This document shows positions 1-64,000 of a stretch of DNA of 64,000 nucleotides, piece after piece (within the stretch, counting starts at the first letter, position 1; the number at the start of each line of letters is the position of its first letter). A program made the translations under genes and the position numbers. This DNA is from Escherichia coli (GTDB lineage Bacteria > Pseudomonadota > Gammaproteobacteria > Enterobacterales > Enterobacteriaceae). Location of the stretch: NCBI RefSeq assembly GCF_041886205.1, contig NZ_CP169029.1. One strand, 5' to 3'. Below the pieces are notes generated by a model. It made no database searches. It saw nothing but the letters and a program-made list of their open reading frames with translations, and was not told where the DNA came from.

Positions 1-315
1 GTTGGCAGTACAGTAGATCGGCGTATCGGGAATTTGTGCCATCAGTTCGGTCAGCGCCCCAGCGTGGTCCTCTTCTGCATGGTTAATCACGATGTAATCG
101 ATATCCGCCAGATCGATTTCATTACGCAGGTTCTGCACAAATTCGCGGCTGAATTTATGGTCGACGGTGTCGATCAGCACGTTTTTTTCTTCGCGGATGA
201 GGTAGCTGTTGTAGCTGCTGCCGCGCAGCGTTTTATATTCCGTGCCGTGAAAATCTCGTACTTCCCAGTCACGTTGACCCACCCAATGAATGTTATTTTT
301 CACCACAATAGACAT
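1..315 (-). CDS. norV: Anaerobic nitric oxide reductase flavorubredoxin NorV, N-terminal part (gene continues beyond window start)
   Basis: Minus-strand translation from ATG at 313-315 reads [28 protein letters not shown]...[18 protein letters not shown]; absent from ORF track because no stop in window; listed + ORF 34..345 is its antisense shadow. Confidence 0.9.
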
Positions 316-362
316 AGCAACCTCAATTTATTCAGCGTGTTCTAAAAAGATGTCTTGCTAAT

Positions 363-379
363 TGCAGATTGCGTGCCAG
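363..379 (-). promoter_or_regulatory. Sigma-54 (RpoN) promoter of norV
   Basis: Minus strand reads CTGGCACgcaatCTGCA (GG-N10-GC spacing) about 40 nt upstream of the norV start. Confidence 0.65.
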
Positions 380-433
380 TTTTTTATCTGATTGTTTTTA
401 CTATATAAATAAAAGTATGCTCATTAATGAGTA

Positions 434-489
434 GTCAAAATGACTATCAATCAAATGGTCGATATGACAATATCTATAGTCAAATTGAC
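434..489. promoter_or_regulatory. Three NorR enhancer-binding sites (GT-N7-AC) in the norR-norV intergenic region
   Basis: gtcaaaatgac 434-444, gtcgatatgac 458-468, gtcaaattgac 479-489; upstream of the sigma-54 promoter relative to norV. Confidence 0.65.
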
Positions 490-501
490 AGTGAGGCAAA
501 G

Positions 502-2016
502 ATGAGTTTTTCCGTTGATGTGCTGGCGAATATCGCCATCGAATTGCAGCGTGGGATTGGTCATCAGGATCGTTTTCAGCGCCTGATCACCACGCTACGT
601 CAGGTGCTGGAGTGCGATGCGTCTGCGTTGCTACGTTACGATTCGCGGCAGTTTATTCCGCTTGCCATCGACGGGCTGGCGAAGGATGTACTCGGTAGAC
701 GCTTTGCGCTGGAAGGGCATCCACGGCTGGAAGCGATTGCCCGCGCCGGGGACGTGGTGCGCTTTCCCGCAGACAGCGAATTGCCCGATCCCTATGACGG
801 TTTGATTCCCGGACAGGAGAGTCTGAAGGTCCACGCCTGCGTTGGTCTGCCATTGTTTGCCGGGCAAAACCTGATCGGCGCATTGACGCTCGACGGAATG
901 CAGCCCGATCAGTTCGATGTTTTCAGTGACGAAGAGTTACGCCTGATTGCCGCGCTGGCGGCGGGAGCGTTAAGCAATGCGTTGCTGATTGAACAACTGG
1001 AAAGCCAGAATATGCTACCAGGCGATGCCACGCCGTTTGAAGCGGTGAAACAGACGCAGATGATTGGCTTGTCCCCTGGCATGACGCAACTGAAAAAAGA
1101 GATTGAGATTGTGGCGGCGTCCGATCTCAACGTCCTGATCAGCGGTGAGACTGGAACCGGTAAGGAGCTGGTGGCGAAAGCGATTCATGAAGCCTCGCCA
1201 CGGGCGGTGAATCCGCTGGTCTATCTCAACTGTGCCGCACTGCCGGAAAGTGTGGCGGAAAGTGAGTTGTTCGGGCATGTGAAAGGAGCGTTTACTGGCG
1301 CTATCAGTAACCGCAGCGGGAAGTTTGAAATGGCGGATAACGGCACGCTGTTTCTCGATGAGATCGGCGAGTTGTCGTTGGCATTGCAGGCCAAGCTGCT
1401 GAGGGTGTTGCAGTATGGCGATATTCAGCGCGTTGGCGATGACCGAAGTTTGCGGGTCGATGTGCGCGTGCTGGCGGCGACTAACCGCGACTTACGCGAA
1501 GAGGTGCTGGCAGGGCGATTCCGCGCCGATTTGTTTCATCGCCTGAGCGTGTTTCCACTTTCGGTGCCGCCGCTGCGTGAGCGGGGCGATGATGTCATTC
1601 TGCTGGCGGGGTATTTCTGCGAGCAGTGTCGTTTGCGGCTGGGGCTCTCCCGCGTGGTATTAAGCGCCGGAGCGCGAAATTTACTGCAACACTATCGTTT
1701 TCCGGGGAACGTGCGCGAACTGGAACATGCTATTCATCGGGCGGTAGTGCTGGCGAGAGCCACCCGCAACGGCGATGAAGTGATTCTTGAGGCGCAACAT
1801 TTTGCTTTTCCTGAGGTGACGTTGCCGACGCCAGAAGCGGCGGCGGTGCCCGTTGTTAAGCAAAACCTGCGTGAAGCGACAGAAGCGTTCCAGCGTGAAA
1901 CTATTCGCCAGGCACTGGCACAAAATCATCACAACTGGGCTGCCTGCGCGCGGATGCTGGAAACCGACGTCGCCAACCTGCATCGGCTGGCGAAACGTCT
2001 GGGAATGAAGGATTAA
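502..2016 (+). CDS. norR: Sigma-54-dependent NO-responsive transcriptional activator NorR
   Basis: 504 aa from [16 protein letters not shown]; GAF domain, AAA+ sigma-54 activator motifs ([15 protein letters not shown]), C-terminal HTH; ORF track start at 427 is an upstream in-frame extension; RBS gaggca before ATG 502. Confidence 0.95.
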
Positions 2017-2978
2017 ATAATCCCGGCCTGATAGAAATCCTGCAGGTTAATTGCGCCGGTGAGTTTGCCGTTTTCATCTACCACCGGTGCGGCAGTGATT
2101 TTGCGCTTCATCAGGATCTCTTTGGCGTCGATGGCGCGACTTTGTGCCTGTAATGTGGTGCCGCCTGTCGTCATCGCTTCATTGACTGGTGTGGTGAGTG
2201 CGCCGCCGCCTACCAGCCAGCGACGTAAATCGCCGTCGGTAAAGACGCCTTGTACCTGTTGTTGAGCGTCACATACCGCCACCAGCCCCAGACCGGTGCG
2301 GCTGAGTTCCAGCATCGCATCCATCACGCTGGCGGTTAACGCCACCTGTGGGATGGCATCGTCACGGCGCATCAGATGATGCACTTTATTCAGCAAGCGA
2401 GCGCCCAGTGCCCCGGCTGGGTGGGAGCGGGCAAAATCTTCTTCATTAAATCCGCGCGCCTGCATGACCGCCATCGCCAGCGCGTCACCCATCATCAGGG
2501 TATTGACGGTGCTGGAGGTCGGCGCAAGGTGCATCGGGCAGGCTTCGCGTTCTACGGAGATATCCAGCACCGCTTTTGCCGCCAGGCCCAGCGGTGACGT
2601 CGGTTTGCCGGTCATCGCCAGCAGCGCGATAGATTTATCTTCCAGACGCGGAATAATCAGATCCAGTTCCTTCGCGCCACCGGAGTAAGAGATAAACAGC
2701 ATCACATCGCGGCTTTCGATCATCCCCAGATCGCCGTGCAGCGCTTCTGCCGGATGGACAAAAAAAGCCGGTGTGCCGGTACTGGCAAGCGTTGCGGCGA
2801 TTTTCTTACCAATGTGGCCCGATTTGCCAATTCCCGAAACCACCACTTTGCCTTCACAGTGCAGGATGATATTGGCGGCGCGAACAAAATCATCGCCCAG
2901 ACGTTCCGGTAAACGGCTTGCTTCCTGCAACTCCAGCATTAACGTCTGACGTCCCGCGTTCAGTAGTGCTTCACTCAT
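2013..2978 (-). CDS. gutQ: Arabinose-5-phosphate isomerase GutQ (SIS + CBS domains)
   Basis: 321 aa ORF; position downstream of srlR as in the E. coli gut operon. Confidence 0.93.
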
Positions 2979-3744
2979 TGCTCTCTCCGGTTATGATCAC
3001 ATCGATCCCTTTCTCTTCCAGCGCCTGACGAAACGCCGGATCGATACCTGCGTCGGTAATCAGCTTATCGACGCTTTCAAGACTGCAAACTACGTTGGGG
3101 CTTTTACGGCCAAACTTTGATGAGTCCGCCATCAAAATCACTTCGCGCGCGGCATTGCACATTGCCTTACTGACGGTATAAACCTCGTTAAAGGTGGTTA
3201 CGCCCGCATTGAGATCGATGCCGTCGGTGCCCATAAACAATTTATCGAAGGTGAAATGCTCGAAGGCATTCTCTGCCAGTTGCCCGTGAAATGAGGCCGA
3301 TTTTTTGCGAAACGTTCCGCCTGGCATCAGGATAGTTTGTTCGTTATCCAGTTCGGATAGCGCATTGACGATATGCAGGCTGTTGGTCATCACCGTGATG
3401 TTATTAAAGCGCGAGAGCAGGGGAACCATCTGCAAAACGGTACTGCCAGCATCAAGAATGATCGAATCGCCATCATGGATAAAACTAACGGCAGCTTCTG
3501 CAATCAGCTCTTTCTTGTGGGTGTTGATGAGTGTTTTATGATCGATAGGCGGATCGGATTCCTCTTTATTCAACACCACTCCGCCATAAGTACGAATGAC
3601 GGTTCCGGCATGTTCCAGAATGACCAGATCTTTGCGAATGGTTGTGCCTGTGGTGTCAAAGTATTGCGCCAATTCTTCAACCGAGCATTTACCCTGCTTT
3701 TGCAGATACTCCAGAATGGCGGCCTGACGCTGACGAGGTTTCAT
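2971..3744 (-). CDS. srlR: DeoR-family glucitol operon repressor
   Basis: 257 aa ORF, N-terminal HTH ([29 protein letters not shown]), overlaps gutQ start. Confidence 0.93.
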
Positions 3745-3810
3745 GGGCGTGATTACCTGATTTAGGTTTCAAAATGATAACTTCGCAAGCAAGTAACATT
3801 CACAACGAAA

Positions 3811-4170
3811 TTATCCACGTTTCAGTTTAAGCGCCAATGATAGAGCATTCTGTGATAGTGGATCATGGGGAAAGATCACATCGGGCTGTAAATCACCCGC
3901 ATGCATACCGGTAATTGCGGGAATTTTTTGCGGTCGGGCGAAGACGGTCAGTCCTTTCATAAACAAGGTGTCGACGATGCGCTGCTGATCGTCCAGCGCG
4001 ATGGCGACCACGACCCGCGGTTTAAAGCGCCCGCTGGAACGGCCCACGCCAACCCGCCCTTGCTGGCATAGTGTGTCGAAGGCACGGTTAAAACGAGAAA
4101 TTTGCCAGCCGCCTAAGGCCAGTTGCGCACACCAGGCGATAACGGCGACGGTGATGAGTGCGGATACCAT
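3811..4170 (-). CDS. gutM: Glucitol operon activator GutM
   Basis: 119 aa ORF between srlD and srlR, N-terminal hydrophobic segment. Confidence 0.88.
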   Translation of the reverse strand: MVSALITVAVIAWCAQLALGGWQISRFNRAFDTLCQQGRVGVGRSSGRFKPRVVVAIALDDQQRIVDTLFMKGLTVFARPQKIPAITGMHAGDLQPDVIFPHDPLSQNALSLALKLKRG

Positions 4171-4274
4171 AACTTTTCCTTAATGTAGTGGCGGAAGTCC
4201 TGTATGCCTGATGAGCGTAGCGCATCAGGCATTCTATAGTCTCACGGAGATCCTTAATGGATCTCCGCTGTTGA

Positions 4275-5429
<1,155 letters not shown>

Positions 5430-5439
5430 GTTTCAGCCT

Positions 5440-6977
<1,538 letters not shown>

Positions 6978-7214
6978 TTATTGTTTTATTACCAAACGGC
7001 AACCTAATCTAATCAGATTGAAAGTTTTAAAAGTGTTATTTTGATCGCAAAATGAAAGATAAATATTTTAATTTGAAAGTTTGAATAAAAGTATAGCGAG
7101 GGGAATGAGTTGAGTTATGTAAAGTCCGTATCGGGCAGTGACTACCGCTTCCTTGTGCGGGGCGTGATGCTTTACCATACTTGCCCCTGGTTGAATCTGT
7201 TAAATGGACCCCTC

Positions 7215-8300
7215 ATGTTCAAGCGTCGTTATGTAACATTGCTTCCCCTTTTTGTGTTGCTTGCCGCCTGTAGCAGCAAGCCAAAACCTACTGAGACTGA
7301 AACGACCACCGGAACGCCGTCTGGCGGCTTCCTGCTTGAGCCGCAGCACAATGTGATGCAGATGGGCGGCGATTTCGCTAATAACCCGAATGCCCAGCAG
7401 TTCATCGACAAAATGGTGAACAAACACGGTTTCGATCGTCAGCAGTTGCAGGAAATTCTCTCCCAGGCGAAGCGTCTGGATTCGGTACTGCGGCTGATGG
7501 ATAACCAGGCACCAACCACATCGGTGAAACCGCCATCAGGTCCGAACGGCGCATGGCTGCGTTATCGCAAAAAATTTATTACGCCGGACAACGTGCAGAA
7601 CGGTGTGGTTTTCTGGAATCAGTATGAAGATGCGTTGAATCGCGCGTGGCAGGTGTATGGCGTACCGCCGGAAATTATCGTCGGGATTATCGGCGTTGAA
7701 ACCCGCTGGGGGCGCGTGATGGGGAAAACTCGCATCCTCGATGCGCTGGCAACGCTGTCATTTAACTACCCACGCCGCGCGGAGTATTTCTCTGGCGAGC
7801 TGGAAACCTTCCTGCTGATGGCGCGCGACGAGCAGGACGATCCGCTCAATCTGAAAGGTTCCTTTGCCGGGGCGATGGGCTACGGACAGTTTATGCCGTC
7901 GTCTTACAAACAATATGCGGTAGATTTCAGCGGCGACGGGCATATCAACCTGTGGGATCCGGTTGATGCGATCGGTAGTGTGGCGAACTATTTCAAAGCG
8001 CACGGCTGGGTGAAAGGCGATCAGGTCGCGGTAATGGCAAACGGTCAGGCTCCAGGCTTGCCAAATGGCTTCAAAACTAAGTACAGCATTTCGCAGCTTG
8101 CCGCGGCAGGTTTAACGCCACAGCAGCCGCTGGGCAACCATCAACAAGCCAGCCTGCTGCGTCTGGATGTTGGCACCGGCTACCAGTACTGGTACGGTCT
8201 GCCGAACTTCTACACCATCACCCGTTACAACCACAGCACCCATTACGCAATGGCGGTCTGGCAGTTAGGACAAGCCGTGGCGCTGGCGCGCGTGCAGTAA
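7215..8300 (+). CDS. mltB: Membrane-bound lytic murein transglycosylase B (lipoprotein)
   Basis: 361 aa from MFKRRYVTLLPLFVLLAACSS (lipobox LAAC); ORF track start 7110 is an upstream extension. Confidence 0.9.
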   Translation: MFKRRYVTLLPLFVLLAACSSKPKPTETETTTGTPSGGFLLEPQHNVMQMGGDFANNPNAQQFIDKMVNKHGFDRQQLQEILSQAKRLDSVLRLMDNQAPTTSVKPPSGPNGAWLRYRKKFITPDNVQNGVVFWNQYEDALNRAWQVYGVPPEIIVGIIGVETRWGRVMGKTRILDALATLSFNYPRRAEYFSGELETFLLMARDEQDDPLNLKGSFAGAMGYGQFMPSSYKQYAVDFSGDGHINLWDPVDAIGSVANYFKAHGWVKGDQVAVMANGQAPGLPNGFKTKYSISQLAAAGLTPQQPLGNHQQASLLRLDVGTGYQYWYGLPNFYTITRYNHSTHYAMAVWQLGQAVALARVQ

Positions 8301-8339
8301 CTATTTGCAAGAGGGGGGCGTGAGCTTCCCTCTGCTTTC

Positions 8340-8579
8340 TTACTGTTTATTCGAATTACGTAATTGCTTGATTTTTTTCGACAGCGATATCGCATATCCC
8401 AGGCAGACAACGCCTAATGCAGCCTGGCCGAAGTCGAAAGGTTCAAGATAGCCAGAAGATAAAATTTTACATACCACTGCAACCAGGGCGCTGACGCCGC
8501 CAATGGTGACCCACATGCGCATTTGCGTAGTCTGTTTGAGCACGTTTTGTGGGGTGTTATCCGTTTTCTTTGTTGCCAT
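8340..8579 (-). CDS. Candidate small membrane protein (unannotated small ORF between mltB and pncC)
   Basis: 79 aa from MATKKTDNTPQN with one predicted TM helix; GGGAGAG RBS-like motif 8 nt upstream of ATG at 8579; could be spurious. Confidence 0.25.
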   Translation of the reverse strand: MATKKTDNTPQNVLKQTTQMRMWVTIGGVSALVAVVCKILSSGYLEPFDFGQAALGVVCLGYAISLSKKIKQLRNSNKQ

Positions 8580-8760
8580 TGCTTTTCTCTCCCTGTGAAT
8601 ACATATCAATGTGAATGCGGCATGGTAGCCTTTTTTCTTTACCGGTTGGTCCTAACAGTCTTATTTCGGAATGCGACTCGTAAAATGAATCGCTCGTCCC
8701 CATCTTCTGCGGGAAAGTGCTATCTTGTCCGGCATAAATTTTTGACTGACAGAGGTTGTG

Positions 8761-9258
8761 ATGACTGACAGTGAACTGATGCAGTTAAGCGAACAGGTTG
8801 GGCAGGCGCTGAAAGCCCGTGGCGCAATCGTAACAACTGCTGAGTCTTGTACCGGCGGTTGGGTAGCGAAAGTGATTACCGATATTGCCGGTAGCTCCGC
8901 CTGGTTTGAACGCGGATTTGTCACCTACAGTAACGAAGCCAAAGCGCAGATGATCGGCGTACGTGAAGAGACGCTGGCGCAGCATGGCGCGGTGAGTGAA
9001 CCCGTCGTGGTGGAAATGGCGATAGGTGCACTGAAAGCGGCTCGTGCTGATTATGCCGTGTCTATTAGTGGTATCGCCGGGCCGGATGGCGGCAGTGAAG
9101 AGAAGCCTGTCGGCACCGTCTGGTTTGCTTTTGCCACTGCCCGCGGTGAAGGCATTACCCGGCGGGAATGCTTCAGCGGCGACCGTGATGCGGTGCGTCG
9201 TCAGGCTACTGCGTATGCATTGCAGACCTTGTGGCAACAATTTCTACAAAACACTTGA
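8761..9258 (+). CDS. pncC: NMN amidohydrolase PncC (CinA-like, YgaD)
   Basis: 165 aa from MTDSELMQLSEQVGQ; immediately upstream of recA as in E. coli. Confidence 0.9.
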   Translation: MTDSELMQLSEQVGQALKARGAIVTTAESCTGGWVAKVITDIAGSSAWFERGFVTYSNEAKAQMIGVREETLAQHGAVSEPVVVEMAIGALKAARADYAVSISGIAGPDGGSEEKPVGTVWFAFATARGEGITRRECFSGDRDAVRRQATAYALQTLWQQFLQNT

Positions 9259-10399
<1,141 letters not shown>

Positions 10400-10641
10400 T
10401 CGTTCGTTATTGATGATAATAGATAATGTGTGCACGGACGGTCCCCTCGCCCCTTTGGGGAGAGGGTTAGGGTGAGGGGAACAGGCCAGCACTGGCGTGA
10501 AAAATTACTCTCACCTCGATCCTCTAACGAATTGGGCCTGCGGGAACATTCTGCACACTCATTGACTATTAAATCTGTTTATCAGCAAAACCTGGGTCGC
10601 ATCTGCGGCCCTTTTGCTTTTTTAAGTTGTAAGGATATGCC

Positions 10642-11142
10642 ATGACAGAATCAACGTCCCGTCGCCCGGCATATGCTCGCCTGTTGGATCGTGCGGTACG
10701 CATTCTGGCGGTGCGCGATCACAGTGAGCAAGAACTGCGACGTAAACTCGCGGCACCGATTATGGGCAAAAATGGCCCAGAAGAGATTGATGCTACGGCA
10801 GAAGATTACGAACGCGTTATTGCCTGGTGCCATGAACATGGCTATCTCGATGACAGCCGATTTGTTGCGCGCTTTATCGCCAGCCGTAGCCGCAAAGGTT
10901 ATGGACCTGCACGTATTCGTCAGGAACTGAATCAGAAAGGTATTTCCCGCGAAGCGACAGAAAAAGCGATGCGTGAATGTGACATCGACTGGTGCGCACT
11001 GGCGCGCGATCAGGCGACGCGAAAATATGGTGAACCTTTGCCAACTGTCTTTTCAGAAAAAGTTAAGATCCAGCGTTTTCTGCTCTATCGTGGCTATCTG
11101 ATGGAAGATATCCAGGATATTTGGCGAAATTTTGCCGACTGA
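10642..11142 (+). CDS. recX: RecA regulator RecX
   Basis: 166 aa ORF directly downstream of recA. Confidence 0.93.
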
Positions 11143-11269
11143 ATGCATACGGTATTTTACTTCCCAGTCAAGAAAACTTATCTTATTCCCACTTTTCAGT
11201 TACCAGCCCGGTGGTTAAGACACGCTGGAGCTGGTGGCGATATTTCGTTAGCTTGATTTCAGGATAATT

Positions 11270-13900
11270 ATGAGCAAGAGCACCGCTGAGATCCGTCAGG
11301 CGTTTCTCGACTTTTTCCATAGTAAGGGACATCAGGTAGTTGCCAGCAGCTCCCTGGTACCCCATAACGACCCAACTTTGTTGTTTACCAACGCCGGGAT
11401 GAACCAGTTCAAGGATGTGTTCCTTGGGCTCGACAAGCGTAATTATTCCCGCGCTACCACTTCCCAACGCTGCGTGCGTGCGGGTGGTAAACACAACGAC
11501 CTGGAAAACGTCGGTTACACCGCGCGTCACCATACCTTCTTCGAAATGCTGGGCAACTTCAGCTTCGGCGACTATTTCAAACACGATGCCATTCAGTTTG
11601 CATGGGAACTGCTGACCAGCGAAAAATGGTTTGCCCTGCCGAAAGAGCGTCTGTGGGTTACCGTCTATGAAAGCGACGACGAAGCCTACGAAATCTGGGA
11701 AAAAGAAGTCGGGATCCCGCGCGAACGTATTATTCGCATCGGCGATAACAAAGGTGCGCCATACGCATCTGACAACTTCTGGCAGATGGGTGACACTGGT
11801 CCGTGCGGCCCGTGCACCGAAATCTTCTACGATCACGGCGACCACATTTGGGGTGGCCCTCCGGGAAGTCCGGAAGAAGACGGCGACCGCTACATTGAGA
11901 TCTGGAACATCGTCTTCATGCAGTTCAACCGCCAGGCAGATGGCACGATGGAACCGCTGCCGAAGCCGTCTGTAGATACCGGTATGGGTCTGGAGCGTAT
12001 TGCTGCGGTGCTGCAACACGTTAACTCTAACTATGACATCGACCTGTTCCGCACGTTGATCCAGGCGGTAGCGAAAGTCACTGGCGCGACCGATCTGAGC
12101 AATAAATCGCTGCGCGTAATCGCTGACCACATTCGTTCTTGTGCGTTCCTGATCGCGGATGGCGTAATGCCGTCCAATGAAAACCGTGGTTATGTACTGC
12201 GTCGTATCATTCGTCGCGCAGTGCGTCACGGCAATATGCTCGGCGCGAAAGAAACCTTCTTCTACAAACTGGTTGGTCCGCTGATCGACGTTATGGGCTC
12301 TGCGGGTGAAGACCTGAAACGCCAGCAGGCGCAGGTTGAGCAGGTGCTGAAGACTGAAGAAGAGCAGTTTGCCCGTACTCTGGAGCGCGGTCTGGCGTTG
12401 CTGGATGAAGAGCTGGCAAAACTTTCTGGTGATACGCTGGATGGTGAAACGGCTTTCCGTCTGTACGACACCTATGGCTTCCCGGTTGACCTGACGGCTG
12501 ATGTTTGTCGTGAGCGCAACATCAAAGTTGACGAAGCTGGTTTTGAAGCAGCAATGGAAGAGCAGCGTCGTCGCGCGCGCGAAGCCAGCGGCTTTGGTGC
12601 CGATTACAACGCAATGATCCGTGTTGATAGTGCATCTGAATTTAAAGGCTATGACCATCTGGAACTGAACGGCAAAGTGACCGCGCTGTTTGTTGATGGT
12701 AAAGCGGTTGATGCCATCAATGCAGGCCAGGAAGCTGTGGTCGTGCTGGATCAAACACCATTCTATGCGGAATCCGGCGGTCAGGTTGGTGATAAAGGCG
12801 AACTGAAAGGCGCTAACTTCTCCTTCGCGGTGGAAGATACGCAGAAATACGGCCAGGCGATTGGTCACATCGGTAAACTTGCTGCGGGTTCTCTGAAAGT
12901 GGGCGACGCTGTGCAGGCTGATGTTGATGAGGCTCGTCGCGCCCGTATTCGTCTGAATCACTCCGCAACGCACCTGATGCACGCTGCGCTGCGCCAGGTT
13001 CTGGGTACTCATGTATCGCAGAAAGGTTCACTGGTTAACGACAAAGTGCTGCGCTTCGACTTCTCACACAACGAAGCGATGAAACCGGAAGAGATTCGTG
13101 CGGTCGAAGACCTGGTGAACGCACAGATTCGTCGCAATTTGCCTATCGAAACCAACATCATGGATCTCGAAGCGGCGAAAGCGAAAGGTGCGATGGCGCT
13201 GTTCGGCGAGAAGTATGATGAGCGCGTACGCGTGCTGAGCATGGGCGATTTCTCCACCGAGCTGTGTGGCGGTACTCACGCCAGCCGCACTGGTGATATT
13301 GGTCTGTTCCGCATCATCTCTGAATCGGGTACTGCTGCAGGCGTTCGTCGTATCGAAGCGGTAACCGGAGAAGGCGCTATCGCCACCGTTCATGCAGACA
13401 GCGATCGCTTAAGCGAAGTCGCACATCTGCTGAAAGGCGATAGCAATAATCTGGCTGATAAAGTGCGTTCAGTACTGGAACGTACGCGTCAGCTGGAAAA
13501 AGAGTTACAACAGCTTAAAGAACAAGCTGCCGCACAGGAGAGTGCAAATCTTTCCAGTAAGGCAATTGATGTTAATGGTGTTAAGCTGTTGGTTAGCGAG
13601 CTTAGCGGTGTTGAGCCGAAAATGTTGCGTACCATGGTTGACGATTTAAAAAATCAGCTGGGGTCGACAATTATCGTGCTGGCAACGGTAGCCGAAGGTA
13701 AGGTTTCTCTGATTGCAGGCGTATCTAAGGACGTCACAGATCGTGTGAAAGCAGGGGAACTGATTGGTATGGTCGCTCAGCAGGTGGGCGGCAAGGGTGG
13801 TGGACGTCCTGACATGGCGCAAGCCGGTGGTACGGATGCTGCGGCCTTACCTGCAGCGTTAGCCAGTGTGAAAGGCTGGGTCAGCGCGAAATTGCAATAA
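11270..13900 (+). CDS. alaS: Alanine--tRNA ligase
   Basis: 876 aa ORF, class II aaRS; the 609 aa minus-strand ORF 11183..13012 is its antisense shadow. Confidence 0.97.
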
Positions 13901-14134
13901 TATAAGCGTCAGGCAATGCCGTGGACTCGCTTCACGGCATTCGCATTAACGCTATCGACAACGATAAAGTCAGGTTGAAGTTGTGTATATCGGCTAAACT
14001 TAGGTTTAACAGAATGTAATGCCATGACTGCTTACATGTAATGTGTTTGTCATTGCTTACTTTTTGGCGTTATATGATGGATAATGCCGGGATACAGAGA
14101 GACCCGACTCTTTTAATCTTTCAAGGAGCAAAGA

Positions 14135-14320
14135 ATGCTGATTCTGACTCGTCGAGTTGGTGAGACCCTCATGATTGGGGATGAGGTCACCGTGACAGTT
14201 TTAGGGGTAAAGGGCAACCAGGTACGTATTGGCGTAAATGCCCCGAAGGAAGTTTCTGTTCACCGTGAAGAGATCTACCAGCGTATCCAGGCTGAAAAAT
14301 CCCAGCAGTCCAGTTACTAA
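14135..14320 (+). CDS. csrA: Carbon storage regulator CsrA
   Basis: 61 aa [61 protein letters not shown]. Confidence 0.97.
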
Positions 14321-14545
14321 TCTTTCCGCGTCTCATCTTTATCGGTGAGACGCACCCTCAAAATTTCTCCTTCACTCCATTGTCTTTTCGCTTTACTCTC
14401 GTTCATTCAACTTAAGTCTCCATTTTTTTGCATTACTGCTATCTGTCAGACCTCCGTTTTTCTGTAGATAAAACACTCTTTTTGACGTTTTTACAGACTA
14501 ATTGAGCGTGAAGTGTGCAAACGATAAAAGTGTGGGAAAAATTGT

Positions 14546-14573
14546 TTGACTTATAAGTCTCAGAAAGTAATAT
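14546..14573 (+). promoter_or_regulatory. Putative sigma-70 promoter of the serV-arg tRNA operon
   Basis: TTGACT (14546-14551), 16-nt spacer, TAATAT (14568-14573), followed by GC-rich discriminator gcgccacg; about 60 nt upstream of tRNA-Ser. Confidence 0.4.
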
Positions 14574-14635
14574 GTGCGCCACGCAGCGACGATGAGCAAT
14601 AAACAAGTTCTTCGAAGCACTCGTAAGAGGCGTGT

Positions 14636-14728
14636 GGTGAGGTGGCCGAGAGGCTGAAGGCGCTCCCCTGCTAAGGGAGTATGCGGTCAAAAGCTGCATC
14701 CGGGGTTCGAATCCCCGCCTCACCGCCA
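14636..14728 (+). tRNA. serV: tRNA-Ser (anticodon GCU)
   Basis: 93 nt, GGTGAGGTGGCCGAGAGGCTGAAGG...long variable arm...CACCGCCA, anticodon loop cuGCUaa. Confidence 0.9.
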
Positions 14729-14731
14729 TTT

Positions 14732-14808
14732 GCATCCGTAGCTCAGCTGGATAGAGTACTCGGCTACGAACCGAGCGGTCGGAGGTTCGAATCCTCCCGG
14801 ATGCACCA
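14732..14808 (+). tRNA. argV: tRNA-Arg (anticodon ACG), copy 1
   Basis: 77 nt GCATCCGTAGCTCAGCTGGATAGAGTACTCGGCTACGAACCGAGCGGTCGGAGGTTCGAATCCTCCCGGATGCACCA. Confidence 0.9.
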
Positions 14809-14872
14809 TCTCTTACTTGATACGGCTTTAGTAGCGGTATCAAAAAATCTGCAGTAAAGTAAGTTTCCCGAT

Positions 14873-14949
14873 GCATCCGTAGCTCAGCTGGATAGAGTAC
14901 TCGGCTACGAACCGAGCGGTCGGAGGTTCGAATCCTCCCGGATGCACCA
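14873..14949 (+). tRNA. tRNA-Arg (anticodon ACG), copy 2
   Basis: Identical 77-nt sequence to copy 1. Confidence 0.9.
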
Positions 14950-15011
14950 TCTCTTACTTGATATGGCTTTAGTAGCGGTATCAATATCAGCAGTAAAATA
15001 AATTTCCCGAT

Positions 15012-15088
15012 GCATCCGTAGCTCAGCTGGATAGAGTACTCGGCTACGAACCGAGCGGTCGGAGGTTCGAATCCTCCCGGATGCACCA
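15012..15088 (+). tRNA. tRNA-Arg (anticodon ACG), copy 3
   Basis: Identical 77-nt sequence to copy 1. Confidence 0.9.
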
Positions 15089-15224
15089 TATTCTCCGAAA
15101 TCTTCAGCAATGAAGGTATCGAAGAGGTAGCGGTATTAACCGCAGGCACCAGGGAGGATAACGTTGCGCCAGCAACGGCCCGAAGGGCGAGCCGCAAGGC
15201 GAGTAATCCTCCCGGATGCACCAT
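15089..15224 (+). repeat. ~136-bp repeat unit ending in a duplicate of the tRNA-Arg 3' end (partial tRNA)
   Basis: Sequence ...ttcagcaatgaaggtatcgaagag...ggataacgttgcgccagcaacggcccgaagggcga...aatcctcccggatgcacca; ~90 percent identical to 15364..15500. Confidence 0.7.
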
Positions 15225-15286
15225 CTCTTAATTGATATGGCTTTAGTAGCGGTATCAATATCAGCAGTAGAATAAGTTTTCCCGAT

Positions 15287-15363
15287 GCATCCGTAGCTCA
15301 GCTGGATAGAGTACTCGGCTACGAACCGAGCGGTCGGAGGTTCGAATCCTCCCGGATGCACCA
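15287..15363 (+). tRNA. tRNA-Arg (anticodon ACG), copy 4
   Basis: Identical 77-nt sequence to copy 1. Confidence 0.9.
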
Positions 15364-15500
15364 TATTCTCCGTAACCTTCAGCAATGAAGGTATCGAAGA
15401 GATAGCGGTATTAACCGCAGGCACCAGGGAGGATAACGTTGCGTCAGCAACGGCCCGAAGGGCGAACGCCAGTGAGTCATCCTCTCGGATGCACCATCTT
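15364..15500 (+). repeat. Second copy of the ~136-bp repeat ending in a degenerate tRNA-Arg 3' end
   Basis: Ends ...tcatcctctcggatgcacca; paralogous to 15089..15224. Confidence 0.7.
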
Positions 15501-15643
15501 CTCCCAAAAATTTCCTTCAAAAATATCTCATTTCTAAATAACTACTTTATCCATTTCCTGAATTTTCTTCTCCTTCGCCATCAGCGACAAAATCAAGCAA
15601 TTACGCTAAAGTAGCGTCATATTTTTCGACTTGCGAGAAGACC

Positions 15644-16210
15644 ATGTACGAGCGTTATGCAGGTTTAATTTTTGATATGGATGGCACAATCCTGGATACG
15701 GAGCCTACGCACCGTAAAGCGTGGCGCGAAGTATTAGGGCACTACGGTCTTCAGTACGATGTTCAGGCAATGATTGCGCTTAATGGATCGCCCACCTGGC
15801 GTATTGCTCAGGCAATTATTGAGCTGAATCAGGCCGATCTCGACCCGCATGCGTTAGCGCGTGAAAAAACAGAAGCAGTAAGAAGTATGCTGCTGGATAG
15901 TGTCGAGCCGCTTCCTCTTGTTGAAGTGGTGAAAAGTTGGCATGGTCGTCGCCCAATGGCTGTAGGAACGGGGAGTGAAAGCGCCATCGCTGAGGCATTG
16001 CTGGCGCACCTGGGATTACGCCGTTATTTTGACGCCGTCGTCGCTGCTGATCACGTCAAACACCATAAACCCGCGCCAGACACATTTTTGTTGTGCGCGC
16101 AGCGTATGGGCGTGCAACCGACGCAGTGTGTGGTCTTTGAAGATGCCGATTTCGGTATTCAGGCGGCCCGTGCAGCAGGCATGGACGCCGTGGATGTTCG
16201 CTTGCTGTGA
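15644..16210 (+). CDS. yqaB: HAD-family sugar phosphatase YqaB
   Basis: 188 aa, HAD motif I FDMDGT near N-terminus. Confidence 0.9.
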   Translation: MYERYAGLIFDMDGTILDTEPTHRKAWREVLGHYGLQYDVQAMIALNGSPTWRIAQAIIELNQADLDPHALAREKTEAVRSMLLDSVEPLPLVEVVKSWHGRRPMAVGTGSESAIAEALLAHLGLRRYFDAVVAADHVKHHKPAPDTFLLCAQRMGVQPTQCVVFEDADFGIQAARAAGMDAVDVRLL

Positions 16211-16635
16211 GTGAAGCGTTATCGCTTTTCTCGTTGTTTGCCAGTAGTTTTCTCAGCGCTACACTATTACCCGGCAACTCCGAAGTCGTGCTGGTGGCAA
16301 TGTTGCTTTCCGGGATCAGTTATCCCTGGGTTTTAGTTTTAACAGCAACAATGGGTAATAGCCTTGGAGGGTTAACTAACGTTATCCTTGGGCGTTTCTT
16401 TCCATTGCGTAAAACATCGCGCTGGCAAGAGAAAGCTACTGGCTGGCTGAAACGCTATGGTGCAGTCACGCTATTATTAAGCTGGATGCCCGTGGTTGGC
16501 GATTTACTGTGTCTGTTAGCGGGATGGATGCGCATCTCGTGGGGACCGGTAATCTTTTTTTTGTGCCTTGGTAAAGCGTTACGCTATGTTGCAGTTGCAG
16601 CAGCTACCGTTCAGGGCATGATGTGGTGGCACTAA
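16207..16635 (+). CDS. yqaA: Inner membrane protein YqaA (DedA/SNARE-associated family)
   Basis: 142 aa hydrophobic ORF overlapping the yqaB stop. Confidence 0.88.
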   Translation: MSEALSLFSLFASSFLSATLLPGNSEVVLVAMLLSGISYPWVLVLTATMGNSLGGLTNVILGRFFPLRKTSRWQEKATGWLKRYGAVTLLLSWMPVVGDLLCLLAGWMRISWGPVIFFLCLGKALRYVAVAAATVQGMMWWH

Positions 16636-16680
16636 TTGTAGGCCTGCACATATGGTCACCATTACAGTTATGCTAATTAA

Positions 16681-18264
<1,584 letters not shown>

Positions 18265-18272
18265 CAGAAAAG

Positions 18273-18345
18273 AAAAAGGCCACTCGTGAGTGGCCAAAAT
18301 TTCATCTCTGAATTCAGGGATGATGATAACAAATGCGCGTCTTTC
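18273..18345 (-). ncRNA. micA: Small RNA MicA (SraD)
   Basis: Minus strand reads GAAAGACGCGCATTTGTTATCATCATCCCTGAATTCAGAGATGAAATTTTGGCCACTCACGAGTGGCCTTTTT; terminator hairpin + T5; located in the gshA-luxS intergenic region, divergent from luxS. Confidence 0.8.
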
Positions 18346-18413
18346 ATATACTCAGACTCGCCTGGGAAGAAAGAGTTCAGAAAATTTTTAAAAAAATTAC
18401 CGGAGGTGGCTAA

Positions 18414-18929
18414 ATGCCGTTGTTAGATAGCTTCACAGTCGATCATACCCGGATGGAAGCGCCTGCAGTTCGGGTGGCGAAAACAATGAACACCCCGCAT
18501 GGCGACGCAATCACCGTGTTCGATCTGCGCTTCTGCGTGCCGAACAAAGAAGTGATGCCAGAAAGAGGGATCCATACCCTGGAGCACCTGTTTGCTGGTT
18601 TTATGCGTAACCATCTTAACGGTAATGGTGTAGAGATTATCGATATCTCGCCAATGGGCTGCCGCACCGGTTTTTATATGAGTCTGATTGGTACGCCAGA
18701 TGAGCAGCGTGTTGCTGATGCCTGGAAAGCGGCAATGGAAGACGTGCTGAAAGTGCAGGATCAGAATCAGATCCCGGAACTGAACGTCTACCAGTGTGGC
18801 ACTTACCAGATGCACTCGTTGCAGGAAGCGCAGGATATTGCGCGTAGCATTCTGGAACGTGACGTACGCATCAACAGCAACGAAGAACTGGCACTGCCGA
18901 AAGAGAAGTTGCAGGAACTGCACATCTAG
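18414..18929 (+). CDS. luxS: S-ribosylhomocysteine lyase (AI-2 synthase)
   Basis: 171 aa, HTLEH metal-binding motif. Confidence 0.97.
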
Positions 18930-18961
18930 TCAGTAAACTATCTTCACAATTAATTGAAAAA

Positions 18962-18983
18962 AGCCAGTTCAAATGAACTGGCT
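18962..18983. terminator. Bidirectional rho-independent terminator between convergent luxS and emrB
   Basis: Perfect 10-bp inverted repeat agccagttca-aa-tgaactggct flanked by A-run upstream and T-rich downstream. Confidence 0.7.
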
Positions 18984-18992
18984 TAGTTGTAC

Positions 18993-20531
18993 TTAGTGCG
19001 CACCGCCTCCGCCGCCACCTGCGCCAAATGGCGGTTTAGCAAACCACACCAGCCCCAGCAGGACGAGGAATATCCCGGCTGACATCCAGAAGATCTCATT
19101 GGCGGAAATAATCAGCCCCTGATTGGTGATCTGCTGGGCAATCCAGCCTGATGCCTGCTGTTGCGTCATCCCAAGCCCTTCCAGTTGACTGTACATCGCC
19201 TGGGCATTCGGGTTGAACGGGTTTACCGACTCAGTCAACTGCGCATGGTGCATCGACTCGCGGTTGGTCCACATGGTCGTGGTTATCGACGTGCCGATAG
19301 ACCCCGCCAGCGTTCGCGTAAAGTTAGAGAGGCTCGATGCCGCCGCCAGTCGTTCCGGTGGCAAACCAGACAGCGTAATGGTGGTCAGCGGCATAAAGAA
19401 GCAGGCCACCGCAAACCCCTGGATAAACTGCGGCCAGGCCGACGCGCCAAAATCCATACCTGGTTCAAAGGTATAGGCACGCCAGTAGAAGCAGACGGCA
19501 TACATAATAAAGCTGAAGGTTACCAGCCGCCGCATATCCAGTTTATGCGCGAAGCGGCCGATAATCGGCGACAGGATCACCGGAATAATCCCTACCGGCG
19601 CAGAGGCCAAACCTGCCCAGGTCGCCGTGTAACCGTAGACCTCCTGCAACAACTGCGGCAGCAGAACAATAGCGCCGAAGTAGAGCATATACGCGAGGCT
19701 GATACACAAGCAGCCGATGGTGAAGTTGCGCGACTTAAACAACGACAGATCGACTATCGGGTTATCGTCGGTCAGCTCCCAGACAATCAGGAAGCAGATA
19801 GCCACCACCGCCACCACGGTAAGGATGATAATTTCCTGTGATGAAAACCAGTCCAGCTCTTTACCGCGGTCGAGCATAATCTGCAGGCTGCCGATACCAA
19901 TAACCAGCAGTGCCAGCCCCACGGCATCAATCCGCCGCCGTTCGGTGCGGGTTTCACGTCCGCGCAGAGTTTGCAGTGTCATCAACATCACCGCCACGCC
20001 AATCGGCACGTTGATGAAGAATATCCAGCCCCAGTGGTAATTATCGCTGATATAACCGCCGAGGATCGGGCCGCAAATTGGCGCGACAATCACCGTCATC
20101 GACCACAACGCCAGCGCGATCGAGCGTTTGGCTGGCGGGTAGTTATTCAGCAATAGACTTTGCGAAAGCGGGATCAACGGCCCGGCGACAATCCCCTGAA
20201 TCACGCGGAAGAAGATCAGCATATTCAGGCTGCTGGAGACACCACACGCCCACGACGCAATAGCAAAGGCGATGGTGGACCAAAGGAACAGTTTCACTTC
20301 CCCGACGCGCTTTGCCAGCCAGCCGGTAAGCGGGATCGAGATGGCATTCGCCACCCCGAAAGAAGTGATTACCCACGTTCCCTGGCTGAGCGATGAGCCC
20401 AGATTCCCGGCGATAGTGGGGATCGCCACGTTAGCAATGGTGGAGTCCAGCACCTGCATGAATGTCGCCAGTGACAGCGCAATCGTCATAATGACCAGTT
20501 GCGCGCCTTCCAGCGGTTTTTGCTGTTGCAT
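18993..20531 (-). CDS. emrB: Multidrug efflux MFS transporter EmrB
   Basis: 512 aa from MQQQKPLEGAQLVIMTIALSLATFMQVLD; ORF track start 20540 is a 3-codon extension. Confidence 0.95.
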   Translation of the reverse strand: MQQQKPLEGAQLVIMTIALSLATFMQVLDSTIANVAIPTIAGNLGSSLSQGTWVITSFGVANAISIPLTGWLAKRVGEVKLFLWSTIAFAIASWACGVSSSLNMLIFFRVIQGIVAGPLIPLSQSLLLNNYPPAKRSIALALWSMTVIVAPICGPILGGYISDNYHWGWIFFINVPIGVAVMLMTLQTLRGRETRTERRRIDAVGLALLVIGIGSLQIMLDRGKELDWFSSQEIIILTVVAVVAICFLIVWELTDDNPIVDLSLFKSRNFTIGCLCISLAYMLYFGAIVLLPQLLQEVYGYTATWAGLASAPVGIIPVILSPIIGRFAHKLDMRRLVTFSFIMYAVCFYWRAYTFEPGMDFGASAWPQFIQGFAVACFFMPLTTITLSGLPPERLAAASSLSNFTRTLAGSIGTSITTTMWTNRESMHHAQLTESVNPFNPNAQAMYSQLEGLGMTQQQASGWIAQQITNQGLIISANEIFWMSAGIFLVLLGLVWFAKPPFGAGGGGGGAH

Positions 20532-20547
20532 CACACGCACCTCTGGA

Positions 20548-21720
20548 TTAGCCAGCGTTAGCTTTTACGATATCGTCGATCAGTTTATTGACAGGTGCCA
20601 GGCTGATTTCACGCGCGGTACTTACCGCGACCGGTGTTGAACGTACTTTATTTGCCAGTACCTGACCGTCACGGTTAGTGGTATTGACGCTCACCAGCGT
20701 GGACAAACCAATGCGCAGCGGGTATTGCTCCAGCTGTTTCTGGTCCAGTTCGATACGCACAGGTAGACGCTGAACGACTTTGATCCAGTTACCGGTCGCA
20801 TTTTGCGCCGGAAGCAGTGAGAACGCGCTACCTGTGCCCATATCCAGACCAACCACTTTACCGGTGTATTTCACATCATCGCCGTAAATATCGGTGGTGA
20901 TGGTGACCGGCTGACCGATGCGCATATTGGCAATCTGCGTCTCTTTAAAGTTGGCATCCACCCACATATTGGTGGCTGGAACGACCGCCATCAGCGGCGT
21001 CGTTGGGCTAATTTGCGCACCCGGTTGCACGGCACGACGGGAAACATAACCAGTCATCGGACTGACAATACGGGTACGCTCCAGCGCCAGCCAGGCGTTA
21101 CGTACTTCGGTGGCAGCCTGTTGCACGGCAGGCTGATCTTCCAGTTTAGTCCCCAGAATCATCGCCTGATTGGCATTGTATTGTTGAATAGCGACGTCCA
21201 GTTGCGCCTGGGCACTGGTGACGGCGTCGCGGGCGTGTTGCAGCTCTTCGCGACCAATCAGGTTGGCATTGCCCAGCGGCACACGGCGGTTGTAGTCGCT
21301 TTGTGCTTTCGCGAGGGCGATTTTCTGCACCTCAATATTCGCCTGCAACTGCTTGCTGTTAATCATCAGCTGGTGGGTTTGGCGAACGCTGGAAGCCAGT
21401 GCAGTTTTGGCTTTTTCAAACGCCTGGCGAGCATCTGTCGGGTCGAGAGTGACCAGAACATCGCCTTCTTTTACAAAATCGGTGTTATCGGCCCAGACTT
21501 TCGTCACGCTGCCAGACACCTGAGACATAATTTGAATCTGATTCCCTGCCACGTATGCGTCATCGGTTTCTTCGAAATGACGCAGTACCAAAAACCAATA
21601 AATCCCTATCGCTACGGCAATAATTATAAAGAGCAAGGTGAGAAGGAGGAGCAGACGCTTACGTTTGCCGCTCTTCTTTACCGGTTGCTGCGGGGTTTGA
21701 GTCTCCGCATTTGCGCTCAT
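20548..21720 (-). CDS. emrA: Multidrug efflux membrane fusion protein EmrA
   Basis: 390 aa from MSANAETQTPQQPVKKSGKRKR; single TM then coiled-coil/HlyD-like. Confidence 0.95.
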   Translation of the reverse strand: MSANAETQTPQQPVKKSGKRKRLLLLLTLLFIIIAVAIGIYWFLVLRHFEETDDAYVAGNQIQIMSQVSGSVTKVWADNTDFVKEGDVLVTLDPTDARQAFEKAKTALASSVRQTHQLMINSKQLQANIEVQKIALAKAQSDYNRRVPLGNANLIGREELQHARDAVTSAQAQLDVAIQQYNANQAMILGTKLEDQPAVQQAATEVRNAWLALERTRIVSPMTGYVSRRAVQPGAQISPTTPLMAVVPATNMWVDANFKETQIANMRIGQPVTITTDIYGDDVKYTGKVVGLDMGTGSAFSLLPAQNATGNWIKVVQRLPVRIELDQKQLEQYPLRIGLSTLVSVNTTNRDGQVLANKVRSTPVAVSTAREISLAPVNKLIDDIVKANAG

Positions 21721-21773
21721 ATTGTTCTCCACGATCTTCTTAACTCATCGGCTGAGCCGACCTGCTTGCCAAA

Positions 21774-21798
21774 AAGGCCAGCATGTTGCGATGCTGGC
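21774..21798. terminator. Hairpin between mprA and emrA (possible attenuator)
   Basis: ggccagcatgttgcgatgctggcc inverted repeat with T-runs on both sides. Confidence 0.4.
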
Positions 21799-21846
21799 CA
21801 GTCATTTTTTCTTTTATAAGTCTGGATTTTTGAGCGAGATGACGCG

Positions 21847-22377
21847 TTAGCTCATCGCTTCGAGAACCACACCGTCTTGTTCCATCTGGTCGAGACGGGA
21901 GAGCAATTTGCGGGTGATTTGCTCGAGCTGATCTTTTTCTGTTGTGCTGAGCGCGGACCAGAGTAGATGCAGGCAGTTATGCTGCGGTGGTAAAACCTCG
22001 CGCAAAAACTCGTGACCTTTTTCCGTTAATTGCAGATGCAGGCAGCGGCGATCGTTATCGCTTTCACGACGTTCGATCCAACCGCGTTTTTCCAGTTCAT
22101 CGGCAATACGCGTCGCGTTGGTACGGGATGACCCAAGAGCACAACTTAATTCAGAAGGCTGAATACTGTGGTTTTCCTGAGACTCCAGCGTAATCAACGC
22201 CATAAACAACGTCTCGTTAATCCCCTGAGCCTTCAGCATTTTATTGCGGTTCTCCAGCAGCTTGCTTTGCATGTGCATGCAAAGACGAGTCAGAAGGATC
22301 TCCTGATAAGGAAAATCTTCGTGGCGGCTGGCGCGAAATTTTAGCATTTGTTCAATGGGCGTAAACGAACTATCCAT
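21847..22377 (-). CDS. mprA: MarR-family repressor MprA (EmrR)
   Basis: 176 aa ORF upstream of emrAB on the same strand. Confidence 0.95.
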
Positions 22378-22467
22378 TTGGGTATGACCTCATTAATTTC
22401 AGCCGATATAGTAACGACAGTGACAAATAAAGTAAATGTATTGTTTTAGAAAAATGATTCTTGTGGG

Positions 22468-22803
22468 TTATATAATCGCCATCACTTTCCAGGCGAGCCC
22501 ATAGGCCAGCGCACTAAGCAGTGTTGGGATGATAATGCTGCGTGTTTTATAGAAACTGGCACCCAGTACCGCGAAGCCGACCAGCGTGGGCACGAAACGG
22601 CGTGTATCGTGCATCACTTCTGGTGCGGTAGAGACAACCAGCAGAGCGCATATCGAGGCGATGCCAATGGTGTCGAGCAAAATACCTACCGCGCCACGTT
22701 TGGTTGGGCGGGCATTACCCACACGCAGGCGCAGCGGCAAATAGCGGAAGCAATAATTCGCTGCGCCAACCAGTAACCCAAGCAGCAGAACCTCATAGCT
22801 CAT
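22468..22803 (-). CDS. ygaH: Branched-chain amino acid (L-valine) exporter small subunit YgaH (AzlD family)
   Basis: 111 aa hydrophobic ORF overlapping ygaZ stop. Confidence 0.88.
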
Positions 22804-23530
22804 CGGGCGCTCCTTGCCAGAATGCCTGGATTAACGCAGTGAGGCAGCCACAGACAATGCCTGCCAGAATGGCGACGGGAATAGAAAATAGCGTTACGCC
22901 TGCAAGGGCACCAACTAACGCTGCGGTAACGCAAAGAGATTGTTTGCGCTGGAAAGAGGCGAGCAGGAAACTCATAAAGAGTGCCGGAAGCATAAAACCT
23001 AATGCAGCTTCAACGACGGGATAACCTTGCAGCAAGCCGCTGCCGGAGAATGCCCCTATTACCGTACCAAATACCCACGATGACCATGAACTGAAGGCAA
23101 TGCCGATCATCCAGTTCTCGCTCCAGCGGCGATTATTGCGTACCAGTTTTGCGGTTGCGGCGGCAAAAACCTCATCCGTCAGGCCAAACGCCCACAGGGC
23201 GGTTTTCGATTTTTGCAGACGCTGAATAATACGGCTACGCAGTGAAGGGCCATACAACACATGGCGAACATCCATTGCCATGACGGTCAGTGCAGCAACC
23301 CACAAACTACTCCCGGCTGCCAGCATCGCGGTAATGACGAACTGGCTCGCGCCTGCATAAATGATGCAGGAGAAAAAAACGCTTTCGAGAGGAGAGAATC
23401 CCAGACGGGTCGCATTCAGACCGAACGCAAAGGCCACCGGAATATAACTAATAACAATCGGTAAACTGTCTTTGCATCCTTCCATGAAGGTCGCCGAACC
23501 AGGAGCAGGCTGTGGAGTAGGGCTTTCCAT
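22793..23530 (-). CDS. ygaZ: Branched-chain amino acid exporter subunit YgaZ (AzlC family)
   Basis: 245 aa multi-TM ORF. Confidence 0.88.
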
Positions 23531-23653
23531 AGAGTGTACGCTTAACGATTGTTAATATTATAAATAGACTGAATGAATATCTTAACCTTATCAGACTGAT
23601 GGGCTTCTTAACACCCTTATAAGTGTAAAGCCACGAAAACGGTTGCTGATTGC

Positions 23654-24838
23654 TTAATTTGCGGCTTCCTGACGATGAAAACCTCGCCACCAGACCAGTA
23701 AGTTAACCAGGGCAATCGTCGCGCCAGCCAGACAAACGCCAGCCCAACCGCCATGTTGCCAGGCTGAGGCTGAAATTAGCGAACCGGCGGCACCGCCAAT
23801 AAAGTAGCTAGTCATGTAACCTGCGGTCAGGCGATTGCGCGCATCAGGATGTATCCGATAAATTACCGTCTGGTTAGTGATATGCACGCCCTGCACGGTG
23901 AGATCCAGCACTAGGATTCCGATAATCAACGCCAGTACGGAAGTGTGACCAAACCAGATCGCCAGCCATGAAAGTAATAGCAGCAGCAGACCGAAAGTTG
24001 TGGTGTGGTGCGATTTGCCCTTATCGGCAAAACCGCCCGCCGGACGAGCGCCCAACGCTCCGGCAGCTCCCGCAAGTCCAAACAGACCAATTACACCATC
24101 GCTGTAGTTAAAAGGTGGAGCGGCAAGCAAAAAGGCCATTGAGGTCCAGAGAATGCTGAAATTGGCAAAGGTCAGGCAGCCCAGCAACGCGCGGGTACGC
24201 AGAATTTTATCGCTGATAAACATACTGAAAACGGAACCCAACAACTGTGGGTAGTTGAGGTGGGTTTCTGATTTCATTTGTGGCAGACCACGCCATAATG
24301 CCAGCGCCATCAGTGCCATTAACACCGAAGCAACCCAAAAGACGGTGCGCCAGCCGCCGAGATTCGCCAGCAATCCGGCAACTGTCCGTGCCAGCAAGAT
24401 CCCCAACAGCAGACCGCTCATAATAGTGCCAACCACTTTGCCGCGTTTGTCCGGTGAAGCCAGCGTCGCTGCCAGCGGAACCAGAATTTGTGCCACGACA
24501 GAGAATAAACCGGTTAATGCCGTACCGAGGATCATCATCGCCAGCGACTGACTGCTGGCAGTGATTAACATGCCGCCTGCCGCCAGTAAGGTCATCGAGA
24601 CAATCAGGCGGCGGCGTTCAAACATATCACCGAGGGGAACAAGAAACAGCAGACCTGCTGCATAGCCCAATTGCGCGGCGGTAACAATAAAGCCTGCCGA
24701 ACTGGCGGAAAGGGAAAAGTTACGCGCGATGGTGTCGAGCAATGGCTGAGCGTAATAGTTACTGGCGACCGCCAGACCGGTGGCGATAGACATCAGCACG
24801 ATCAGCGCCGGGCTAAGCTCATGATTAGGTTTAGTCAT
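23654..24838 (-). CDS. ygaY: MFS transporter YgaY (intact here; interrupted in K-12)
   Basis: 394 aa uninterrupted 12-TM-like ORF. Confidence 0.8.
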   Translation of the reverse strand: MTKPNHELSPALIVLMSIATGLAVASNYYAQPLLDTIARNFSLSASSAGFIVTAAQLGYAAGLLFLVPLGDMFERRRLIVSMTLLAAGGMLITASSQSLAMMILGTALTGLFSVVAQILVPLAATLASPDKRGKVVGTIMSGLLLGILLARTVAGLLANLGGWRTVFWVASVLMALMALALWRGLPQMKSETHLNYPQLLGSVFSMFISDKILRTRALLGCLTFANFSILWTSMAFLLAAPPFNYSDGVIGLFGLAGAAGALGARPAGGFADKGKSHHTTTFGLLLLLLSWLAIWFGHTSVLALIIGILVLDLTVQGVHITNQTVIYRIHPDARNRLTAGYMTSYFIGGAAGSLISASAWQHGGWAGVCLAGATIALVNLLVWWRGFHRQEAAN

Positions 24839-24938
24839 TATTTTTGTTCATCAGGTGATGATTAAGCTGGAAATCAATAATAGCGGATGTTGATGAATAT
24901 GGGATGAAAGATAGCTTGTTGAAATGTGCGATGTGGTT

Positions 24939-25120
24939 TGTAGGCATGATAAGACGCGCCAGCGTCGCATCAGGCATTGTGCACAGAACGGCGGATGCGG
25001 CGAAAACGCCTTATCCGCCATACGGAATGAGTGTATTTTGTAGGCATGATAAGACGCTCCAGCGTCGCATCAGGCATTGTGTACAGAGCGGCGGATGAGG
25101 TAAAAACGCCTTATCCGCCC
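24939..25120. repeat. BIME: tandemly duplicated REP (repetitive extragenic palindromic) elements
   Basis: Two near-identical units tgtaggcatgataagacgcgccagcgtcgcatcaggca...ggcggatgcggcgaaaacgccttatccgcc between ygaY and proX. Confidence 0.8.
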
Positions 25121-25129
25121 GAATAAAAA

Positions 25130-26122
25130 TTACTTCTGCGCTGCCAGCGCCTCATTCACCCAGCCATCGAACTGCTGCTGGTGGGCTTTGATCCAGCCAT
25201 CAACATGGCCCTGAATATCGCCTTCTGAGGCTTTGCCGTCATGCATAATGGCGTTCTGGGCGTTAATATCGGCCACTGGCAACTGCATAATGGCAAACAG
25301 TTTCGCTGCCGCCGGGTTTTTCTCGGCCCAGGCTTTGTTGGCAACGATATGCATGGTGCTGACCGGGAAGCCATAATTCGCACCATTCGGCAGTTTGGTA
25401 TCGGCGTTTTTATCGCCCGGCAGTGCGGAGAACGGCACCTGCAACCAGACCACATCTTTCCCTGGCTTCAGCTCATTACTCACCCAGTACGGCGTCCAGG
25501 TGTAGTAAAACACCGGTTTGCCCTCTTTGTAGCGACTGATGGTGTCGGCCATCATCGCCGCGTAGTTCCCCTGATTATGCGTCACGGTATGGGTCAGTTC
25601 ATACGCGGCAAGCTGGTGGTTGATCGCACCTTCGCAGCCCCAGCCAGGGTTACAACCGGTTAAATCCGCTTTTCCGTCGCCGTTGGTATCGAACAGTTTG
25701 GCGATCTTCGGATCTTTCAGTTGTGCGATGTTGGTGATTTTGTACTGGTCGGCGGTTTTCTTATCGATCAGGTAACCCTGTGCCGCGCCGTTAACAAATA
25801 CCCCTTCACGATAAAATTTCTTATCGCCACCGGCAGCTTCGTACATGTTGTCATGCAGTGGCGTCCAGTTCACGGCGGTGAAGGTTGCATCGCCGGAAGC
25901 AAGCGAGGTGTAGCCAACGTTGTAATCTACTTCGCTGGGTTTGTTGACGGTATAGCCTAATTTCTCCAGCGCACGGCTGACCAGCAGCGTCTGGAAGGTT
26001 TCTTCGGTGATGGTGCTTTGAACTGGATTAACAGTAATACCTTTGCCCGGCAGATCGGCAGCAAAAGTTTGTGTAGAGATAAGCGTGGCAAACGCTGTCG
26101 CAAAAAGTACGCTATGTCGCAT
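25130..26122 (-). CDS. proX: Glycine betaine/proline ABC transporter periplasmic binding protein
   Basis: 330 aa from [21 protein letters not shown] (signal peptide); ORF track start 26170 is an extension. Confidence 0.95.
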
Positions 26123-26178
26123 TGTTATTCCTTTTTTTGGCAGGGTGATATGCCCGGCGTCACCGGGCAAGTGCAGAG

Positions 26179-27243
26179 TTACTTAATGAATGGGCGGGTC
26201 AGCAGACCGACAGGGCCAGTGGTGTACCAGCGACGGTTGCCGCGACTGCGTGAGTCGCGCCCAACGGCCTGCGTCAGACGATCGAGGATAATGGCGAGGA
26301 TCACAATCCCGACGCCGCCAACGGTGGCAAGCCCCATATCCAGACGACCGATACCGCGAAGTACCATCTGACCCAACCCGCCGACGGCAATCATCGAGGC
26401 GATGACCACCATAGAAAGGGCCAGCATCAGCGTCTGGTTAACGCCCGCCATAATGGTCGGCATCGCCAGCGGTAACTGAACTTTGAACAGCATCTGGCGC
26501 GGGCTGGCACCGAATGAGCGCGAGGCTTCAATCAGATCCGCCGGAACCTGGTTAATCCCCAGAATGGTCAGACGGATAATCGGCGGCAGAGCAAAGATGA
26601 TCGTCACCACCACGCCCGGCACGTTACCGATACCAAATAGCATGACGATTGGCACCAGATAAACAAACGCTGGCGTGGTCTGCATGGCATCAAGCAGTGG
26701 ACGAATAATTTTCGCCGCTCGCGGACTTCTCGCCAGCCATATCCCCAACGGCAAACCGATGACGATACAGAACAGCAGGGCGGTTAACACCAGCGCCAGA
26801 GTCACCATTGCCTGCGACCAGGCACCGATTGCGCCGATGGCAATCAGCGAAACCAGCGTCGCCACACCCATTCCGACCCCGGAAATCTGCCAGGCGATGA
26901 GAGCGAAAACGATAATCGCCACCGGTGCGGGCATACCCAGCAGCAATTGCTGGAAACCGTTGAGGATATAATCAACCGGAACGCGCACGCCCTGGAAGAC
27001 GGGACGGAAATGGGTAACGACCCAGTCGATCCCTTCAGTGACCCAACTGTCGAGCGGGATCAGCGTTTTATGGAACGGATCGAGAATATTAAAATGCTCG
27101 ACGTTTGGCGCAGGCGTACTGATCAGCCAGTCAGCACCACCGCCGTCAGTCGGTGCAGTCGTCGGTGTACCCCAGGCGTCTGCGGATTGCGCGGCACTGT
27201 CCGCCGCTGGCGTGGTATCCCACGGATTATTTTGATCAGCCAT
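26179..27243 (-). CDS. proW: Glycine betaine/proline ABC transporter permease
   Basis: 354 aa multi-TM ORF. Confidence 0.95.
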
Positions 27244-28438
27244 TATTTACCCCCTCACGATCTAAAGCGCGCAGCAGCATTCCTTTCGAAATGATGCCGA
27301 CATACTGTTGGTCCTCGTCGACCACGGGCACCGCACAGGGTGCCTGTCCGACATGAGAGAGCAACTCGCTAAGAGGCGTTTGTGCATCGACTGCTAACGG
27401 CGCATCAATCAGCGCCGCATCAAGACCTTGCTGCTGCGTTAACGCGGTTTTAAGCGAATCGATGGAGACTGCGCCGACAAACTTATTACCGCGTTCGATA
27501 ACGTAGCCATATTCGCGATCTTCATCCTGCAATAATTTCAGTGCCGAACGTGGGCCGAAGCCAGGGGTTTTACGAATTAAGCCATTCGGTGTCCGGCGGG
27601 CAATATCTTTCGCACTGAATACCTGACTAATATCAACGCCACGGAAGAAGGTACGGACATAATCATTCGCCGGATTATTGAGAATTTCATCCGGTGTGCC
27701 GACCTGTACCACTTCACCATTTTGCATAATGGCAATTCGGTCGCCAATACGCATGGCTTCATCGAGATCGTGGGAAATAAAGACAATGGTGCGCTGATGT
27801 TTCGCCTGTAATTTTACCAGCTCATCCTGCATCTCGGTGCGAATTAATGGATCGAGCGCCGAGAAGGCTTCATCCATTAATAAAATATCCGGATTAATCG
27901 CTAACGCGCGGGCTAATCCCACACGTTGACGCATCCCGCCAGAGAGTTCATCCGGGTAGCTGTGGGCATAATTTTCCAGCCCGACCTGACGCAGTGCATC
28001 AATGGCTTTTTCCCGGCGTTCTTCGGCATTAATTCCGGCCAATTCCATACCAAACGCAGTATTGTCCAGCACGGTCATATGCGGCATTAAGGCAAAGGAC
28101 TGGAAGACCATCGCAATCTTTTTTCTGCGCACCTCACGGAGTTCGGCGTCGGATATTTTGGCAATATCCACACCATCAATCAGTACTTGCCCGCGGGTGG
28201 GTTCAATCAGGCGATTGAGAAGGCGTACCATTGTGGATTTACCCGAGCCGGATAATCCCATGATGACAAATATCTCGCCTTCTTCAATGGCCAGACTGGC
28301 GTCTTTTACGCCAAGCGATAGCCCAGTTTTTTCCAGAATTTGTTCTTTCGAAAGTCCTTGTTCGATATATTTGAACGCTCGCTGTGGATGCTCACCAAAT
28401 ATTTTATAAAGATTTTTAATTTCTAATTTAATTGCCAT
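27236..28438 (-). CDS. proV: Glycine betaine/proline ABC transporter ATP-binding protein (with C-terminal CBS domains)
   Basis: 400 aa from [22 protein letters not shown]; Walker [10 protein letters not shown], signature LSGGMRQR; ORF track start 28639 is an upstream extension. Confidence 0.95.
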
Positions 28439-28792
28439 GCAATAGAAAGATTCCTTTATTTGTTTATGTCGATATATTACCCAATGGAAATAGTCACTTT
28501 TTTCTACCCTAACATACTGAGAATCTGAGGCAACCCCTGAGGGCAAATGTGGCATGAATATTGATGCGAGCAAATCGCCGGAATTTCCCGTGATATAAGG
28601 GCTGAGAGCAAATCGAGAAAAGTTGATATTTTTTGTCATAGATAGCGAAAAAACGCCTGAATATTGTAGTTTCAGGCGAATAATGCAACAGAGTATCAGT
28701 GTAGATCACTACAGAATATTTGCGTGATAAAAAGCTATTTGGCGGGAATTATTTCCCTGCTGCGGGTAGTGATATTTTTGAAAATAACACCC

Positions 28793-29761
<969 letters not shown>

Positions 29762-31906
29762 TTAAAGTGCACAGGAGACGCAGCCTTCAATTTCAGTGCC
29801 TTCCAGCGCCATCTGACGCAGGCGGATGTAATAGAGCGTTTTGATACCCTTGCGCCAGGCGTAAATCTGCGCTTTGTTGATATCGCGAGTGGTGGCGGTA
29901 TCGGGGAAAAACAGCGTCAGCGACAGCCCCTGATCGACATGGCGAGTCGCTTCCGCGTAGGTGTCGATGATCTTTTCTGCGCCAATTTCGTAAGCGTCCT
30001 GATACAGCGCCAGATTTTCGTTAGTCATAAACGGGGCAGGGTAGTAAACGCGTCCTGTTTTGCCCTCTTTGCGTATCTCTACTTTCGCCACAATCGGATG
30101 AATACTCGACGTAGCATGGTTGATATAAGAGATAGAACCGGTTGGCGGCACCGCCTGGAGATTCTGGTTGTATATGCCGTAGCGCATCACGTCGTCGCGC
30201 AGTTGCGCCCACATCTCACGGGTAGGTAACGTAATACCGCTGCGGGCAAACAGTTCGCCAACTTTCGCCGTTTTCGGCTGCCAGTTACCTTGCAGATATT
30301 GGCTGAAATATTCACCACTGGCATAGCGTGACTGTTTGAACCCGGCGAAGGTTTCACCGCGTTCGCGCGCCAGCAACATCGAGGTACTCAGTGCGTACCA
30401 GGTGATGGTATAGAAATAGAGATTGGTGAAATCCAGGGCTTCCGGCGAACCATAAGCGATGCCTTCCCTCGCCAGATAACCATGTAAATTCATCTGCCCC
30501 AGTCCGATGGCGTGCGAGGCGGCATTTCCGGCTTCGATGGACGGCACGCTGCGGATATGACTCATATCTGATACTGCCGTTAAACCGCGCACGGCAGTCT
30601 CTACCGTGCGGGCAAAATCGGGGGAATCCATGGTGTGCGCAATATTCAACGAACCTAAATTGCAGGAAATATCATGGCCTGTGCGGGCATAGTCGAGATT
30701 CTCGTCATACTCTGAGGCGCTGTTAACCTGCAAAATTTCTGAGCAGAGATTACTCATATTTATGCGCCCGGCGATAGGGTTAGCACGGTTTACTGTGTCT
30801 TCATACATGATGTAGGGATAGCCGGACTCAAACTGGATTTCTGCCAGTCGCTGGAAGAAATCACGGGCGTTGATGTATTTTTTGCGGATGCGTTCATCGG
30901 CAACCAGTTCGTCATAGTGTTGGCTGATGGCCACATCGGCAAACGGCTTGCCATAAACTCGCTCTACGTCATAAGGCGAAAACAGCGCCATCTGCGCATT
31001 CTCTTTTGCCAGATGGAAAGTGATATCCGGGATCACCACGCCAAGCGACAGTGTTTTAATGCGGATTTTTTCGTCGGCATTTTCCCGTTTCGTGTCGAGA
31101 AAACGCAGAATATCGGGATGATGAGCATGTAAATAGACTGCACCAGCCCCCTGACGAGCGCCGAGTTGGTTGGCATAGGAAAATGCGTCTTCCAGCATTT
31201 TCATCACCGGAATTACGCCAGAAGATTGATTTTCAATACGTTTAATTGGCGCGCCCGCTTCCCGCAGATTCGACAGCAAAAATGCCACGCCGCCGCCGCG
31301 TTTCGACAGTTGCAGTGCGGAATTTACCGCCCGGCCAATCGACTCCATATTGTCTTCAATACGCAGCAAAAAACAGGAAACCAGTTCGCCGCGCTGCTGC
31401 TTACCACAGTTGAGGAATGTCGGCGTGGCTGGCTGAAAGCGTCCTGACAGCATCTCATCAGTGAGCTGCGTCGCCAGTGTTTCATCGCCTTGTGCCAGCG
31501 TCAGCGCCACCATCGTGACTCGATCGGCAAAATCTTCCAGATAACGTTTACCGTCGAATGTCTTCAACGTATAGCTGGTGTAAAACTTCCATGCCCCGAG
31601 GAATGTCTGGAAACGAAAACCGCTGGTGTGTGCGTGGGCAAACAGCGTAATGACAAAATCGCGAGAGTAGCGATTAAGGACGCTTTCATCATAGTAACCT
31701 TCGTTAACCAGCCAGTTCAGGCGCTGCTGCTGGCTTCTGAAGGTCACACTGTTCGGACGCACATGTGTCGCCATAAAGGCGTCAACGGCCTGGCGATCTT
31801 TATCGAACTGAATGCGACCTGCGCTATCGTAAAGGTTAAGCATCGCATTCAGAGCGTGATAATCCATCGTTTCCTGCGTCAGGCGTTCTGCGGTTGTCGT
31901 TGCCAA
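29762..31906 (-). CDS. nrdE: Class Ib ribonucleotide reductase alpha subunit
   Basis: 714 aa; C-terminal ...IEGCVSCAL. Confidence 0.95.
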
Positions 31907-32289
31907 AATTCGGTTACTCCTTTACGAACGTTTTCGATATCGCTTTGCGTACCCATGAGTTCAAAGCGGTACAGCCACGGCACGCCGCATTTCTGAGCAA
32001 TCACATCTCCGGCGCGGCCATACGCCTCACCAAAGTTGCGATTACCCGAAGCAATAACGCCATGCAGCAACGCCCGGTTATGCTCGTCGTTTAAAAAGCG
32101 AATTACCTGTCGTGGCACCGCGCCAGCCGTACCGCCGCCGCCGTAAGAGGGCACGATCAGGATGTAAGGCTCGTCTACCTGAATCCGTTCCCGCTCATTG
32201 AGCGGGATGCGCACCGCGGGCAGACCTAAACGTTCGATAAAACGCTGCGTATTTTCGGAGCTGCTGGAGAAGTAGACGAGCTGGCTCAT
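31879..32289 (-). CDS. nrdI: Flavodoxin-like protein NrdI
   Basis: 136 aa, overlaps nrdE start. Confidence 0.93.
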
Positions 32290-32531
32290 GCACTGGCCGC
32301 GTGTGGCGCTGGATGCAGACGGTTAATCATGTCCGGACGGAAACCAGACCAGCTAAGATCGCCAGCAATCACTACCGGCAACTGACGAAAGCCCTGAGCA
32401 CGCAACGTTTCTGCCGCTTCAGGAACGCGATCGACATTAATCATTTCAAAATCAAAGCCCCGGTTTTCCATCGCCCGTTTGGTGGCGTGGCACTGAACGC
32501 AATCGTTACGAGTGTAAATAGTAATGCGCAT
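32286..32531 (-). CDS. nrdH: Glutaredoxin-like protein NrdH
   Basis: 81 aa with CVQC redox motif. Confidence 0.93.
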
Positions 32532-32633
32532 GATTCGTATTTCCGTTTAAAATGAAGATACGGCGCGATGATACGCGTCGGGTTGTCTCTCTGTTGATAC
32601 AGAGATACTAGATGTAGTTGAAAAAAGATTCAA

Positions 32634-32650
32634 CCACACAATATATAGCA
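32634..32650. promoter_or_regulatory. Putative NrdR box in the nrdHIEF promoter region
   Basis: cacacaatatatagcaa, resembling the NrdR-box pattern acaCwAtATaTwGtgt, about 100 nt upstream of nrdH. Confidence 0.35.
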
Positions 32651-32726
32651 AATAGTGGTCGAAATTACCCTGGATATGAGCGTGACGGGGTAGGGGGATT
32701 TTTGTGATTCACCAAGTAAGAAGAAA

Positions 32727-32747
32727 CCCCGAAGACAGGCTTCGGGG
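32727..32747 (-). terminator. Rho-independent terminator downstream of ygaM
   Basis: ccccgaag-acaggc-cttcgggg hairpin followed (on the minus strand) by a T-rich run. Confidence 0.6.
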
Positions 32748-32778
32748 TCAAAGACGCGTATTTATTATCATTTTTGCA

Positions 32779-33108
32779 CTACGATTTGCGCATGCTTAAC
32801 AGTGCGCCGATAAAAATACCTACCGCAGCTGCTGTACCCACGCTACACCAGGGTCTTTCACGAACAAAAGAATCCGCGCAGCCAACGGCATCGCGTGCGG
32901 CTTGCTGGACGCGAGTACGACCATGCATTCGCGCCCTGGTTTCTTTCAGCAATGCCTGAGCTTTACTGCGTGCGGCTTCAGCTTCCCCTTTGGCGTCGCT
33001 GCCCCAGGACTTCAATACAGATTCGAGGCTGTCAGCTAATTGATTGACATCATTCTGGATATCCTGCACGCCATCATCAACGTCGTTGCGGTTCGGTCGG
33101 TTAAACAT
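32779..33108 (-). CDS. ygaM: Ribosome-associated tail-anchored membrane protein YgaM (ElaB/YqjD family)
   Basis: 109 aa from MFNRPNRNDVDD, C-terminal TM anchor; ORF track start 33120 is a 4-codon extension. Confidence 0.88.
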   Translation of the reverse strand: MFNRPNRNDVDDGVQDIQNDVNQLADSLESVLKSWGSDAKGEAEAARSKAQALLKETRARMHGRTRVQQAARDAVGCADSFVRERPWCSVGTAAAVGIFIGALLSMRKS

Positions 33109-33259
33109 ATGATCCCCCATTAGAATTCGATGTAATTTTCAGTGTAGACCATAATTTTCTTAACTGAGGTTCATCGCGGCTTTATGGACTTTTCTGAAAG
33201 CGTTGTGAATGCGCAATCAGGTAAGGTAGGCCCGCGGTTGATAATAACGAGGATCAAAT

Positions 33260-33604
33260 ATGTATTTACGACCAGACGAGGTGGCGCGCGTACTTGAAAA
33301 AGTCGGTTTTACTGTCGATGTGGTAACCCAGAAAGCTTATGGTTACCGCCGTGGGGAGAATTATGTCTATGTTAATCGCGAAGCGCGAATGGGACGTACC
33401 GCACTGGTAATTCATCCAACATTAAAAGAACGTAGTTCGACACTGGCTGAACCCGCTTCCGATATTAAAACTTGCGATCATTATCAACAATTTCCGCTCT
33501 ATTTAGCGGGTGAACGTCATGAGCATTACGGTATCCCGCATGGCTTTAGTTCGCGTGTTGCGCTTGAACGTTATTTAAATGGTTTATTTGGCGAAGCCAG
33601 TTAA
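33260..33604 (+). CDS. ygaC: Uncharacterized protein YgaC
   Basis: 114 aa ORF; conserved position between ygaM and alaE. Confidence 0.85.
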
Positions 33605-33607
33605 AGA

Positions 33608-33630
33608 CGCGACTGGCGATGCCAGTCGCG
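33608..33630. terminator. Bidirectional terminator between convergent ygaC and alaE
   Basis: Perfect 10-bp inverted repeat cgcgactggc-gat-gccagtcgcg immediately after the ygaC stop. Confidence 0.65.
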
Positions 33631-33640
33631 AAAAGAAGAG

Positions 33641-34090
33641 TCAGGCTTTTACCTGCTGGTAACGGCTGACTTTAAACAGTCGGCGGCAATAATCGAGGAA
33701 GTAGCCATAAACCGCCCCCATCAACATCGAAACAACGATGTTTGAACTGACCGCCGCCATAATCTGATGCCAGTCTGCGCCCACCACTAACAAGATCGCC
33801 ACATACACCGGTGACTGGAACGTCACATAAGCCAGGATATCCGCCAGATTTTTTATCCAGCCCGACGGGCTAACTTTGCGTGCCGCGCGCATAAACAGAT
33901 CGCGGTACATACCGTATGGCCATGCAATTAAGATGTTCACCGGAATCGCTACCAATCTGGAATAAAAAGACTGTTCGAAGCTCATTCCGGAGAGGAAAAC
34001 TTCAATACACATGTTCACGACAGAACAGTAAACAACCATCGCGAACGTATCTGCAACTGCATGACGCAAGCGTGACTGCGGTGAGAACAT
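33641..34090 (-). CDS. alaE: L-alanine exporter AlaE (YgaW)
   Basis: 149 aa, 4 predicted TM segments. Confidence 0.9.
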
Positions 34091-34769
34091 GCTAATGCTC
34101 CTTAATAAAAGCGTAATGGGATGTTAATGGAGATGAAAGCAGTGGATCTCATTGCCATCTGCATTTTCGCATAGCGTATATCGCTGGCTATGACTAATCA
34201 ATTAGTGAAAAATTTTTATTTAATCAGTTTTTGTAGATAAAATATTCCGTAACGGCTCGTTTTTTGTACATTGTGGATTTTTACATGCCGATATGATTTA
34301 TTTTTAATTAAATCAATTAGATATGGGCTTGCCTCTAATTTCACTAATGCAAGTTTGGGGGTGAGGTAACGCTATAAGCGTAGAGAATTCGGTGTATGTA
34401 GTGGCCGGGTCATTTTCAGCATTTTTTATGCCAGACAATGTACATTAACAGCAGAAAGCACCGGTGATGGATGTTTTCTTTTATTCTGTTATATTGCATT
34501 TTTATTCACTTTGGTTTTGTCAGGCTTGCGGAATTAGCGAGCAGAGAGCGCCGTTCTGTTCACCAATAATCTAAATTACTCATCAAAATGGCTAATATAT
34601 AATCTTGAAATTATTCTGAGAGTTTCAGAAAATAACAGCTGAAATAATCTCGCGCAGGACTGGCATACTAATTTTGTGACATATAAGGTACGCCACATCG
34701 ACATCACCAATCAAATACATACTCTTTTTTGTTTTGGTGCTCCAGCTGTTCCAGCACCATGTCCAAATG

Positions 34770-37700
34770 AAGTTCAGAAGCACCTCCACTCTCCTCTTTT
34801 GCCTGGCCACTGTCCGCTCTCAACTCCTCCATCTCACGTTTGTACGCCGAAGAGTTCCAATGTCGTCATCAGAAGTAACTGGAAGAGCAAGAGAGACACA
34901 CACACACACAGCCAACTGCATAAAAATTACGACTGTGAATGTTATAGTTGTTAATTAGCCGCCTTAAAGTTGAGAGCTTGTTGCACACGCCGTAATAATG
35001 AGGTGTTACGGTTGGCCAAATATAAATGTCATCAGTGAGCGTGCCAGCCCCCAGTGTTGTCAGGCCCGGCACCTGGAGAGCAATTTGCTGAGCCTCTGAA
35101 AGGCAGATCTTTGTCACTTCCTATTCAATGACTCAGGCGCGCTGCATGTGGGTCTTGTTGCTCTCGAGCGGTTGTTTATGGCATCTTCATCCAGTTGGTA
35201 TTCACATAAGTTGTTATTGGAAACAGAGCCCTATAAGCAAGTCCCGTCGAAGAAGAAATCCTGCCATTTAATGGTATAACCGAGACAGCACACGTGCTCA
35301 TTAGATTAACTACTGGCACCATTCTGATCTTGCATTAACGGAAGGTTCAGATTTGAATCACCGGGATGATGGGATCCAGTGGTTTTTCAAGGAATTGAAG
35401 TCCCACTTTCAGTTAGCATTTGTGGCATGTTGGCTCAACGTCACGCCACCACGTGGTGTCACCTTGATGCTGGAGACGATGTAATCTTCAGGGAAGATGG
35501 TTTTTTATGCAGAATGAAGTGAAATCGCCTTCAAGTAATGACCGATGAGCAATCATCAAGTGCGACGAAGATCCATTAAATTCTCGCTTGTGGATCAGAA
35601 TTCTGGCATCATGTGAAGTTGTTGAAACCAATGGGTCTCAGGAAGAATACTTGAGGTGGCGAATACCATCATCTACCGGAGCGGCCAAGAATGTGTTGGC
35701 GATCCCGGTCTGGTCCATAGAACTCTTTCCGTTGCACAGGAGCAAGTTGAATGCGAAGGCACCTTATTTGTGCAATGGTGCACCAGCTTTCGTGCTTGTT
35801 GTATGGAGGAGACTACAAGAACCCAACTTGTTAGGCGATTGCTTCAGGAACAGGAGCCACGCTGTGCGCTTTACAGGGCGCTGAGATTGTGAGTTGAGCC
35901 ATCAAAGTCATTTTAAGCGTTAGTTAAAATCAAGAAAACGAAGGAGAGTTAACAGTACCAGTCAGGCACAGTGTAATGAAATAAGTTAGAAGCTGTCAAA
36001 GACCGGCCAGCCGGAATGAGATCAATGCCCAAGTATAGATATTTTTTCAACAAATTAGTTTAGTAGTTCATAAGGGAGTACATGTGTTTCTGAGAATTGT
36101 TATCACCGATTCGTCGTTAGCCGTAAGGGTTTGTCTGTCAATCATCAAAACATTGTTGACTGCTTGATCTCCTTGTTCATTTTAATGTGTTTTGCTGTGT
36201 AGTCTTATTAGTCTGTGCTCATTCCCGTGTGCACCAACGCGTCATTTTTGCCCACATTTTTCGAAGCGATTTGTTAGTCAGAAGCGATGGTTGTTTAATT
36301 TGTTGGAGACAGAGAGTGAGAGAGCTGTATGTGTGTCAAGGTCAGGGACCACAAGGTGCCATCAGGTGAAGAAGGTGGAGGAACATTGGACAAAACCGGT
36401 ATGTCAGGCATGTCGATGAGCAGAAGGCGTTATATTGAAATTGCTGATTGGCAAAAGCGTTACTGGTGACTGACTGCTGAACGATAAGGGGAGCCAGAAA
36501 CCGTTGCTGGCATTTTGCTGCATATCCAGGTCGATGTTCAGGTAATGCCACAATGCCGCTGCTGATGCCAGTTTAAATCCGTCAGTCCTGCATCTTGAAT
36601 GGGGATTTCCAGCAGCAGGCTTCATGGATAACGCCAGTTGCAGAAACAGATAATCTTCAGCGTAAAGGAATTATGACAAAGGCGCAGACGTTGGCGAGCG
36701 TTGGATTTGCTGAAGAGGTGATCAATGGCTATCGCCTGCTGGATGCGGGAATTGTGTCAGGAGCTGCTGGATTATCGACTGACTGCGCGGTGATCTCGTC
36801 AGCATAATCGCCAGTCAGGTTTGGTCGATCCGTTGAACATTTCCAGATGCCGCATAAAACCAGGTCGTCGAGGAGAATTGATGTAACGTTAATGACAGAT
36901 CCAGAATGCTGGATTTGCAGGGAGATGGAGTCATAGCCCGCCACCATTGCCGGATGAAGCCGATGATAGCATCCACTTTACCGCTATCTACTGCGTCAGC
37001 GCCCAGCCTTAAGCCATAATCCTTTGTTAGGTTGTCTCCCATCATCCCCTTAATTGTGCTAGCACACCAATTGTTTACAGGATACATTTGCTTCCATATT
37101 GTGGGTGTCAAAATATAACGAACATAAGTAGTCTTGCCTTCACAGCCACCCTTGTCCTCATCCTTTTAGCTCCACCACCCACTAGGCTGTTCTTAGAGAT
37201 GGAGTTGTTGTGAGAAGAGTTTTCTGTACTGTTAATGCCAAATGCATATAATGCCAGCAACTTATCCAGATTCTTTATCTGTTAAGATTATTGTGCTACA
37301 CATAATTCTTTTGAATGCTAGAGCCATTTTTGAGAAGGTTGAAACTGTTGATGGGTTACTTTCTTATCATTATTGGAGCAGTGGAAGACCATGAACTTGT
37401 TGCATACACAACCGGTTAGTCTTTTCAATGCAGGACAATCCACTGAGAAGATATAATCGTTGATCGCAAGGAGCCAGTGAAATAGACCTCGAATTGTTTG
37501 GCTGACGAATAGGATCCCATTCCATCATCACCAACAGGAGCCAGCAGCTGATGAGATGTTAGCAGAACCAATGGACAAGCCACTGCAATGAGTGAGTTCT
37601 CGTTCTTCTGCTCTGGAACAAACTGGAATTGCTAACTGGAGATGGAGGCCAATCAGGAGAAGGAAAAGTGCCAACAGTGGCCATATGCGGAAGCTGTTAT

Positions 37701-40700
37701 TAAAATTGAAACACCTCTTGAGTGCGGTGTGAAGTAGTCTACCACCACCAAATCTTAGAAGACCTGGTGGAGGAAGAGAAAGCATCTACCTAGTGTCCGA
37801 CGGCGGCGGATTAGTTGATCACCGGGAGGAAGCATCACCCCTACGTGAAGGGAAGAGGAACGCGACGTGAAGAGGGCCGAGTCGAGGCAAAGTCGACGAC
37901 GTAAGCACATCAAGGTCAATGAGTTATTCTACACTGGAATATGTCCGAGTATTTACTTAGTGAAGAACCAATGGCTTGATCTAGGTTGGTTACCCCCGAC
38001 TAACCAATGACTACACAGGAGAAAGAAATATATAAATAAATAATAATGACAAGACCTTAGCGGTGGCGTGGAGGTTTTTGTTGTTCATTGTGATGGACAG
38101 AGTTCTGCTCATAAGAAGTATGGACGTACACTGTGGTTTAGATCAGGATTTAGTCAGGTTTATTGATAACTGTTGAGCATCTAAATGCCTTTAGGTTGCC
38201 TTACTTCAGCAGTTGCTAGCGGTGATTGTCATCACACCAGAAGAACAGAGCCAGCAAAGCCCAGCCAATGCCAGGTCAGCAGAACTCGGTCGAGTCAGGA
38301 GAAACCATGAGCGAGCGAGGTACTAGTTAGCAATGATGGAATGCCTGGACCAGAATGAGGAGATCATAGTGGTGAGTGTGCTTTCAGTGACAAAACCAGA
38401 GCCAAAACCAACAGCAACTAGCTGATGGCAGAGCCAGCTGAATTGCCTTTGCCGAGTGAAAAAATGGATGGGTGAAACACCCATCCTCAGCATCAAAACC
38501 AGAACTGATGTGTTCTGTGACAGGTTGGAAGATTGGCGTGTAGCTGGTGATGCTGCTGAGGAAGACAAAGAGCTGCCACAGCAATGGCAGAGAGGATGGC
38601 TGCTGGCCACTTTCAGTGGCTTGCTAAACCAGGTGGTTGATCACCGGACCCGGAAGTGGTGCACCAGCGAGATGCCCCACATTTCGCGTCGGGTTAGTGG
38701 TTTAATTTGTTATTTTTTTGCGGAGTGGCTGCAGATTGTTAGGTTGATTCCTGTTGATGAGATTCCACTAGGTGGGTGCAAGCTCATCCAGTCTACCTCA
38801 TCTCGTAGCTGTAGAGTGAGGGATTGTTTTACACCAGTGTGGTGAGCACTTGCTTTGCCTCAGCAGAAACATGGTGATGGATTTCCAGAGACTGATGAAT
38901 TGATGTTGTCCAGGATGCTGAGTGGAGGATGTGAGAGCAGGTTGGAGAAGACGGTCAGAGGAAGAAAGAAATTACTTTATTGTGGTGCAGGCATGGCTAG
39001 CTGGCTTAGTCGTCTGCCATCCTCGATCCATGGACATTGTCCAGCGGCAACGTCATTGCTGTTGCATGCCAGAGGACTCGGTTCTTCAGCTTTGTCCAGA
39101 TTGTCGTCTTCCGCAGACACTTGCTGAGACCTCAACATTTCAGCTAGCCACCCAGAATCGGGTTACGCAGGTGCCCCCCCCCCCCCACATCTTGAGCCAT
39201 GAGAGATCCAGATCATTTTTGCTAGTTGTGATCTAGTGGAGGGGGCGGTTGGCCTCCATCGAAGGCGTGAGATCGGGTGCTAGGCCCCATTGAGTTGCTC
39301 GATGAAGTAGTTGTATGCCGGGCGCCTTGACGTCGCACGTACGGACAATGTCGCCTTGCCGTCACAGTGCCCAGAGCCTTGCGTGTTGTGTAGACGCGCC
39401 TCCGGCGAGCTGCTTGATGATGCATGGGACATCTTTGTGGTGTAGGGCGATCGAAGGGTTTGTGAGTGGCTGCACAACCTGCACCACCGATTGTTGCTGC
39501 AGTGGGTAAGGAGTAGTGGTGGAGAAACCTGGAGGTCAGTGATAGACGATTGAAGGCCAGGTGCACCGACCTTGTCAGGGCGATGGTGCAGGGAGGTGGC
39601 GCTGCTATGTGTGGAAGTGATGGTCGGCGTGTGTTGTGGTGGTGTGGTAATTCTTCAGTCTTACTGCTTCATAAAGTTGTTGTTACCAAGAGCTGTTGTT
39701 TGGTTAATCTGCAATCTTTGAATTTCATAGTTGCATCATAGTTTGTAAGCGATACTCGGCCTGAGCAGGTGTAGCCTTCAATTGTCTGCATGGCCAACCA
39801 CTTTGGATCAAGGTGCCGAATCAAGCACGGTCGCCCGAACGAGACGATGGCCTTGAATCGACGGCACCGGGAGTCTTGGTCAGCAAGTTTGGTTAACCGC
39901 TTCACCAACGAAGGAGACCCTCTCCAACCACGCCGCCACCCAGAGTTCATTGTCTTCTCCACGGCGATTTTTAGTTAATCTATGCATATTTATTTTAGTA
40001 GTTTTCACGAGACCGAACCTTCTCCATGTACCAGTGGAGCCTTTCCAACTAAGTTGCTCACCCATTGAAAAAGAACCCATCGTTGGTACCGATGCCACTT
40101 GTACTCGATGCTTTGCCTTATGCCAGCGGCATATTTATGGTGAGAAATAGTGGAAAACCAAGTTTGGCTGCTGGCACGACACGGCTTCAACGTCAAGCCG
40201 AACAAGTGGGGTGAGGCTGAATGTTTCTTCGACACTTGGCGTTGGCGAACGACGAACCTGCTGGCTGAATGTTTATTTGGCTCACTGCAAAAGCAGCTCT
40301 CTCCCAGGCCACCTGGAGCAGCAGGCCTTCACTCTTTGTCACCTCTCCCAAGCTGGATGGTGAGTGATTCAGCTCACCAACTCATGAGGAATTTTTGCAG
40401 CACAAAAGGTGTGACAGCTGCCGCGACCAATAAGCTGCTGCAGAGACGAAAACTTGTGCAGAAATTGAATTCAGATGAGCTTCCATGCTCTGTTGATTGC
40501 ATTAATCAAGTAACTAAGAAGATGTGTTGCCTCCAGTTTGAGCCGAGTAGTTTGATGGTTTTTACTATACTGTTCAGAACTGGTCAACTTGGTTGTAGCT
40601 GTAAAGATGAGTTGAGATGCTGCCTTTACCTTTGCACTCATGCTGGTGCGAGCTGTGACCAGGAGACGACGGAAGGCCGTGGAATTGCCAGCCTCACCAG

Positions 40701-43150
40701 CTCAGCCAGAAGCTGTGTCTGACGCCTGCTCAGGCCACTGTGGGCTGCCAATGCTAGTTGCTTTCAGACATTGCGCCAGGAATCGATGGCATAATGGTGT
40801 TGCTGGCTCCAGAACAATTAGGTGTATCTCTTCCTCCATGTAACTGTTGCAGAATGTGTTTGCCCTCCAGGAAGACGCTACCCAGACCAGAAGGAAGGGG
40901 TTACTTATTACTCTTGCTTCAGCTGGTACCTGTCCACTTTAGTGTAGACTGATGTCATCAACGAGCAATGAAATGGGTGGCGGAGGCCAGCCAATGAGTG
41001 GGCAAATGCGTTGTGTGTCATAGTGGTTTATCAGCACCATGCACCGAACGTGACCAGCTTGTTGTGGTTTTTGCTATGTTGTGAGGCCGATCACGGCTCA
41101 TCCCCGTCATGCTGTGAAGAAGGACTGTGCTGAAGTTTATTACTTATTTGTCCGAAGGTTATTAATTAGGGTACATGTTCACTTATGTTGTAGACGTGCT
41201 AGGTCGACGAGGACAAAGGAGATGGAGCTGATTGCCAGGCGGACGGTGGAGGAAAACGGACGAGCCCATTGTGATGGCTGGTCACTGTGAGTGAGTGAGG
41301 AAGATTGTGAGGAAAGTGGATGGAGCAGAGAGAGAGAGAGTCCAGTGAGCCCCCAAGACGGTTTGACCTCAACCACTCAGTGGTGCAACTGTTGATCTGC
41401 ACGCACCGAATGAGACAAGACCAGGTGGTTAGGAAATGCTGCACAGAAGTGGTGCGTCAGGATGCATGTTGTGATGCTGCCTCCACCAGTGTGGCCATCA
41501 AACCATGGTGGTGTCAAGTGGTGTTGTAATGGCGCCAGACACGAAAGTGAGGACAAACTGGCTGTTTATTGTTGCAGCACCGCACTCAGCGTGAGCATTA
41601 GGCCAGGAAGAGAGCAGTTACGAGTTATCCATGTTGCCTGTGCACCACCACTCGTCCAGCTGACTGCTTCTGCGTCAGACTATGCCCTTGCCGTAACCGT
41701 TGCCATTGCCGCGACGGAGCCAACGCCACGGAGCCAGCGTCTGCACATTTGTTGTCAACTCCATGTCAAGCGACCCCTCGGAACGGTTGTGACATTTATA
41801 TGCGGTGGCAGTTTGCCGCCGTTCCATTTCAGAGTTCAGGTGTGCGGGCGACAGAGCGACTCCTGATGAGTTGGTCATCAGAGCCATGCTCCCAAAAGCC
41901 ATGCTTTGAGCTGTCACGGGGACACAAATCCTAGGATCAGGCCTCGCCCTGTGTCTTCAGCAGGAATGTCATTTTACAGTACAACTGCAGTCCACCTCAC
42001 CAAAAAAAAATCAGACGCCCATCTGTGACTCATGAATGTTTGTAGTGGTTAGGTTAGGAGAGGCAGCCACCTAGATCATGTGCCAACATCCTTGCTAGTA
42101 AGTGGTTATGTGTGAGACCAGAAGAGGTTGTTAATTCAGAGTCAACTGCTGTAAGCGGTACAGGTAGCAGCTTACTGTTTCTATGTGTTCAAAGTGACTC
42201 ACCGACTAGTTGCTCTTTCTTTCAAATTTTTGCCAACTAACTTTATATACAACCACTCACCATCAGATCAATGATGAAATATTTTGCCGACTTGTGCAGG
42301 CACATCCATGCTATGTGTGGTGGAAGAGTGAATTTAGACAGCAGAAGTCATTGGAGGTCAAATAATCCTCCACGGTACCCTTTACCACTTTATTTTCACA
42401 CCCACAAATTGATGTCACCGGACAGGCCGTCCAATCACTAGGCCAACAAGCCGTTGAAATGTTCTGCCAGCAGAAGAAAATGTAAATATGCCGCCATTGC
42501 ATCGAATTTTAGTGACTGAGTGACCACCGCCTCACCCTAGCTTCACCATTCCTACCGCCTACATCTACAACCACTCAATTCATTAAACAGCCCTTCAGGC
42601 TCAGGAAGTCTTGCAGAATGTGTTGTAATTATCTAATACAATTGTCAAAGACTTGGTGACCAAAATGAAGTGATCCATCAGTTGCCCAGGTATGCATTGT
42701 AGTCAAGTGCCCTGTTTGTGATGTTATATATATATCTGATGAATGTAATAGGTTACACAGCAGAGTTGTGAATCACAGGTTGTTTTTTCAGTGGACGATG
42801 CATTCATGTAGCCATTCTTTTTACTAGATGAGGAAGGGAGCCATCATCATTTGAAGCTAATTTAAAACATCCAAAAATGTACCAGCTACAATTGTTTTTC
42901 ATCGAAAATAGAGGAGTTGAACATTTACAGTAGCCAGAATAAAGTGAGAGGAAAAATGAAATGCAGAAAGACAGGTTAGGCCAAGATACGGTCAAAGAAC
43001 TCAATAACTAGAGGAAACGACACACACCCGCCCTGTTTTAGGGTAATAAAACATGAGATGACAAACAACTGTGTGGCTGCTTCCGGAAATAAGATGCAGG
43101 CCCGAGCCAAGCATACAATTAGATATGTCACAAACGCCTCAACTAGTAGA
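34770..43150. other. ~8.4-kb block without credible protein-coding potential and with non-E. coli sequence character (boundaries approximate)
   Basis: Longest ORF in six frames is 190 aa and the translations are Cys/Trp-rich and random-like; (CA)7 near 34896, C15 at 39173-39190, (GA)8 near 41330, A9 near 42003, (TA)6 near 42727; apparent CpG under-representation; occupies the place of stpA...csiD. Confidence 0.6.
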
Positions 43151-43155
43151 TATGA

Positions 43156-45285
43156 TCAATCAGTTGTGGAGAATCTTGAGGAACGAGAAACATGATCACT
43201 CCCTGAATGATTGATCTCTCTGATGTTGCTAGGTGAGAGGCAACCTCTCAACCTTCTTTTATTTATTATAACTAGTCCATCATGAGGAGAGTGATTAATG
43301 TTCACAGAATCCCCACGACTAAAGGCCAGAACGTTTTTAGTTGCAAATACACCCTCAAATGCGCTCCATATTCCTGCTTTATCTATATATAATGCGTGGA
43401 ATTCATTGTAGAGCTGCTGATAGGTAGAGCAACCTTTATTAAGCCACGCCTCACCGCCGACACGCGTCGACCCATCATCATTTTTAATTTCAGTCGTTGA
43501 TTTTAATACTTGGCCATCCCAGTAAACTAAAGGCCTGCTGAACGGGAGAGCGGCCATATATGCCATTGCTAATTGTTCATCTTGTTGATGGTTAAATAGA
43601 AAGTCATTGAAAAGATTGCCATTGTTAGGAAAATCGTGGTTAATGTTAATCAATATCCGTCTTTTTGATGGGATGCTTGAGATTGTTGAACCCGGTTTTG
43701 ATGCAAGGGTTTGGAGATCGCCACCAAATGAAAAAGCTTTTATCGTCTTCATGAGCAATGAAAAATCAATGGCGCTTAAATCATCTCTTTCATAAAGCAG
43801 CGATGACATTTGTTGTTCATCCAACTGACTAGTTACCAGATATTCCATGTAATTCATAACGGCTTTTTCATGATATTTTGGGTTAAATAAGTTAGTATTG
43901 TGTAATCGCTCATTATAATTTTTAAGCGGTGGGGTTATTGATCTTTCTATTTGTTCATGTTTTGAGTGTTTTGCTGCATCGTAACGTAAACCTCGTACGC
44001 CATATTTTCGCATTTCACGAACGTATTGATTTTGCAGCATAATAACCTGGTCACTTTTGGGGGTTGTTTTAGGCATTCCATTTAAACGCTTTTCTTTTAA
44101 TGCATAGAGGTTTTCCCATTCATCCTTAGAAATATTATCTTTACTTGCTTCGAAGTCTTTTGCAGTGAGATGTATATCTTCTGGATGGATTTGTTTACGT
44201 TCTTTTGTTACTGGATCTATAGTAAATGGAATCAAAACCTGACCTTGCCAATAGCCAGGGATACCACTTTCTATATCTTTACTGATCTTCGCTCGTATAT
44301 CAGTAGAGGGATAATCCAGGTCATTTTTACCACTACCCCCGATTCCCATAAAGTTAAAGGTATAATCAGGAATGATATCGATACCAAATTTTTTAGCATC
44401 TTTAACCAATGCGATAAAATCCTGCAAATCTCCCATTGGATTATGGATGGTACAAAGATCTTCGGGTTGATAAGCGTGAAACCAGTAACCTTTTTCTTCT
44501 TCGGGAGTTTCTGGTCCGTCGGCGCGGAAAGTTGTCACTGGAGGGATTTGTATATACCCATAATGGCAACGTGCAAACTCAGACATATTTTCCCTGATTT
44601 GCTGGTAGGTGGCATTAAAAGCATGAAGAATCGCTTCGCCAGGTTTTTTAGGGGTGATGATTTCACATTGTGATTTCTGAACAGCAGTAAGAGATTTACG
44701 CTCAAGTGTTTGCCGTAGATGTTCTGGATTGATTAATATTTTAAATGTTTCTTGCTGTCCGGAAGGTGACGTCACGTTAATATTATATACATCGGCTGCC
44801 AGCTCATAGTCAGGGATGTTAATAGCATATGCAACATATTTATCTTTTGGGGAGGGTTTTTCAGATATAATGTGGGTGAAATATTCAGCAGGACCATACT
44901 GGTGAACCCCCTTGTTATCTTCTCTTTCATTCATTGTATCTCTTTGATAAATCCATGTTTTTCCTTCTCCTATCCTGTCTGGCGCTGTAATGCTACGCTG
45001 TGCAGCTTTATTCAGTTCACGGTAAGTTGTATCTGGAAAAAGGGAAATTTTATAATCGTTTTTTAACAGATCATTAATGATTTTTTCTGCGTGAAAAGTT
45101 GATATAATTTCTCTGTCTTTTAAATCCTGAGGATAAACTCCACAAGCATTAATAATATTTGTTACACAGTTTAGATATTCTAATGTATTTAATTTGGAAT
45201 TTAGATCCCCGTCAGTAATGTTCCATGATAACAATGTGGGGGTGTCGATAGGTAAATTTCTTGGTCCTGGTTTTATAGAAAACAT
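43156..45285 (-). CDS. ygaQ: Alpha-amylase family (GH13-like) protein, probable intact form of ygaQ
   Basis: 709 aa AT-rich ORF; motif GVRGLRYDAAKH resembles GH13 conserved region II (GxRxDAxKH); adjacent to ileY as ygaQ is in E. coli; C-terminal ~40 codons may run into the anomalous block. Confidence 0.5.
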   Translation of the reverse strand: MFSIKPGPRNLPIDTPTLLSWNITDGDLNSKLNTLEYLNCVTNIINACGVYPQDLKDREIISTFHAEKIINDLLKNDYKISLFPDTTYRELNKAAQRSITAPDRIGEGKTWIYQRDTMNEREDNKGVHQYGPAEYFTHIISEKPSPKDKYVAYAINIPDYELAADVYNINVTSPSGQQETFKILINPEHLRQTLERKSLTAVQKSQCEIITPKKPGEAILHAFNATYQQIRENMSEFARCHYGYIQIPPVTTFRADGPETPEEEKGYWFHAYQPEDLCTIHNPMGDLQDFIALVKDAKKFGIDIIPDYTFNFMGIGGSGKNDLDYPSTDIRAKISKDIESGIPGYWQGQVLIPFTIDPVTKERKQIHPEDIHLTAKDFEASKDNISKDEWENLYALKEKRLNGMPKTTPKSDQVIMLQNQYVREMRKYGVRGLRYDAAKHSKHEQIERSITPPLKNYNERLHNTNLFNPKYHEKAVMNYMEYLVTSQLDEQQMSSLLYERDDLSAIDFSLLMKTIKAFSFGGDLQTLASKPGSTISSIPSKRRILININHDFPNNGNLFNDFLFNHQQDEQLAMAYMAALPFSRPLVYWDGQVLKSTTEIKNDDGSTRVGGEAWLNKGCSTYQQLYNEFHALYIDKAGIWSAFEGVFATKNVLAFSRGDSVNINHSPHDGLVIINKRRLRGCLSPSNIREINHSGSDHVSRSSRFSTTD

Positions 45286-45844
45286 AATAACGTTCCTCTA
45301 ATGGTAGAGTAATATGATGTATACGGAAACATAAAAATGTTTAATTGTTATGAAAGTAATTGCAAACAGATGTCCTATTTTTATCCAATATTTATATGGA
45401 AAAGGATAATGCTTAAATCTGTTTTTTTAATTATCGATGTGGTCTGGAGAGGCAACTGTCAAAAATCGCTCATACGAAACTAATTATTAGCAGAATAAGT
45501 TCTATAAAAGAATATATTGCTATATGAAGTTTATTTTTATGGAGTGAAAAGTAACAGATATCATAATGATGCGAAAACTCTTCAGTTAATGTAATAAACT
45601 TATATTATTAGATACAAAATCATTACAAAGTATCATTGAATCAATGATAACTATAGATAGTGTTAATTATTAACATTTGCTTGTTGACTGCGAGTATCGA
45701 CTTTGCGAATGGAGGCGATGTCGGGTTTTATGTCGCATGTATTGACGACCCAAGGTGAATGGGAACGCATAAAAATCTGTTATTTACATCATAAGATCAT
45801 CATGTTTATTGCGTGGTTTATAAGTATTGTTATTGCATACTTAA

Positions 45845-45920
45845 GGCCCTTTAGCTCAGTGGTTAGAGCAGGCGACTCATAATCGCTTGGTCGCTGGTTC
45901 AAGTCCAGCAGGGGCCACCA
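45845..45920 (+). tRNA. ileY: tRNA-Ile2 (anticodon CAU, lysidine-modified type)
   Basis: 76 nt GGCCCTTTAGCTCAGTGGTTAGAGCAGGCGACTCATAATCGCTTGGTCGCTGGTTCAAGTCCAGCAGGGGCCACCA. Confidence 0.85.
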
Positions 45921-46036
45921 AATAAAACAAGGACTTAGACAGGAAGCTGGCTAAGTCCTTTTTGTTTTGTTTCAATCTGGGTGACGTAATGGGTGACGTA
46001 ACTCAACTATAGGTGCCGTAGTCAGGGAGATTTAGC

Positions 46037-46831
46037 ATGAGCTTTAAGGATAAAGTTGAAGAGAAAAAAATGCGCCGTATGGCCCGTCCCCCTGAGTTAA
46101 CGGTAAAGGACTGGATTAGCCTTTATGATCTTCTTCGTTCAGCCAAAGCTCAAGACTCAGAAGCCATGTACGAAGACTTCGCCTCTGTGCTGTTAACTAC
46201 CCTGTCGGTTGAGCATCATCCGGAACTATACCGCCTGGACGGAAACAAACTAAACGCTGTTGCCGATGACCATTTTGCCTGGGACCTACTATCCGCCCCA
46301 ATGAAAGGGAAAATGTCCCCTGAAGAATTGGCGAAGCGCCCGAAGACCCTTTCCCAACTTCTTTGTATCTACGATGAAGATATCAGTAACGACGAGTCAC
46401 TTCGTACACATGGCTTCTTGCGTGACGCTATTGCCCCTATCCTCGATTTCGAGCTTCTGGATAGCATCGAAGATGAGCCTGACTACAAAGAAAAATATTT
46501 CGAGTTGCTAGCAGCGCAAAAGCACTCGACTCCCCCGCCACTAAGAGGGGAAAGTTATGCTATCAAACGAGAAGAGTTGCTGATCACAGCCCTTGCGGTT
46601 ATCTCTCAAAATCAAAGAGACGCTAATAAAAAGGTCGTCCCAACAGTTACTGAACTTCTGAATCAGATAGAAAAACATGCCTCTGCGTTCTGGCCTCACA
46701 GTAAACAACTTCCGATGTCTCGTGAGAATGCTTCTAAAGAGCTAGGCTTCGCCTTACATCTTTTAGAACAACCAAATCAGAATATTGAATTTCTTCGGGA
46801 AGCCAAAAAAGCAAAAAGAAAAAGTGCATAA
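46037..46831 (+). CDS. Hypothetical protein (264 aa), acidic, no recognisable motif
   Basis: ATG with AGGGAG RBS; first gene after the tRNA 3' end, where an integrase is normally found. Confidence 0.55.
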   Translation: MSFKDKVEEKKMRRMARPPELTVKDWISLYDLLRSAKAQDSEAMYEDFASVLLTTLSVEHHPELYRLDGNKLNAVADDHFAWDLLSAPMKGKMSPEELAKRPKTLSQLLCIYDEDISNDESLRTHGFLRDAIAPILDFELLDSIEDEPDYKEKYFELLAAQKHSTPPPLRGESYAIKREELLITALAVISQNQRDANKKVVPTVTELLNQIEKHASAFWPHSKQLPMSRENASKELGFALHLLEQPNQNIEFLREAKKAKRKSA

Positions 46832-46963
46832 AAAGAAATAGTTACAAAAGGTACCCAGTAATCTTCAGGAAGGTACACGAGAAATATACCGTTCAGTTTG
46901 ATTAACTCCGTTCAGTTTCAGCTTTCACCACCAGGAGTTATTCAATTGAAAAATAAACCAACC

Positions 46964-47167
46964 ATGTCTGATAAGGTTGTCGCCCTTCATCAGCCCCAAC
47001 GTCTGATTCGCATTGATACAATGCTTCAGCTCCTCGATTGCAGTCGCACCACCCTCTACCGCTGGGTTAAAGCTGGCATTTTCCCACAGCCGATAATGCA
47101 TGAGGGCCGAACCGTAGGATGGCCAGCCAATACGTATCAATGCTGGCTTGAGCAAAATAACAAGTAA
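46964..47167 (+). CDS. alpA: AlpA-family phage/island transcriptional regulator (MerR-like HTH)
   Basis: IRIDTMLQLLDCSRTTLYRWVKAGIFPQPIMHEGRTVGWPANTYQCWLEQ matches the AlpA pattern; ORF track start 46898 is a TTG-initiated extension, ATG at 46964 more likely. Confidence 0.7.
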   Translation: MSDKVVALHQPQRLIRIDTMLQLLDCSRTTLYRWVKAGIFPQPIMHEGRTVGWPANTYQCWLEQNNK

Positions 47168-47272
47168 TTCTGTTTGTTAAAGGGCTGAAATATTCAGCCC
47201 TTTCTTCATCTGACAATGAAACAAACTGGAACAAAAACGATTATTTTCACCTATTCTGCGACATGCTAAAAC

Positions 47273-48589
47273 ATGAGTAACTCTCTGATTAATCAAGTAA
47301 CAAAGCCCTCACCTGGTCAGGAACTCACCTCGGTATTTAATACTATTACGCCCGATAAGCCTGGCAACCTTGTTGAATATCAGCCAAAGGGAACGTTTGT
47401 TTTCAAAGAAGTGATGTGGTCTGTGCTGCCAGAGAAACGCAACCAGGACACGAAGATCATGAAAAGAATCTTCGGGGCAGTTGACAAGGTATCAGCGATG
47501 TCTCGCTTTCTTGCGGTCAGATATGATTTTCGGCTCCCGACCTACAGTGCGGATAATCGCATAATGGATGATTTCCATAATTTACTTTTCCGCCAGTTAA
47601 GTAAGAACTACCCAAAATCGTTTATCAGCTATCTTTGGGTAAGAGAGCAGGGCTCAGGGGAAGCACAGCATTATCACTATTTGTTGATGCTGGATGGCAA
47701 CTATATCCGTTATCCAAATAAGCTGAATACGATTGTCCGACATTGCTGGGAACAGGTTGCTGGTGGTTCGGTATGGTTCCCGGAAAACGGTTATTACTTT
47801 GTGAGCGAAAATGATCTCAAGACCTATACCGAATTGATGCTGAGAGTTAGCTATCTGGGTAAGCGCCGTACTAAAGAGTCAATTGATAAAGGTATCAAAC
47901 TTTTTGGCTCAGGCATGCGCAAACCGAAACCTGTCGCGCCTTCACGCCAAAAGTCTGCAATAACACCCTGCAAGCCAATCAACCAAAAAGCGGAGACGAA
48001 AACCAACGATCAGGATATGACGTTGAAATCCACCTACTCAGGAATGTTGGACAAATATTTTCTGGGCAAAGCCCGATTACCCGCCGTTCTGCGTAAACGT
48101 TCATCCTATGAACTTTATGACGAAAATAAATGGTGGTGTAATTCACCACGTTGGTCCGGCCATCGTCATAACTACGTGTTAGAGGCTCTGATTACTGGGA
48201 TCAGCCTTTCTGATTACGCACGCAAGTACAAGTTGAATCCAGTACGGGTATATGCAAACTGTCGCCGTGTTGGGGGGCAAAGCCTTAAAATTATTCACTG
48301 GGCATGGCATCGCTATTGCTTCCAGAAAAGCAAATCCACACAGGATGACTACATTAACAATCACCGGCTGAATCATAAAACAGCTAAAAAGCAGTTACGG
48401 CGTAAACCAATGAGCTCTCACTGGAGCCAGCACTTTGATCGATATTATCAAAAGTACTGGCCGAAAGGCTGGACTGTGGCCGACTACTGCCGTGAACACA
48501 ATCTGGTCGCCAGCACTGCCAGACGTTATATAGTCGATTTTCCATTTATAGGCCTGATAGACCCGTTCTTGTTGAAACCATGGTTATAG
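47273..48589 (+). CDS. HUH-motif protein, YagK/YfjJ-like (inovirus Gp2-type replication-initiator-like domain)
   Basis: 438 aa; HUH-like motif AQHYHYLLML; typical neighbour of alpA in CP4-type islands; C-terminal half basic, Trp/His-rich. Confidence 0.5.
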   Translation: MSNSLINQVTKPSPGQELTSVFNTITPDKPGNLVEYQPKGTFVFKEVMWSVLPEKRNQDTKIMKRIFGAVDKVSAMSRFLAVRYDFRLPTYSADNRIMDDFHNLLFRQLSKNYPKSFISYLWVREQGSGEAQHYHYLLMLDGNYIRYPNKLNTIVRHCWEQVAGGSVWFPENGYYFVSENDLKTYTELMLRVSYLGKRRTKESIDKGIKLFGSGMRKPKPVAPSRQKSAITPCKPINQKAETKTNDQDMTLKSTYSGMLDKYFLGKARLPAVLRKRSSYELYDENKWWCNSPRWSGHRHNYVLEALITGISLSDYARKYKLNPVRVYANCRRVGGQSLKIIHWAWHRYCFQKSKSTQDDYINNHRLNHKTAKKQLRRKPMSSHWSQHFDRYYQKYWPKGWTVADYCREHNLVASTARRYIVDFPFIGLIDPFLLKPWL

Positions 48590-49176
48590 AGATGAAAACA
48601 CCATAACAGTGTCACCTGGTATACTTACTGAGCGCGGCGTAACTTAAATATAAACACTTAGCCGCCATCAGTAAGCAGAGCCTTATCAACACTACCAGGG
48701 AATTATTGTGCAGCATGATAGCTGAGGTACCTCTCAATTCTTGACGGACATTAACGCACAGACAACGCTGATTACCTCCTGTAAGCCAATTTATATCTGC
48801 TTGCTGCCACATATCCGCTGGGACTAATCCCCTTTAAACACCTTTTACTTCAAAAAAATGTTTTCCTTCTGATTTATCCCATACGCGAAATAATGAAGAT
48901 TTTATTTTAATTACTAATACTTTCAATGAGATAAGATGCATACATTCTTACACTCATATGATCACTTTTATTTTTCTTTTAATATCAACACGTTATGAAT
49001 TGATCAGCACAAAAGTCACTGCAGGGGGTTAGCTGATTGAACGTTTCAGTTCGTTTCTAATGGCCACATATAGATTCACATCAAGAACTAGTGATCACTG
49101 TAGGGTAACGGTATGCCCAGATCAGCCTGCAGGGTATTCGCTGCGGATGACATGAAAAACAAAGACAGGGGATTGC

Positions 49177-49824
49177 TTACGGGTCAACAAACACACTGAT
49201 GGGGAGGTTAAACCGGCGCGCAAGTGCTCGCTTGTGATCCAGTGTTAATGTGCAATCCCCTTTCAGGATGCGACTCACCAGAGATTTATTACCAATCTCT
49301 TCTTCAAAATCGCTCTGAGTCAGTTTGTGCTGATCCATCAGTACGCGCAGTAAGGCAACACCCGTTGGGACCGCTGCAATACGGCTATTAAATTCAGCAA
49401 ACTCCGGCGCTTCATCTTCATACTGACCGATTTTCGCAACCAGAATATCCACCAGCGGATGGTCCGGCTCGTGTTCAATCAGATACTCGACCAGAGCCAG
49501 TGCATCTTCACTGTGGAAGCGTACGACTGATGTATAGGTAACATTTTGTTCAGTAATATATTTCATGGCTGCCAGTAAGTAGGAAGCTTTGAAAGTCACG
49601 TCCTGATAGTCCTTAGCTAACAAACTCCCATTCTCTTCAAACCGTTCAACAAATGCTGCAACTTCTTTTGGATCGATACGGCTGGTTTTATCTTTTCCGT
49701 TTCGAACAAACAGCTTTTGTTCTTCAGTATATAGCGTAAAAGGTACCTTCCTTGCCCCAGTAGACAGTTCAACTGGTTGGGAAAAAGACTCCAACATTAA
49801 ATGATAGAAATCTTTATAAGTCAT
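49177..49824 (-). CDS. Two-domain protein: unknown N-terminal domain + C-terminal XRE-family HTH
   Basis: 215 aa; C-terminus LTQSDFEEEIGNKSLVSRILKGDCTLTLDHKRALARRFNLPISVF fits HTH_XRE; lies 89 nt downstream of mcrC on the same strand. Confidence 0.6.
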   Translation of the reverse strand: MTYKDFYHLMLESFSQPVELSTGARKVPFTLYTEEQKLFVRNGKDKTSRIDPKEVAAFVERFEENGSLLAKDYQDVTFKASYLLAAMKYITEQNVTYTSVVRFHSEDALALVEYLIEHEPDHPLVDILVAKIGQYEDEAPEFAEFNSRIAAVPTGVALLRVLMDQHKLTQSDFEEEIGNKSLVSRILKGDCTLTLDHKRALARRFNLPISVFVDP

Positions 49825-49913
49825 GATTACTACTCCCTCATCATTTTAGCACTCAAGAAAATACATGATGTGGTTGATTATCCGGTTGATAATTATGAAT
49901 CGTCATCGTCTCA

Positions 49914-51215
49914 TTACGGGGAAAACAGGGGGAAGGACGATTGCCACTCACCTTCCACTAATGCCCCTGATTCAAGCTCGAAGGGCACACACCAGAGCGA
50001 TAAATGTTTATCAAAATGGAACACTGGCAACGGAGTATCAAAAAACTGATGACGTGGATATATCAGCATCATATTCCCCTTCCCTTGCAGATATTTTTGC
50101 CCATAAGCGAACATCTGATACAGATCAGCCTGGTTAATTTCATACTTTCTCAGGCTGTTATCAGCTCGGCTGTCTAACAGCTTCCATTTGGCATCCAGTA
50201 CCATTACCTGCTCACCTGTGATGAGAAAGTCAGGTTTAAGCATGAACCATTGTTGAGGAGCCCTTTCGCCAGCAGGTACATGATCTAACAAATAATGACG
50301 TTTTGCCTGCTCAATAAGCTGATAATCCCTCAGCAAAGATAAAGCCAAACTGCGCCCCACCCAGCATTCATATAATTTTTCCATCGGGAACAACAGCGAG
50401 ATCCCCTGATGCAACCCATGCTGAAAATCTGGATTCAGTTTTTCCAGAATAAGTTGGCACCATGGCTTGATGGCACGATAAGCATAGAGATATTTACCGT
50501 TGCTCCATTGCGCCAGAGGCTGCGTTGTACTGCCACAAATTGGCTCTATACCGTCCAGTTGGTGGCTCAACGTGTTCGCCTGTCGCCAGCTCTGCCCCTC
50601 TTTGGTCATTTTAAGCACCCAATTCAGGGCCGTACGTAACAGACGGTTTTCAACTCGCTGAGGTGAAAACTCCGCATAACGCACATGAAAGCGAGCATCT
50701 CTACCAGGAGGCTGTCTCATTTGTGCCGTGATGTTCAACTGACCACGGATAAAAGCGCTGTGCTCATCCTCAACAAGGTGGTAGTCGAACCGCAACCCTT
50801 TGTGTACCAGTTCGGTAAGATGCCGCAAGAACTCGCTGAAAATCCACTCATGCATCGGCTGGTTGCTCCGCTGCAATGCAGCCTGATTAACTTCTCGGGG
50901 TGTAATCCCCAATGAAGCGCTGAGCATTCGACGTAAAAGCTGACGCAGGGGGATTATCTCAGTTGGCGCTTCAAATGTGGTTTTGGGCAGAATTTCAATT
51001 GACTCGCCATTCGGGGATTGTAGATAACCGACATAGCTTCCCAAACGCAAAAACCGCTTCCCTTCTCGGCTGAGAATTTGAGAGGTACCACTCCACTTTT
51101 GTTGCAATTGCTCAAGCCAGGAAAAGGTTGCCTCAGAGACAATTCCCAAATCCATACTGGCTGTTTGAGAACTATCACAAGTCAGCAGAGCATATTCCCG
51201 GACCTGGATCATCAT
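49914..51215 (-). CDS. mcrC: McrC-family nuclease subunit of a type IV (modification-dependent) restriction system
   Basis: 433 aa; PD-(D/E)xK-like VLDAKWK motif; 4-nt overlap with upstream McrB-like gene. Confidence 0.75.
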   Translation of the reverse strand: MMIQVREYALLTCDSSQTASMDLGIVSEATFSWLEQLQQKWSGTSQILSREGKRFLRLGSYVGYLQSPNGESIEILPKTTFEAPTEIIPLRQLLRRMLSASLGITPREVNQAALQRSNQPMHEWIFSEFLRHLTELVHKGLRFDYHLVEDEHSAFIRGQLNITAQMRQPPGRDARFHVRYAEFSPQRVENRLLRTALNWVLKMTKEGQSWRQANTLSHQLDGIEPICGSTTQPLAQWSNGKYLYAYRAIKPWCQLILEKLNPDFQHGLHQGISLLFPMEKLYECWVGRSLALSLLRDYQLIEQAKRHYLLDHVPAGERAPQQWFMLKPDFLITGEQVMVLDAKWKLLDSRADNSLRKYEINQADLYQMFAYGQKYLQGKGNMMLIYPRHQFFDTPLPVFHFDKHLSLWCVPFELESGALVEGEWQSSFPLFSP

Positions 51216-53194
51216 GTGACAATACCCTGATAAGCTTCTACCGACGCGAAAGCACGTTCATTGATGCGAAAACGCCTGTCAGACAAGCTATCCGCAATAT
51301 CTTTCGGGAATAGTTCAGAGAATGACGGTAATTGTGCTGACTGTTGCAACAGGATAAAACGGTTTTCTTTCGCTTTTACCGAATCATTAAGCACCCAACC
51401 AATGCGCTCATAATCATCAAAGAAATACTCTCTCAGTAATGGAATGATTTTGTTCTGGAAGATGCTGGCCAGACAGGCTTCGCGGTCGGCATTATTTTCT
51501 AATTTTTTTAGTGGCATAAAGTAAGCATGGCCAATCATATGTTCACTATCCAGCAGCGCTTCGATCCGCTGATTAATACGCGTTAACAACGTTTCGACAT
51601 CAACACCGAACGCAGTGACCCCAGCTAACAGCTCCGGTCGTGCGGGCATTTCGGTAAAGCTAAAGCGTCGTCTTAGCGCCAAGTCCATTTGGATGAGTGA
51701 TTTATCCGCAGTATTCATCGTCCCAATGACATAAACATTTTGCGGTACTGAGAATGCTTGCTTTGAATAAGGGAGCATCAGCGACCGCTCATCATCGGCC
51801 CCTTGACGTTTGTCCGGCTCAAGAAGAGTAATAAGCTCACCAAAGATACGTGCTATATTACCGCGGTTGATTTCATCTATTATCAGTACATGTGGTAGAT
51901 CCTGACTATCGGCATTCTCAACAGGAGCCAGCAACTGAGTTAATTTTTCACGATCAATCGTCGTATCCTGCAACTCATATAGGGTCATCTGAGATAGTGA
52001 CTTGATGAAAATTTGCTCTTTAGGAAGGCTTGGGGTGTATGTTCTTAACCATTTAACTGAACGCATTTGATGGTAATACTCACGTTCATCATTGGGTAAA
52101 TAACTATACTCACCTGTAATCTCAGCTATTGCACGGAACTTATGATTTCCATCAGAGACGACGACTAAATCGCCATTCTTAATAATATTTTTAAAGGTAT
52201 TCACGGCAACAGCCATATAATTACTGGTGCCTTCCAATGACTGTTTTTCTGATGCAATCCGAGCTTTGACTGACTCATAGGTAGAGCAGTTACTAAAATC
52301 GATATCTTCTCCCCAACCTAGCAGGACATAATTGTTTGCCAGGCAGTCCTCATACACATCCTCTTCTCCGCCCATGGTATTACCCAGAGACATCTTCCAG
52401 ATCCGCCGACCTTTGAGTGAGATAGATTGTGTTGCACTCCCCTGAACTTTAACCCTGGCATTCAGGCACAGCTGTTTAAAAATACCATCCACAACTTCGT
52501 AGCGAAGCGCGCCCGATTTTTCATCAGTAGTTGCGCGAATCCCTTCGATAAAATCTTCATAGGAGAAGCTCTGATGGAAGGTGGTAAACATAATGCGCTG
52601 CTTTTCTACCAACGCCTTATAGCGTTCATTTACCAACTCCCGTAAGTCATTGCCATGATGTTCGAGCGTAGCCTGTTGGTACCACGTATTATCGGCAATT
52701 TTGACCGCCATTTCGGTGGTACTGTAGGTTTTACCCGTGCCGGGTGGTCCAAAGAGAATTTGGTTTAAGGGATACATTAACGATTGTTCCTTATTTTCGT
52801 TGTCTCTTTTTAGTCTGGGTTGGGTAGTTATAGATGGTTTACCACCCAGCAAAGCCACCAGCGTCTGCAACGCTTCAACGGATTCAACATCAGCCGCGAA
52901 ACCATATTGGGATGTACCGTTATCTTTCGGATAACGGCGGTAGCTGGTGCTTTTTACTTTTTCCCAAAGGCAGTGGATACCCGAAATGCGATCAATTTCC
53001 GCTTTTACGGCAAGGGTTTCAGGTGCAAGAACCAATGGACTCTTTTTAACCACGCCGTCCCGGCTGCGTTTGACATACAGATACTTTCCATTCCCGAGCG
53101 CATGTTCGGATGCATAGCTTGGCTCGAATTTTCCCGCCTCAAGCCGGTAACCCAATTCATTCAACGCCTGGTATATCTCGAAAGAATTCAGCAT
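51212..53194 (-). CDS. mcrB: McrB-family AAA+ GTPase with atypical N-terminal domain and ~190-aa insertion between Walker A and Walker B
   Basis: 660 aa; Walker A GPPGTGKT, McrB-type Walker B LIIDEINRGNIARIFGEL, FHQSFSYEDFIEG; inserted segment RRIWKMSLG...GDLVVVSDGNHKFRAIAEITGEY...RSVKWL. Confidence 0.75.
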   Translation of the reverse strand: MLNSFEIYQALNELGYRLEAGKFEPSYASEHALGNGKYLYVKRSRDGVVKKSPLVLAPETLAVKAEIDRISGIHCLWEKVKSTSYRRYPKDNGTSQYGFAADVESVEALQTLVALLGGKPSITTQPRLKRDNENKEQSLMYPLNQILFGPPGTGKTYSTTEMAVKIADNTWYQQATLEHHGNDLRELVNERYKALVEKQRIMFTTFHQSFSYEDFIEGIRATTDEKSGALRYEVVDGIFKQLCLNARVKVQGSATQSISLKGRRIWKMSLGNTMGGEEDVYEDCLANNYVLLGWGEDIDFSNCSTYESVKARIASEKQSLEGTSNYMAVAVNTFKNIIKNGDLVVVSDGNHKFRAIAEITGEYSYLPNDEREYYHQMRSVKWLRTYTPSLPKEQIFIKSLSQMTLYELQDTTIDREKLTQLLAPVENADSQDLPHVLIIDEINRGNIARIFGELITLLEPDKRQGADDERSLMLPYSKQAFSVPQNVYVIGTMNTADKSLIQMDLALRRRFSFTEMPARPELLAGVTAFGVDVETLLTRINQRIEALLDSEHMIGHAYFMPLKKLENNADREACLASIFQNKIIPLLREYFFDDYERIGWVLNDSVKAKENRFILLQQSAQLPSFSELFPKDIADSLSDRRFRINERAFASVEAYQGIVT

Positions 53195-53223
53195 TTCCTA
53201 CACCACTCCTTGATGAAAAAGCG

Positions 53224-56200
53224 TTAAGCCCCTTTCAACATATCAAACACCACGCGGGCAAAGCCCTTCGCCAGTTCAGGATTAGAGAGGTATTGCACCA
53301 TCATCTCCTGCTGGGCGTCGTTGCTGTCCATCACGGCATCATCAATGGCTTTCGGGAAATCGCCCAGCATCGCCTGCTCACGCGTATTGTTCGCAATCTG
53401 GGTCATCACCGCCTGGTTTTCTGACAGCTTGTCGCGCACCGCGAAGGCATAATTGATCATGTCTTTATCGGTCAGATTATCGGTGACGAACAGCTCGTTC
53501 AGGCGCGCCAGGATATTCGACAGAAACTCTTCTTTCTTGTCTTTCGGCTTCGCCGTACCGACATCATTCCCCGGTGTGATTTTGTATTCTGCCGCATCTT
53601 CCTGCAGCTTCAGATGCTGTTCGTGGAGTTTCGACAGGCGATAATGGCTCATCTCCACGTTGCTTAAATCAATCTCATCTTCTTCGATACGCTGTTCATG
53701 CAGTAACGGGCGCAGGTGGCGGGCAAATAGGCTCAGTTTTTCCAGGTTCTTGTCGTCGTAATCGACGATTTGCGACATAAACTCGTAAAAGCGGACAAAG
53801 CTGCCGAGGTCTTTCTTGAAGATATCCAGCTTACTTTTTTCTTTCTCGCACTCTTTGAAGCTGTTTTCCGCATTGGTGATCAGCACAACATCGCCGGTCT
53901 TCTTAGTACGTTCGAAGATCGCTTTGGCCTTTACATACTCGTCAATCGCCGAGGTGTAACGCTGTTTCCAGCGCTGCACCGCTGGTTTGCAGATATTACT
54001 AATGGCCGCGTTGGATTTGTTTTTGCTGAAGAACGCTTCGCAGAACTGCTCCACTTCGTTCCACAGGAAAATACCGCTGGTACGCAGCTTTTCAAAGAGC
54101 TCAAAGACCTGTTGCGGGTCGCTGACATCCGTCAGTTCTGCTGTCTGGTAGTACGGCTGGAAAGCCCCCAAAATCTCGTCGGGCTCGTTGTAGAAATCGA
54201 GCACAAAGGTGCCTGACTGCGCCTTCCCCGGATAGGTACGGTTCAGGCGTGACAGCGTCTGTACACACTCCACGCCGCCAAGCTTTTTATCCACATACAT
54301 GGCACACAGCTTGGGTTGGTCAAAACCGGTCTGGAATTTGTTGGCCACCAGCATCACCTGGTAGTCGTCGGTATCAAACGCTTTGCGCATATCCCGGCCT
54401 TTCAGGCCTGGGTTCATATTGATTTCGGTGAACTTCTGGTTAAGCAATGCAAGGCTATTGTGGTCATCTTCATGGAACTCAACTTCACCGGAGAACGCCA
54501 CCATTGCGCTGATCTTGTCGTATTTTTGCTCGGCGATGTATTTATCGAATGCCAGCTTATAGCGCACCGCTGCTTTACGCGAACTGGTCACCACCATCGC
54601 TTTCGCCTGACCAGCCAGTAAGTGCATCACATGCTTGCGGAAGTGCTCAACAATCACCTTCACTTTCTGCGACACGTTATGATCGTGCAGCGATACCCAC
54701 TGGTTGAGTTTGATCTTGGCTTTCTTGCTGTCTACTTCCCGGTCAGGATCGTCCAGCTTTTGCAGCAGCTTGTACGCCACCTTGTAGTTGGTGTAGTTCT
54801 TCAGCACATCAAGTATGAAGCCTTCTTCGATGGCCTGACGCATTGAGTAAACGTGAAACGCTTCCGGTTTGTTCGTTTTCGACGCCGGTTCCTGCGGATT
54901 AGGACGACGGCCAAACAGCTCCAGCGTTTTGGCTTTCGGCGTGGCGGTAAAGGCGTAATAGTTGAGATTGTTGCTGCCTTTACGTGCGGCGACGGTGGCA
55001 TCCAGAATATCTTCTGAAGACATCTCCACATCGTCATCCGCTTCTTCGGTCATAAGCACTTCTTTCAGCTGACGCGCCGTAGAACCACTCTGCGAGGAGT
55101 GCGCTTCATCGGCAATCACCGCGTATTTGCGCTGCTTGAGGCTGACGCTGTTTTCAATCGCCTTCAGGACAAACGGGAACGTCTGGATAGTGACGATAAT
55201 GATCGGCTGCGAGTTTTCCAGCGCGCTGGCCAGCTTCTCCGATTTAGAACCGTCGCCTTCTTTGTTATTGATCCGCCCGACCACGCCATCCTGATGCTCA
55301 AACTGATAGATGGTGTCCTGCAGCTGATCGTCAAGCACGGTGCGGTCCGTCACCACAATCACCGAATGGAACTGCTTCTCGCCATTTTCATCATACAGGC
55401 GGGAAAGCTGATGGGCCGTCCAGGCGATAGAGTTAGATTTGCCCGACCCGGCACTGTGCTGAATCAGGTATTTATTGCCGGTGCCTTCCACTGTGGCGGC
55501 GGTGATCAGTTTATTCACCACATCCCACTGGTGATAGCGTGGGAAAATCAGGCTCTCACTTTTGTACTTCAGGCCAATGGCATCTTCTTTTTCTACGATT
55601 TGCAGATGCACGAAGCTCGCGAGAATTTTCAGCAGATTGTCCGGCAGTAGCACCTCATTCCACAGGTAGCTGGTGGCGTAGTCGTTGGCATCTTCCGGGA
55701 TATCGTTCCCCGCACCGCCGTCATGGGTGCCTTTGTTAAACGGCAGGAAGAAGGTTTTATCGCCCTCGAGTTTGGTCGCCATAAACACTTCGTACTGGCT
55801 GACGGCAAAGTGCACCAGCGCGCCGCGTTTAAAGGTCAGCAGCGGCTCGGGTTTATTAGTGCCTGGGTCCTTTGGCAAACGCGTTTTCTTATATTGCGTA
55901 ATGGCGTTTTGCACCGTCTGCTTAAATTCAGACTTCAGTTCCAGGGTCGCTATCGGCAGGCCATTAACGAACAATACCAGGTCGATACGCCATTTCTTCG
56001 CTTTTATACCGGTATCTTCAAATGCGGCGTTCGATGCATGCGGGCTGTAAACCAGCTCCGGCACGATGCGGCAGATATTCTGTTTATAACGAGCCAGTGT
56101 TTCCGGATTGAGGTTATGTTCCGGCTTAAACTGGCACAGAGAAAAACGCGCGTTATGGCTTTTGATACCATGTCGCAGCACGCCTAAAGTGCCATAGGTG

Positions 56201-56472
56201 CGCGAAAGCATATCAGTAGCGTTGATGTCCGCTTTTTTCAGCTGCGCCACCAGCGCATCGAGGAAATGACGTTCGGTATCGGTAGGGTAAATTTTGGCAA
56301 ACTTCTCCCACTCCTGCGGCTGTGTGGTCTGCACAAAGGTCAGCACATCCTGGGAATACAGCGCACGTTCGCGATCATAGCCGTCAGTTTTGCCACAAAT
56401 CCAGCCTTTTGCTTTCATCTGAGCAATCATTTCGTTCTGGAAGATAAGCTCTTTGGTGCTGTCCATGCTCAT
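53224..56472 (-). CDS. hsdR: Type I restriction enzyme R subunit (HsdR)
   Basis: 1082 aa; helicase motif I SAGSGKS, DEAH-like ADEAHSSQ; 4-nt overlap with hsdS. Confidence 0.9.
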   Translation of the reverse strand: MSMDSTKELIFQNEMIAQMKAKGWICGKTDGYDRERALYSQDVLTFVQTTQPQEWEKFAKIYPTDTERHFLDALVAQLKKADINATDMLSRTYGTLGVLRHGIKSHNARFSLCQFKPEHNLNPETLARYKQNICRIVPELVYSPHASNAAFEDTGIKAKKWRIDLVLFVNGLPIATLELKSEFKQTVQNAITQYKKTRLPKDPGTNKPEPLLTFKRGALVHFAVSQYEVFMATKLEGDKTFFLPFNKGTHDGGAGNDIPEDANDYATSYLWNEVLLPDNLLKILASFVHLQIVEKEDAIGLKYKSESLIFPRYHQWDVVNKLITAATVEGTGNKYLIQHSAGSGKSNSIAWTAHQLSRLYDENGEKQFHSVIVVTDRTVLDDQLQDTIYQFEHQDGVVGRINNKEGDGSKSEKLASALENSQPIIIVTIQTFPFVLKAIENSVSLKQRKYAVIADEAHSSQSGSTARQLKEVLMTEEADDDVEMSSEDILDATVAARKGSNNLNYYAFTATPKAKTLELFGRRPNPQEPASKTNKPEAFHVYSMRQAIEEGFILDVLKNYTNYKVAYKLLQKLDDPDREVDSKKAKIKLNQWVSLHDHNVSQKVKVIVEHFRKHVMHLLAGQAKAMVVTSSRKAAVRYKLAFDKYIAEQKYDKISAMVAFSGEVEFHEDDHNSLALLNQKFTEINMNPGLKGRDMRKAFDTDDYQVMLVANKFQTGFDQPKLCAMYVDKKLGGVECVQTLSRLNRTYPGKAQSGTFVLDFYNEPDEILGAFQPYYQTAELTDVSDPQQVFELFEKLRTSGIFLWNEVEQFCEAFFSKNKSNAAISNICKPAVQRWKQRYTSAIDEYVKAKAIFERTKKTGDVVLITNAENSFKECEKEKSKLDIFKKDLGSFVRFYEFMSQIVDYDDKNLEKLSLFARHLRPLLHEQRIEEDEIDLSNVEMSHYRLSKLHEQHLKLQEDAAEYKITPGNDVGTAKPKDKKEEFLSNILARLNELFVTDNLTDKDMINYAFAVRDKLSENQAVMTQIANNTREQAMLGDFPKAIDDAVMDSNDAQQEMMVQYLSNPELAKGFARVVFDMLKGA

Positions 56473-57791
56473 GCGGTGGCCTCCTGTGGCTCCTCAGCGT
56501 CCTGCGTGTCAGGTGCTACCCAATCACGGACGTCGATTTTTCCGGTGACGGCAGCGGAGATCAGGGCGGTACGGCGTTCCTGGAGAATTTGAATAGTCTG
56601 CTCGACCATTTCTTGAGTTATTTGTATTTTGTCTATCTTTTCCAGTACTTTTTTTGCCAGATAAACCTGATCATCAAAAGGAATATCTCTCACGTAAAAA
56701 TTACTAATTTGCTCTGGACTAATATGCGGCACACTAACACCAGTCAAGTCTATTTCAGCATATTCTCTGAATTCATTGCTACTAAGACATAATTTAATAA
56801 ATGGTTGATATGATTTTATATTTGACCTTATCCTTGCAACTCGCTGCAATAAGAGGCAAGGTAAATCCTGCTCTTTAATTTCTGAAACCCTTGCTCCAGA
56901 ACTAATCCATGGTCTATCCATACCAAAAACAATATCGCCAGCCGCTAATAAATAATCACTGAGCCTATCGAGTGTTCTAACATCCCAATATACAACGTCA
57001 TCCCATTTTATGCTGTCAACACCGACATTAACCCCTCGTAAAAGAGGAATACTATTATCAGGTGAAAATTTAAATTTTGTACTTGAAAATGGATAGCCAG
57101 TTTGAATACTAACTAAGTTTTTTAGCTTAGTTTTCCTCTCATTACTACGTATACTGGCGACACTTGAGATCACGGCCTGACGCTTTTCTTTAAGTAGTTC
57201 AATTAGTTGCTGTTGCTTCTCGATCAGGTTATCGATTTTTGCAGTTTCGTGATCGAGGAAACTGTATATTTTTTCCTGCTCAGTCTTGTCTGGAAGCAGC
57301 AGCTCAATATTTCTAAATTCATCAGGATCCAGATCCCATTGATTGACTCGTATCCCCTTGGAGCGGCTCAGATATTGAGTAACGTAAATCGGGTTGCGAA
57401 GTAAATAATGCACATACCTTGGATGTGCCAGTTCAAAAAGGACATTGTTGGGTTTATAGACAAAATATGCCGGACTAACTATCCCTTCATACTCTGAAAT
57501 TGCGATTGAACCTTGCCAGGCTTTCATCTTATTCATAACCAAATCATTTGGCTCAACCAATTGATAGGGGGACAAATCCTCTGAAGGCTTATTATTGTTA
57601 TCATCTCTGCTTGATTTTGGTATAACACCATAGTCCCGATATACGGAAAGCAATTCTTTCTCTGTATATCCGGTCCGCTTGATCCTGGAAAACAATCTGG
57701 ATATGGATACGGTTTTCCAGTGATTCGGAATCTCCCCCAACCACTCAACCCCAGAATCCTTATACTCCGGATACATCTTATACTTCGCCAT
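56469..57791 (-). CDS. hsdS: Type I restriction-modification specificity subunit (HsdS)
   Basis: 440 aa with two TRD-like halves separated by a central conserved region; start overlaps hsdM stop by 1 nt. Confidence 0.85.
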   Translation of the reverse strand: MAKYKMYPEYKDSGVEWLGEIPNHWKTVSISRLFSRIKRTGYTEKELLSVYRDYGVIPKSSRDDNNNKPSEDLSPYQLVEPNDLVMNKMKAWQGSIAISEYEGIVSPAYFVYKPNNVLFELAHPRYVHYLLRNPIYVTQYLSRSKGIRVNQWDLDPDEFRNIELLLPDKTEQEKIYSFLDHETAKIDNLIEKQQQLIELLKEKRQAVISSVASIRSNERKTKLKNLVSIQTGYPFSSTKFKFSPDNSIPLLRGVNVGVDSIKWDDVVYWDVRTLDRLSDYLLAAGDIVFGMDRPWISSGARVSEIKEQDLPCLLLQRVARIRSNIKSYQPFIKLCLSSNEFREYAEIDLTGVSVPHISPEQISNFYVRDIPFDDQVYLAKKVLEKIDKIQITQEMVEQTIQILQERRTALISAAVTGKIDVRDWVAPDTQDAEEPQEATA

Positions 57792-60175
57792 CAGGAATGT
57801 ACCTCCCGCAGCAGCTTCATAATCTCGGTACTGACTGCATCCAGATCGGCATCAATCTCTTCCAGTGGGCGCGGCGGCTGATAGACGTAGAAATGGCGGT
57901 TAAACGGAATCTCATAACCGACAATTCCCACCTCACCATCTTTCGCATCACGCTTATCGGCGTTGATCCACGCATCATTTACATGCGGCAGCACTTCTGC
58001 TTTGAAGTAGTTTTCGATCAGGTCGCTGGTCGACATTGCCGGGTTCAGCGGCACGTTTTCGTTATCGCGCAGCTCGCCGTCCTGTTCGAACTCAACAACC
58101 TTGCCTTTGTACTCAAACGCACCGTACAGCGGCTGAGCGGCTTCTTTCAGCACCTTCTTCACCACCGGCTCGGCATCCGGGTTTTTCGTGGTAATGGCAT
58201 CGATAAACTGCTTGTTCTCTTTCGCATCCAGCTTCACGCCAGCCGTTTTGATGGCCCCTTTCAGGGTCAGTTGGAACTGATTGAAGTCATTGCTCACCCG
58301 CGTTTTGCCACCCGCCTGCGCACCCAATACCACCTGAATCTGCTGTGCTTTTTCCATGAACTCGCGCTGTGCCAGCCACAATTTGCTGTCGAGCAGGTCT
58401 TTAATCTGCTTCTCTTTCAGCTCTGCAAATTCGGCTTTGATGATGGCGCGCGCTTCGGCTTCCAGTTCGGAGAAATCACCATAGCTGTCCTCCCTCCACT
58501 GGGATGCGAACTCTTCATACAGGCGTTCCATTGGCGCGTTAAACGGCTTCGGCGCAAAGCGCAGAGTCGCAATCGCTTCATCAGTCACCTGTGCAGATAA
58601 CCGCAGCGGGCGCTCAATGGTCAGGCGGCGATAGCCAAAGTCGGTGCTGTTAAAGATTTTGCTGGCGAAGGTTTTCGGAGCTTCGGTTTTGGCCATGGCA
58701 GGCTGACGGCCACGGTTGGATTTTTGCTCGGCGGCTTTTTCCAGACCCAGTTCTTCCAGGGCTGTGACATCCACCACCTGAAAATCACCGAAGGTCTGCG
58801 TGATCAGTTTGATATCGTCTTCGCCCATCAGGTTGCGCTTGGAACCCAGCGATTTACGCATTTTGCCGCACAGGTTAGTGCCATCAATCAGCTGTACTTT
58901 TCCTTTACGCTCAGGCGCTTTCTTGTTGGAGAGGATCCAGACGTAGGTGGCAATACCGGTGTTGTAGAACATATCTGTTGGCAGCGCGACGATGCCTTCC
59001 AGCAAATCGGCTTCCAGAATGTAGCGACGGATTTCGCTCTCACCGCTGCCCGCACCACCAGTAAACAGTGGAGAGCCGTTAAGGATAATCCCGATACGTC
59101 CGCCGTTGCTCACGGTGCCATCCACATTGTGGTTGTCGCGCATTTTGCTGATCAGGTGCATCAGGAACAGCAGCGAGCCGTCGGAAACACGCGGCAGGCC
59201 CGGGCCAAAGCGACCGTTAAAGCCCTTTTGCGTATGTTCGTCGTTAATCTCGCCCTCAATCTTCTTCCAGTCCACGCCAAACGGTGGGTTAGACAGCATG
59301 TAGTCGAATTGATCCAGCGGTAACTGGTCGTTAGAGAGGGTGTTACCCAGCTTAATGCGGCTGACGTCCTGACCTTTGATCAGCATGTCGGCTTTACAGA
59401 TAGCGTAGGATTCCGGATTCAGCTCCTGACCAAAAGCGCGCATCACCGCGTTAGGGTTCAGCTCGTGCACATATTCCATGCCCGAAGAGAGGAAACCACC
59501 CGTCCCGGCCGTCGGGTCATAAATGGTGCGGATGATACCAGGCTGCGTCAGGGCTTCATCATCTTCCATAAACACCAGTGAAGTGGTCAGACGCACGATA
59601 TCGCGTGGGGTGAAGTGCTCACCGGCGGTCTCGTTAGATCTTTCCGCGAAACGACGGATAAGTTCTTCAAACACCAGGCCCATCTCATAGTTGGAAATCG
59701 CTTTCGGGCTGAGATCGGTGGTGGCGAATTTCTTCACTACTTTGAACAGCAAGTTGGCGTCTTCCAGCAGGCCGACGAACTCACTGAATTTAAAATGCTC
59801 GAAGATTTCACGCGCATCGGGCGAGAACGACTGGACGTAATTCTCCAGGTTGGCTTTGATGTCGTTCTGCCCCATCTTGCCAAGATCCATCTTCGAGGTG
59901 TTGAAGAAGGAAAGCTCGCTGGCGCGCAGCAGAAACTTCTCTTTGGCATCTTCCGGCAGCGTGCTGGTTTTTAATTCATCATATTTCGCCACCACCGCAT
60001 CTTTGGTCTCCGCCAACACACACTCAAGACGGCGCAGCAGCGTAAAGGGCAGGATCACGCGCCCGTACTGAGACTGTTTGAAATCACCGCGCAGTAGATC
60101 GGCCACCGACCATATAAACGCAGCCGTTTGAGAAAAGTTAGTGTTAGTCATAAGCGACACCCAAAAAAATGGCAT
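57791..60175 (-). CDS. hsdM: Type I restriction-modification N6-adenine DNA methyltransferase (HsdM), long form with ~300-aa C-terminal extension
   Basis: 794 aa; AdoMet motif DPTAGTGGF and catalytic NPPF; alternative start at ATG 60151 (MTNTNF) because a TATAAT lies immediately upstream of 60175. Confidence 0.85.
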
Positions 60176-60358
60176 AAAAAAGTGGCAAGATTATACCCCA
60201 TCAGGCATAAGATGCTTTGACTTATAACGCATCAGTTTGAAACACAATGGTGATGGGGGTCACAGGGGCTGACATGTACTTTTAAGATTAAAAAGCATTA
60301 ACATCTACTTTTGAAGAAAACAGAAAAAAACAATCACAAACCTTTAAAAACAAAAACT

Positions 60359-63300
60359 ATGCCAATTATTAATAAAAAGTATCAAGAGCTTCAGTTAACA
60401 GATGAGTACATTACCGATCCACTGCTCATGGCCCTAGCCTGGAAGAAAAGCCATCACTACATACGTACCACAAATTGGTATGCTGACAACTTTGAACTAG
60501 ACCTGTCGGCTTTGGACCTAATGCAGCACTGTAAAGATTGGGTCAAGAGAATGCAGGACAAAAAAGAATTTAAATTTTCAGAGCTACAACTTGTTCCTGT
60601 ACCAAAAGCCTGTAAATGGGAGTTTAAGACTGTCGAAAATAAGGTTCTATGGCAACCTTGTGATGAAAAAGAACTTACCCTACGCCCCCTTGCCCATATA
60701 CCCATAGCTGAACAAACCATCATGACATTAGTCATGATGTGCCTAGCCAATACAATAGAAACCAAGCAAGGAAACCCAGACACCAGCTATGACATCGTCC
60801 ACCAGAAAGGTATCGTCAATTACGGAAATAGACTTTATTGTCAGTATATTGACGATAAAGCAGAGCACAGCTTCGGTGCAACAGTGACATATAGTAAATA
60901 CTTCACTGATTATCGGAAATTTTTAAATAGGCCTTATCATTTTGCGTCAAAAGCGCAAGGTGAAATTTCGCCGGACGAAGCCGTTTACATCATAGAACTA
61001 GATCTTGCGAAGTTTTTCGATTTAGTAAACAGGAAGACTCTAATTCAAAAGATAAAAAACCATATCAGTGAGTCAATAAACAATAAAGAAAACCCACTCG
61101 CCAATCATTTATTTAAATGTTTTGCAAACTGGGACTGGACTGCATCTAGCATAAAAAATTATGACATATGCAAGTCAGACGAAGTAACAGAAATACCAAA
61201 AGGCATCCCTCAAGGATTGGTTGCAGCAGGGTTTCTATCAAATATTTACTTACTTGAATTAGATCAATTCTTGCATAATAAAATTAACACAGACATAACT
61301 GATGACATTAAATTTGTTGATTACTGTCGATATGTCGATGACATGCGATTTGTGGTTAAGGTTAAAAAATCAAAAAATAATAATACCGCATTCATAAATG
61401 ATGTAATAACCAATCTTCTTAAAAATGAGATAGATAATCTTGGACTGATAATTAATCCTAAAAAAACAAAAGTAGAAATTTTTAGAGGCAAATCCGCAGG
61501 CATCTCGCGTAGCTTGGAAAACATCCAGACCAGATTAAGCGGCCCAATATCAATGGATAGCGCCAACGAACAACTTGGGCATCTTGAGTCATTATTAAGT
61601 CTGACAAAAACCGATTTTGAACCACCGAAAAATGGTAAATCAAATAGATTAGCTGAGATTGAAAAAGACCGTTTCGATGTCAGGGAGGACACTCTTAAGC
61701 GCTTTTCTGCCAATAAAATCAGTAAGATACTAAAAGAGTTAAGACATTTCATCTCGCAGGATATAGATACTGATGGGGAGGTTATTGCCGGGGAATGGGA
61801 TTATCTGCAAGAACGTTTGGCACGGCGTTTTATTGTCTGTTGGAGCCATGACCCGTCACTGGCACTGCTACTCAAGAAAGGGCTGGAACTTTTCCCTGAT
61901 CCTAAGCTATTAGACCCTATACTTGAACAGCTTTGCTCACTCATTGAAAGCGATAATGAAAAACAAAGTGCAGTAGCTACTTATTGCCTTGCTGAAATAT
62001 TTCGACATTCAGCAATGACTATTCATAAAAAAGACACCTATGCATTCCCTGCACAAGCCAATGTGGATGGGTACTTTGAAAAAATACAACATTGCGCCGC
62101 GACATTCATTAATAAGCGCAGCGCCTCTGACAACGAAACTTGGAACCTGTTAATTAATCAGGCTAGTTTTCTGTTGCTTGTGCGTTTAGATAATACATTA
62201 GAAAAAAATGGCACTGATGCCAGGCATGATCTTATCTTAAAACTGGCATCAGGCTTTAGAACAATTACACTTCCCACTAAAATGGATAGCAAGACTATAG
62301 CCTCATGTATTTTGTTGGCTAGTCAATTAGTTAAAGATAACAAACCATTTATTCGCTCCTGCGCTTCTTTGTGCGAAAGAATTTATGACAAAGAACACGT
62401 CATAAAATTGAAGAAAATAGTTAGCATAATATCACATCAAAACTTATCATTGTTTAAATCCTTAGTTTATCATTCACGACCTTTACAACAGAAGTGGCTA
62501 AACTCAGACTCCGTGAAAATAATAATTAATGAATGCCATATAGATATACAACCTTTGGCGACTTCTTTAGGCATGATAAAAAGTAGTCACTCATTACTTA
62601 GAATCATATCAAGACCTGATAACCCATTTGCCAATGAGATAATGGCATTAAAACTGATGCAAGCCCTTTTATTGGACAGGATTGTTTGCCTGGATAATAA
62701 AAAAGATTATCAAATAAGTGTAGCAAACACCAAAGTGACGTTTCATAACTACTCCAACCCTCCAACATCGAATGTCTTCGATGCAGGAATGGATATGGAT
62801 GCAAAATTATTCAAATCATCGGGATGGGTCGATTCTATTTTCACGGATGATGCAGACACTCAAATATTGTATAGAGTTGCCATGTGCATCCGTTCAGTAC
62901 TACTCGGCAAACAAGACTGGACAGATTTTGGTCAAGCAATTTCCCCCAAACAGGGTTATCGGGGTATTAAAACTAGTAGAGACAAACGTCAATTGGGGAT
63001 GATGACAACACCTGAGTCCATTGCCGGTGAGAACTCTCAGGTTTCTGGTTGGCTTACCACACTCTTATCCAAGTTGCTTGCCTGGCCGGGAATTTCAGTG
63101 GGTGATAATGGATATCAATGGCCAGCAATTTTTACAGTAGATGCTGTCAGAAAACTAGTTGATGCTCGGCTGAGTAAACTTAAGCAGGATTACTGCAAAC
63201 TATCAGGAACTCCGGGACTTACAGAAAAAATACAGTTCAACTGGTCTGACTCGAAAAAAGCCCTAACAGTTGCTATGGTCCAGTCAAAACTGCCTGCAAC

Positions 63301-64000
63301 GAAAGATTTTGTCAGCCATGGACTTCTTTTAAACTCCGCAAAGTATAGAGTGATTCATCGCAGACATGTTGCTGAAGTGGCTGATTTAGTTGTAAAACAC
63401 ACGCTTGCACAAAAAACAACTCAACGAACTCATGGTGAAAAAATAGAGAACATTGATTTAATAGTATGGCCTGAGCTCGCTGTACATAGTGACGATTTGG
63501 ATGTACTCATCGCCTTATCTAGAAAAACGAATGCAATCATATACTCGGGCCTGACATTTATTGAGCAACCTGGAATCAAAGGACCAAATAATTGTGCCGT
63601 TTGGATTGTCCCACCTAAAAGCAATAGCAGCCAGAAAGAAATGATAAGACTTCAAGGCAAGCATAATATGATGGAAGATGAGAAAGGCCGGGTTGAACCC
63701 TGGAGACCATACCAATTGATGCTTGAACTTGTTCACCCCCAATTTACTGATAAAAAAGGATTTGTTCTCACAGGCTCCATTTGTTATGACGCAACCGACA
63801 TCGCGCTAAGTGCAGATCTCAGGGATAAATCAAATGCTTATCTTGTAGCAGCATTAAACAGGGATGTTAATACATTCGATTCCATGGTTGAAGCACTGCA
63901 TTATCATATGTACCAGCATGTTGTGCTCGTTAACTCAGGGGAATTCGGAGGATCTTACGCTAAAGCACCTTACAAGGAGCCGTTTAATCGTTTGATTGCT
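60359..64000 (+). CDS. Defence-associated reverse transcriptase fused to a C-terminal nitrilase (CN-hydrolase) domain, DRT1/UG1-like; 3' end beyond window
   Basis: At least 1214 codons with no stop; RT motifs LDLAKFFD, GIPQGLVAAGFLSNIY, YVDD at 61331-61342, GLIINPKKT; long helical middle; nitrilase-like WPE (Glu 63473-63475), GKH, ICYD (Cys 63782-63784); not in ORF track because open-ended. Confidence 0.65.
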   Translation, partial: MPIINKKYQELQLTDEYITDPLLMALAWKKSHHYIRTTNWYADNFELDLSALDLMQHCKDWVKRMQDKKEFKFSELQLVPVPKACKWEFKTVENKVLWQPCDEKELTLRPLAHIPIAEQTIMTLVMMCLANTIETKQGNPDTSYDIVHQKGIVNYGNRLYCQYIDDKAEHSFGATVTYSKYFTDYRKFLNRPYHFASKAQGEISPDEAVYIIELDLAKFFDLVNRKTLIQKIKNHISESINNKENPLANHLFKCFANWDWTASSIKNYDICKSDEVTEIPKGIPQGLVAAGFLSNIYLLELDQFLHNKINTDITDDIKFVDYCRYVDDMRFVVKVKKSKNNNTAFINDVITNLLKNEIDNLGLIINPKKTKVEIFRGKSAGISRSLENIQTRLSGPISMDSANEQLGHLESLLSLTKTDFEPPKNGKSNRLAEIEKDRFDVREDTLKRFSANKISKILKELRHFISQDIDTDGEVIAGEWDYLQERLARRFIVCWSHDPSLALLLKKGLELFPDPKLLDPILEQLCSLIESDNEKQSAVATYCLAEIFRHSAMTIHKKDTYAFPAQANVDGYFEKIQHCAATFINKRSASDNETWNLLINQASFLLLVRLDNTLEKNGTDARHDLILKLASGFRTITLPTKMDSKTIASCILLASQLVKDNKPFIRSCASLCERIYDKEHVIKLKKIVSIISHQNLSLFKSLVYHSRPLQQKWLNSDSVKIIINECHIDIQPLATSLGMIKSSHSLLRIISRPDNPFANEIMALKLMQALLLDRIVCLDNKKDYQISVANTKVTFHNYSNPPTSNVFDAGMDMDAKLFKSSGWVDSIFTDDADTQILYRVAMCIRSVLLGKQDWTDFGQAISPKQGYRGIKTSRDKRQLGMMTTPESIAGENSQVSGWLTTLLSKLLAWPGISVGDNGYQWPAIFTVDAVRKLVDARLSKLKQDYCKLSGTPGLTEKIQFNWSDSKKALTVAMVQSKLPATKDFVSHGLLLNSAKYRVIHRRHVAEVADLVVKHTLAQKTTQRTHGEKIENIDLIVWPELAVHSDDLDVLIALSRKTNAIIYSGLTFIEQPGIKGPNNCAVWIVPPKSNSSQKEMIRLQGKHNMMEDEKGRVEPWRPYQLMLELVHPQFTDKKGFVLTGSICYDATDIALSADLRDKSNAYLVAALNRDVNTFDSMVEALHYHMYQHVVLVNSGEFGGSYAKAPYKEPFNRLIA

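What the first reader, a model, noticed from the sequence alone, without database searches (positions are those of the whole stretch)
8340..8579. Possible unannotated small membrane protein between mltB and pncC
A 79-aa ORF with a GGGAGAG SD-like sequence 8 nt upstream and one hydrophobic helix lies in a 457-bp intergenic region and ends at a bidirectional terminator hairpin. It could be a real small protein or chance.
Basis: seen in the sequence. Interest (0 to 1): 0.2.

Follow-up and report, generated by a model that had tools for sequence, protein, structure and literature searches.

The report
Conserved orphan small membrane protein gene
The 79-codon reading frame between mltB and pncC is a real gene for a small two-helix membrane protein of unknown function; it is conserved in four enterobacterial genera and already listed as "hypothetical protein", but about 90% of E. 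coli genomes, including typical ORF-less strains, lack it.

Summary
The ORF (window 8340-8579, minus strand, 79 aa) exists as described, with a GGGAGAG Shine-Dalgarno 7 nt before the ATG and a hairpin 6 nt after the stop. ORF length alone is not evidence: 26% of composition-matched random spacers hold an ORF this long. Conservation settles it. Intact ~80-aa orthologues sit head-to-head with pncC in Escherichia, Salmonella, Citrobacter and Pseudocitrobacter. They align almost without gaps at 26-58% identity, dN/dS is 0.05-0.39, and indels are whole codons only.

- There are two hydrophobic helices, not one. The model is an N-in/C-in hairpin.
- The hairpin is the mltB terminator and has a poor U-tract on the ORF strand.
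- The gene is not unannotated. RefSeq calls it a hypothetical protein (WP_000201679.1).

Only 573 of 5,426 complete E. coli genomes carry it, in two alleles that sit on short recombination patches shared with sister Escherichia species.

There is no match in Pfam, NCBIfam, PADLOC, PDB or viral structures. A weak PHROG "holin" hit is not reproduced by divergent members. I found no SOS box, structured leader, antisense signal, phage copy or plasmid copy, and no literature.

Verdict: a real, dispensable, uncharacterised small inner-membrane protein. It is ordinary in kind and of modest interest.

The parts
8340..8579 (-). CDS for a 79-aa small membrane protein (MATKKTDNTPQNVLKQTTQMRMWVTIGGVSALVAVVCKILSSGYLEPFDFGQAALGVVCLGYAISLSKKIKQLRNSNKQ). 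Identical to RefSeq WP_000201679.1.
   Evidence: ORF listing and annotation. Orthologues are intact in four genera with dN/dS 0.05-0.39. Hairpin model: helix 9/10-42, turn 43-46, helix 47-78.
8587..8593 (-). Shine-Dalgarno sequence GGGAGAG, 7 nt upstream of the ATG.
   Evidence: Read from the sequence. A purine-rich GGAGAG/AGAGAG/AAGGA element holds the same position in every orthologue. The leader is unstructured and the SD is unpaired.
8622..8627 (-). Candidate -10 hexamer TACCAT, 42 nt upstream of the ATG. This is inferred, not proven.
   Evidence: A -10-like hexamer with A2 and T6 lies 33-42 nt upstream of the ATG in all 13 orthologues: TACCAT, TATAGT, TATATT, TAGAGT, TATGAT or CATAAT. None has a recognisable -35 (at most 3 of 6). 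The strict sigma-70 scan found nothing.
8594..8616 (-). Direct repeat ATTCACA-N9-ATTCACA between the candidate -10 and the SD. It occurs only in Escherichia and its meaning is unknown.
   Evidence: Read from the sequence. It is kept in all six Escherichia alleles but not in Citrobacter, Salmonella or Pseudocitrobacter.
8310..8333 (.). G+C-rich hairpin shared by the convergent mltB and small-ORF transcripts. It is primarily the mltB intrinsic terminator.
   Evidence: Terminator scan on the plus strand. Fold of -18.2 kcal/mol, z = -4.2, but with a weak U-tract on the minus strand. Present in ORF-less strains. Every orthologue has a hairpin after its stop codon.
8334..8642 (.). Segment of about 310 bp (ORF, SD and proximal upstream region) that is present in about 10% of E. 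coli genomes and absent from the rest.
   Evidence: Alignment of long and short spacers. 573 of 5,426 genomes carry it, always as one chromosomal copy. No flanking repeats.
8372..8378 (-). A7 homopolymer run in the codons for the C-terminal tail. Length variants change only the last ~9 residues.
   Evidence: E. marmotae and some other members end in ...SKKNQAIT (74-77 aa), which is consistent with +1 A in this run.
8664..8729 (+). Conserved block proximal to pncC (…TTTCGGAAT…CTCGTAAAAT…CCCCATCT…GAAAGTGCTATCTTG). Most likely the pncC promoter or leader, and not specific to the small gene.
   Evidence: Conserved in all four genera and also in ORF-less E. coli.

Best explanation
The ORF is a genuine protein-coding gene, transcribed divergently from pncC and convergently with mltB.

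Shown:
- It has a canonical Shine-Dalgarno sequence in an unstructured leader.
- It encodes an ~80-residue protein with two hydrophobic helices joined by a short acidic turn (G-Y-x-E-P-F/Y-D). The N-terminal segment is basic (LKQ..Q.R motif) and so is the C-terminal tail (SKKI..LR).
- It belongs to a family with no described relatives, restricted to Escherichia, Salmonella, Citrobacter and Pseudocitrobacter, always next to pncC.
- It evolves under purifying selection but is dispensable. It has been deleted from most E. coli, and in Escherichia it moves between species on ~0.6-1.1-kb homologous-recombination patches.

Inferred:
- The protein inserts into the inner membrane as a helical hairpin with both termini in the cytoplasm, following the positive-inside rule.
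- It works through helix-helix packing, using its invariant small and polar residues (G28, G56, C59, Y62). It either self-associates or docks onto a larger membrane protein as an accessory or modulatory subunit. Most characterised enterobacterial small inner-membrane proteins work this way (established knowledge: AcrZ, MgrB, MgtS, KdpF, CydX).
- It is expressed from a weak or activator-dependent promoter whose -10-like hexamer lies 33-42 nt upstream of the start codon.

My probabilities: real gene about 0.95; N-in/C-in two-pass topology about 0.75; modulator or oligomer role rather than lysis or toxin about 0.4-0.5. The overall confidence given (0.55) is for the whole statement, including the inferred mechanism.
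For: - Coding: intact ORFs in 13 of 13 orthologous loci. dN/dS is 0.05-0.39 while dS is saturated between genera, and indels are whole codons only. Within E. coli, 10 of 18 differences are synonymous (binomial p = 0.003) and all 8 replacements are conservative.
- Synteny: the gene lies head-to-head with pncC/CinA in Citrobacter, Salmonella and Pseudocitrobacter, even where an ABC-transporter operon separates it from mltB.
- Translation signals: the SD is conserved in position and the leader is unstructured.
- Topology: two hydrophobic peaks. Charges are +4/-1 at the N-terminus, 0/-2 in the loop and +5/0 at the C-terminus. Two independent AlphaFold2 runs give the same helix-turn-helix, with pLDDT 67-69.
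- Invariant residues: K15, Q19, R21, G28, L55, G56 and Y62, with C59 nearly invariant, across 18 diverse members.
- Accessory status: present in 573 of 5,426 E. coli genomes, with recombination patches.
- Not phage, plasmid, defence system or toxin.
Against: - There is no direct evidence of transcription or translation. No ribosome profiling, proteomics or TSS data could be consulted, and no paper mentions the gene.
- No convincing sigma-70 promoter was found: no -35 element and no hit in the strict scan.
- The structural model has only moderate confidence, and a helical hairpin is a generic fold.
- The proposed modulator role rests on analogy with other small membrane proteins. No partner was identified, and the neighbouring genes give no functional clue.
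- Frequent loss (most E. coli, and no hit in the Salmonella species-representative genome) shows that any function is conditional.
Confidence: 0.55

Rival explanations
1. Holin-like or pinholin-like protein. The two-helix protein oligomerises in the inner membrane into holes that dissipate the proton-motive force or release a murein hydrolase, possibly linked to the neighbouring lytic transglycosylase MltB.
For: There is a weak match to PHROG 1129 'holin' over most of the length (E = 0.0074; best 0.001 among members). One UniRef entry for the E. whittamii orthologue is auto-named 'Holin'. The architecture of two TM helices, N-in/C-in, with a strongly basic C-terminal tail is the class II holin layout (established knowledge; layout). 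The gene is convergent with mltB.
Against: Only 5 of 12 family members hit the PHROG, most likely the Escherichia ones, and the divergent genera do not. No Pfam holin family matches. tblastn finds no phage homologue except unannotated fragments that look chromosomal. No viral structure matches (all E > 1). There is no endolysin, spanin or prophage context, and the gene holds a fixed chromosomal slot in four genera. In Pseudocitrobacter, mltB is separated from the gene by a transporter operon. MltB is a lipoprotein exported by Sec/Lol and needs no holin (established knowledge). Hits between hydrophobic proteins at this level are often compositional.
Confidence: 0.12
2. Orphan immunity or protection protein. 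A small membrane protein that blocks a membrane-acting bacteriocin, microcin, contact-dependent toxin or phage, which would explain its patchy distribution and spread by recombination.
For: Distribution is sporadic within species (about 10% of E. coli; many but not all Salmonella serovars). Nearly identical alleles are shared between E. coli ST131 and E. albertii on a ~1.1-kb patch. The size and two-TM layout resemble class II microcin immunity proteins (from memory, not tested).
Against: No PADLOC defence model matches. No toxin or bacteriocin gene lies nearby. The gene is never on plasmids or phages. Strict synteny across four genera points to vertical descent with losses rather than an island-borne immunity gene. 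No sequence similarity to any named immunity family was found.
Confidence: 0.1
3. Type I (or similar) toxin. A toxic hydrophobic peptide kept silent by an antisense RNA or an occluded ribosome-binding site, possibly SOS-linked because it lies next to recA.
For: It is a small hydrophobic protein, dispensable and patchily distributed, and it is located two genes from recA.
Against: At 79 aa with two helices it is larger than typical type I toxins (established knowledge). The only perfect LexA box nearby is the recA operator at 9261-9276; the 1-mismatch match upstream of the ORF (8643-8658) has a GC-rich spacer and is not kept in ST131. The leader is unstructured and the SD is exposed. No promoter-like site on the antisense strand and no Rfam sRNA were found. 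The gene is single-copy in every genome.
Confidence: 0.05
4. Chance ORF or non-coding conserved DNA. The reading frame is accidental, and any conservation reflects regulatory sequence for pncC or mltB.
For: ORFs of this length are common by chance in such a spacer (26% of shuffles). Two other ORFs of 81-89 aa overlap the same region. No strict promoter was found.
Against: The frame is intact in 13 of 13 loci at 26-58% protein identity with saturated synonymous sites. dN/dS is 0.05-0.39, substitutions are in excess at third codon positions, and indels are whole codons only. The start codon and SD are conserved. ORF-less E. coli manage with a 144-bp spacer, so the DNA is not needed for pncC or mltB.
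Confidence: 0.02

Closest known systems
Enterobacterial small inner-membrane proteins that act as accessory or regulatory subunits (AcrZ, MgrB, MgtS, KdpF, CydX; established knowledge)
   Same: Under 100 aa, SD-led stand-alone ORF in an intergenic gap, hydrophobic helices that obey the positive-inside rule, lineage-restricted, overlooked because of small size.
   Different: Most of those have a single TM helix and a known partner and regulator. This protein has two helices, no identified partner or regulator, no sequence similarity to any of them, and is missing from about 90% of complete E. coli genomes.
Class II (two-TMD) phage holins / PHROG 1129
   Same: About 70-90 aa, two TM helices, N-in/C-in, highly basic C-terminal tail. 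Weak profile match (E = 0.001-0.007) for the Escherichia members.
   Different: No lysis cassette, no prophage, no phage homologues, fixed chromosomal synteny in four genera, a longer conserved cytoplasmic N-terminus, and the match is not reproduced by divergent members.
Type I / type V membrane toxins (TisB, HokB, DinQ, GhoT; established knowledge)
   Same: Small hydrophobic inner-membrane proteins encoded in intergenic gaps. Dispensable and patchy in distribution.
   Different: Longer, with two helices. No antisense RNA, no LexA box, no structured leader and no multicopy family.
RefSeq/UniProt 'hypothetical protein' entries WP_000201679.1, WP_000985460.1 (E. coli), WP_001519391.1 (Salmonella), WP_149461682.1 (Pseudocitrobacter)
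   Same: These are the same gene and its orthologues. The window protein is identical to WP_000201679.1.
   Different: Nothing differs. These records carry no function, family or literature.

Membership tests
Class II holins (two-TMD phage holins; PHROG 1129) | Significant, reproducible sequence or profile similarity to a holin family | tested here: inconclusive
   phrog_1129 scores E = 0.0074 (17 bits) for the window protein. Only 5 of 12 members match, with best E = 0.001. No Pfam holin family matches.
Class II holins (two-TMD phage holins; PHROG 1129) | Two TM helices, N-in/C-in, charged basic C-terminal domain | tested here: met
   Hydropathy and charge counts. Hairpin models. Topology is inferred from the positive-inside rule only.
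Class II holins (two-TMD phage holins; PHROG 1129) | Encoded in a phage or prophage lysis cassette next to an endolysin or spanin | tested here: not met
   The neighbours are the core genes mltB, pncC, recA and srlA in all genera. There are no phage homologues and no viral structural match.
Class II holins (two-TMD phage holins; PHROG 1129) | Triggered hole formation or membrane depolarisation | not testable with these tools
   Requires expression and lysis assays.
Type I toxin-antitoxin systems | Small (usually under 60 aa) single-helix hydrophobic toxin | tested here: not met
   79 aa with two helices.
Type I toxin-antitoxin systems | Cis- or trans-encoded antisense RNA, and a structured leader that occludes the SD | tested here: not met
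   No promoter-like site on the opposite strand. No Rfam family matches. Leader fold z = -0.36 with the SD unpaired. Absence of an antisense transcript cannot be proven without RNA data.
SOS-regulated genes (LexA regulon) | LexA box CTGT-N8-ACAG in the promoter region | tested here: not met
   The only perfect box nearby is the recA operator at 9261-9276. The 1-mismatch site at 8643-8658 is GC-rich and is not kept in ST131.
PspM (NCBIfam NF047839) | Score at or above the curated cut-off (80 bits) | tested here: not met
   11.7 bits, E = 0.18.
Known anti-phage defence proteins (PADLOC) | Match to a defence-system model | tested here: not met
   0 families at E <= 1.
Bona fide small membrane protein gene (generic class) | Reading frame conserved under purifying selection in related taxa | tested here: met
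   13 of 13 loci intact, dN/dS 0.05-0.39, whole-codon indels only.
Bona fide small membrane protein gene (generic class) | Demonstrated transcription, translation and membrane localisation | not testable with these tools
   No expression data were accessible and no paper was found.

The most novel reading that the evidence does not exclude
The gene is a selectively maintained presence/absence polymorphism. After an early deletion in E. coli it was brought back at least twice from sister species: the ST131 allele from an E. albertii-like donor, and the window allele from a cryptic-clade or E. marmotae-like donor. Each return came on a recombination patch of 1 kb or less. It persists because the membrane hairpin gives a niche-specific advantage, for example tolerance of an envelope stress, bacteriocin or phage, and so defines a new functional family of enterobacterial small membrane proteins enriched in the pandemic ST131 lineage.
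Probability: 0.12. Interest if true: 0.5.

Novelty: new member of a known kind. Interest (0 to 1): 0.25.

Why it matters
It shows that a small intergenic ORF flagged by eye is a true conserved gene, and it explains why nobody has studied it. Most E. coli genomes (about 90%) lack the DNA, and the species-representative Salmonella genome gave no hit. Databases list the gene only as 'hypothetical protein', with no family. It is common in the clinically dominant ST131 lineage and in many Salmonella serovars, so it is a tractable candidate for small-protein functional work. Its patch-wise exchange between Escherichia species is a tidy example of accessory-gene flow by homologous recombination without any mobile element. 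It does not point to a new kind of system.

Tried and rejected
- Family and structure searches found nothing above noise: Pfam, NCBIfam and PADLOC scans on the single protein and on family members, a PDB sequence profile, and Foldseek against viral and PDB structures. AFDB50 was unavailable.
- Holin lead: the weak PHROG hit was not reproduced by Citrobacter, Salmonella or Pseudocitrobacter members, and there are no phage homologues. It is kept only as a low-probability rival.
- A PnuC-like PHROG hit (E = 0.08, 1 of 12 members) was tempting because pncC also acts on NMN, but I rejected it as noise.
- SOS and type I toxin idea: no LexA box, no antisense signal and an unstructured leader.
- Mobile-element idea: no flanking repeats, single copy, never on plasmids. 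The one 'plasmid' hit is a mislabelled chromosome fragment.
- Promoter: the strict sigma-70 scan found none. A relaxed scan found only a positionally conserved -10-like hexamer with no -35. My manual attempts to fit sigma-E, sigma-28, sigma-54, CRP or RcsB motifs were unconvincing and I dropped them.
- The first family alignment was too divergent for the genome scan, so I repeated it with a narrower alignment.
- Five literature searches by locus, accession and topic returned nothing relevant.

Full report
**1. The observation.** The window carries srlA (-), mltB (+, ending at 8300), pncC (+, starting at 8761) and recA (+). On the minus strand of the 460-bp mltB-pncC spacer there is a 79-codon ORF at 8340-8579. 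It starts with ATG and is preceded by GGGAGAG (8587-8593) and a 7-nt spacer. A G+C-rich hairpin (8310-8333; -18.2 kcal/mol, z = -4.2) starts 6 nt beyond the stop codon. These parts of the finding are correct.

Three details are not:
- The protein has two hydrophobic segments, not one.
- The hairpin has a proper T-tract only on the plus strand and also exists in strains that lack the ORF. It is therefore the mltB terminator, and the small gene merely abuts it.
- The gene is not unannotated. PGAP calls it a hypothetical protein (WP_000201679.1) in the strain identical to the window and in every sampled genome that holds the DNA.

**2. Is it more than chance?** ORF length is not informative. 26% of composition-matched random 460-mers hold an ORF of at least 79 aa, and two other ORFs of 81-89 aa overlap the region. 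An ATG-initiated ORF of this length with an SD occurs in 0.9% of shuffles, which is suggestive but not decisive.

**3. Conservation settles it.**
- An exhaustive HMMER search of 1.8 billion representatives, followed by a profile search, found relatives only in Escherichia, Salmonella, Citrobacter and Pseudocitrobacter.
- The Escherichia hosts are E. coli, E. albertii, E. fergusonii, E. marmotae, E. whittamii and cryptic clades. The Salmonella hosts are S. enterica subspecies enterica, salamae and indica, and three exact Salmonella sequences each occur on at least 1,000 contigs.
- All members are about 77-83 aa and align almost without gaps at 26-58% identity to the window protein. K15, Q19, R21, G28, L55, G56 and Y62 are invariant, and C59 is nearly invariant.
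- In every locus examined the gene lies head-to-head with pncC/CinA, near recA. In Pseudocitrobacter a ZnuA-type ABC-transporter operon separates it from mltB, so pncC is the constant neighbour.
- All 13 orthologous DNA copies that I extracted are intact. Pairwise dN/dS is 0.05-0.39, synonymous sites are saturated between genera, and indels are whole codons only.
- Between the two E. coli alleles, 10 of 18 differences are synonymous (p = 0.003) and all replacements are conservative.
- The start codon and a purine-rich SD are conserved in position.

**4. Distribution and history.**
- Only 573 of 5,426 complete E. coli genomes carry the ORF-specific ~310 bp, always as one chromosomal copy in this slot. 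The rest have a 144-bp spacer with a clean deletion from the hairpin to about 8642.
- There are two alleles: the window type (18 genomes) and the ST131 type (555 genomes). They are 92% identical in DNA and 90% in protein.
- The ST131 allele differs from that of E. albertii by 1 nt in 240, and 98-100% identity extends over only ~1.1 kb.
- The window strain is 99-100% identical to ORF-less E. coli except for a ~0.6-kb patch around the ORF. That patch is 97.5-98.5% identical to a cryptic-clade Escherichia genome, and the protein is 99% identical to the E. marmotae protein.
- No repeats flank the module, and it never occurs on plasmids or phages.
- The most economical reading is an ancestral gene that was lost in most E. 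coli and has been exchanged among Escherichia species by short homologous-recombination patches.

**5. What the protein looks like.**
- Two AlphaFold2 runs (12 and 18 sequences) give the same helix-turn-helix: helix 9/10-42, turn 43-46, helix 47-78, with pLDDT 67-69.
- Charges are +4/-1 in residues 1-21, 0/-2 in the turn and +5/0 in the tail. This fits an N-in/C-in inner-membrane hairpin under the positive-inside rule. That topology is an inference.

**6. What it is not.**
- No match in Pfam, NCBIfam (PspM at 11.7 bits against an 80-bit cut-off), PADLOC, PDB sequences, BFVD or PDB folds.
- A weak PHROG 'holin' hit (E = 0.0074) and an automatic UniRef 'Holin' label are the only functional hints. 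The hit appears in only 5 of 12 members, and there are no phage homologues and no lysis-cassette context.
- There is no LexA box other than the recA operator, no Rfam RNA, no antisense promoter-like site and no leader structure. That argues against an SOS or type I toxin arrangement.

**7. Expression signals.**
- The strict sigma-70 scan finds no promoter.
- A relaxed scan finds a -10-like hexamer with A2 and T6, 33-42 nt upstream of the ATG, in all 13 orthologues, and never a credible -35. This suggests a weak or activator-dependent promoter.
- The highly conserved block nearer pncC (8664-8729) is also kept in ORF-less strains, so it most likely belongs to pncC.
- No expression data or literature could be found.

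**8. Best explanation and verdict.** This is a real, dispensable gene for a two-pass inner-membrane small protein of an undescribed family restricted to four enterobacterial genera. By analogy with characterised small membrane proteins, I think it most likely acts through helix packing with itself or with a larger membrane protein. The holin-like, immunity and toxin roles remain lower-probability rivals, and the chance-ORF reading is effectively excluded.

The gene is already present in databases as 'hypothetical protein', so what is new here is recognising a coherent family and its population history, not discovering a new kind of element. Interest is modest (0.25).

Noticed in passing
window ~8280-8880; L002 vs L016; window vs L017: The small gene sits on short recombination patches. 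The ST131 allele is 1 nt in 240 from E. albertii NBRC 107761, with 98-100% identity over only ~1.1 kb. The window strain is 99-100% identical to ORF-less E. coli except for a ~0.6-kb patch that resembles cryptic-clade Escherichia and E. marmotae.
   Followed up: partly
window 8372-8378 (A7 on the ORF strand): Length changes in this homopolymer run would explain the 74-77-aa variants in E. marmotae and some Escherichia species that end in ...SKKNQAIT. Only the basic tail changes. This could be real variation or sequencing error.
   Followed up: partly
window 8664-8729 (+): A block upstream of pncC is conserved across four genera and in ORF-less E. coli. It contains TAAAAT (8681-8686) and CCCCATCT (8698-8705). 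From memory, the second resembles the sigma-32 -10 consensus CCCCATNT, which would suggest heat-shock control of pncC. I did not test this.
   Followed up: no
window 9261-9276 (+): A perfect LexA box, CTGTATGAGCATACAG, lies upstream of recA. This is the expected recA SOS operator.
   Followed up: no
L007 5268-7715: In Pseudocitrobacter a three-gene ZnuA/ABC-3/ABC_tran metal-transporter operon is inserted between the small gene and mltB, while the small gene stays next to pncC.
   Followed up: partly
phage records OR845620.1 and OR845594.1 (H86, H89): Two unannotated ~1.9-kb records named 'Escherichia phage ECO95 1-6-1' carry fragments homologous to this chromosomal gene at 53-58% identity. They look like bacterial chromosomal DNA, from packaged host DNA or contamination, rather than phage genes.
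   Followed up: no
L020 (NZ_LN868944.1): The 728-kb 'plasmid 2' of S. Senftenberg NCTC10384 carries recX, recA, pncC, mltB and srlA. It is evidently a chromosome fragment mislabelled as a plasmid in PLSDB/RefSeq.
   Followed up: partly
protein P0100 (Salmonella Typhi CT18-labelled entry): The Typhi variant has an altered, longer C-terminal tail (…HLQAQKAIVIAEGGLPSLSVN) that reads into the terminator hairpin. This suggests a small deletion or frameshift at the 3' end in that lineage.
   Followed up: no
window 8743-8752 and 8762-8771 (+): An exact 10-nt direct repeat, TGACTGACAG, straddles the pncC start codon. It is probably chance or part of the pncC translation-initiation region.
   Followed up: no
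window 8594-8616 (-): An Escherichia-specific direct repeat, ATTCACA-N9-ATTCACA, lies immediately upstream of the SD of the small gene. It is conserved in all six Escherichia alleles and absent in the other genera. It could be a regulator binding site, but this remains unexplained.
   Followed up: partly

Follow-up and report, generated by a model that had tools for sequence, protein, structure and literature searches.

Two units behind tRNA-Arg genes of an Escherichia coli operon are very probably the tRNA-linked repeats raZ and raQ

Identity of the two units

The two units of about 135 nucleotides (nt) that follow the last two tRNA-Arg genes of an Escherichia coli tRNA operon are very probably the tRNA-linked repeats (TLRs) raZ and raQ of the arg operon, that is, dispensable cassettes bounded by 19-nt repeats, which would be co-transcribed with the tRNAs and processed. 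They lie in a window of 64,000 nt, the whole stretch of DNA that was analysed, and represent a repeat class that has already been described and named. TLRs were first seen by Egan and Landy (1978) and are without known function; their hallmark is a terminal stretch of 18–19 bp that repeats the 3' end of the gene before it without a mismatch (PMC8144298). The catalogue of Rudd (1999), as quoted in a later paper, holds 22 TLR copies at ten loci of strain K-12 (PMC8144298). The strain table of that paper lists the arg members as 'argY/Z/Q, raQ/Z/V' and also contains a strain deleted for all 22 TLRs (PMC8144298).

In the arg operon of K-12, units stand after argV, argZ and argQ, and the two units of the window are near-identical to those after argZ and argQ. 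Because of this near-identity and of synteny, they were assigned to raZ and raQ; they match these catalogued members, whose names were taken from the strain table (PMC8144298). Both units have the orientation of the tRNA genes in the operon, start at the first base after the CCA of a tRNA-Arg, end in a copy of the tRNA-Arg end (19/19 and 17/19) and have a core in common with the K-12 units of tyrTV, the lysT operon, lysV, proK, serX and rrnB.

The K-12 comparison set comprised the tyrT-tyrV locus and five other loci, each of which consists of a tRNA or 5S rRNA gene followed by one or more units. A common plan was found at these loci: the core AACGUUGC-nnnn-GCAACG, GCCC-GNA-GGGC, GAG is followed by a small hairpin of variable sequence, by GAGU(A/C)AUCC and then by the last 16–19 nt of the upstream gene itself. 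The three-hairpin core sits just 5' of the copied 3' end in all the K-12 TLR loci compared. In unit 1, the core pattern matches at 15175-15190, with 0.12 matches expected by chance.

Against the Rfam family RtT (RF00391), unit 1 scores 31.5–33.8 bits (E 3e-5 on the isolated unit) and unit 2 scores 22–26.5 bits (E 2e-3 on the isolated unit). The alignment of both covers the 3' half only, where model positions ~49–130 align well, and neither unit reaches the Rfam gathering score of 45 bits. The units are hence diverged relatives of RtT, below the Rfam cut-off.

The operon and the bounds of the units

The tRNA operon at 14636-15363 (plus strand) is the serV-argV-argY-argZ-argQ operon of E. coli, as follows from its tRNA content and from its neighbours, csrA and alaS upstream and yqaB, with the ATG at 15644, downstream. 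The operon stretch is 100% identical to that of E. coli strain 6EVA. The operon was reported to be essential and to contain all the tRNA-Arg(ACG) genes that E. coli has (PMC11480407). According to ARAGORN and Rfam, the four tRNA-Arg(ACG) genes are 77 nt each and all identical (Table 1). The spacers behind copies 1–3 measure 64, 62 and 198 nt, the last being the sum of the 135-nt unit and a 63-nt short spacer; similarly, the 280 nt between copy 4 and the ATG of yqaB are made up of the 133-nt unit 2 and a further 147 nt. The matches to promoter and terminator consensus sequences at the operon are no more frequent than in shuffled sequence. The sole terminator-like site sits 3' of unit 2, which is therefore placed within the predicted transcript. 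The short inter-tRNA spacers (14809-14872, 14950-15011 and 15224-15286) share GTAGCGGTAT.AA with the second-hairpin region of unit 1 at 15126-15139, a 13-nt local match (shuffle p ~0.005) which suggests that the short spacer and the 5' half of the unit are related.

Table 1 Features of the arg operon in the window
Feature	Position	Strand	Remarks
Sigma-70-like promoter candidate, TTGACT-16-TAATAT	14546-14573	+	Consensus scan only; 63 nt upstream of serV
serV, tRNA-Ser(GCU)	14636-14728	+	ARAGORN; Rfam tRNA 56.8 bits
tRNA-Arg(ACG) copy 1	14732-14808	+	ARAGORN, Rfam; followed by 64-nt short spacer 14809-14872
tRNA-Arg(ACG) copy 2	14873-14949	+	ARAGORN, Rfam; followed by 62-nt short spacer 14950-15011
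tRNA-Arg(ACG) copy 3, argZ position	15012-15088	+	ARAGORN, Rfam
Unit 1, raZ-type TLR (very probable), 135 nt	15089-15223	+	Directly after CCA of tRNA-Arg copy 3
Unit 1, 5' hairpins	~15100-15117 and ~15130-15143	+	Predicted fold
Unit 1, closed 3' domain	15146-15219	+	Outer helix GCACC.AGGGAGGAU / AUCCUCCC.GGAUGC, then ACCA
Unit 1, family core AACGUUGC-gcca-GCAACG, GCCC-gaa-GGGC, GAG	15160-15191	+	Common to K-12 TLRs after Tyr, Lys, Pro and Ser tRNAs and 5S rRNA
Unit 1, third hairpin GCC-gcaa-GGC	15191-15200	+	Follows the family core
Exact 19-nt copy of tRNA-Arg 3' end, T-loop AAT to CCA	15205-15223	+	19/19
Short spacer, 63 nt	15224-15286	+	Same type as spacers after tRNA-Arg copies 1 and 2; repeat family at 95%
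tRNA-Arg(ACG) copy 4, argQ position	15287-15363	+	ARAGORN, Rfam
Unit 2, raQ TLR (very probable), 133 nt	15364-15496	+	Directly after CCA of tRNA-Arg copy 4
Degenerate copy of tRNA-Arg 3' end, CATCCTCTCGGATGCACCA	15478-15496	+	17/19, 2 mismatches
Terminator-like hairpin with T-run, candidate	15603-15627	+	Consensus scan only; between unit 2 and yqaB

The original prediction had placed two paralogous units behind tRNA-Arg copies 3 and 4, and this was confirmed: the units are identical at 124 of 135 positions (92%), and a direct repeat of 188 nt spanning tRNA and unit (15003-15190 and 15278-15465) is 98% identical. The starts, at 15089 and 15364, had been placed correctly. The ends, given as 15224 and 15500, were 1 and 4 nt too far downstream; the copies of the 19-mer stop at 15223 and 15496, which are therefore the true ends. 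It had also been proposed that each unit terminates in a duplicate or degenerate copy of the tRNA 3' end, and such copies are indeed present (19/19 in unit 1 and 17/19 in unit 2). Exact matches to the 19-mer AATCCTCCCGGATGCACCA are found at the ends of all four tRNA-Arg genes and at 15205-15223, with 0.01 matches expected by chance. In raQ, the copy agrees at 18/19 positions in most other E. coli strains sampled and at 17/19 here. The long minus-strand open reading frames (ORFs) that had been remarked upon exist as well (14439-15224, 261 aa; 15104-15520, 138 aa), and they are considered spurious because they run antisense through tRNA genes.

Array variation among E. coli strains

The two flanks of the array were joined and compared by megablast with 5,425 complete E. 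coli genomes, and 59 rows were sampled evenly down the ranking. Counted from the first tRNA-Arg through the last unit, the arrays in these 59 rows span 355–1041 nt. The lengths observed were 903–904 nt (18 rows), 1037–1041 nt (12 rows), 628–635 nt (11 rows), 764–772 nt (6 rows), 673–675 nt (4 rows), 494–500 nt and 737 nt (3 rows each), and 355 nt and 611 nt (1 row each). When representatives were parsed, the combinations of tRNA-Arg genes and units were 4/4 (array L003), 4/3 (K-12), 4/2 (this window), 4/0 (array L011), 3/3, 3/2, 3/1 and 2/1. The natural arrays among these representatives thus contain 2–4 tRNA-Arg genes and 0–4 full units, and the variation in unit number between strains, on which the first reading of this DNA had turned, is real.

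In the unit-free array L011, the sequence that elsewhere trails the terminal unit abuts the last tRNA directly. The array of the window corresponds to that of K-12 minus raV, which is precisely absent with its downstream 64-nt spacer kept. Gain and loss are therefore exact, one unit between 19-nt repeats at a time, by recombination or slippage. Unequal crossing-over among the 77-nt tRNA genes, which are identical, is expected to change the number of tRNA-plus-spacer modules, and the two kinds of event together lead to the 2–4 tRNA-Arg genes and 0–4 units found in nature. At lysQ, lysV, proK and serX, the repeated unit takes in the terminator behind the tRNA; hence, TLR arrays behave as tandem duplications with their left boundary in the T loop. 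The suggestion of a duplication at the tRNA 3' end is upheld in this form, as the units belong to the TLR family, in which the repeat unit includes the last 18–19 nt.

The units are dispensable, since unit-free arrays occur naturally and a strain without any of the 22 TLRs has been engineered (PMC8144298). Deletions at short repeats are also seen within units: the unit of L006 is truncated at an internal GCACCA and that of L005 has lost 22 nt internally. In L004 and L006, a 40-nt 5' remnant of a unit persists inside a 102-nt spacer, and its hairpin is compensatorily changed (CAUCA/UGAUG).

All the tRNA-Arg copies examined are identical except for the fourth copy of L003 (1825-1901, E. coli 2017.06.05CC), where a C of the anticodon stem has become T (GAGTATTCGG versus GAGTACTCGG), giving a U-G pair. 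In E. coli KTa005 (5433-7319 of L012), an IS1 copy with an IS3-family element inside it is inserted ~20 nt 3' of the terminal unit and separates raQ from the operon terminator and yqaB. A Klebsiella pneumoniae chromosome filed as plasmid CP125156.1 (846-1073 of L139) carries one full unit followed immediately by a decayed second one, in which the 5' hairpins are kept and the core and the 3' copy are lost.

The natural dosage of tRNA-Arg(ACG) genes varies two-fold, from 2 to 4 copies, and the repeats make the operon a recombination hot spot. The units explain both the differences in arg array length between strains and the long spurious antisense ORFs.

Fold and covariation

The minimum free energy (MFE) of unit 1 is −61.3 kcal/mol (z = −6.9 against shuffled sequence) and that of unit 2 is −53.1 kcal/mol (z = −4.7). 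In the predicted fold, the 3' strand of the outer helix, AUCCUCCC.GGAUGC, is the copied tRNA end itself; the helix encloses the three core hairpins and leaves ACCA single-stranded. The architecture of unit 2 is the same, with the third inner hairpin degenerate. The 12-nt 5' strand GCACCAGGGAGG agrees at 10/12 positions with the 5' strands of the acceptor and T stems of tRNA-Arg (GCAUCCG+GGAGG), and the modelled 3' domain looks like an acceptor/T-arm minihelix in which the T loop is replaced by ~50 nt. At other loci, the 5' pairing strand tracks the host gene, being CGUGAAGGAU for Lys, GGGGAAGGAU for Tyr, GGGGGGAU for Ser and GAGGAU for Pro.

The proposal that the units are tRNA-derived pseudo-elements holds only for this part of the molecule: the 3' domain mimics an acceptor/T-arm helix, but the rest of the unit is without significant similarity to tRNA-Arg. 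The local alignment of the unit minus its terminal copy with the tRNA minus its 3' end was no better than that of shuffled sequences (p = 0.86), and neither ARAGORN nor the Rfam tRNA model called a tRNA on either unit. The tRNA likeness limited to GCACCAGGGAGG is not proof of a pseudogene, because pairing alone would require such likeness; it fits descent from a tRNA and selection for pairing with the copied end alike. The idea of a degenerate full tRNA with an insertion in the T loop was rejected, as the 5' two-thirds have no similarity to the tRNA-Arg body above chance.

Covariation was studied in 28 distinct Arg- and Lys-type 3' domains. In these, 93% of the paired cells are complementary, against at most 48% when the partners are slid. 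The outer-helix pair 10-71 occurs as GC, UA and AU, and the hairpin 3 pair 50-57 occurs as four pair types; the invariance of hairpins a and b is uninformative, because both were fixed by the search pattern with which the set was collected. Twelve full units from E. coli, Salmonella, Klebsiella, Enterobacter, Superficieibacter, Pseudescherichia (P. vulneris) and a soil metagenome-assembled genome (MAG) were also folded. The same architecture appeared in 9 of the 12 independent MFE folds (E. coli, Salmonella, Enterobacter, P. vulneris and the soil MAG), and the Klebsiella, the Superficieibacter and one Enterobacter unit did not share it. The 5' hairpins were judged from these independent folds, as the stems are out of register in the MAFFT alignment owing to the different loop lengths of E. 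coli and non-E. coli units. The sequence of the 5' half has diverged between genera, and complementary changes preserve its two hairpins, one with the stems CUUCA/UGAAG, AACAG/CUGUU and GACAG/UUGUC, the other with GCGGU/ACCGC, GCGA/UCGC and ACGGU/ACCGU. In all, stems covary across seven genera.

In P. vulneris, a C-to-U change in the tRNA-Arg 3' end is repeated in the copy within the unit, and the pairing partner has a compensating G-to-A change. Similarly, the Lys-type TLR of Citrobacter sp. R56 repeats the variant tRNA-Lys end of its own species. Part of the covariation in the outer helix could be due to concerted evolution with the adjacent tRNA and not to selection on the unit. Helix-breaking changes and internal deletions are found in K-12 raZ and in several terminal units, which argues that any constraint is weak. 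The covariation across genera suggests that the RNA fold is under constraint; this is a modest lead, which extends known work and is not a discovery.

The opposite view is that the units are neutral relics of tandem duplication, kept similar by concerted evolution (gene conversion) alone, in which the RNA structure has no role. It would suit the fact that the units are dispensable and highly polymorphic, the persistence of truncated or deleted versions (L004, L005 and L006), the construction of a strain lacking all TLRs and the absence of a known function (PMC8144298). However, both 5' hairpins have been kept by compensatory changes while their sequence diverged between genera, one position of hairpin 3 shows four pair types, and the three-hairpin core is kept in other genera as well as at every K-12 TLR locus that was compared, which is hard to explain without constraint. 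Neutral relics are therefore considered unlikely.

The hairpin 3 data also bear on a possible coding role of the units, for a small basic peptide such as the 'protamine-like protein' Tpr of the tyrT repeat. The tpr gene is annotated inside rttR in K-12, and one frame of the unit 2 core reads ..RQQRPEGR.. (ORF 15439-15537, TTG start, 32 aa). This frame is without an ATG start in either unit and is shorter than 30 aa in unit 1, however, and the exchanges in hairpin 3 between genera (GCC..GGC, GGC..GCC, UCG..CGA) would scramble the peptide and preserve the RNA pairing. A coding role is thus barely credible.

Relation to mobile elements

Williams, in 2002, is said to have placed the classic core of att sites in tRNA genes between the T loop and the CCA. 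The duplicated segment of the present units runs from the T loop to the CCA in the same way, its two copies mark exactly the stretch that some arrays have and others lack, and the bounded piece of DNA is thus flanked by directly repeated tRNA 3' ends. These features could be read as attL/attR-like scars of integrative elements whose past insertion at the end of tRNA-Arg left the 19-nt core in duplicate. The bounded DNA, however, is 135 nt in length and contains no ORF with a credible start on the transcribed strand, and no mobile-element genes or ends were found in it by the ORF, phage, plasmid and IMG/VR checks. The core is also found behind 5S rRNA and behind tRNAs for Tyr, Lys, Pro and Ser; at each locus it is joined to the end of the gene in question, and the 5' strand fits that end. 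Such pairing would not be retained by a scar, and the covariation of the stems across genera also speaks against one.

When the unit was compared by blastn with 50,697 phage records, no genuine homology was found; the four matches were Salmonella chromosome contigs or a 7-kb fragment. The plasmid matches were multi-megabase chromosomes that had been mis-filed (several of them in PLSDB) or chromosomal fragments, and of the 27,478 placements of the unit in E. coli genomes four are on plasmids. In IMG/VR, 2.9 million contigs were scanned with the core-motif pattern, and the module was present in 4 of the 48 matching stretches, two of them, those with locus sequence upstream, behind a host tRNA-Lys and two ending in a tRNA-type 3' end. 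No genuine homology to a viral contig resulted, the sequence being chromosomal or host flank. On this evidence, an origin of the units as att scars is highly improbable, and the att-like insertion footprint of the original prediction, which had not recognised the units as a published class, is not supported: there is no gene in the units, no phage or plasmid homology, and related units follow 5S rRNA. In annotation, the units should be labelled as TLRs (raZ, raQ) and not as genes, att sites or pseudogenes.

One IMG/VR provirus call in an isolate genome (1999-2250 of L163, reverse strand) covers a gltX-valUXY-lysV locus in which the TLR behind lysV has its terminal copy broken after CAUCC. Genes for a DNA invertase and for phage tail fibres lie ~370 nt beyond the broken copy, and neither an integrase nor att logic is evident at this locus, which may be a rearrangement junction.

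The three-hairpin module outside Enterobacterales

A scan of genome contigs with the core motif gave at least 120 loci. About two-thirds of these are chance matches in high-GC coding sequence, and the loci described here are examples and not a census. In an Rfam search of ten non-enteric core-motif loci, no family was found at the module. A tentative reading of the examples, which are a modest lead, is that the three-hairpin module may be older and wider than Enterobacterales.

In an Alcanivoracaceae MAG (JARGOL010000002.1; 7330-7723 of L106), two tandem units of 156 nt lie upstream of a tRNA-Ser(GGA). Each begins with the first 22 nt of the tRNA-Ser, GGTGAGGTGTCCGAGTGGTCGA, and contains the three-hairpin module as AACGUUGCCGC..GCGGCGACG, GCCC-gaa-GGGC, GAG, GGC-gca-GCC and GAGUA. 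These units are a 5'-linked counterpart of the TLR, outside Enterobacterales.

In Pseudomonas sp. PA27 (~10990-11060 of L097), the core motif ACGGCCCGAAGGGCGAG-CG(A/G)AGC-GAGUAA precedes AUGCUCAUUUAC..CUCGUAAA, and this arrangement is shared by two sites in Salinicola endophyticus (5830-5900 and 8150-8215 of L037). No tRNA or Rfam family was detected at these loci. The motif is probably an RNA or DNA element, because the short reverse-strand ORFs across it differ in frame between genera. A further form was seen in a Holophagaceae MAG (8500-8600 of L038) and an Acidobacteria MAG (810-910 of L119), where GCCC-GNA-GGGC and GAG are followed by a GGCC..GGCC hairpin and GAGUCAGCC. Here, the module is preceded by ..CCCACCA and a hairpin, and neither a tRNA or tmRNA on the module strand nor an Rfam match was found.

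Proposed RNA processing and function

The units share the orientation of the tRNAs and lie between the promoter-like site before serV and the sole terminator-like site, which suggests that they would be transcribed inside the tRNA precursor. Judging from position, folding and covariation, the transcribed unit would then fold into two 5' hairpins and a 3' domain. Each unit is predicted to end like a tRNA, with a helix and ACCA followed by a U-rich trailer of the same kind; tRNA 3' maturation should therefore also release the unit. An endonuclease cut just after the CCA, together with trimming by exonucleases, would liberate an RNA of ~135 nt as a by-product. Co-transcription is thus most likely, and so, by analogy, is release by tRNA-type 3' processing. 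The rtT RNA of the tyrT repeat was described as a discrete released RNA by Bosl and Kersten (1991), as that work is quoted in later papers (PMC3318445; PMC8144298). In the case of RrB, the 3' end of the released RNA lies 3 nt past the copy of the 5S end, and recognition by RNase E was suggested (PMC8144298).

In the literature on RttR and on the arg-operon spacers, nothing was found by way of functional data beyond changes in expression. A tentative and rather doubtful proposal is that TLRs, raZ and raQ among them, may be structured RNAs with a function and not inert spacers; in the model, they would mimic an acceptor/T-arm minihelix ending in ACCA and engage the machinery that recognises tRNA 3' ends or CCA. 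The conserved three-hairpin module would take the place of the T loop, and release would be proportional to the transcription of the tRNA. RNase P, RNase E, the CCA-adding enzyme, exonucleases or another factor could be the partner, and the RNA might act as a decoy, a buffer or a processing guide.

Comparison with known systems

The closest known system is formed by raV, raZ and raQ of K-12, with which the units share locus, order and strand, a near-identical sequence and the terminal 18–19 nt that copy the upstream 3' end. The window differs from K-12 in being without raV, with two units as opposed to three. In raZ, the outer helix is lost in K-12 (GGGAUGAU) but intact in the window, and raQ differs from that of most strains sampled by one extra mismatch in the 3'-end copy.

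RtT/rttR (RF00391), the 178-bp repeat of tyrT-tyrV, has the same core, the same position after a tRNA, the 19-nt tRNA 3' end and an outer helix formed by the copied end and an upstream strand. Unlike it, the arg units score below the gathering score of 45, and their 5' half is unrelated. The Tyr, Pro and Ser TLRs differ from the Arg/Lys type by a segment of ~40 nt that precedes the core, on the 3' side of the outer 5' strand, and includes a further copy of the T-arm-like GGUUCGA.

RrA, RrB and RrF, which follow 5S rRNA in rrnA, rrnB and rrnD, have the hairpin core (AACGUUGCgaagCAACGGCCCGGAGGG in rrnB) and a copy of the upstream 3' end. They were reported to be co-transcribed and processed, to lie between two terminators and to bind Hfq and CsrA in vitro via GGA motifs; unlike these, the tRNA-linked TLRs, including the arg units, have a CsrA-sponge score of <0.01 (PMC8144298).

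Finally, the att sites in tRNA genes used by P4-like and similar integrases resemble the units in that a direct repeat starting in the T loop bounds extra DNA. The units differ from such sites in being without integrase or cargo and without phage or plasmid homology, and in having a conserved RNA fold and relatives after 5S rRNA.

Follow-up and report, generated by a model that had tools for sequence, protein, structure and literature searches.

The Escherichia coli DNA analysed here, a stretch of 64,000 nucleotides (contig NZ_CP169029.1 of assembly GCF_041886205.1; hereafter the window), carries at positions 23654-24838, on the minus strand, what is almost certainly an intact, ancestral and selectively maintained ygaY gene for a twelve-helix MFS transporter, and the pseudogene found in strain K-12 arose from it when one copy of a 7-bp repeat was lost. 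A difference between intact ygaY and the K-12 pseudogene is already known: the K-12 status is textbook annotation, and the intact protein is present in RefSeq for thousands of genomes. The present analysis adds the exact lesion (one 7-bp unit), the finding that this lesion is confined to about 6.5% of complete genomes, and the strength of selection acting on the intact allele. The features of the locus, all on the minus strand, are as follows.

22468..22803, minus strand: ygaH, L-valine exporter subunit (ORF and orthologous-locus annotation)
22793..23530, minus strand: ygaZ, L-valine exporter subunit, downstream neighbour of ygaY (ORF and orthologous-locus annotation)
23531..23653, minus strand: ygaY-ygaZ spacer with a promoter-like TTAAGA-17-TATAAT (23585 to 23557), for ygaZH (consensus scan, 10/12)
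23654..24838, minus strand: ygaY CDS, intact MFS transporter, 394 codons and stop (ORF, Pfam, RefSeq identity, AlphaFold)
24571..24584, minus strand: perfect tandem 7-bp repeat, GGCGGCA-GGCGGCA, gene nt 255-268, codons 85-90, TM helix 3 (alignment with MG1655, sequence check)
24602..24634, minus strand: MFS motif A, LGDMFERRRLI, codons 69-79, TM2-TM3 loop (translation and alignment)
24839..25129, minus strand: proX-ygaY spacer of 291 bp with two REP/BIME units of about 100 bp (Rfam, K-12 alignment)
24943-25020 and 25043-25120, minus strand: the REP/BIME units (Rfam naRNA4; 73.4 and 59.6 bits)
25130..26122, minus strand: proX, last gene of proVWX, upstream neighbour of ygaY (ORF and coordinates from E. 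coli B)

The initial annotation had described ygaY as an uninterrupted reading frame of 394 amino acids for an MFS transporter at this place and as a pseudogene in K-12, and both parts of that description hold. In the ORF listing of the window a single frame with an ATG start occupies exactly 23654..24838 (minus strand), and its translation has no amino acid differences from WP_000165699.1, 'MFS transporter', the name that RefSeq gives to this 1185-bp CDS in strains that are nearly identical. The gene lies 1 nt from its counterpart in E. coli B and 1 nt from that in strain 214-4. The frame is not a chance one, since its match to Pfam MFS_1 (PF07690) reaches 142.2 bits with a gathering cut-off of 33.4 (E=2.6e-41), and the transporter assignment agrees also with the twelve-helix structure predicted for the protein, which is discussed below. 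Gene order in the window, proVWX-ygaY-ygaZH-emrR, agrees with that of K-12 and E. coli B.

The pseudogene status ascribed to K-12 was likewise borne out. In the record NC_000913.3, ygaY of MG1655 (b2681) is entered as a pseudogene at 2808316-2809493 (1178 bp), and PGAP marks the CDS, the match to which is 7 bases shorter than the window gene, as 'frameshifted'. The alignment with K-12 ygaY, proposed earlier as a check, placed the K-12 gene (P76628) as an orthologue in the same locus between proX and ygaZ, with 98.6% DNA identity; it contains 12 substitutions and one 7-base gap, at gene nt 255-261. Where the window reads CTG GCGGCAGGCGGCA TG, K-12 has a single GGCGGCA unit. Because one unit is gone, the K-12 frame shifts in codon 86, within predicted TM helix 3, and the product ends after 88 residues, whereas in the window both units are present at 24571-24584 and the frame is open, so that it does not carry the K-12-type single-unit allele. 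When the 7 bases were put back in K-12 ygaY, the encoded protein became identical to that of the window, all 12 substitutions being synonymous. The K-12 gene thus has one recent lesion and is otherwise free of decay.

Loss of a unit from a tandem repeat is a classic outcome of replication slippage. It is most likely that one GGCGGCA unit of codons 85-90 was lost in K-12 through such an event, which would have put the reading frame out of register within TM helix 3 and left the 88-residue product. The perfect repeat itself occurs only in some lineages (the window strain, B, 214-4); O157, ST131, CM2 and RIVM_C039227 read GGCAGCGGGCGGTA at this position.

To what extent the K-12 allele is shared by other strains could be seen from 5,426 complete E. 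coli genomes. A 1385-bp query around ygaY found a match in 5,418 of them, at 96-99.9% identity, chromosomal and single-copy (median of one place per genome). The deletion was counted with a query of 100 bp around the K-12 junction, and a genome was taken as K-12-type when it matched ungapped at identity of at least 99%. This junction was present in 353 of 5,417 complete genomes (about 6.5%), and the band between 95 and 99% identity was empty. The remaining 5,064 genomes were less than 95% identical to the K-12 junction; in 54 of 55 sampled rows the aligned span was 107 bases per 100 of the query, which means that both repeat units are present, the exception being strain S115. An earlier count by identity bands, made with a 100-bp query taken from the window, was abandoned in favour of the junction query, which separates the two types cleanly; the former was confounded, since ungapped divergent alleles (93-94%) share a band with gapped K-12 alleles (90%). 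The sampled one-unit genomes (ER1709, AML001_par, Stbl4, J53 and BZKR2G40) bear lab-strain names or have K-12-like sizes. As all one-unit genomes are at least 99% identical to K-12 around the junction, the distribution is consistent with one event passed down among K-12 derivatives. Thus, the strain-level difference announced by the initial annotation is real, with the refinement that K-12 is the outlier and the window strain the ordinary one.

Shigella, E. fergusonii, E. marmotae, E. albertii and Citrobacter likewise encode an intact YgaY of 393-394 aa (93% identity for the last). Given the rarity of the one-unit junction and these intact orthologues in Shigella, Escherichia relatives and Citrobacter, the intact gene is the usual and ancestral state and K-12 the exception. 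A few lesions of other origin occur. The ygaY of FORC_081 has an independent 1-bp deletion at nt 145, which causes a frameshift, and in PCP06021 most of ygaY is deleted together with the whole of ygaZ. In S115 an independent 19-bp deletion (window 24568-24586) takes out the very repeat, GGCGGCAGGCGGCA, of which K-12 has a shortened form.

Selection was assessed by pairwise dN/dS among eight intact alleles and the repaired K-12 allele. For pairs with dS above 0.08 (dS 0.09-0.20), dN was 0.001-0.008 and dN/dS 0.008-0.047. Such ratios among divergent intact alleles show that selection maintains the gene, and strong purifying selection acts on ygaY within E. coli. Indeed, the carriers of WP_000165699.1, among them E. 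coli B, 214-4 and RIVM_C039227, have a protein identical to that of the window with 1 to 40 synonymous nt differences, the highest figure being that of RIVM_C039227.

The protein belongs to a large family, as judged from the 1,144 homologues with E<=1e-30 obtained in a scan of 1.84 billion cluster representatives. In a family alignment of 81 members with 35-56% identity, P68, G142, G251 and G268 are invariant. The MFS motif A is G-x-x-x-D-R/K-x-G-R-R/K in the TM2-TM3 loop; in YgaY its G70 and D71 are nearly invariant, being conserved in at least 90% of the 81 homologues. The AlphaFold model built with this alignment (pLDDT 95.2, pTM 0.93) is all-helical and has the 12-helix MFS fold, and its two-bundle architecture superposes on SotB and MdfA at TM 0.84. 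The top PDB folds in a Foldseek search were all of DHA1 type (SotB, TM 0.84-0.85; MdfA, 0.83-0.84; NorA, 0.80), and the best full-length matches of the family profile in the PDB were SotB (1e-15) and EmrD (1e-14).

SotB, the E. coli DHA1 sugar efflux protein (PDB 6KKI/6KKK), superposes with rmsd of 2.4-2.6 A over about 380 columns, but it shares only 17% identity with YgaY, and as the NCBIfam SotB equivalog (PRK03545) scores 63.8 bits with a cut-off of 401, YgaY is not a SotB orthologue. MdfA, NorA and EmrD, DHA1 multidrug/H+ antiporters to which YgaY is likened by fold (TM 0.80-0.84 for the first two) or by family profile (EmrD), are 15-18% identical to it, and YgaY lacks the canonical antiporter motif C. 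In DHA1 antiporters motif C is G-x-x-x-G-P-x-x-G-G, in TM5; the G-P dipeptide is absent from the YgaY TM5 region GKVVGTIMSGLLLGILLARTVAGLL, in which the glycines are conserved. Other DHA1 models also stayed below their cut-offs (Bcr/CflA 50.4 vs 200.9 bits, Cmx 52.5 vs 400, EmrD 38.1 vs 479). No NCBIfam model reached its cut-off with the window YgaY, and the same was true across the 81 homologues; hence no specific name can be given to the protein. The TCDB files YgaY as 2.A.1.36.3, in the YnfM family (2.A.1.36, acriflavin-sensitivity), a membership that we take from the TCDB listing as given in PMC5417439. Taken at the level of sequence and model, YgaY is a putative DHA1-like proton-coupled carrier outside the characterised subfamilies.

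As to what it carries and in which direction, our best guess, in which confidence and doubt are about equally balanced, is that YgaY exports a small metabolite, drug or toxic cation by exchange with protons, which is predicted because the closest folds are those of DHA1 antiporters. Import is a live alternative since the N-terminal half of the protein resembles aromatic acid/H+ symporters and the glucose transporter GlcP. The best NCBIfam match to this half is the aromatic acid/H+ symporter model TIGR00895 (78 bits, E=6e-22, far under the cut-off), and the missing G-P of the DHA1 motif C would also suit a symporter that takes up an organic acid or a sugar-like nutrient together with H+. On the other hand, matches over the full length, by sequence or fold, are to exporters (SotB, Cmx/CmrA, Bcr/CflA, EmrD, MdfA, NorA), the YnfM family is placed in the TCDB beside drug-efflux families, and the neighbours ygaZH and emrRAB encode exporters, the last point being a weak one. 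We regard import as possible, and rather doubtful. Gene neighbourhoods of distant homologues (41-57% identity) have no common members and therefore give no functional clue.

Other rival explanations concern the state of the gene itself. That the open frame might be an artefact of sequencing or assembly, masking a K-12-like frameshift, is suggested by the segment 34663-43253 of the window, which looks error-rich and uncorrected and makes parts of this assembly unreliable. Yet the ygaY region agrees with several independent genomes at 99.9% identity, the gene stands a single nucleotide from the B and 214-4 alleles, WP_000165699.1 is annotated in many independent genomes, and the 5,064 genomes without the K-12 junction had, in all sampled rows but one, the two-unit length; an artefact is thus barely conceivable. 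It is also very unlikely that ygaY, although open, is functionally dead, a dispensable E. coli gene that happens so far to have escaped disruption in this strain. K-12 is viable without an intact copy, no ygaY phenotype is known, and lesions have arisen sporadically and independently (FORC_081, 1 bp; S115, 19 bp; PCP06021, ygaY-ygaZ), but a dead gene would hardly retain dN/dS of 0.01-0.05 at dS up to 0.2, a Citrobacter protein that is 93% identical, or a conserved family of the size given above. One might further suppose that the two GGCGGCA units form a slippage-prone on/off site of ygaY, with the K-12 and S115 lesions as outcomes of a local hot spot, and that the repeat acts as a phase-variation (contingency) switch toggling the gene in lineages with the perfect repeat. 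The K-12 lesion does correspond to exactly one unit, the S115 deletion hit the repeat position independently, and the perfect repeat is confined to some lineages such as those of the window, B and 214-4. However, two units make a very short tract, 353 of 353 one-unit genomes are at least 99% identical to the K-12 junction with none at 95-99%, and recurrent independent gain or loss of the unit in unrelated lineages was not seen among the 5,417 genomes. We consider a hot spot highly improbable, and a switch equally so. The reading that we prefer is that of an intact, selected ygaY with one loss of a repeat unit in the K-12 lineage.

The quality of the assembly is uneven, since the window also contains an apparently corrupted stretch of 8.6 kb. 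No ORF of the segment 34663-43253 (8,591 bp) exceeds 190 aa, and BLAST against the 5,426 complete E. coli genomes gave no match to it, its first 4 kb having been searched also in distant mode; the sequence on either side agrees with other strains at 99.8-100% identity. Relatives carry there 10,164 bp with stpA, ygaP, ygaV, yqaE, kbp, csiR, gabPTD, lhgO, glaH and the 3' end of a ygaQ-like gene. In global alignment the segment is weakly collinear with stpA-glaH of relatives (score 1940 vs 534-575 for shuffles), with about 59% identical columns and local matches on one diagonal. The differences are deletion-biased (2,196 deleted vs 623 inserted bases) and the substitutions strand-asymmetric (C>T 354 vs G>A 118); similarity to the stpA-glaH reference at the protein level is absent. 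Natural divergence and horizontal replacement were considered and rejected, because the DNA is still weakly collinear although no protein similarity is left. The segment has the look of a single-pass long-read patch left uncorrected, or of some other corruption, and not of biology. An alpha-amylase-family ORF at its edge (43156-45285, minus strand) has 709 aa and is 750 aa long in strain AH04; it ends at a chance stop, as its true C-terminal 74 codons lie inside the anomalous segment. In GDSC2227PM the corresponding gene is split by IS1.

A separate observation concerns the end of the window, where a genomic island with defence genes (45845-60175) adjoins a tRNA gene with CAT anticodon at 45845-45920, annotated as tRNA-Ile in a relative. 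The island contains a 264-aa hypothetical protein, a YagK/YfjJ-family protein, an McrC-family protein with an AAA ATPase (49914-53194) and the R, S and M subunits of a type I restriction-modification system (53224-60175). Among the matches listed, GDSC2227PM was the only one to cover 44028-60369 (about 16 kb, 99.8%), and the other listed genomes match the hsd genes only, at about 78%. The defence genes continue with a Drt1a (UG1) reverse transcriptase gene with a C-terminal nitrilase domain (about 60371-64000, plus strand), which continues past the window end; its frame is stop-free for more than 1,210 codons, with a PADLOC Drt1a score of 1336 bits, Pfam RVT_1 and a YVDD motif. Megablast of this gene against the 5,426 complete E. 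coli genomes gave no match. At the other side of ygaY, the window has a tRNA cluster of tRNA-Ser GCT followed by four identical tRNA-Arg ACG (14636-15363, plus strand), ordinary for the region, and the MicA sRNA adjoining luxS (18274-18345, minus strand), which is expected in this region of E. coli.

The proX-ygaY spacer differs between the strains: it is 191 bp in K-12 and 291 bp in the window because K-12 carries a single REP/BIME unit where the window carries two, one 100-bp block being missing from K-12 in the alignment. A simple consensus scan of this spacer found no sigma-70-like promoter, and no obvious Shine-Dalgarno sequence precedes the ygaY ATG on reading of the sequence. Downstream, the hexamers of the promoter-like element in the ygaY-ygaZ spacer, the one good site that the scan gave, are identical to those of a constitutive RpoD promoter between these genes (PMC3946193). 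According to another study, ygaY DNA in K-12 is transcribed at a low level, which rises after hyperosmotic shock, most so without StpA, and anchors an H-NS bridge to the downstream regulatory element of proU (PMC10656529). This role of ygaY DNA is independent of the reading frame. As for the gene, the consulted passages of the E. coli literature that name ygaY treat it as a pseudogene or cryptic gene, a pseudogene control, a flank of proU or a neutral integration site, and a literature search combining ygaY, MFS and Salmonella returned nothing.

The importance of the finding is slight. The K-12 pseudogene reflects a lineage-specific loss of 7 bp, and elsewhere in the species and in neighbouring genera ygaY is kept under strong purifying selection. 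The K-12 locus is widely used for neutral integration or as a pseudogene control, as in the literature just mentioned. Since the loss is specific to the K-12 lineage, K-12 is the wrong background in which to look for the function of YgaY; a strain with an intact allele, or K-12 repaired by the missing GGCGGCA, would be the right one.

Follow-up and report, generated by a model that had tools for sequence, protein, structure and literature searches.

An 8.6-kb non-coding block in an Escherichia coli sequence aligns as a corrupted copy of the native stpA-gab-csiD segment and is almost certainly a data artefact

We analysed a stretch of Escherichia coli DNA of 64,000 nucleotides (hereafter the window), in which a block of 8,591 bp (34663-43253) occupies the place of the genes that usually lie between alaE and ygaQ. 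Judged by direct alignment, this block is a colinear, heavily corrupted and length-compressed copy of the native stpA-ygaP-ygaV-yqaE-kbp-csiR-gabP-gabT-gabD-lhgO-glaH-ygaQ' segment. We consider it almost certain that this is a data artefact, with no biological feature in it. The native segment was probably rewritten by a noise process of non-biological, and most likely computational, nature.

Results

Composition and coding capacity of the block

A first-pass annotation had described the block as ORF-free and compositionally odd, and our measurements bear this out, at levels well beyond chance. The longest ORF has 190 aa. The longest stop-free run spans 192 codons, to be compared with 139 ± 21 (maximum 216) in mononucleotide shuffles and with 502 in the native segment. 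The period-3 signal-to-noise ratio, which was also computed per 2 kb, is 1.4 in the block and between 10 and 24 in the flanks and the native DNA. GC content is lower than in the native segment (0.473 vs 0.525), and so is the observed/expected ratio of CpG, which is 0.59 in the block, 0.96-1.19 in the flanks and 1.27 in the native segment. TpA is also rare (0.60), while CA/TG reach about 1.38-1.39. Hence, the comparison of 3-base periodicity and dinucleotides with the flanks, suggested by the annotation as a check, reveals that periodicity was lost and that CpG and TpA were depleted. Some details required revision. The block had been placed at 34770-43150, where it is indeed present, but its exact limits are those given above. 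The simple repeats exist too, but the reported C15 is a C13, and the (CA)7, (GA)8 and (TA)6 are (AC)7, (AG)7 and (TA)5 (Table 1). A second candidate zone of corruption, at 60370-64000, was rejected, as its codon periodicity is clear and it codes for Drt1a.

Searches for functional elements in the block were negative. The eight longest ORFs had no match in an NCBIfam scan. An Rfam scan of the region from 33.5 to 46.5 kb (E ≤ 0.1) gave nothing within the block, the tRNA ileY in the flank being its sole match. We sought LTRs, TIRs and internal repeats as marks of mobile elements and retrieved merely short chance pairs; the comparison of the block with itself by blastn gave no matches.

Table 1. 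Junctions, gene remnants and simple repeats in the window. Gene remnants were placed by alignment mapping, in two cases together with blastn.
Feature	Position	Strand	Description
Left junction	34662/34663		Perfect E. coli identity stops at 34662, within the alaE-stpA intergenic region
stpA remnant	34759..35128	+	405 nt reduced to 370; 59% of native bases matched
(AC)7 simple repeat	34896-34909
ygaP and ygaV remnants	35164..35905	-	Alignment mapping
yqaE and kbp remnants	36082..36720	+	kbp is the best-preserved patch; blastn and alignment mapping
csiR and gabP remnants	36721..38643	-	blastn and alignment mapping
gabT and gabD remnants	38847..41141	-	Alignment mapping
C13 homopolymer	39174-39186		Opposite native GCCGCCCAGACCGC in the gabT/gabD remnant part
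lhgO and glaH (csiD) remnants	41159..42807	-	Strongest shortening, 22-31% net loss
(AG)7 simple repeat	41327-41340
A9 homopolymer	42002-42010
(TA)5 simple repeat	42725-42734
Chimeric ygaQ ORF, 709 aa	43156..45285	-	Native N-terminal ~676 aa, then corrupted block; native product 750 aa
Right junction	43253/43254		Perfect identity back from 43254, 221 native nt inside the ygaQ 3' end

Native genes of the locus as the template of the block

Following the BLASTN check proposed by the annotation, we searched the block interior with megablast and blastn in 5,426 complete E. coli genomes, where only the flanks were matched, and compared the block with a plasmid/vector collection, without any match. 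The best-preserved 800 nt had no database-scale match, and an exact 30-mer from the block was found neither in the GTDB representative genomes nor in the JGI metagenome contigs. Database-scale BLAST is blind to the homology because, in 28 Gb of sequence, the best local match reaches only 54 bits, short of significance. The templating is seen only when the block and the native segment are aligned directly to each other.

In this comparison, the block is colinear with the 10,164-bp native segment found at the same site, which begins in the alaE-stpA spacer and reaches into the 3' end of ygaQ. The global alignment scored 2596, whereas chunk-shuffled, reversed and reverse-complement controls scored between -214 and -462. 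When the block was cut in nine pieces of ~950 nt, each piece aligned to its own native partner only: in the nine-by-nine matrix the diagonal scores range from 41 to 142 and the off-diagonal ones from 12 to 19 (z = 16-79). In-register k-mers are enriched 3-10x over the full block, on a diagonal running from 34725 to 42971 whose offset grows from 0 to 1573. The local GC content of the block also follows the native profile (r = 0.62, p = 1e-6; r = 0.08 for the control). With blastn, the native segment gave colinear matches, including a patch in kbp with 72.5% identity over 120 nt (E = 1e-8), and tblastx against the native genes gave no protein-level signal above the DNA-level one. The block shows homology to functional genes together with broken frames, as a naturally decayed pseudogene block would.

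These results change the interpretation of the locus. The annotation regarded the genes from stpA to csiD as missing, but the block is a corrupted copy of exactly those genes. Similarly, its view of a compositionally foreign or non-bacterial sequence, or of a chimera, is refuted by the colinear homology over the full block; the nucleotide similarity to stpA, gab and csiD that it had itself named as contrary evidence is what the global score and the z values reveal. Its other proposal, a scrambled or synthetic sequence and no genuine locus, holds, in the sense of a copy corrupted at the data level. Two simpler forms of scrambling were rejected. A shuffle or permutation of the native segment does not fit a block that differs from it in length and composition and resembles it colinearly, and the negative scores of the controls exclude a reversed or reverse-complemented native sequence.

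Both junctions are base-exact

The corruption starts and ends abruptly. Positions 1-34662 of the window align to strain 6EVA without a gap and at 99.974% identity, and the right flank is 99.96-99.993% identical to E. coli, also ungapped. From position 43254 exactly, the window matches the near-clonal strains L007 and L015 with 1 mismatch in 15,336 bp, and both have intact genes at the locus. Native genes stand at this site in all four E. coli genomes with inspected annotation (LHM10-1, 6EVA, GDSC2227PM and L007/L015). Identity falls to ~55% at the base right after the junction. Both junctions are base-exact and unrelated to genes, repeats or mobile elements, since one is in an intergenic spacer and the other inside the ygaQ coding sequence. 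We found no terminal repeats or IS elements there. In an index of 153 billion genes, the chimeric 709-aa ygaQ product had no exact record. Among the strains compared, GDSC2227PM has only the ileY island in common with the window; its ygaQ contains IS1, and additional genes lie on the left. The host itself is of an environmental, wild-type-like lineage that has a natural defence island.

Independent errors, blind to genes but not to sequence context

Per-base survival is about 0.53-0.60; the global k-mer estimate is q = 0.52-0.54 (k = 8-13), with local values of 0.47-0.64. The error level is ~45% per base. Substitutions affect ~28% of bases, deletions ~20% and insertions ~5%, and every substitution class occurs. 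The stability of k-mer survival across k = 8-13 and the geometric distribution of match-run lengths indicate that the errors are mutually independent. There is also no sign of filtering by selection, as mismatch rates are similar at the three codon positions (0.31/0.275/0.32), only ~20% of the indels are multiples of 3 and tblastx lacks a protein signal.

The errors depend on sequence context. Native CpG became TpG in 173 cases and CpA in 47, and was retained in 124. Changes from C to T exceed those from G to A in genes of the + and - strands alike, so that the strand asymmetry ignores gene orientation. On the + strand, the substituted base varies with its 3' neighbour. Replacements avoid CpG and TpA, favour CA and TG, and generate short simple repeats. 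When we simulated context-free corruption, we matched the length and the k-mer counts of the block, but CpG stayed at 1.07-1.13 and long simple repeats were absent. Finally, the error regime shifts along the block: insertions decrease by a factor of about 3, and deletions become more frequent in the GC-rich half.

Discussion

Origin of the corruption

The base-exact, gene-independent boundaries and the independent events blind to codon, frame and orientation are those expected of in-silico corruption. Decoys and simulated decay also share with the block the geometric runs and the occurrence, as far as the collections searched tell, in one sequence only. The rewriting acted between two arbitrary cut points, those of the junctions, and may have proceeded sequentially, 5' to 3' on the - strand, under a eukaryote-like sequence prior. 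Its source could be simulated decay, generative rewriting or a negative control planted in the window text, and presumably no sequencer read. A simple context-free simulator differs from the block in that it yields no CpG/TpA avoidance, no simple repeats and no regime shift; hence, the generator needs a context-dependent, eukaryote-like prior. The regime change would be unexpected from a simple uniform simulator and is an observation against our explanation, as are the deletion bias, the strand-specific errors and the stutter-like repeats, which are also typical of poor nanopore basecalls.

These last traits lead to the second reading, in which a single very poor single-pass long read of the - strand, of nanopore type, was left unpolished to bridge two accurate contigs of a normal genome. 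We regard this as rather unlikely, even if it accounts for many observations. Like an unpolished R7-era 1D read, the block follows the true sequence colinearly, carries substitutions and deletion-biased indels, has an error spectrum that is strand-specific whatever the gene orientation, shows simple-repeat and homopolymer runs resembling basecaller stutter and gets worse in GC-rich DNA, with an error rate that varies along its length. Perfect flanks are what polished contigs would give. However, published nanopore accuracies range from 65 to 88%, with 65-75% for R7-era 1D reads, and the worst R7 average is 67.4%, with 8.3% deletions (PMC5093776). The block, with ~53-60% identity, the survival reported above and ~20% deletions, lies below these R7-era averages (PMC5093776). 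Its errors are independent and geometric, without bursts, and its homopolymers are lengthened (C13, A9), not compressed. Moreover, a read of this quality could hardly be set to the exact base at both ends by an overlap or alignment step, short reads would easily resolve the replaced region, which is single-copy, and no such assembly was retrieved in public indexes (exact-match look-ups; GTDB representatives and JGI metagenomes).

The remaining readings place the block in real DNA. It is quite improbable that a scrambled or neutralised locus was synthesised and put in place of the native genes of an engineered strain. Sharp arbitrary end points, a clean replacement between perfect flanks and a block without coding capacity would all fit such a design, but the locus is free of scars, selection markers, recombinase sites and vector sequence, and the right cut, which destroys the 3' end of ygaQ, makes no obvious sense as a design. 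Simple repeats of 13-14 nt are also unwelcome in DNA synthesis, and the environmental, wild-type-like lineage of the host speaks against engineering.

It is highly improbable that a living E. coli physically carries the block as a hyper-diverged non-coding relic of the stpA-gab-csiD region, shaped by local, sharply bounded, strand-specific hypermutation with indels that also depletes CpG and TpA. The same very low credence applies to a natural relic in general, be it a gene block decayed by local hypermutation or one imported from a lineage where the region had decayed. Homology with a total loss of coding is reminiscent of extreme pseudogenisation, and the excess of C to T on one strand recalls single-strand deamination. 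Yet, about 25% of the positions are indels, and deaminases make none. Targeted deaminase hypermutation of the MutaT7 type was rejected on similar grounds, as it produces transitions only and essentially no indels, while the block has ~20% deletions, ~5% insertions and every class of substitution. E. coli has no CpG methylation, so the CpG depletion has no basis there. Homologous recombination cannot give a drop to ~55% identity at the next base, which counts against import. The reductive evolution of Mycobacterium leprae offers a natural parallel, as host-restricted pseudogene decay also leaves recognisable homology, lost frames and a deletion bias. But this decay is genome-wide and slow, and neighbouring DNA diverges too, whereas here ~45% change per base is confined to 8.6 kb between near-identical flanks that differ by 0.007-0.03% from relatives, and the near-clones L007 and L015 lack the decay and keep the genes intact.

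Finally, there is a negligible probability that the genes were deleted and replaced by unrelated DNA of eukaryotic or vector origin, or by a chimeric join: eukaryotic contamination would explain the CpG depletion, the CA/TG excess, the microsatellites, the lack of bacterial ORFs and the lack of database matches, but the block is templated by native E. coli genes end to end, every ~950-nt piece showing specific homology to its positional counterpart in the native segment (z = 16-79), and its GC content follows the native profile, which is impossible for unrelated DNA.

Implications

If the block arose by rewriting at the data level, there is no gene, RNA or regulatory function to be sought in it. 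The locus is the ordinary stpA-gab-csiD region made unreadable, and does not contain a new element, an RNA or a foreign insertion. Should the window derive from a deposited assembly, the record has an error of 8.6 kb, with eleven genes lost from the annotation and a false truncated ygaQ. The value of the case is methodological: a foreign-looking composition and the lack of database matches can hide a corrupted copy of the expected sequence, and pairwise alignment to the syntenic segment in a closely related genome exposes at once what database-scale BLAST misses.

Extent of the block and its homology to the native segment

Comparison with relatives places the exact limits of the block at 34663-43253. 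The first-pass annotation had found the right zone, but its limits (34770-43150) are superseded by those set by flank identity. The left flank (window 1-34662) aligns to strain 6EVA without a gap at 99.974% identity, the right flank (window 43254-45923) is 99.96% identical to the same strain, and at both junctions identity falls from perfect to about 55% within one base step. In relatives, 10,164 bp separate the two junction points.

The same annotation regarded the block as foreign, and this did not hold. Sequence searches of the block interior gave no match among 5,426 E. coli genomes, plasmids, GTDB representatives and JGI metagenomes. There were no Rfam families inside the block, no protein-family matches for its eight longest ORFs, and no terminal or internal repeats. 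Direct small-word blastn against the native segment (L001, the native copy used as subject) returned weak but colinear matches, the best with 72.5% identity over 120 nt in kbp (E = 1e-8). The global alignment scored 2596, against -214 to -322 for chunk-shuffled controls, -462 for the reversed block and -240 for its reverse complement. Exact 8- to 13-mers show 3- to 10-fold or higher enrichment along the expected diagonal, from 34725 to 42971, and the offset (native minus block) climbs smoothly from 0 to 1573; remnant coordinates inside the block, mapped by alignment, are approximate. Each of nine segments of about 950 nt aligns only with its positional native partner (z = 16-79; local scores 41-142 on the diagonal and 12-19 elsewhere). 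Local GC of the block rises and falls with that of the native segment (r = 0.62, p = 1e-6; order-reversed control r = 0.08). Homology is visible by eye in the alignment, where the C13 run of the block lies opposite native GCCGCCCAGACCGC. Colinear homology, diagonal k-mers and GC tracking thus show that the block is not foreign: it is the native gene block, corrupted and 15% shorter.

Features in the window and in the native interval
Feature	Window coordinates	Strand	Remarks
Native interval between junction points, in relatives			stpA, ygaP, ygaV, yqaE, kbp, csiR, gabP, gabT, gabD, lhgO, glaH and last 221 nt of ygaQ
tRNA-Arg array	14731-15499		tandem genes beside tRNA-Ser (serV-argVYZQ region); multiple internal megablast self-matches
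ygaQ (alpha-amylase family)	43156-45285	-	chimeric, 709 aa
ileY tRNA	45845-45917		left of defence island
Defence island	45845-60175		after ileY: 264-aa hypothetical, AlpA-like regulator, YagK/YfjJ-domain protein, McrC and McrB-like AAA ATPase, type I R-M hsdR/S/M
Drt1a (UG1) defence reverse transcriptase-nitrilase	60356-64000, open at window end	+	at least 1,214 aa; PADLOC Drt1a, 1336 bits

Coding capacity and composition

The ORF-poor zone at 34.7-43.2 kb is real. An ORF search agreed with the first-pass annotation that no ORF there exceeds 190 aa; the longest stretch without a stop spans 192 codons, compared with 139 ± 21 in mononucleotide shuffles and 502 in the native segment. The period-3 signal-to-noise is 1.4 in the block and 10-24 in flanking and native DNA. 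Block GC is 0.473, and the reported CpG depletion was recovered (observed/expected 0.59 vs 0.96-1.19 in the flanks and 1.27 in the native segment), with TpA at 0.60 and CA/TG at 1.38. Simple repeats are also present, at counts slightly below those first given: (AC)7, C13 rather than C15, (AG)7, A9 and (TA)5.

In this lineage the 5' end of ygaQ is intact. In the window, the last 74 codons of the gene give way to 33 nonsense codons that come from the corrupted sequence. The chimeric product, which any gene caller would predict from the window, has no record by exact look-up in a 153-billion-gene index. The gene is matched in 4,085 of 5,426 complete E. coli genomes and absent from about a quarter; IS1 interrupts it in several relatives (LHM10-1, GDSC2227PM).

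Searching with a protein of the island (window 47273-48586) brought up draft assemblies in which ygaQ, ileY and the island are arranged as here. In two of them, GCA_036252075.1 and GCA_029944795.1, window 43254-58589 aligns without gaps and with a single mismatch over 15,336 bp, and their similarity to the window starts exactly at 43254. Directly upstream, both carry intact gabP-gabT-gabD-lhgO-glaH and a ygaQ of 750 aa.

Character of the changes

Counts of in-register k-mers fall off geometrically and give a per-base survival of 0.52-0.54 (k = 8-13; local estimates 0.47-0.64). Simulated independent corruption of the native sequence (around 28% substitutions, 20% deletions and 5.5% insertions) matches both block length and k-mer counts. 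Match-run lengths are nearly exactly geometric, hence errors are independent and not bursty. The changes were not filtered by selection, because mismatch rates are near uniform across codon positions (0.31/0.275/0.32), only about 20% of indels have a length multiple of three, and tblastx finds no protein-level conservation between the block and the native genes.

The process is context-dependent. Context-free simulations yield CpG of 1.07-1.13, TpA of 0.9-1.0 and CA/TG near 1.0, and most runs lack 13-14-nt simple repeats. The commonest fate of the 608 native CpG is TpG (173; 124 are kept and 47 become CpA), CpG→TpG being 3.7 times the complementary CpG→CpA, and in native TpA, too, it is the 5' base that is lost. 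C→T changes outnumber G→A by roughly two to one in plus- and minus-strand genes alike, so the asymmetry follows the text strand and not transcription. Because the changed base depends on its 3' neighbour on the plus strand, we infer that the process would have run sequentially, 5'→3' on the minus strand, with a CpG- and TpA-averse prior. Net shrinkage is uneven (4-9% over the first 4 kb of template, 22-31% over lhgO-glaH), and insertion density drops about three-fold midway through the block.

Defence island and other observations

The island is 100% identical to that of strain GDSC2227PM over 14.5 kb. In other genomes it adjoins rpoD-mug, a different context, which suggests a mobile island with more than one insertion site. 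The ORF from 60356 is clearly a Drt1a; its DNA has no match among 5,426 complete E. coli genomes, and GDSC2227PM has an IS1 element in its place. We rejected a second corrupted zone here, since clear codon periodicity indicates real coding DNA. The spacing of the tRNA-Arg array differs slightly from 6EVA, which is ordinary copy-spacing variation. GDSC2227PM carries an extra two-gene insert between luxS and emrB (19176-20992 of L005, its locus), encoding an ATP-binding protein and an RNA-ligase-family protein, perhaps a small cassette for defence or repair; neither the window nor 6EVA has this insert.

Origin of the block

The block resembles eukaryotic contamination, but is homologous to the native site, and a decayed pseudogene block, but its divergence is incommensurate with the flanks and not common to relatives. 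E. coli has no CpG methylation. A biological origin is essentially excluded, because per-base change of about 45%, a quarter of it indels, lies between flanks differing by 0.007-0.03% from relatives, because near-clones lack the block, because CpG is depleted in such an organism, and because the junctions could not come from homologous recombination.

Two data-level explanations remain. The block resembles an in-silico decoy, and the native segment would have been rewritten computationally, whether as a planted control, by generative noise or in a simulation of decay; we consider this the likelier of the two. The other, a raw single-pass long read used as an unpolished bridge, would account for the excess of deletions, for errors specific to one strand and for repeats that look like stutter. 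We consider it rather unlikely: the block does resemble an unpolished noisy read, but it has more errors than the range of real reads allows, with identity lower than even the worst published nanopore averages (1D reads 65-75%; R7 67.4% with 8.3% deletions; PMC5093776). Moreover, the errors lack bursts, homopolymer runs have grown longer, and base-exact ends for such a read are beyond any overlap step. That the block physically exists, as a relic of local hypermutation, is scarcely credible. The block is no real genomic feature.

Follow-up and report, generated by a model that had tools for sequence, protein, structure and literature searches.

The window (the whole stretch of 64,000 nt of Escherichia coli DNA that was analysed) contains a block of anomalous DNA, of ca. 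8.6 kb, in the place of a native segment of ca. 10.2 kb (10,164 bp between the same two points in AH04 and similar reference strains). The native segment contains genes stpA, ygaP, ygaV, yqaE, kbp, csiR, gabP, gabT, gabD, lhgO and glaH, together with the last ca. 220 bp of an alpha-amylase-family gene. The block, its two junctions and the ORF that results from its right end are as follows:

34663..43257, no strand assigned: anomalous block, ORF-free, a degraded and probably rewritten version (ca. 60% identity, with many indels of 1–3 nt) of the native stpA-to-glaH segment.
Between 34662 and 34663 (34623..34702), no strand assigned: left junction, in the intergenic DNA between alaE and stpA, 96 bp ahead of the expected stpA start.
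Between 43253 and 43258 (43214..43297), no strand assigned: right junction, inside the alpha-amylase-family gene.
43156..45285, minus strand: chimeric 709-aa ORF, derived from the native alpha-amylase-family gene (750 aa), whose last ca. 73 codons are swapped for 33 from the block; Pfam Alpha-amylase.

In blastn and megablast comparisons with E. coli genomes, identity ends at 34662 and returns at 43254. At the left junction, the 100% identity to E. coli falls to background within one base, and no IS end, att site or target duplication was seen at either junction. Outside the block, positions 1–25000 of the window are 100% identical to E. coli strain wlxctx60, and positions 34000–34662, with alaE and the downstream intergenic DNA, are 100% identical to several E. 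coli strains. Public contigs for the right side were retrieved via a 264-aa island protein adjoining a tRNA, and one of them (GCA_036252075.1, contig JAYLLY010000001.1, locus L009) is identical to positions 43258–56831; its sole mismatch to the window is at 43257 (at most one in 13.6 kb of right flank), indicating that 43257 is likely the right end of the block. Further to the right, a Logan contig (SRR29303307) matches positions 55684–64000 with 100% identity. Assembly GCA_036252075.1 contains intact native gabP, gabT, gabD, lhgO and glaH, as well as the 750-aa version of the amylase-family gene, which there adjoins the same island; the product of the chimeric 709-aa ORF is in no public assembly on record.

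Five simple repeats were examined, and all five are situated inside the block (34663 to ca. 43257):

34896..34910, plus strand: (AC)7/(CA)7, set by the global alignment opposite native stpA ACAGCAGCAGCG, although this placement is weak.
39174..39186, plus strand: C13 homopolymer, opposite GGTGCCGCCCAGACCGCC in native gabT (minus strand); neither a promoter nor a terminator was found within 500 bp.
41327..41340, plus strand: (AG)7, within the stretch aligned to lhgO in the global alignment.
42002..42010, plus strand: A9 homopolymer, mildly unusual only.
42725..42735, plus strand: (TA)5 plus one T, from the regular-expression scan.

A sequence-only reading had described these tracts as C15, (CA)7 near 34896, (GA)8 near 41330, A9 near 42003 and (TA)6 near 42727. 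All five were found near those places, although three of them had been over-counted: direct reading of the sequence and a regular-expression scan gave a C run shorter by two, the (GA)8 is an (AG)7 of 14 bases, and the (TA)6 comprises only five units plus one T. The counts of (CA)7 and A9, from the same kind of scan, were correct.

The view that such tracts are beyond chance was borne out in two ways. We ran 1000 simulations for each Markov order from 0 to 3, with models trained on the block itself, and these reproduced neither C13 nor the paired dinucleotide repeats: a C/G run of at least 13 nt appeared in 0/1000 simulations, and so did two dinucleotide repeats of at least 7 units (0/1000). 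Since low-order models of the block never yield the repeats, a process that extends repeats is required. Additionally, we compared the tracts with the longest ones in an E. coli baseline of 365 kb, comprising the window's own 55 kb flanks and loci L001–L007 (from three strains). The longest C/G run in this baseline was of 7 nt, the longest A/T run of 9 nt, with four such runs, and the longest dinucleotide repeat of 5 units, found three times, so that it holds no C/G run or dinucleotide repeat as long as C13, (AC)7 or (AG)7. These three are genuine outliers, whereas A9 and (TA)5 are, on their own, only mildly unusual.

Database searches using megablast or blastn (word size 11) found nothing for the interior of the block in the 5,426 complete genomes of E. 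coli or in plasmid or phage collections; the only matches of these queries were at their ends, to E. coli flanking DNA. Exact searches with two 24-mers from the block retrieved 0 matches from metagenome contigs and 0 from GTDB genome contigs. The longest stop-to-stop ORF in the block is of 192 aa; when its 52 ORFs of at least 60 aa were joined as one query, no homolog with E ≤0.01 was found among 5.8 billion proteins, and a Pfam search with the ten longest produced nothing meaningful. A search against Rfam with a permissive threshold found only tRNA outside the block and no match in it. Internal direct and inverted repeats of the block occur at chance level only, and no LTR, IS or transposon ends were detected. 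A plain reverse, complement or shuffle of the native region was also considered and discarded, because it gave no blastn match and its base composition differs from that of the block.

These searches, run at default sensitivity, first suggested that the block was wholly foreign DNA. However, the bases just past the left junction resembled the native sequence, prompting a permissive alignment of the block with the native segment (word 7, +1/-1 scoring), and the homology that is visible only in this way overturned the first impression. Positions 1229–3315 of the block aligned with 1370–3537 of the native segment with 60.3% identity over 2283 columns (195 bits, E 1e-51), positions 3673–4323 with 3962–4718 (61% identity, 68 bits) and positions 397–727 with 428–787 (64% identity, 52 bits). 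Two further, weaker HSPs were found to the right, and the HSPs are in common order and strand with the native segment. By comparison, shuffled versions of the block reached at most 30 bits, and 20 unrelated 10-kb regions of E. coli, as well as the flanks of the window, at most 35 bits. The global alignment of block and native segment scored 670, against about -760 to -775 for shuffles. At the protein level the resemblance is almost erased, because a tblastn search of 12 native proteins against the block recovered only residues 3–78 of kbp, at the expected position (E 0.011). Since the HSPs are collinear, on the same strand and far above the controls from shuffles and unrelated regions, these alignments show the block to be a heavily degraded copy of exactly the locus that it replaces.

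Changes between the block and the native segment affect ca. 40% of the aligned columns, with substitutions in ca. 25% of them; the spectrum of substitutions and the indel counts are approximate, given that alignment columns are uncertain at ca. 60% identity. Indels are short and numerous, and deletions outnumber insertions by ca. 2–3 to 1, an excess that accounts for the 15% shortening of the block without any large deletion. The lengths of the runs of matches are near geometric (mean of 2.7, for 2.54 expected), which indicates that the changes are roughly independent per base. Identity was 0.62, 0.66 and 0.62 for codon positions 1, 2 and 3, respectively, and 0.63 in intergenic sequences. This flat divergence is not that of natural orthologs, which concentrates at third positions, and all the ORFs of the block are destroyed; we thus rejected the idea that the stpA-gab-glaH region is represented here by an ortholog or by an allele that diverged naturally.

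The changes do depend on their sequence context. CpG was retained in 24% of the cases, versus 44% expected from the retention of single bases, and TpA in 28%, versus 56% expected, with 66% for TpG; on the plus strand, C-to-T changes reached 20.6% versus 8.8% for G-to-A. Nevertheless, the entropy of k-mers (k=4) is 7.816 bits in the block and the native segment alike, whereas the native segment randomly mutated to a similar overall divergence has an entropy of 7.967, the level of shuffled sequence. The selective loss of CpG and TpA, together with an entropy at the natural level, indicates that the change is not context-free noise. The resulting composition of the block (47.3% GC, CpG o/e of 0.59, TpA of 0.60 and CpA/TpG of 1.39, with a positive GC skew) can be compared with a CpG o/e of 1.20 in the left flank and of 0.96 in the right one. 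Tetranucleotide CTAG has an o/e of 0.78 in the block versus 0.07 in E. coli, and the correlation of the tetranucleotide signature with that of E. coli is 0.29 for the block versus 0.83–0.95 for control pieces of the same size. Six-mers that are common in E. coli (CAGCAG, CTGCTG) are still more over-represented in the block. The non-random context of the changes suggests that the block was sampled anew from a strong sequence prior that differs from the one of E. coli, and this prior evidently extends simple repeats.

The block is, then, a degraded, unselected and collinear copy of the native locus that is absent from the public data searched. The flanks are exact in public data, the insert is missing from them, and the junctions are sharp and carry no biological signature, which is the pattern of a splice made in silico. 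Real data contain the window apart from the block, and the native locus is found in the real assembly that matches best, in favor of a block that is not biological. We consider, with a probability of about 85%, that the native locus was rewritten by a non-biological process and the product spliced into the window, with the repeats as by-products; that this was done in silico we infer from the pattern of changes and from the junctions. The native stpA-glaH segment would have been rewritten base by base, either by a generative model of DNA or by a simulator of neutral decay with context-dependent mutation and repeat slippage. The rewriting would have followed a preference foreign to E. coli, avoiding CpG and TpA, favoring CpA/TpG and with a bias to C-to-T on the plus strand, and the product would have been spliced in where the native sequence stood, with the simple repeats arising as products of the rewriting process. 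The output of a simulator of neutral evolution or of a generative DNA model would share with the block the order of the template, its approximate length, independent changes that are blind to codons, a natural-like entropy and sharp splices. Consequently, C13 and the microsatellites do stand in the letters of the window but are, most likely, not a biological element of an E. coli genome. The sequence-only reading had left the choice among slippage-prone, eukaryote-like and generated sequence: generated is the term that stands, and eukaryote-like is correct for the composition only, since collinearity with the native locus contradicts such an origin.

From a biological viewpoint, a rewritten block is of no matter; it contains neither a phase-variable switch nor a eukaryotic insertion. 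It does matter for quality control, where striking repeats can be mere symptoms of a larger corrupted interval, and the informative test was the permissive alignment of the odd block with the sequence that is normally found at the locus. In the window, 11 core genes (stpA, ygaP, ygaV, yqaE, kbp, csiR, gabP, gabT, gabD, lhgO and glaH) cannot be used, nor can the 3′ end of a twelfth, and any other findings inside 34663–43257 deserve the same treatment.

The block could also be an uncorrected long read of very low accuracy (e.g., early nanopore 1D) that patched a gap in the assembly, the repeats being low-complexity errors of the basecaller, an explanation that we hold to be unlikely. It would be in agreement with the collinearity of the block with the true locus and the sharp return to perfect sequence, as well as with the near-geometric runs of matches, i.e., errors that are roughly independent per base. 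Early MinION data also contain about twice as many deletions as insertions and errors that are asymmetric between strands, as the block does, but in 2D reads substitutions amount to 5–7% and total errors to 20–25% (PMC4719071), versus ca. 25% and ca. 40% in the block. The divergence of the block and its share of substitutions are thus far higher, and do not follow the error profile of known platforms, with 25% or less in total and dominated by indels. A raw read also leaves unexplained the natural entropy and the loss of CpG and TpA, twice as frequent as predicted from single-base rates, which correspond to no known profile of read errors. Moreover, the locus is unique and non-repetitive, where assemblies do not break, and it is native in the public assembly with the matching flank.

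A much less probable origin is genuine foreign DNA, in the form of a piece of eukaryotic DNA with microsatellites that was inserted or chimerically assembled. The depletion of CpG and TpA, the excess of CpA/TpG, the (AC)n and (AG)n repeats, the positive GC skew and the lack of long ORFs indeed resemble eukaryotic non-coding DNA. However, the block is a collinear derivative of bacterial DNA, and its collinearity is specific for the E. coli segment replaced (195 bits versus at most 35 in the controls), with the trace of kbp at its expected position and C13 in alignment with gabT. To this should be added that the block has no match at the level of protein, Pfam, Rfam or DNA, and contains no internal repeats or transposon remnants.

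Equally improbable is that the block exists physically in a living isolate of E. coli, in which the native locus would have undergone an extreme, sharply bounded and strand-biased hypermutation and decay, due e.g. to a targeted deaminase or an error-prone polymerase, with the tracts appearing by slippage. The strand-asymmetric excess of C-to-T in a sharply bounded interval could be taken to reflect such a process, as could a divergence that is uniform and unselected. Nevertheless, ca. 0.4–0.5 changes per site, of all substitution types and with hundreds of indels over 10 kb, next to flanks that are essentially clean, are orders of magnitude beyond any mutator described in vivo. E. coli lacks CpG methylation, so that the specific loss of CpG is left unexplained, and the block is present in 0/5,426 E. 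coli genomes. Targeted in vivo mutators (deaminase-polymerase fusions), which were considered because of the C-to-T bias, are ruled out by the variety of substitutions and the hundreds of indels.

Neisseria, Haemophilus and Campylobacter have contingency loci whose G/C homopolymers slip frequently. The sequence-only reading had proposed that the C tract, if real, would be a phase-variable element, and C13 resembles those loci in being a long G/C homopolymer that would be prone to slippage if replicated in a cell. It exceeds the length associated with phase variation by simple sequence repeats (for G/C runs, at least ca. 8 nt), being well above the lengths of high slippage, and is contained in a 104-aa ORF (38922–39236). 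That C13 is a contingency tract controlling the phase variation of a nearby gene is nonetheless the least probable of the alternatives, because this ORF has no homolog among 5.8 billion proteins and no Pfam domain, no sigma-70-like promoter or terminator was found within 500 bp of the tract, the block around it is ORF-free, and E. coli avoids simple sequence repeats in coding regions (PMC3315296), with none as long in the 365 kb baseline. The tract is not in the core promoter of any functional gene or at the 5′ end of its coding sequence but corresponds to the middle of gabT, which is destroyed in the block; none of the other genomes searched contains the locus, and in native sequences there is ordinary gabT coding sequence at that place. 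C13 would switch nothing: its surroundings contain no gene, no promoter and no conserved locus.

The surroundings of C13 aligned locally with native gabT with a score of 33, whereas the maximum in 40 controls was 18. The native gabT sequence around the tract is AATCGGGTTACCCGCATAGGTGCCGCCCAGACCGCC, and the corresponding stretch of the block is AATCGGGTTACGCAGGTGCCCCCCCCCCCCCACATC; the native stretch encodes part of the GabT protein on the minus strand. Judging from this alignment, C13 appears to derive by homogenisation from native sequence that is rich in C, and its correspondence to gabT can be claimed firmly. In the global alignment, (AC)7 is set opposite a stretch of stpA with a CAG repeat, CAGCAGCAG, with an ambiguous position in the local alignment, which is only suggestive of the CAG repeat of stpA as the possible seed of (AC)7.

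Within the rewritten block (34663-43257), CpG and TpA have been lost and there is an excess of C-to-T changes on the plus strand only, which together account for its positive GC skew (0.1-0.2) and its eukaryote-like dinucleotide profile. The other oddities that the sequence-only reading had noted within these coordinates are likely symptoms of the same artefact. At its right edge, the block cuts short an alpha-amylase-family gene, which codes for 750 aa in natural strains, and the reading frame runs for 33 further codons through block sequence. The resulting chimeric ORF is absent from public assemblies on record.

43156-45285, minus strand: chimeric 709-aa ORF of the alpha-amylase-family gene

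Beyond this gene, a tRNA-Ile gene marks the site of a defence island with the following content.

45845-60175: defence island
45845-45917: tRNA-Ile gene, the island site
Within 45845-60175: hypothetical protein, 264 aa
Within 45845-60175: AlpA-like regulator
Within 45845-60175: YagK/YfjJ protein
Within 45845-60175: McrBC-like pair, an AAA ATPase (660 aa) and a McrC-family protein (433 aa)
Within 45845-60175: type I restriction-modification system (R, 1082 aa; S, 440 aa; M, ca. 790 aa)
49177-49824, minus strand: 215-aa ORF

The island of strain GDSC2227PM is 99.8 % identical to that of the window and has IS1 copies on its flanks. In several further genomes (loci L010-L013 and L015, on public contigs carrying the island) the same island occupies another chromosomal site, where its neighbours are rpoD and a gene for a UDG-domain protein. 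The 215-aa ORF, with no Pfam hit on record, is complete in the window and in loci L012, L014 and L015, and the annotation of GDSC2227PM gives it only as a pseudogene, a partial "transcriptional regulator".

The window ends within a gene for a defence reverse transcriptase, in which an RT domain is joined to a nitrilase-like domain.

60359-64000, plus strand, open-ended beyond the window: Drt1a ORF (PADLOC Drt1a, 1336 bits; Pfam RVT_1)

The ORF spans more than 1213 aa, a lower bound because the gene continues past 64000, and a search of 5,426 complete E. coli genomes gave no match to it. A Logan contig from the public reads of SRR29303307 is 100 % identical to it, and there the full gene codes for 1258 aa, with an integrase after it.

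Follow-up and report, generated by a model that had tools for sequence, protein, structure and literature searches.

The closest described relatives of the gene considered here are the ygaQ genes of other Escherichia coli. In its natural form, as found in strain 6EVA, ygaQ is 2253 nt long and encodes a protein of 750 aa (WP_000491446.1), and it is followed, in order, by glaH, lhgO, gabD, gabT, gabP, csiR, kbp, yqaE, ygaV, ygaP and stpA. Full-length homologues end ...VIINKGNEEVEGTWPNKLQPGKYK...PPNYLYL, at 750 aa, and one cluster at 90% identity comprises 15,629 member sequences. Beyond this E. coli cluster homologues are few: one in Escherichia albertii (59% identity), a few ~800-aa proteins at 32–39%, and then ordinary alpha-amylases of 440–510 aa at 23–31%. 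A look-up of the 750-aa product returned 24 contigs, including genomes that combine the island found at ileY in the DNA described here with an intact gab cluster.

The gene is not intact everywhere. In K-12 MG1655, ygaQ (b4462) is annotated as a pseudogene of 2253 nt, with in-frame stops at W111, W346 and W614. In E. coli GDSC2227PM (locus 7064–9259)—the only complete genome with the same island—an IS1A insertion naturally disrupts the gene, which is another independent inactivation besides the three K-12 stops. The one biochemical report that we found concerns a 110-aa fragment of the K-12 protein, to which a single-stranded DNA 5'-flap nuclease activity has been ascribed, and the over-expression of which reportedly leads to mitomycin C resistance (PMC4725251); for the enzymatic activity of full-length YgaQ we found no report in the literature. 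The gene also holds an intragenic promoter that is repressed by H-NS, as is typical of AT-rich acquired genes (PMC7229825). The gene ygaQ is AT-rich, acquired horizontally and lodged between ileY and glaH, and is most likely kept silent by H-NS under normal conditions.

The locus examined here lies in a window of 64,000 nt of E. coli DNA (the whole stretch that was analysed; contig NZ_CP169029.1 of assembly GCF_041886205.1). It takes the form of an open reading frame (ORF) at 43156..45285 on the minus strand, with an ATG start and 709 codons, the GC content of which is 37.8% versus 51.5% in the core part of the window. When positions 42000–46000 were compared by megablast with 5,426 complete E. 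coli genomes, matches began at 43254 and ran rightwards only; the matched feature in those genomes is an ‘alpha-amylase family glycosyl hydrolase’ adjoining a tRNA-Ile gene. The ORF is a known, ordinary E. coli gene of the ygaQ type, and belongs to the GH13 alpha-amylase family. A preliminary description of the window, made from the letters alone, had recognized a single AT-rich 709-aa ORF with a GxRxDAAKH motif at a locus that is broken in K-12. It was right on both counts: the motif occurs as GLRYDAAKH at residues 432–440, and b4462 carries its three in-frame stops. It was mistaken in calling the gene intact, for 74 native codons, which include most of the Alpha-amylase_C domain, have been lost.

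On the ileY side the surroundings of the gene are native; on the opposite side a degenerate counterpart stands in place of glaH. Between the start of ygaQ and ileY lies an AT-rich region (29% GC; 45286..45844) identical to that of natural genomes, and beyond it ileY itself (45845..45920, plus strand), a tRNA-Ile2 gene with a CAU anticodon that ARAGORN labels Met (CAT) and RefSeq tRNA-Ile. The CAU anticodon of ileY is decoded as Ile after lysidine modification. The tRNA gene adjoins ygaQ on its right-hand side and is where a defense island is attached; the island occupies positions 45924–60175. Its genes encode a 264-aa hypothetical protein, an AlpA-like HTH protein, a YagK/YfjJ protein, a 215-aa HTH-like ORF, McrC and a 660-aa McrB-like AAA ATPase, followed by a Type I restriction-modification system (hsdR, hsdS, hsdM). 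Most of this island is shared with only one of the 5,426 complete genomes (GDSC2227PM); the island to the right of ileY is also present in GCA_012373595.2, another genome with the 750-aa product, along with an intact gab cluster.

A reverse-transcriptase gene (60359–64000, plus strand) runs off the end of the window, and extends to 1258 aa in a matching Logan contig; against the PADLOC model for Drt1a (DRT type 1, RT-nitrilase) its score is 1337 bits. The stretch has no megablast match in the 5,426 complete E. coli genomes, and matches contig SRR29303307_299 at 100% identity; beyond the limits of the window that contig also has a 427-aa integrase. We had considered that 60371–64000, with no listed ORF and no megablast match, might be a second block of corrupted sequence, and rejected the idea in view of the 100% identity to the Logan contig and the Drt1a ORF. 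Far to the left, at 14636–15363, one tRNA-Ser(GCT) and four tRNA-Arg(ACG) genes form a cluster that resembles the serV-argVYZQ array ordinarily lying downstream of csrA and alaS.

What kind of protein does the natural gene specify? The Pfam Alpha-amylase model (PF00128) matches residues 264–525 of both the native protein and the product of the window ORF at 23.8–23.9 bits, just above the cut-off of 22; Alpha-amylase_C (PF02806) matches residues 649–738 of the native protein at 31.1 bits. Searches with phmmer against amylases in the PDB gave matches up to E = 5e-8. The conserved regions of GH13 enzymes can be located by translation and alignment. Region II is GLRYDAAKH (43966..43992, minus strand), which aligns to GFRYDAAKH of the Bacillus alpha-amylase and contains the predicted nucleophile, D436. 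The predicted general acid/base, E481, lies in region III, YMEYL (43843..43845, minus strand), in a column that is invariant among 49 sequences, and H550-D551, in region IV, NHD (43633..43638, minus strand), occupy nearly invariant columns and provide the predicted transition-state-stabilizing Asp. In the same 49-sequence alignment G432, R434, D436 and A437 are also invariant, and D307, N311, K439 and H440 nearly so. An earlier alignment of 11 sequences had given the impression that YgaQ lacks the acid/base Glu; the residue was simply misplaced there, and we discarded the idea. In region I (DxxxNH), D307 and N311 are conserved and the Escherichia clade has Phe for His (DYTFNF). The window ORF retains all three members of the predicted triad, D436/E481/D551.

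The AlphaFold model of the native 750-aa protein (pLDDT 83.9, pTM 0.87) begins with a partly disordered N-terminal region, continues with the barrel and ends with a C-terminal beta-sandwich, the strands of which lie at 652–742. Foldseek matches this model to alpha-amylases from Pseudoalteromonas, Bacillus, insects and pancreas (E = 1e-21 to 1e-23; target TM 0.70–0.79), and the top 50 PDB matches are all alpha-amylases apart from one related GH13 enzyme, a cyclomaltodextrin glucanotransferase. As modeled, the natural protein has at its N-terminus an extension of ~215 aa that is specific to the family, then a (beta/alpha)8 catalytic barrel, and finally the beta-sandwich of domain C. From the conserved GH13 triad together with the amylase fold, YgaQ is most likely a retaining enzyme, an alpha-glucan hydrolase or transferase. 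No hydrophobic signal-peptide core could be seen by eye at the N-terminus, and the protein is probably cytoplasmic. The extension itself—residues 1–215, encoded at 44641–45285 on the minus strand—has no Pfam match, and is shared only by the Escherichia relatives and a few ~800-aa proteins; the model gives it helices at 26–75, strands at 165–185 and low-confidence loops at 92–161. It is to the first 110 residues of the extension that the published ‘YgaQ nuclease’ corresponds.

The point at which the window ORF departs from natural ygaQ can be fixed to the nucleotide. From 43258 to 55285, to the right of the break, the window and GCA_012373595.2 show 0 differences in 12,028 nt. The single mismatch inside the BLAST match is at 43257, where the window has T and ten of ten natural loci have C, and it sits three bases from the edge of the match. 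The breakpoint is 43257/43258, then, which is codon 676/677. The proteins, correspondingly, are equal through K676 and first differ at residue 677, where R replaces G: after VIINK the window ORF has RRLRGCLSPSNIREINHSGSDHVSRSSRFSTTD and a stop, the native protein GNEEVEGTWPNKLQPGKYK...GEPPNYLYL and a stop. The native part of the gene, codons 1–676 (43258..45285, minus strand; identical to GCA_012373595.2), covers the ~215-aa N-terminal extension and the catalytic barrel, and takes in the first strands of domain C as well. The rest, at 43156..43257 on the same strand, is a non-native tail of 33 codons with its stop at 43156–43158, read through from ygaQ into a degenerate block; 74 native codons are gone.

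It was alignment with full-length homologues, the course recommended in the preliminary description, that revealed the 750-aa C-terminus and thereby the breakpoint. That description had suspected the last ~40 codons of the ORF to be read-through into the neighboring block. The suspicion was well founded, in that the tail is real and non-native and the protein leaves the native sequence at residue 677; only the length was overestimated, 33 residues being exactly the string that was quoted. Nor does any of the full-length homologues compared share the tail, RRLRGC...STTD, so the suspicion stands. The exact 709-aa product has no record in the public gene index (NCBI, ENA, Logan).

The tail is a fortuitous read-through into the block, and no real feature. 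On its strand of the block the stop-codon frequency is 0.046, and the probability of reading through at least 33 codons is ~0.21; because a run of this length is expected about one time in five, it is unremarkable. In the alignment of the block with native DNA the counterpart of the native stop falls at ~43059–43061, and there is no longer a stop there. The ygaQ frame runs 33 codons into the block and halts at a stop that arose by chance. What results is a chimeric 709-aa product without most of domain C: the break at residue 676 takes away six or seven of the nine strands, only residues 649–676 of the domain remain, and the PF02806 match is lost. GH13 enzymes are expected to be destabilized by the loss of domain C, as YgaQ would be, and we infer that the ygaQ of the window loses its function through truncation.

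The block into which the ORF runs is the more peculiar object. It spans 34663..43257, ~8.6 kb without long ORFs, and replaces 10.17 kb of native DNA, namely stpA, ygaP, ygaV, yqaE, kbp, csiR, gabP, gabT, gabD, lhgO, glaH and the last 74 codons of ygaQ. The preliminary description took it for foreign DNA. Were it a horizontally acquired segment, inserted with deletion of the native genes and clipping ygaQ as it entered, one would understand why its composition is unlike that of the core and why megablast finds no match to it in E. coli. But megablast and blastn are equally blank for all 5,426 complete E. coli genomes and for plasmids and phages, an exact 26-mer scan of GTDB representative genomes likewise yields nothing, and no integrase or IS element was found in the block, nor repeats or mobile-element features at its edges. 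An rRNA operon or structured RNA, which might account for the lack of ORFs, was also considered and rejected: Rfam and ARAGORN give no RNA or tRNA match in the block, and find only ileY. The longest stop-free stretch is 192 codons, no more than chance provides (in shuffled sequences the mean is 140 and the maximum 217; in the native region the longest is 502).

What contradicts a foreign origin outright is homology, and of a collinear kind. Compared under permissive scoring with the native region that it replaces, the block proves collinear with it, with a local match of E = 1e-51. The global alignment score is 654, versus -976 +/- 26 in 20 shuffles (z = 62), and when the block is divided into deciles, in ten out of ten the best score is that with the collinear native decile or one next to it. 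About 60% of alignment columns are identical; 1926 native nt are deleted and 353 inserted. At the protein level tblastx against the native region finds no significant remnants, as is to be expected of a sequence with indels every few bases. The block, then, is not foreign DNA: it copies the native stpA-gab-glaH region collinearly, in badly degraded form, and we regard acquisition from elsewhere as scarcely credible.

The damage to this copy is heavy and peculiar in kind. Simulations that reproduce the figures for the block call for ~30–35% substitution, 22% deletion and 8–10% insertion. Match fractions at codon positions 1/2/3 are 0.59/0.63/0.59, and those for coding and non-coding DNA 0.61 and 0.63; since they are equal, selection played no part in the block. 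GC content falls from 52.5% in the native region to 47.3%. Observed/expected ratios are 0.59 for CpG, 0.60 for TpA and 1.39 for CpA/TpG, versus 1.27 for CpG in the native region, and a scan of the window in 1-kb steps finds this dinucleotide pattern only between 35 and 43 kb; such depletion of CpG and TpA is vertebrate-like, and unlike E. coli. C followed by G has become T at a frequency of 0.24 versus ~0.10 in other contexts, on one strand only, and changes that depend on context and differ between strands in this way fit no simple uniform model of mutation. The number of deletions per 500 alignment columns varies along the block from 23 to 164, and the rate of deletion is flat with respect to homopolymer length up to 4 nt. 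New homopolymers have appeared: C13 at 39174, A9 at 42002 and runs of T6–T7, of which C13 and A9 have no native counterpart.

Could this be genuine DNA of the strain, worn down by long neutral decay or by natural, localized hypermutation, such that the truncated YgaQ with its 33-aa tail is really encoded? A bias towards deletion, a fall in GC and the absence of a codon-position signal are just what the neutral decay of pseudogenes is expected to produce. The edges of the block speak otherwise. To its left, identity with natural isolates ends at 34662, after 0 differences in 8,663 nt; to its right there are 0 in 12,028 nt; and in between about one-third of the bases have been substituted. Because a third of the bases have changed between flanks that lack even one difference, ordinary divergence or recombination is excluded, and no clock or known mutator makes such a step. 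Depletion of CpG with an excess of TpG/CpA is not a mutational signature of E. coli, moreover, and the block is missing from all 5,426 complete genomes. We consider this reading very improbable. The more specific proposal that real E. coli DNA was hypermutated locally, or resynthesized by an error-prone process, with a third of the bases substituted, a fifth deleted and the flanks untouched, strains belief further; were it true, that event would have cost the strain stpA, the gab/csiD operon and the last part of ygaQ.

A more mundane possibility is that a single long read, uncorrected—early nanopore 1D, for example—was put in to close a gap in a hybrid assembly, in which case the truncation of ygaQ would be a sequencing artefact. 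Sharp edges beside perfect flanks are what such a patch would leave, and damage that is biased towards deletion, asymmetric between strands, dependent on context and uneven along the block is in keeping with it. Early MinION R7 reads were only 67% accurate, with 8% deletions, and their 5-mer base-calling cannot yield homopolymers of more than five (PMC5093776). By that yardstick—no homopolymer beyond the k-mer of the base-caller, and an error of ~12–33%—the block falls outside the range on both counts: it contains runs of C13, A9 and T7, and its ~30–35% substitutions and 22% deletions exceed the 24% and 8% of R7. Deletions that are independent of homopolymer length up to 4 nt do not suit a raw nanopore patch either, the region replaced is unique core DNA, and so an unlikely place for an assembly gap, and the chimeric gene is missing from the gene index of NCBI, ENA and Logan. 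We disfavor this explanation, in consequence, and think it unlikely.

What we are left with, and hold with considerable confidence, is that ygaQ in the window is native only through codon 676, that its tail is chimeric, and that the block beyond is most likely an alteration made in silico or an artefact of assembly. At 43257 the sequence switches to an 8.6-kb scramble of stpA-to-glaH that is blind to selection, biased towards deletion and depleted of CpG. We infer that the block and the tail are most likely non-biological in origin.

For biology the consequences are slight: ygaQ is catalogued and widespread in E. coli, K-12 carries it as a pseudogene, and the oddity of its C-terminus here stems from the neighboring block. 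For quality control they are greater. Annotation and analysis should not take the 709-aa ‘protein’ for a natural variant, and 34663–43257 ought to be handled as sequence that is corrupted or synthetic rather than as an island of foreign DNA. The full-length protein is another matter, since its intact predicted GH13 triad and confident amylase fold fit awkwardly with the nuclease claimed for the 110-aa fragment.

How, finally, does the locus compare with its relatives? Measured against WP_000491446.1, the ORF has the same start codon, is identical through residues 1–676, and occupies the same place beside ileY with the same AT-rich region upstream; the neighboring island, too, is the same as in GCA_012373595.2. 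There the likeness stops: in WP_000491446.1 GNEEVEGTWPNKLQ...PPNYLYL follows, 74 more residues that complete domain C, whereas in the window ORF 33 unrelated residues follow. The K-12 gene (b4462; once split into ygaQ and ygaR) lies at the same locus and has the same 2253-nt frame, but differs from the intact allele by 76 nucleotides; three of its Trp codons (111, 346 and 614) have become stops, and its native 3' end has been kept. The allele in the window has none of these three stops, but has lost the 3' end.

Among enzymes of solved structure, the nearest are the three-domain GH13 alpha-amylases, for which we took those of Pseudoalteromonas haloplanktis (AHA; 1AQH/1B0I), Bacillus subtilis (1BAG/1UA7), Drosophila (8OR6) and pancreas. 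YgaQ, as modeled, shares with these the (beta/alpha)8 barrel, domain B and the C-terminal beta-sandwich, and in sequence it shares region II, GxRxDAAKH, the acid/base Glu and region IV, NHD. Overall, however, it is only 15–19% identical to them, and it differs by an N-terminus in which no hydrophobic signal-peptide core is visible by eye; by the extra N-terminal region of ~215 aa, partly of low confidence in the model; by a longer spacing between D436 and E481; and by the Phe that takes the place of His in region I.
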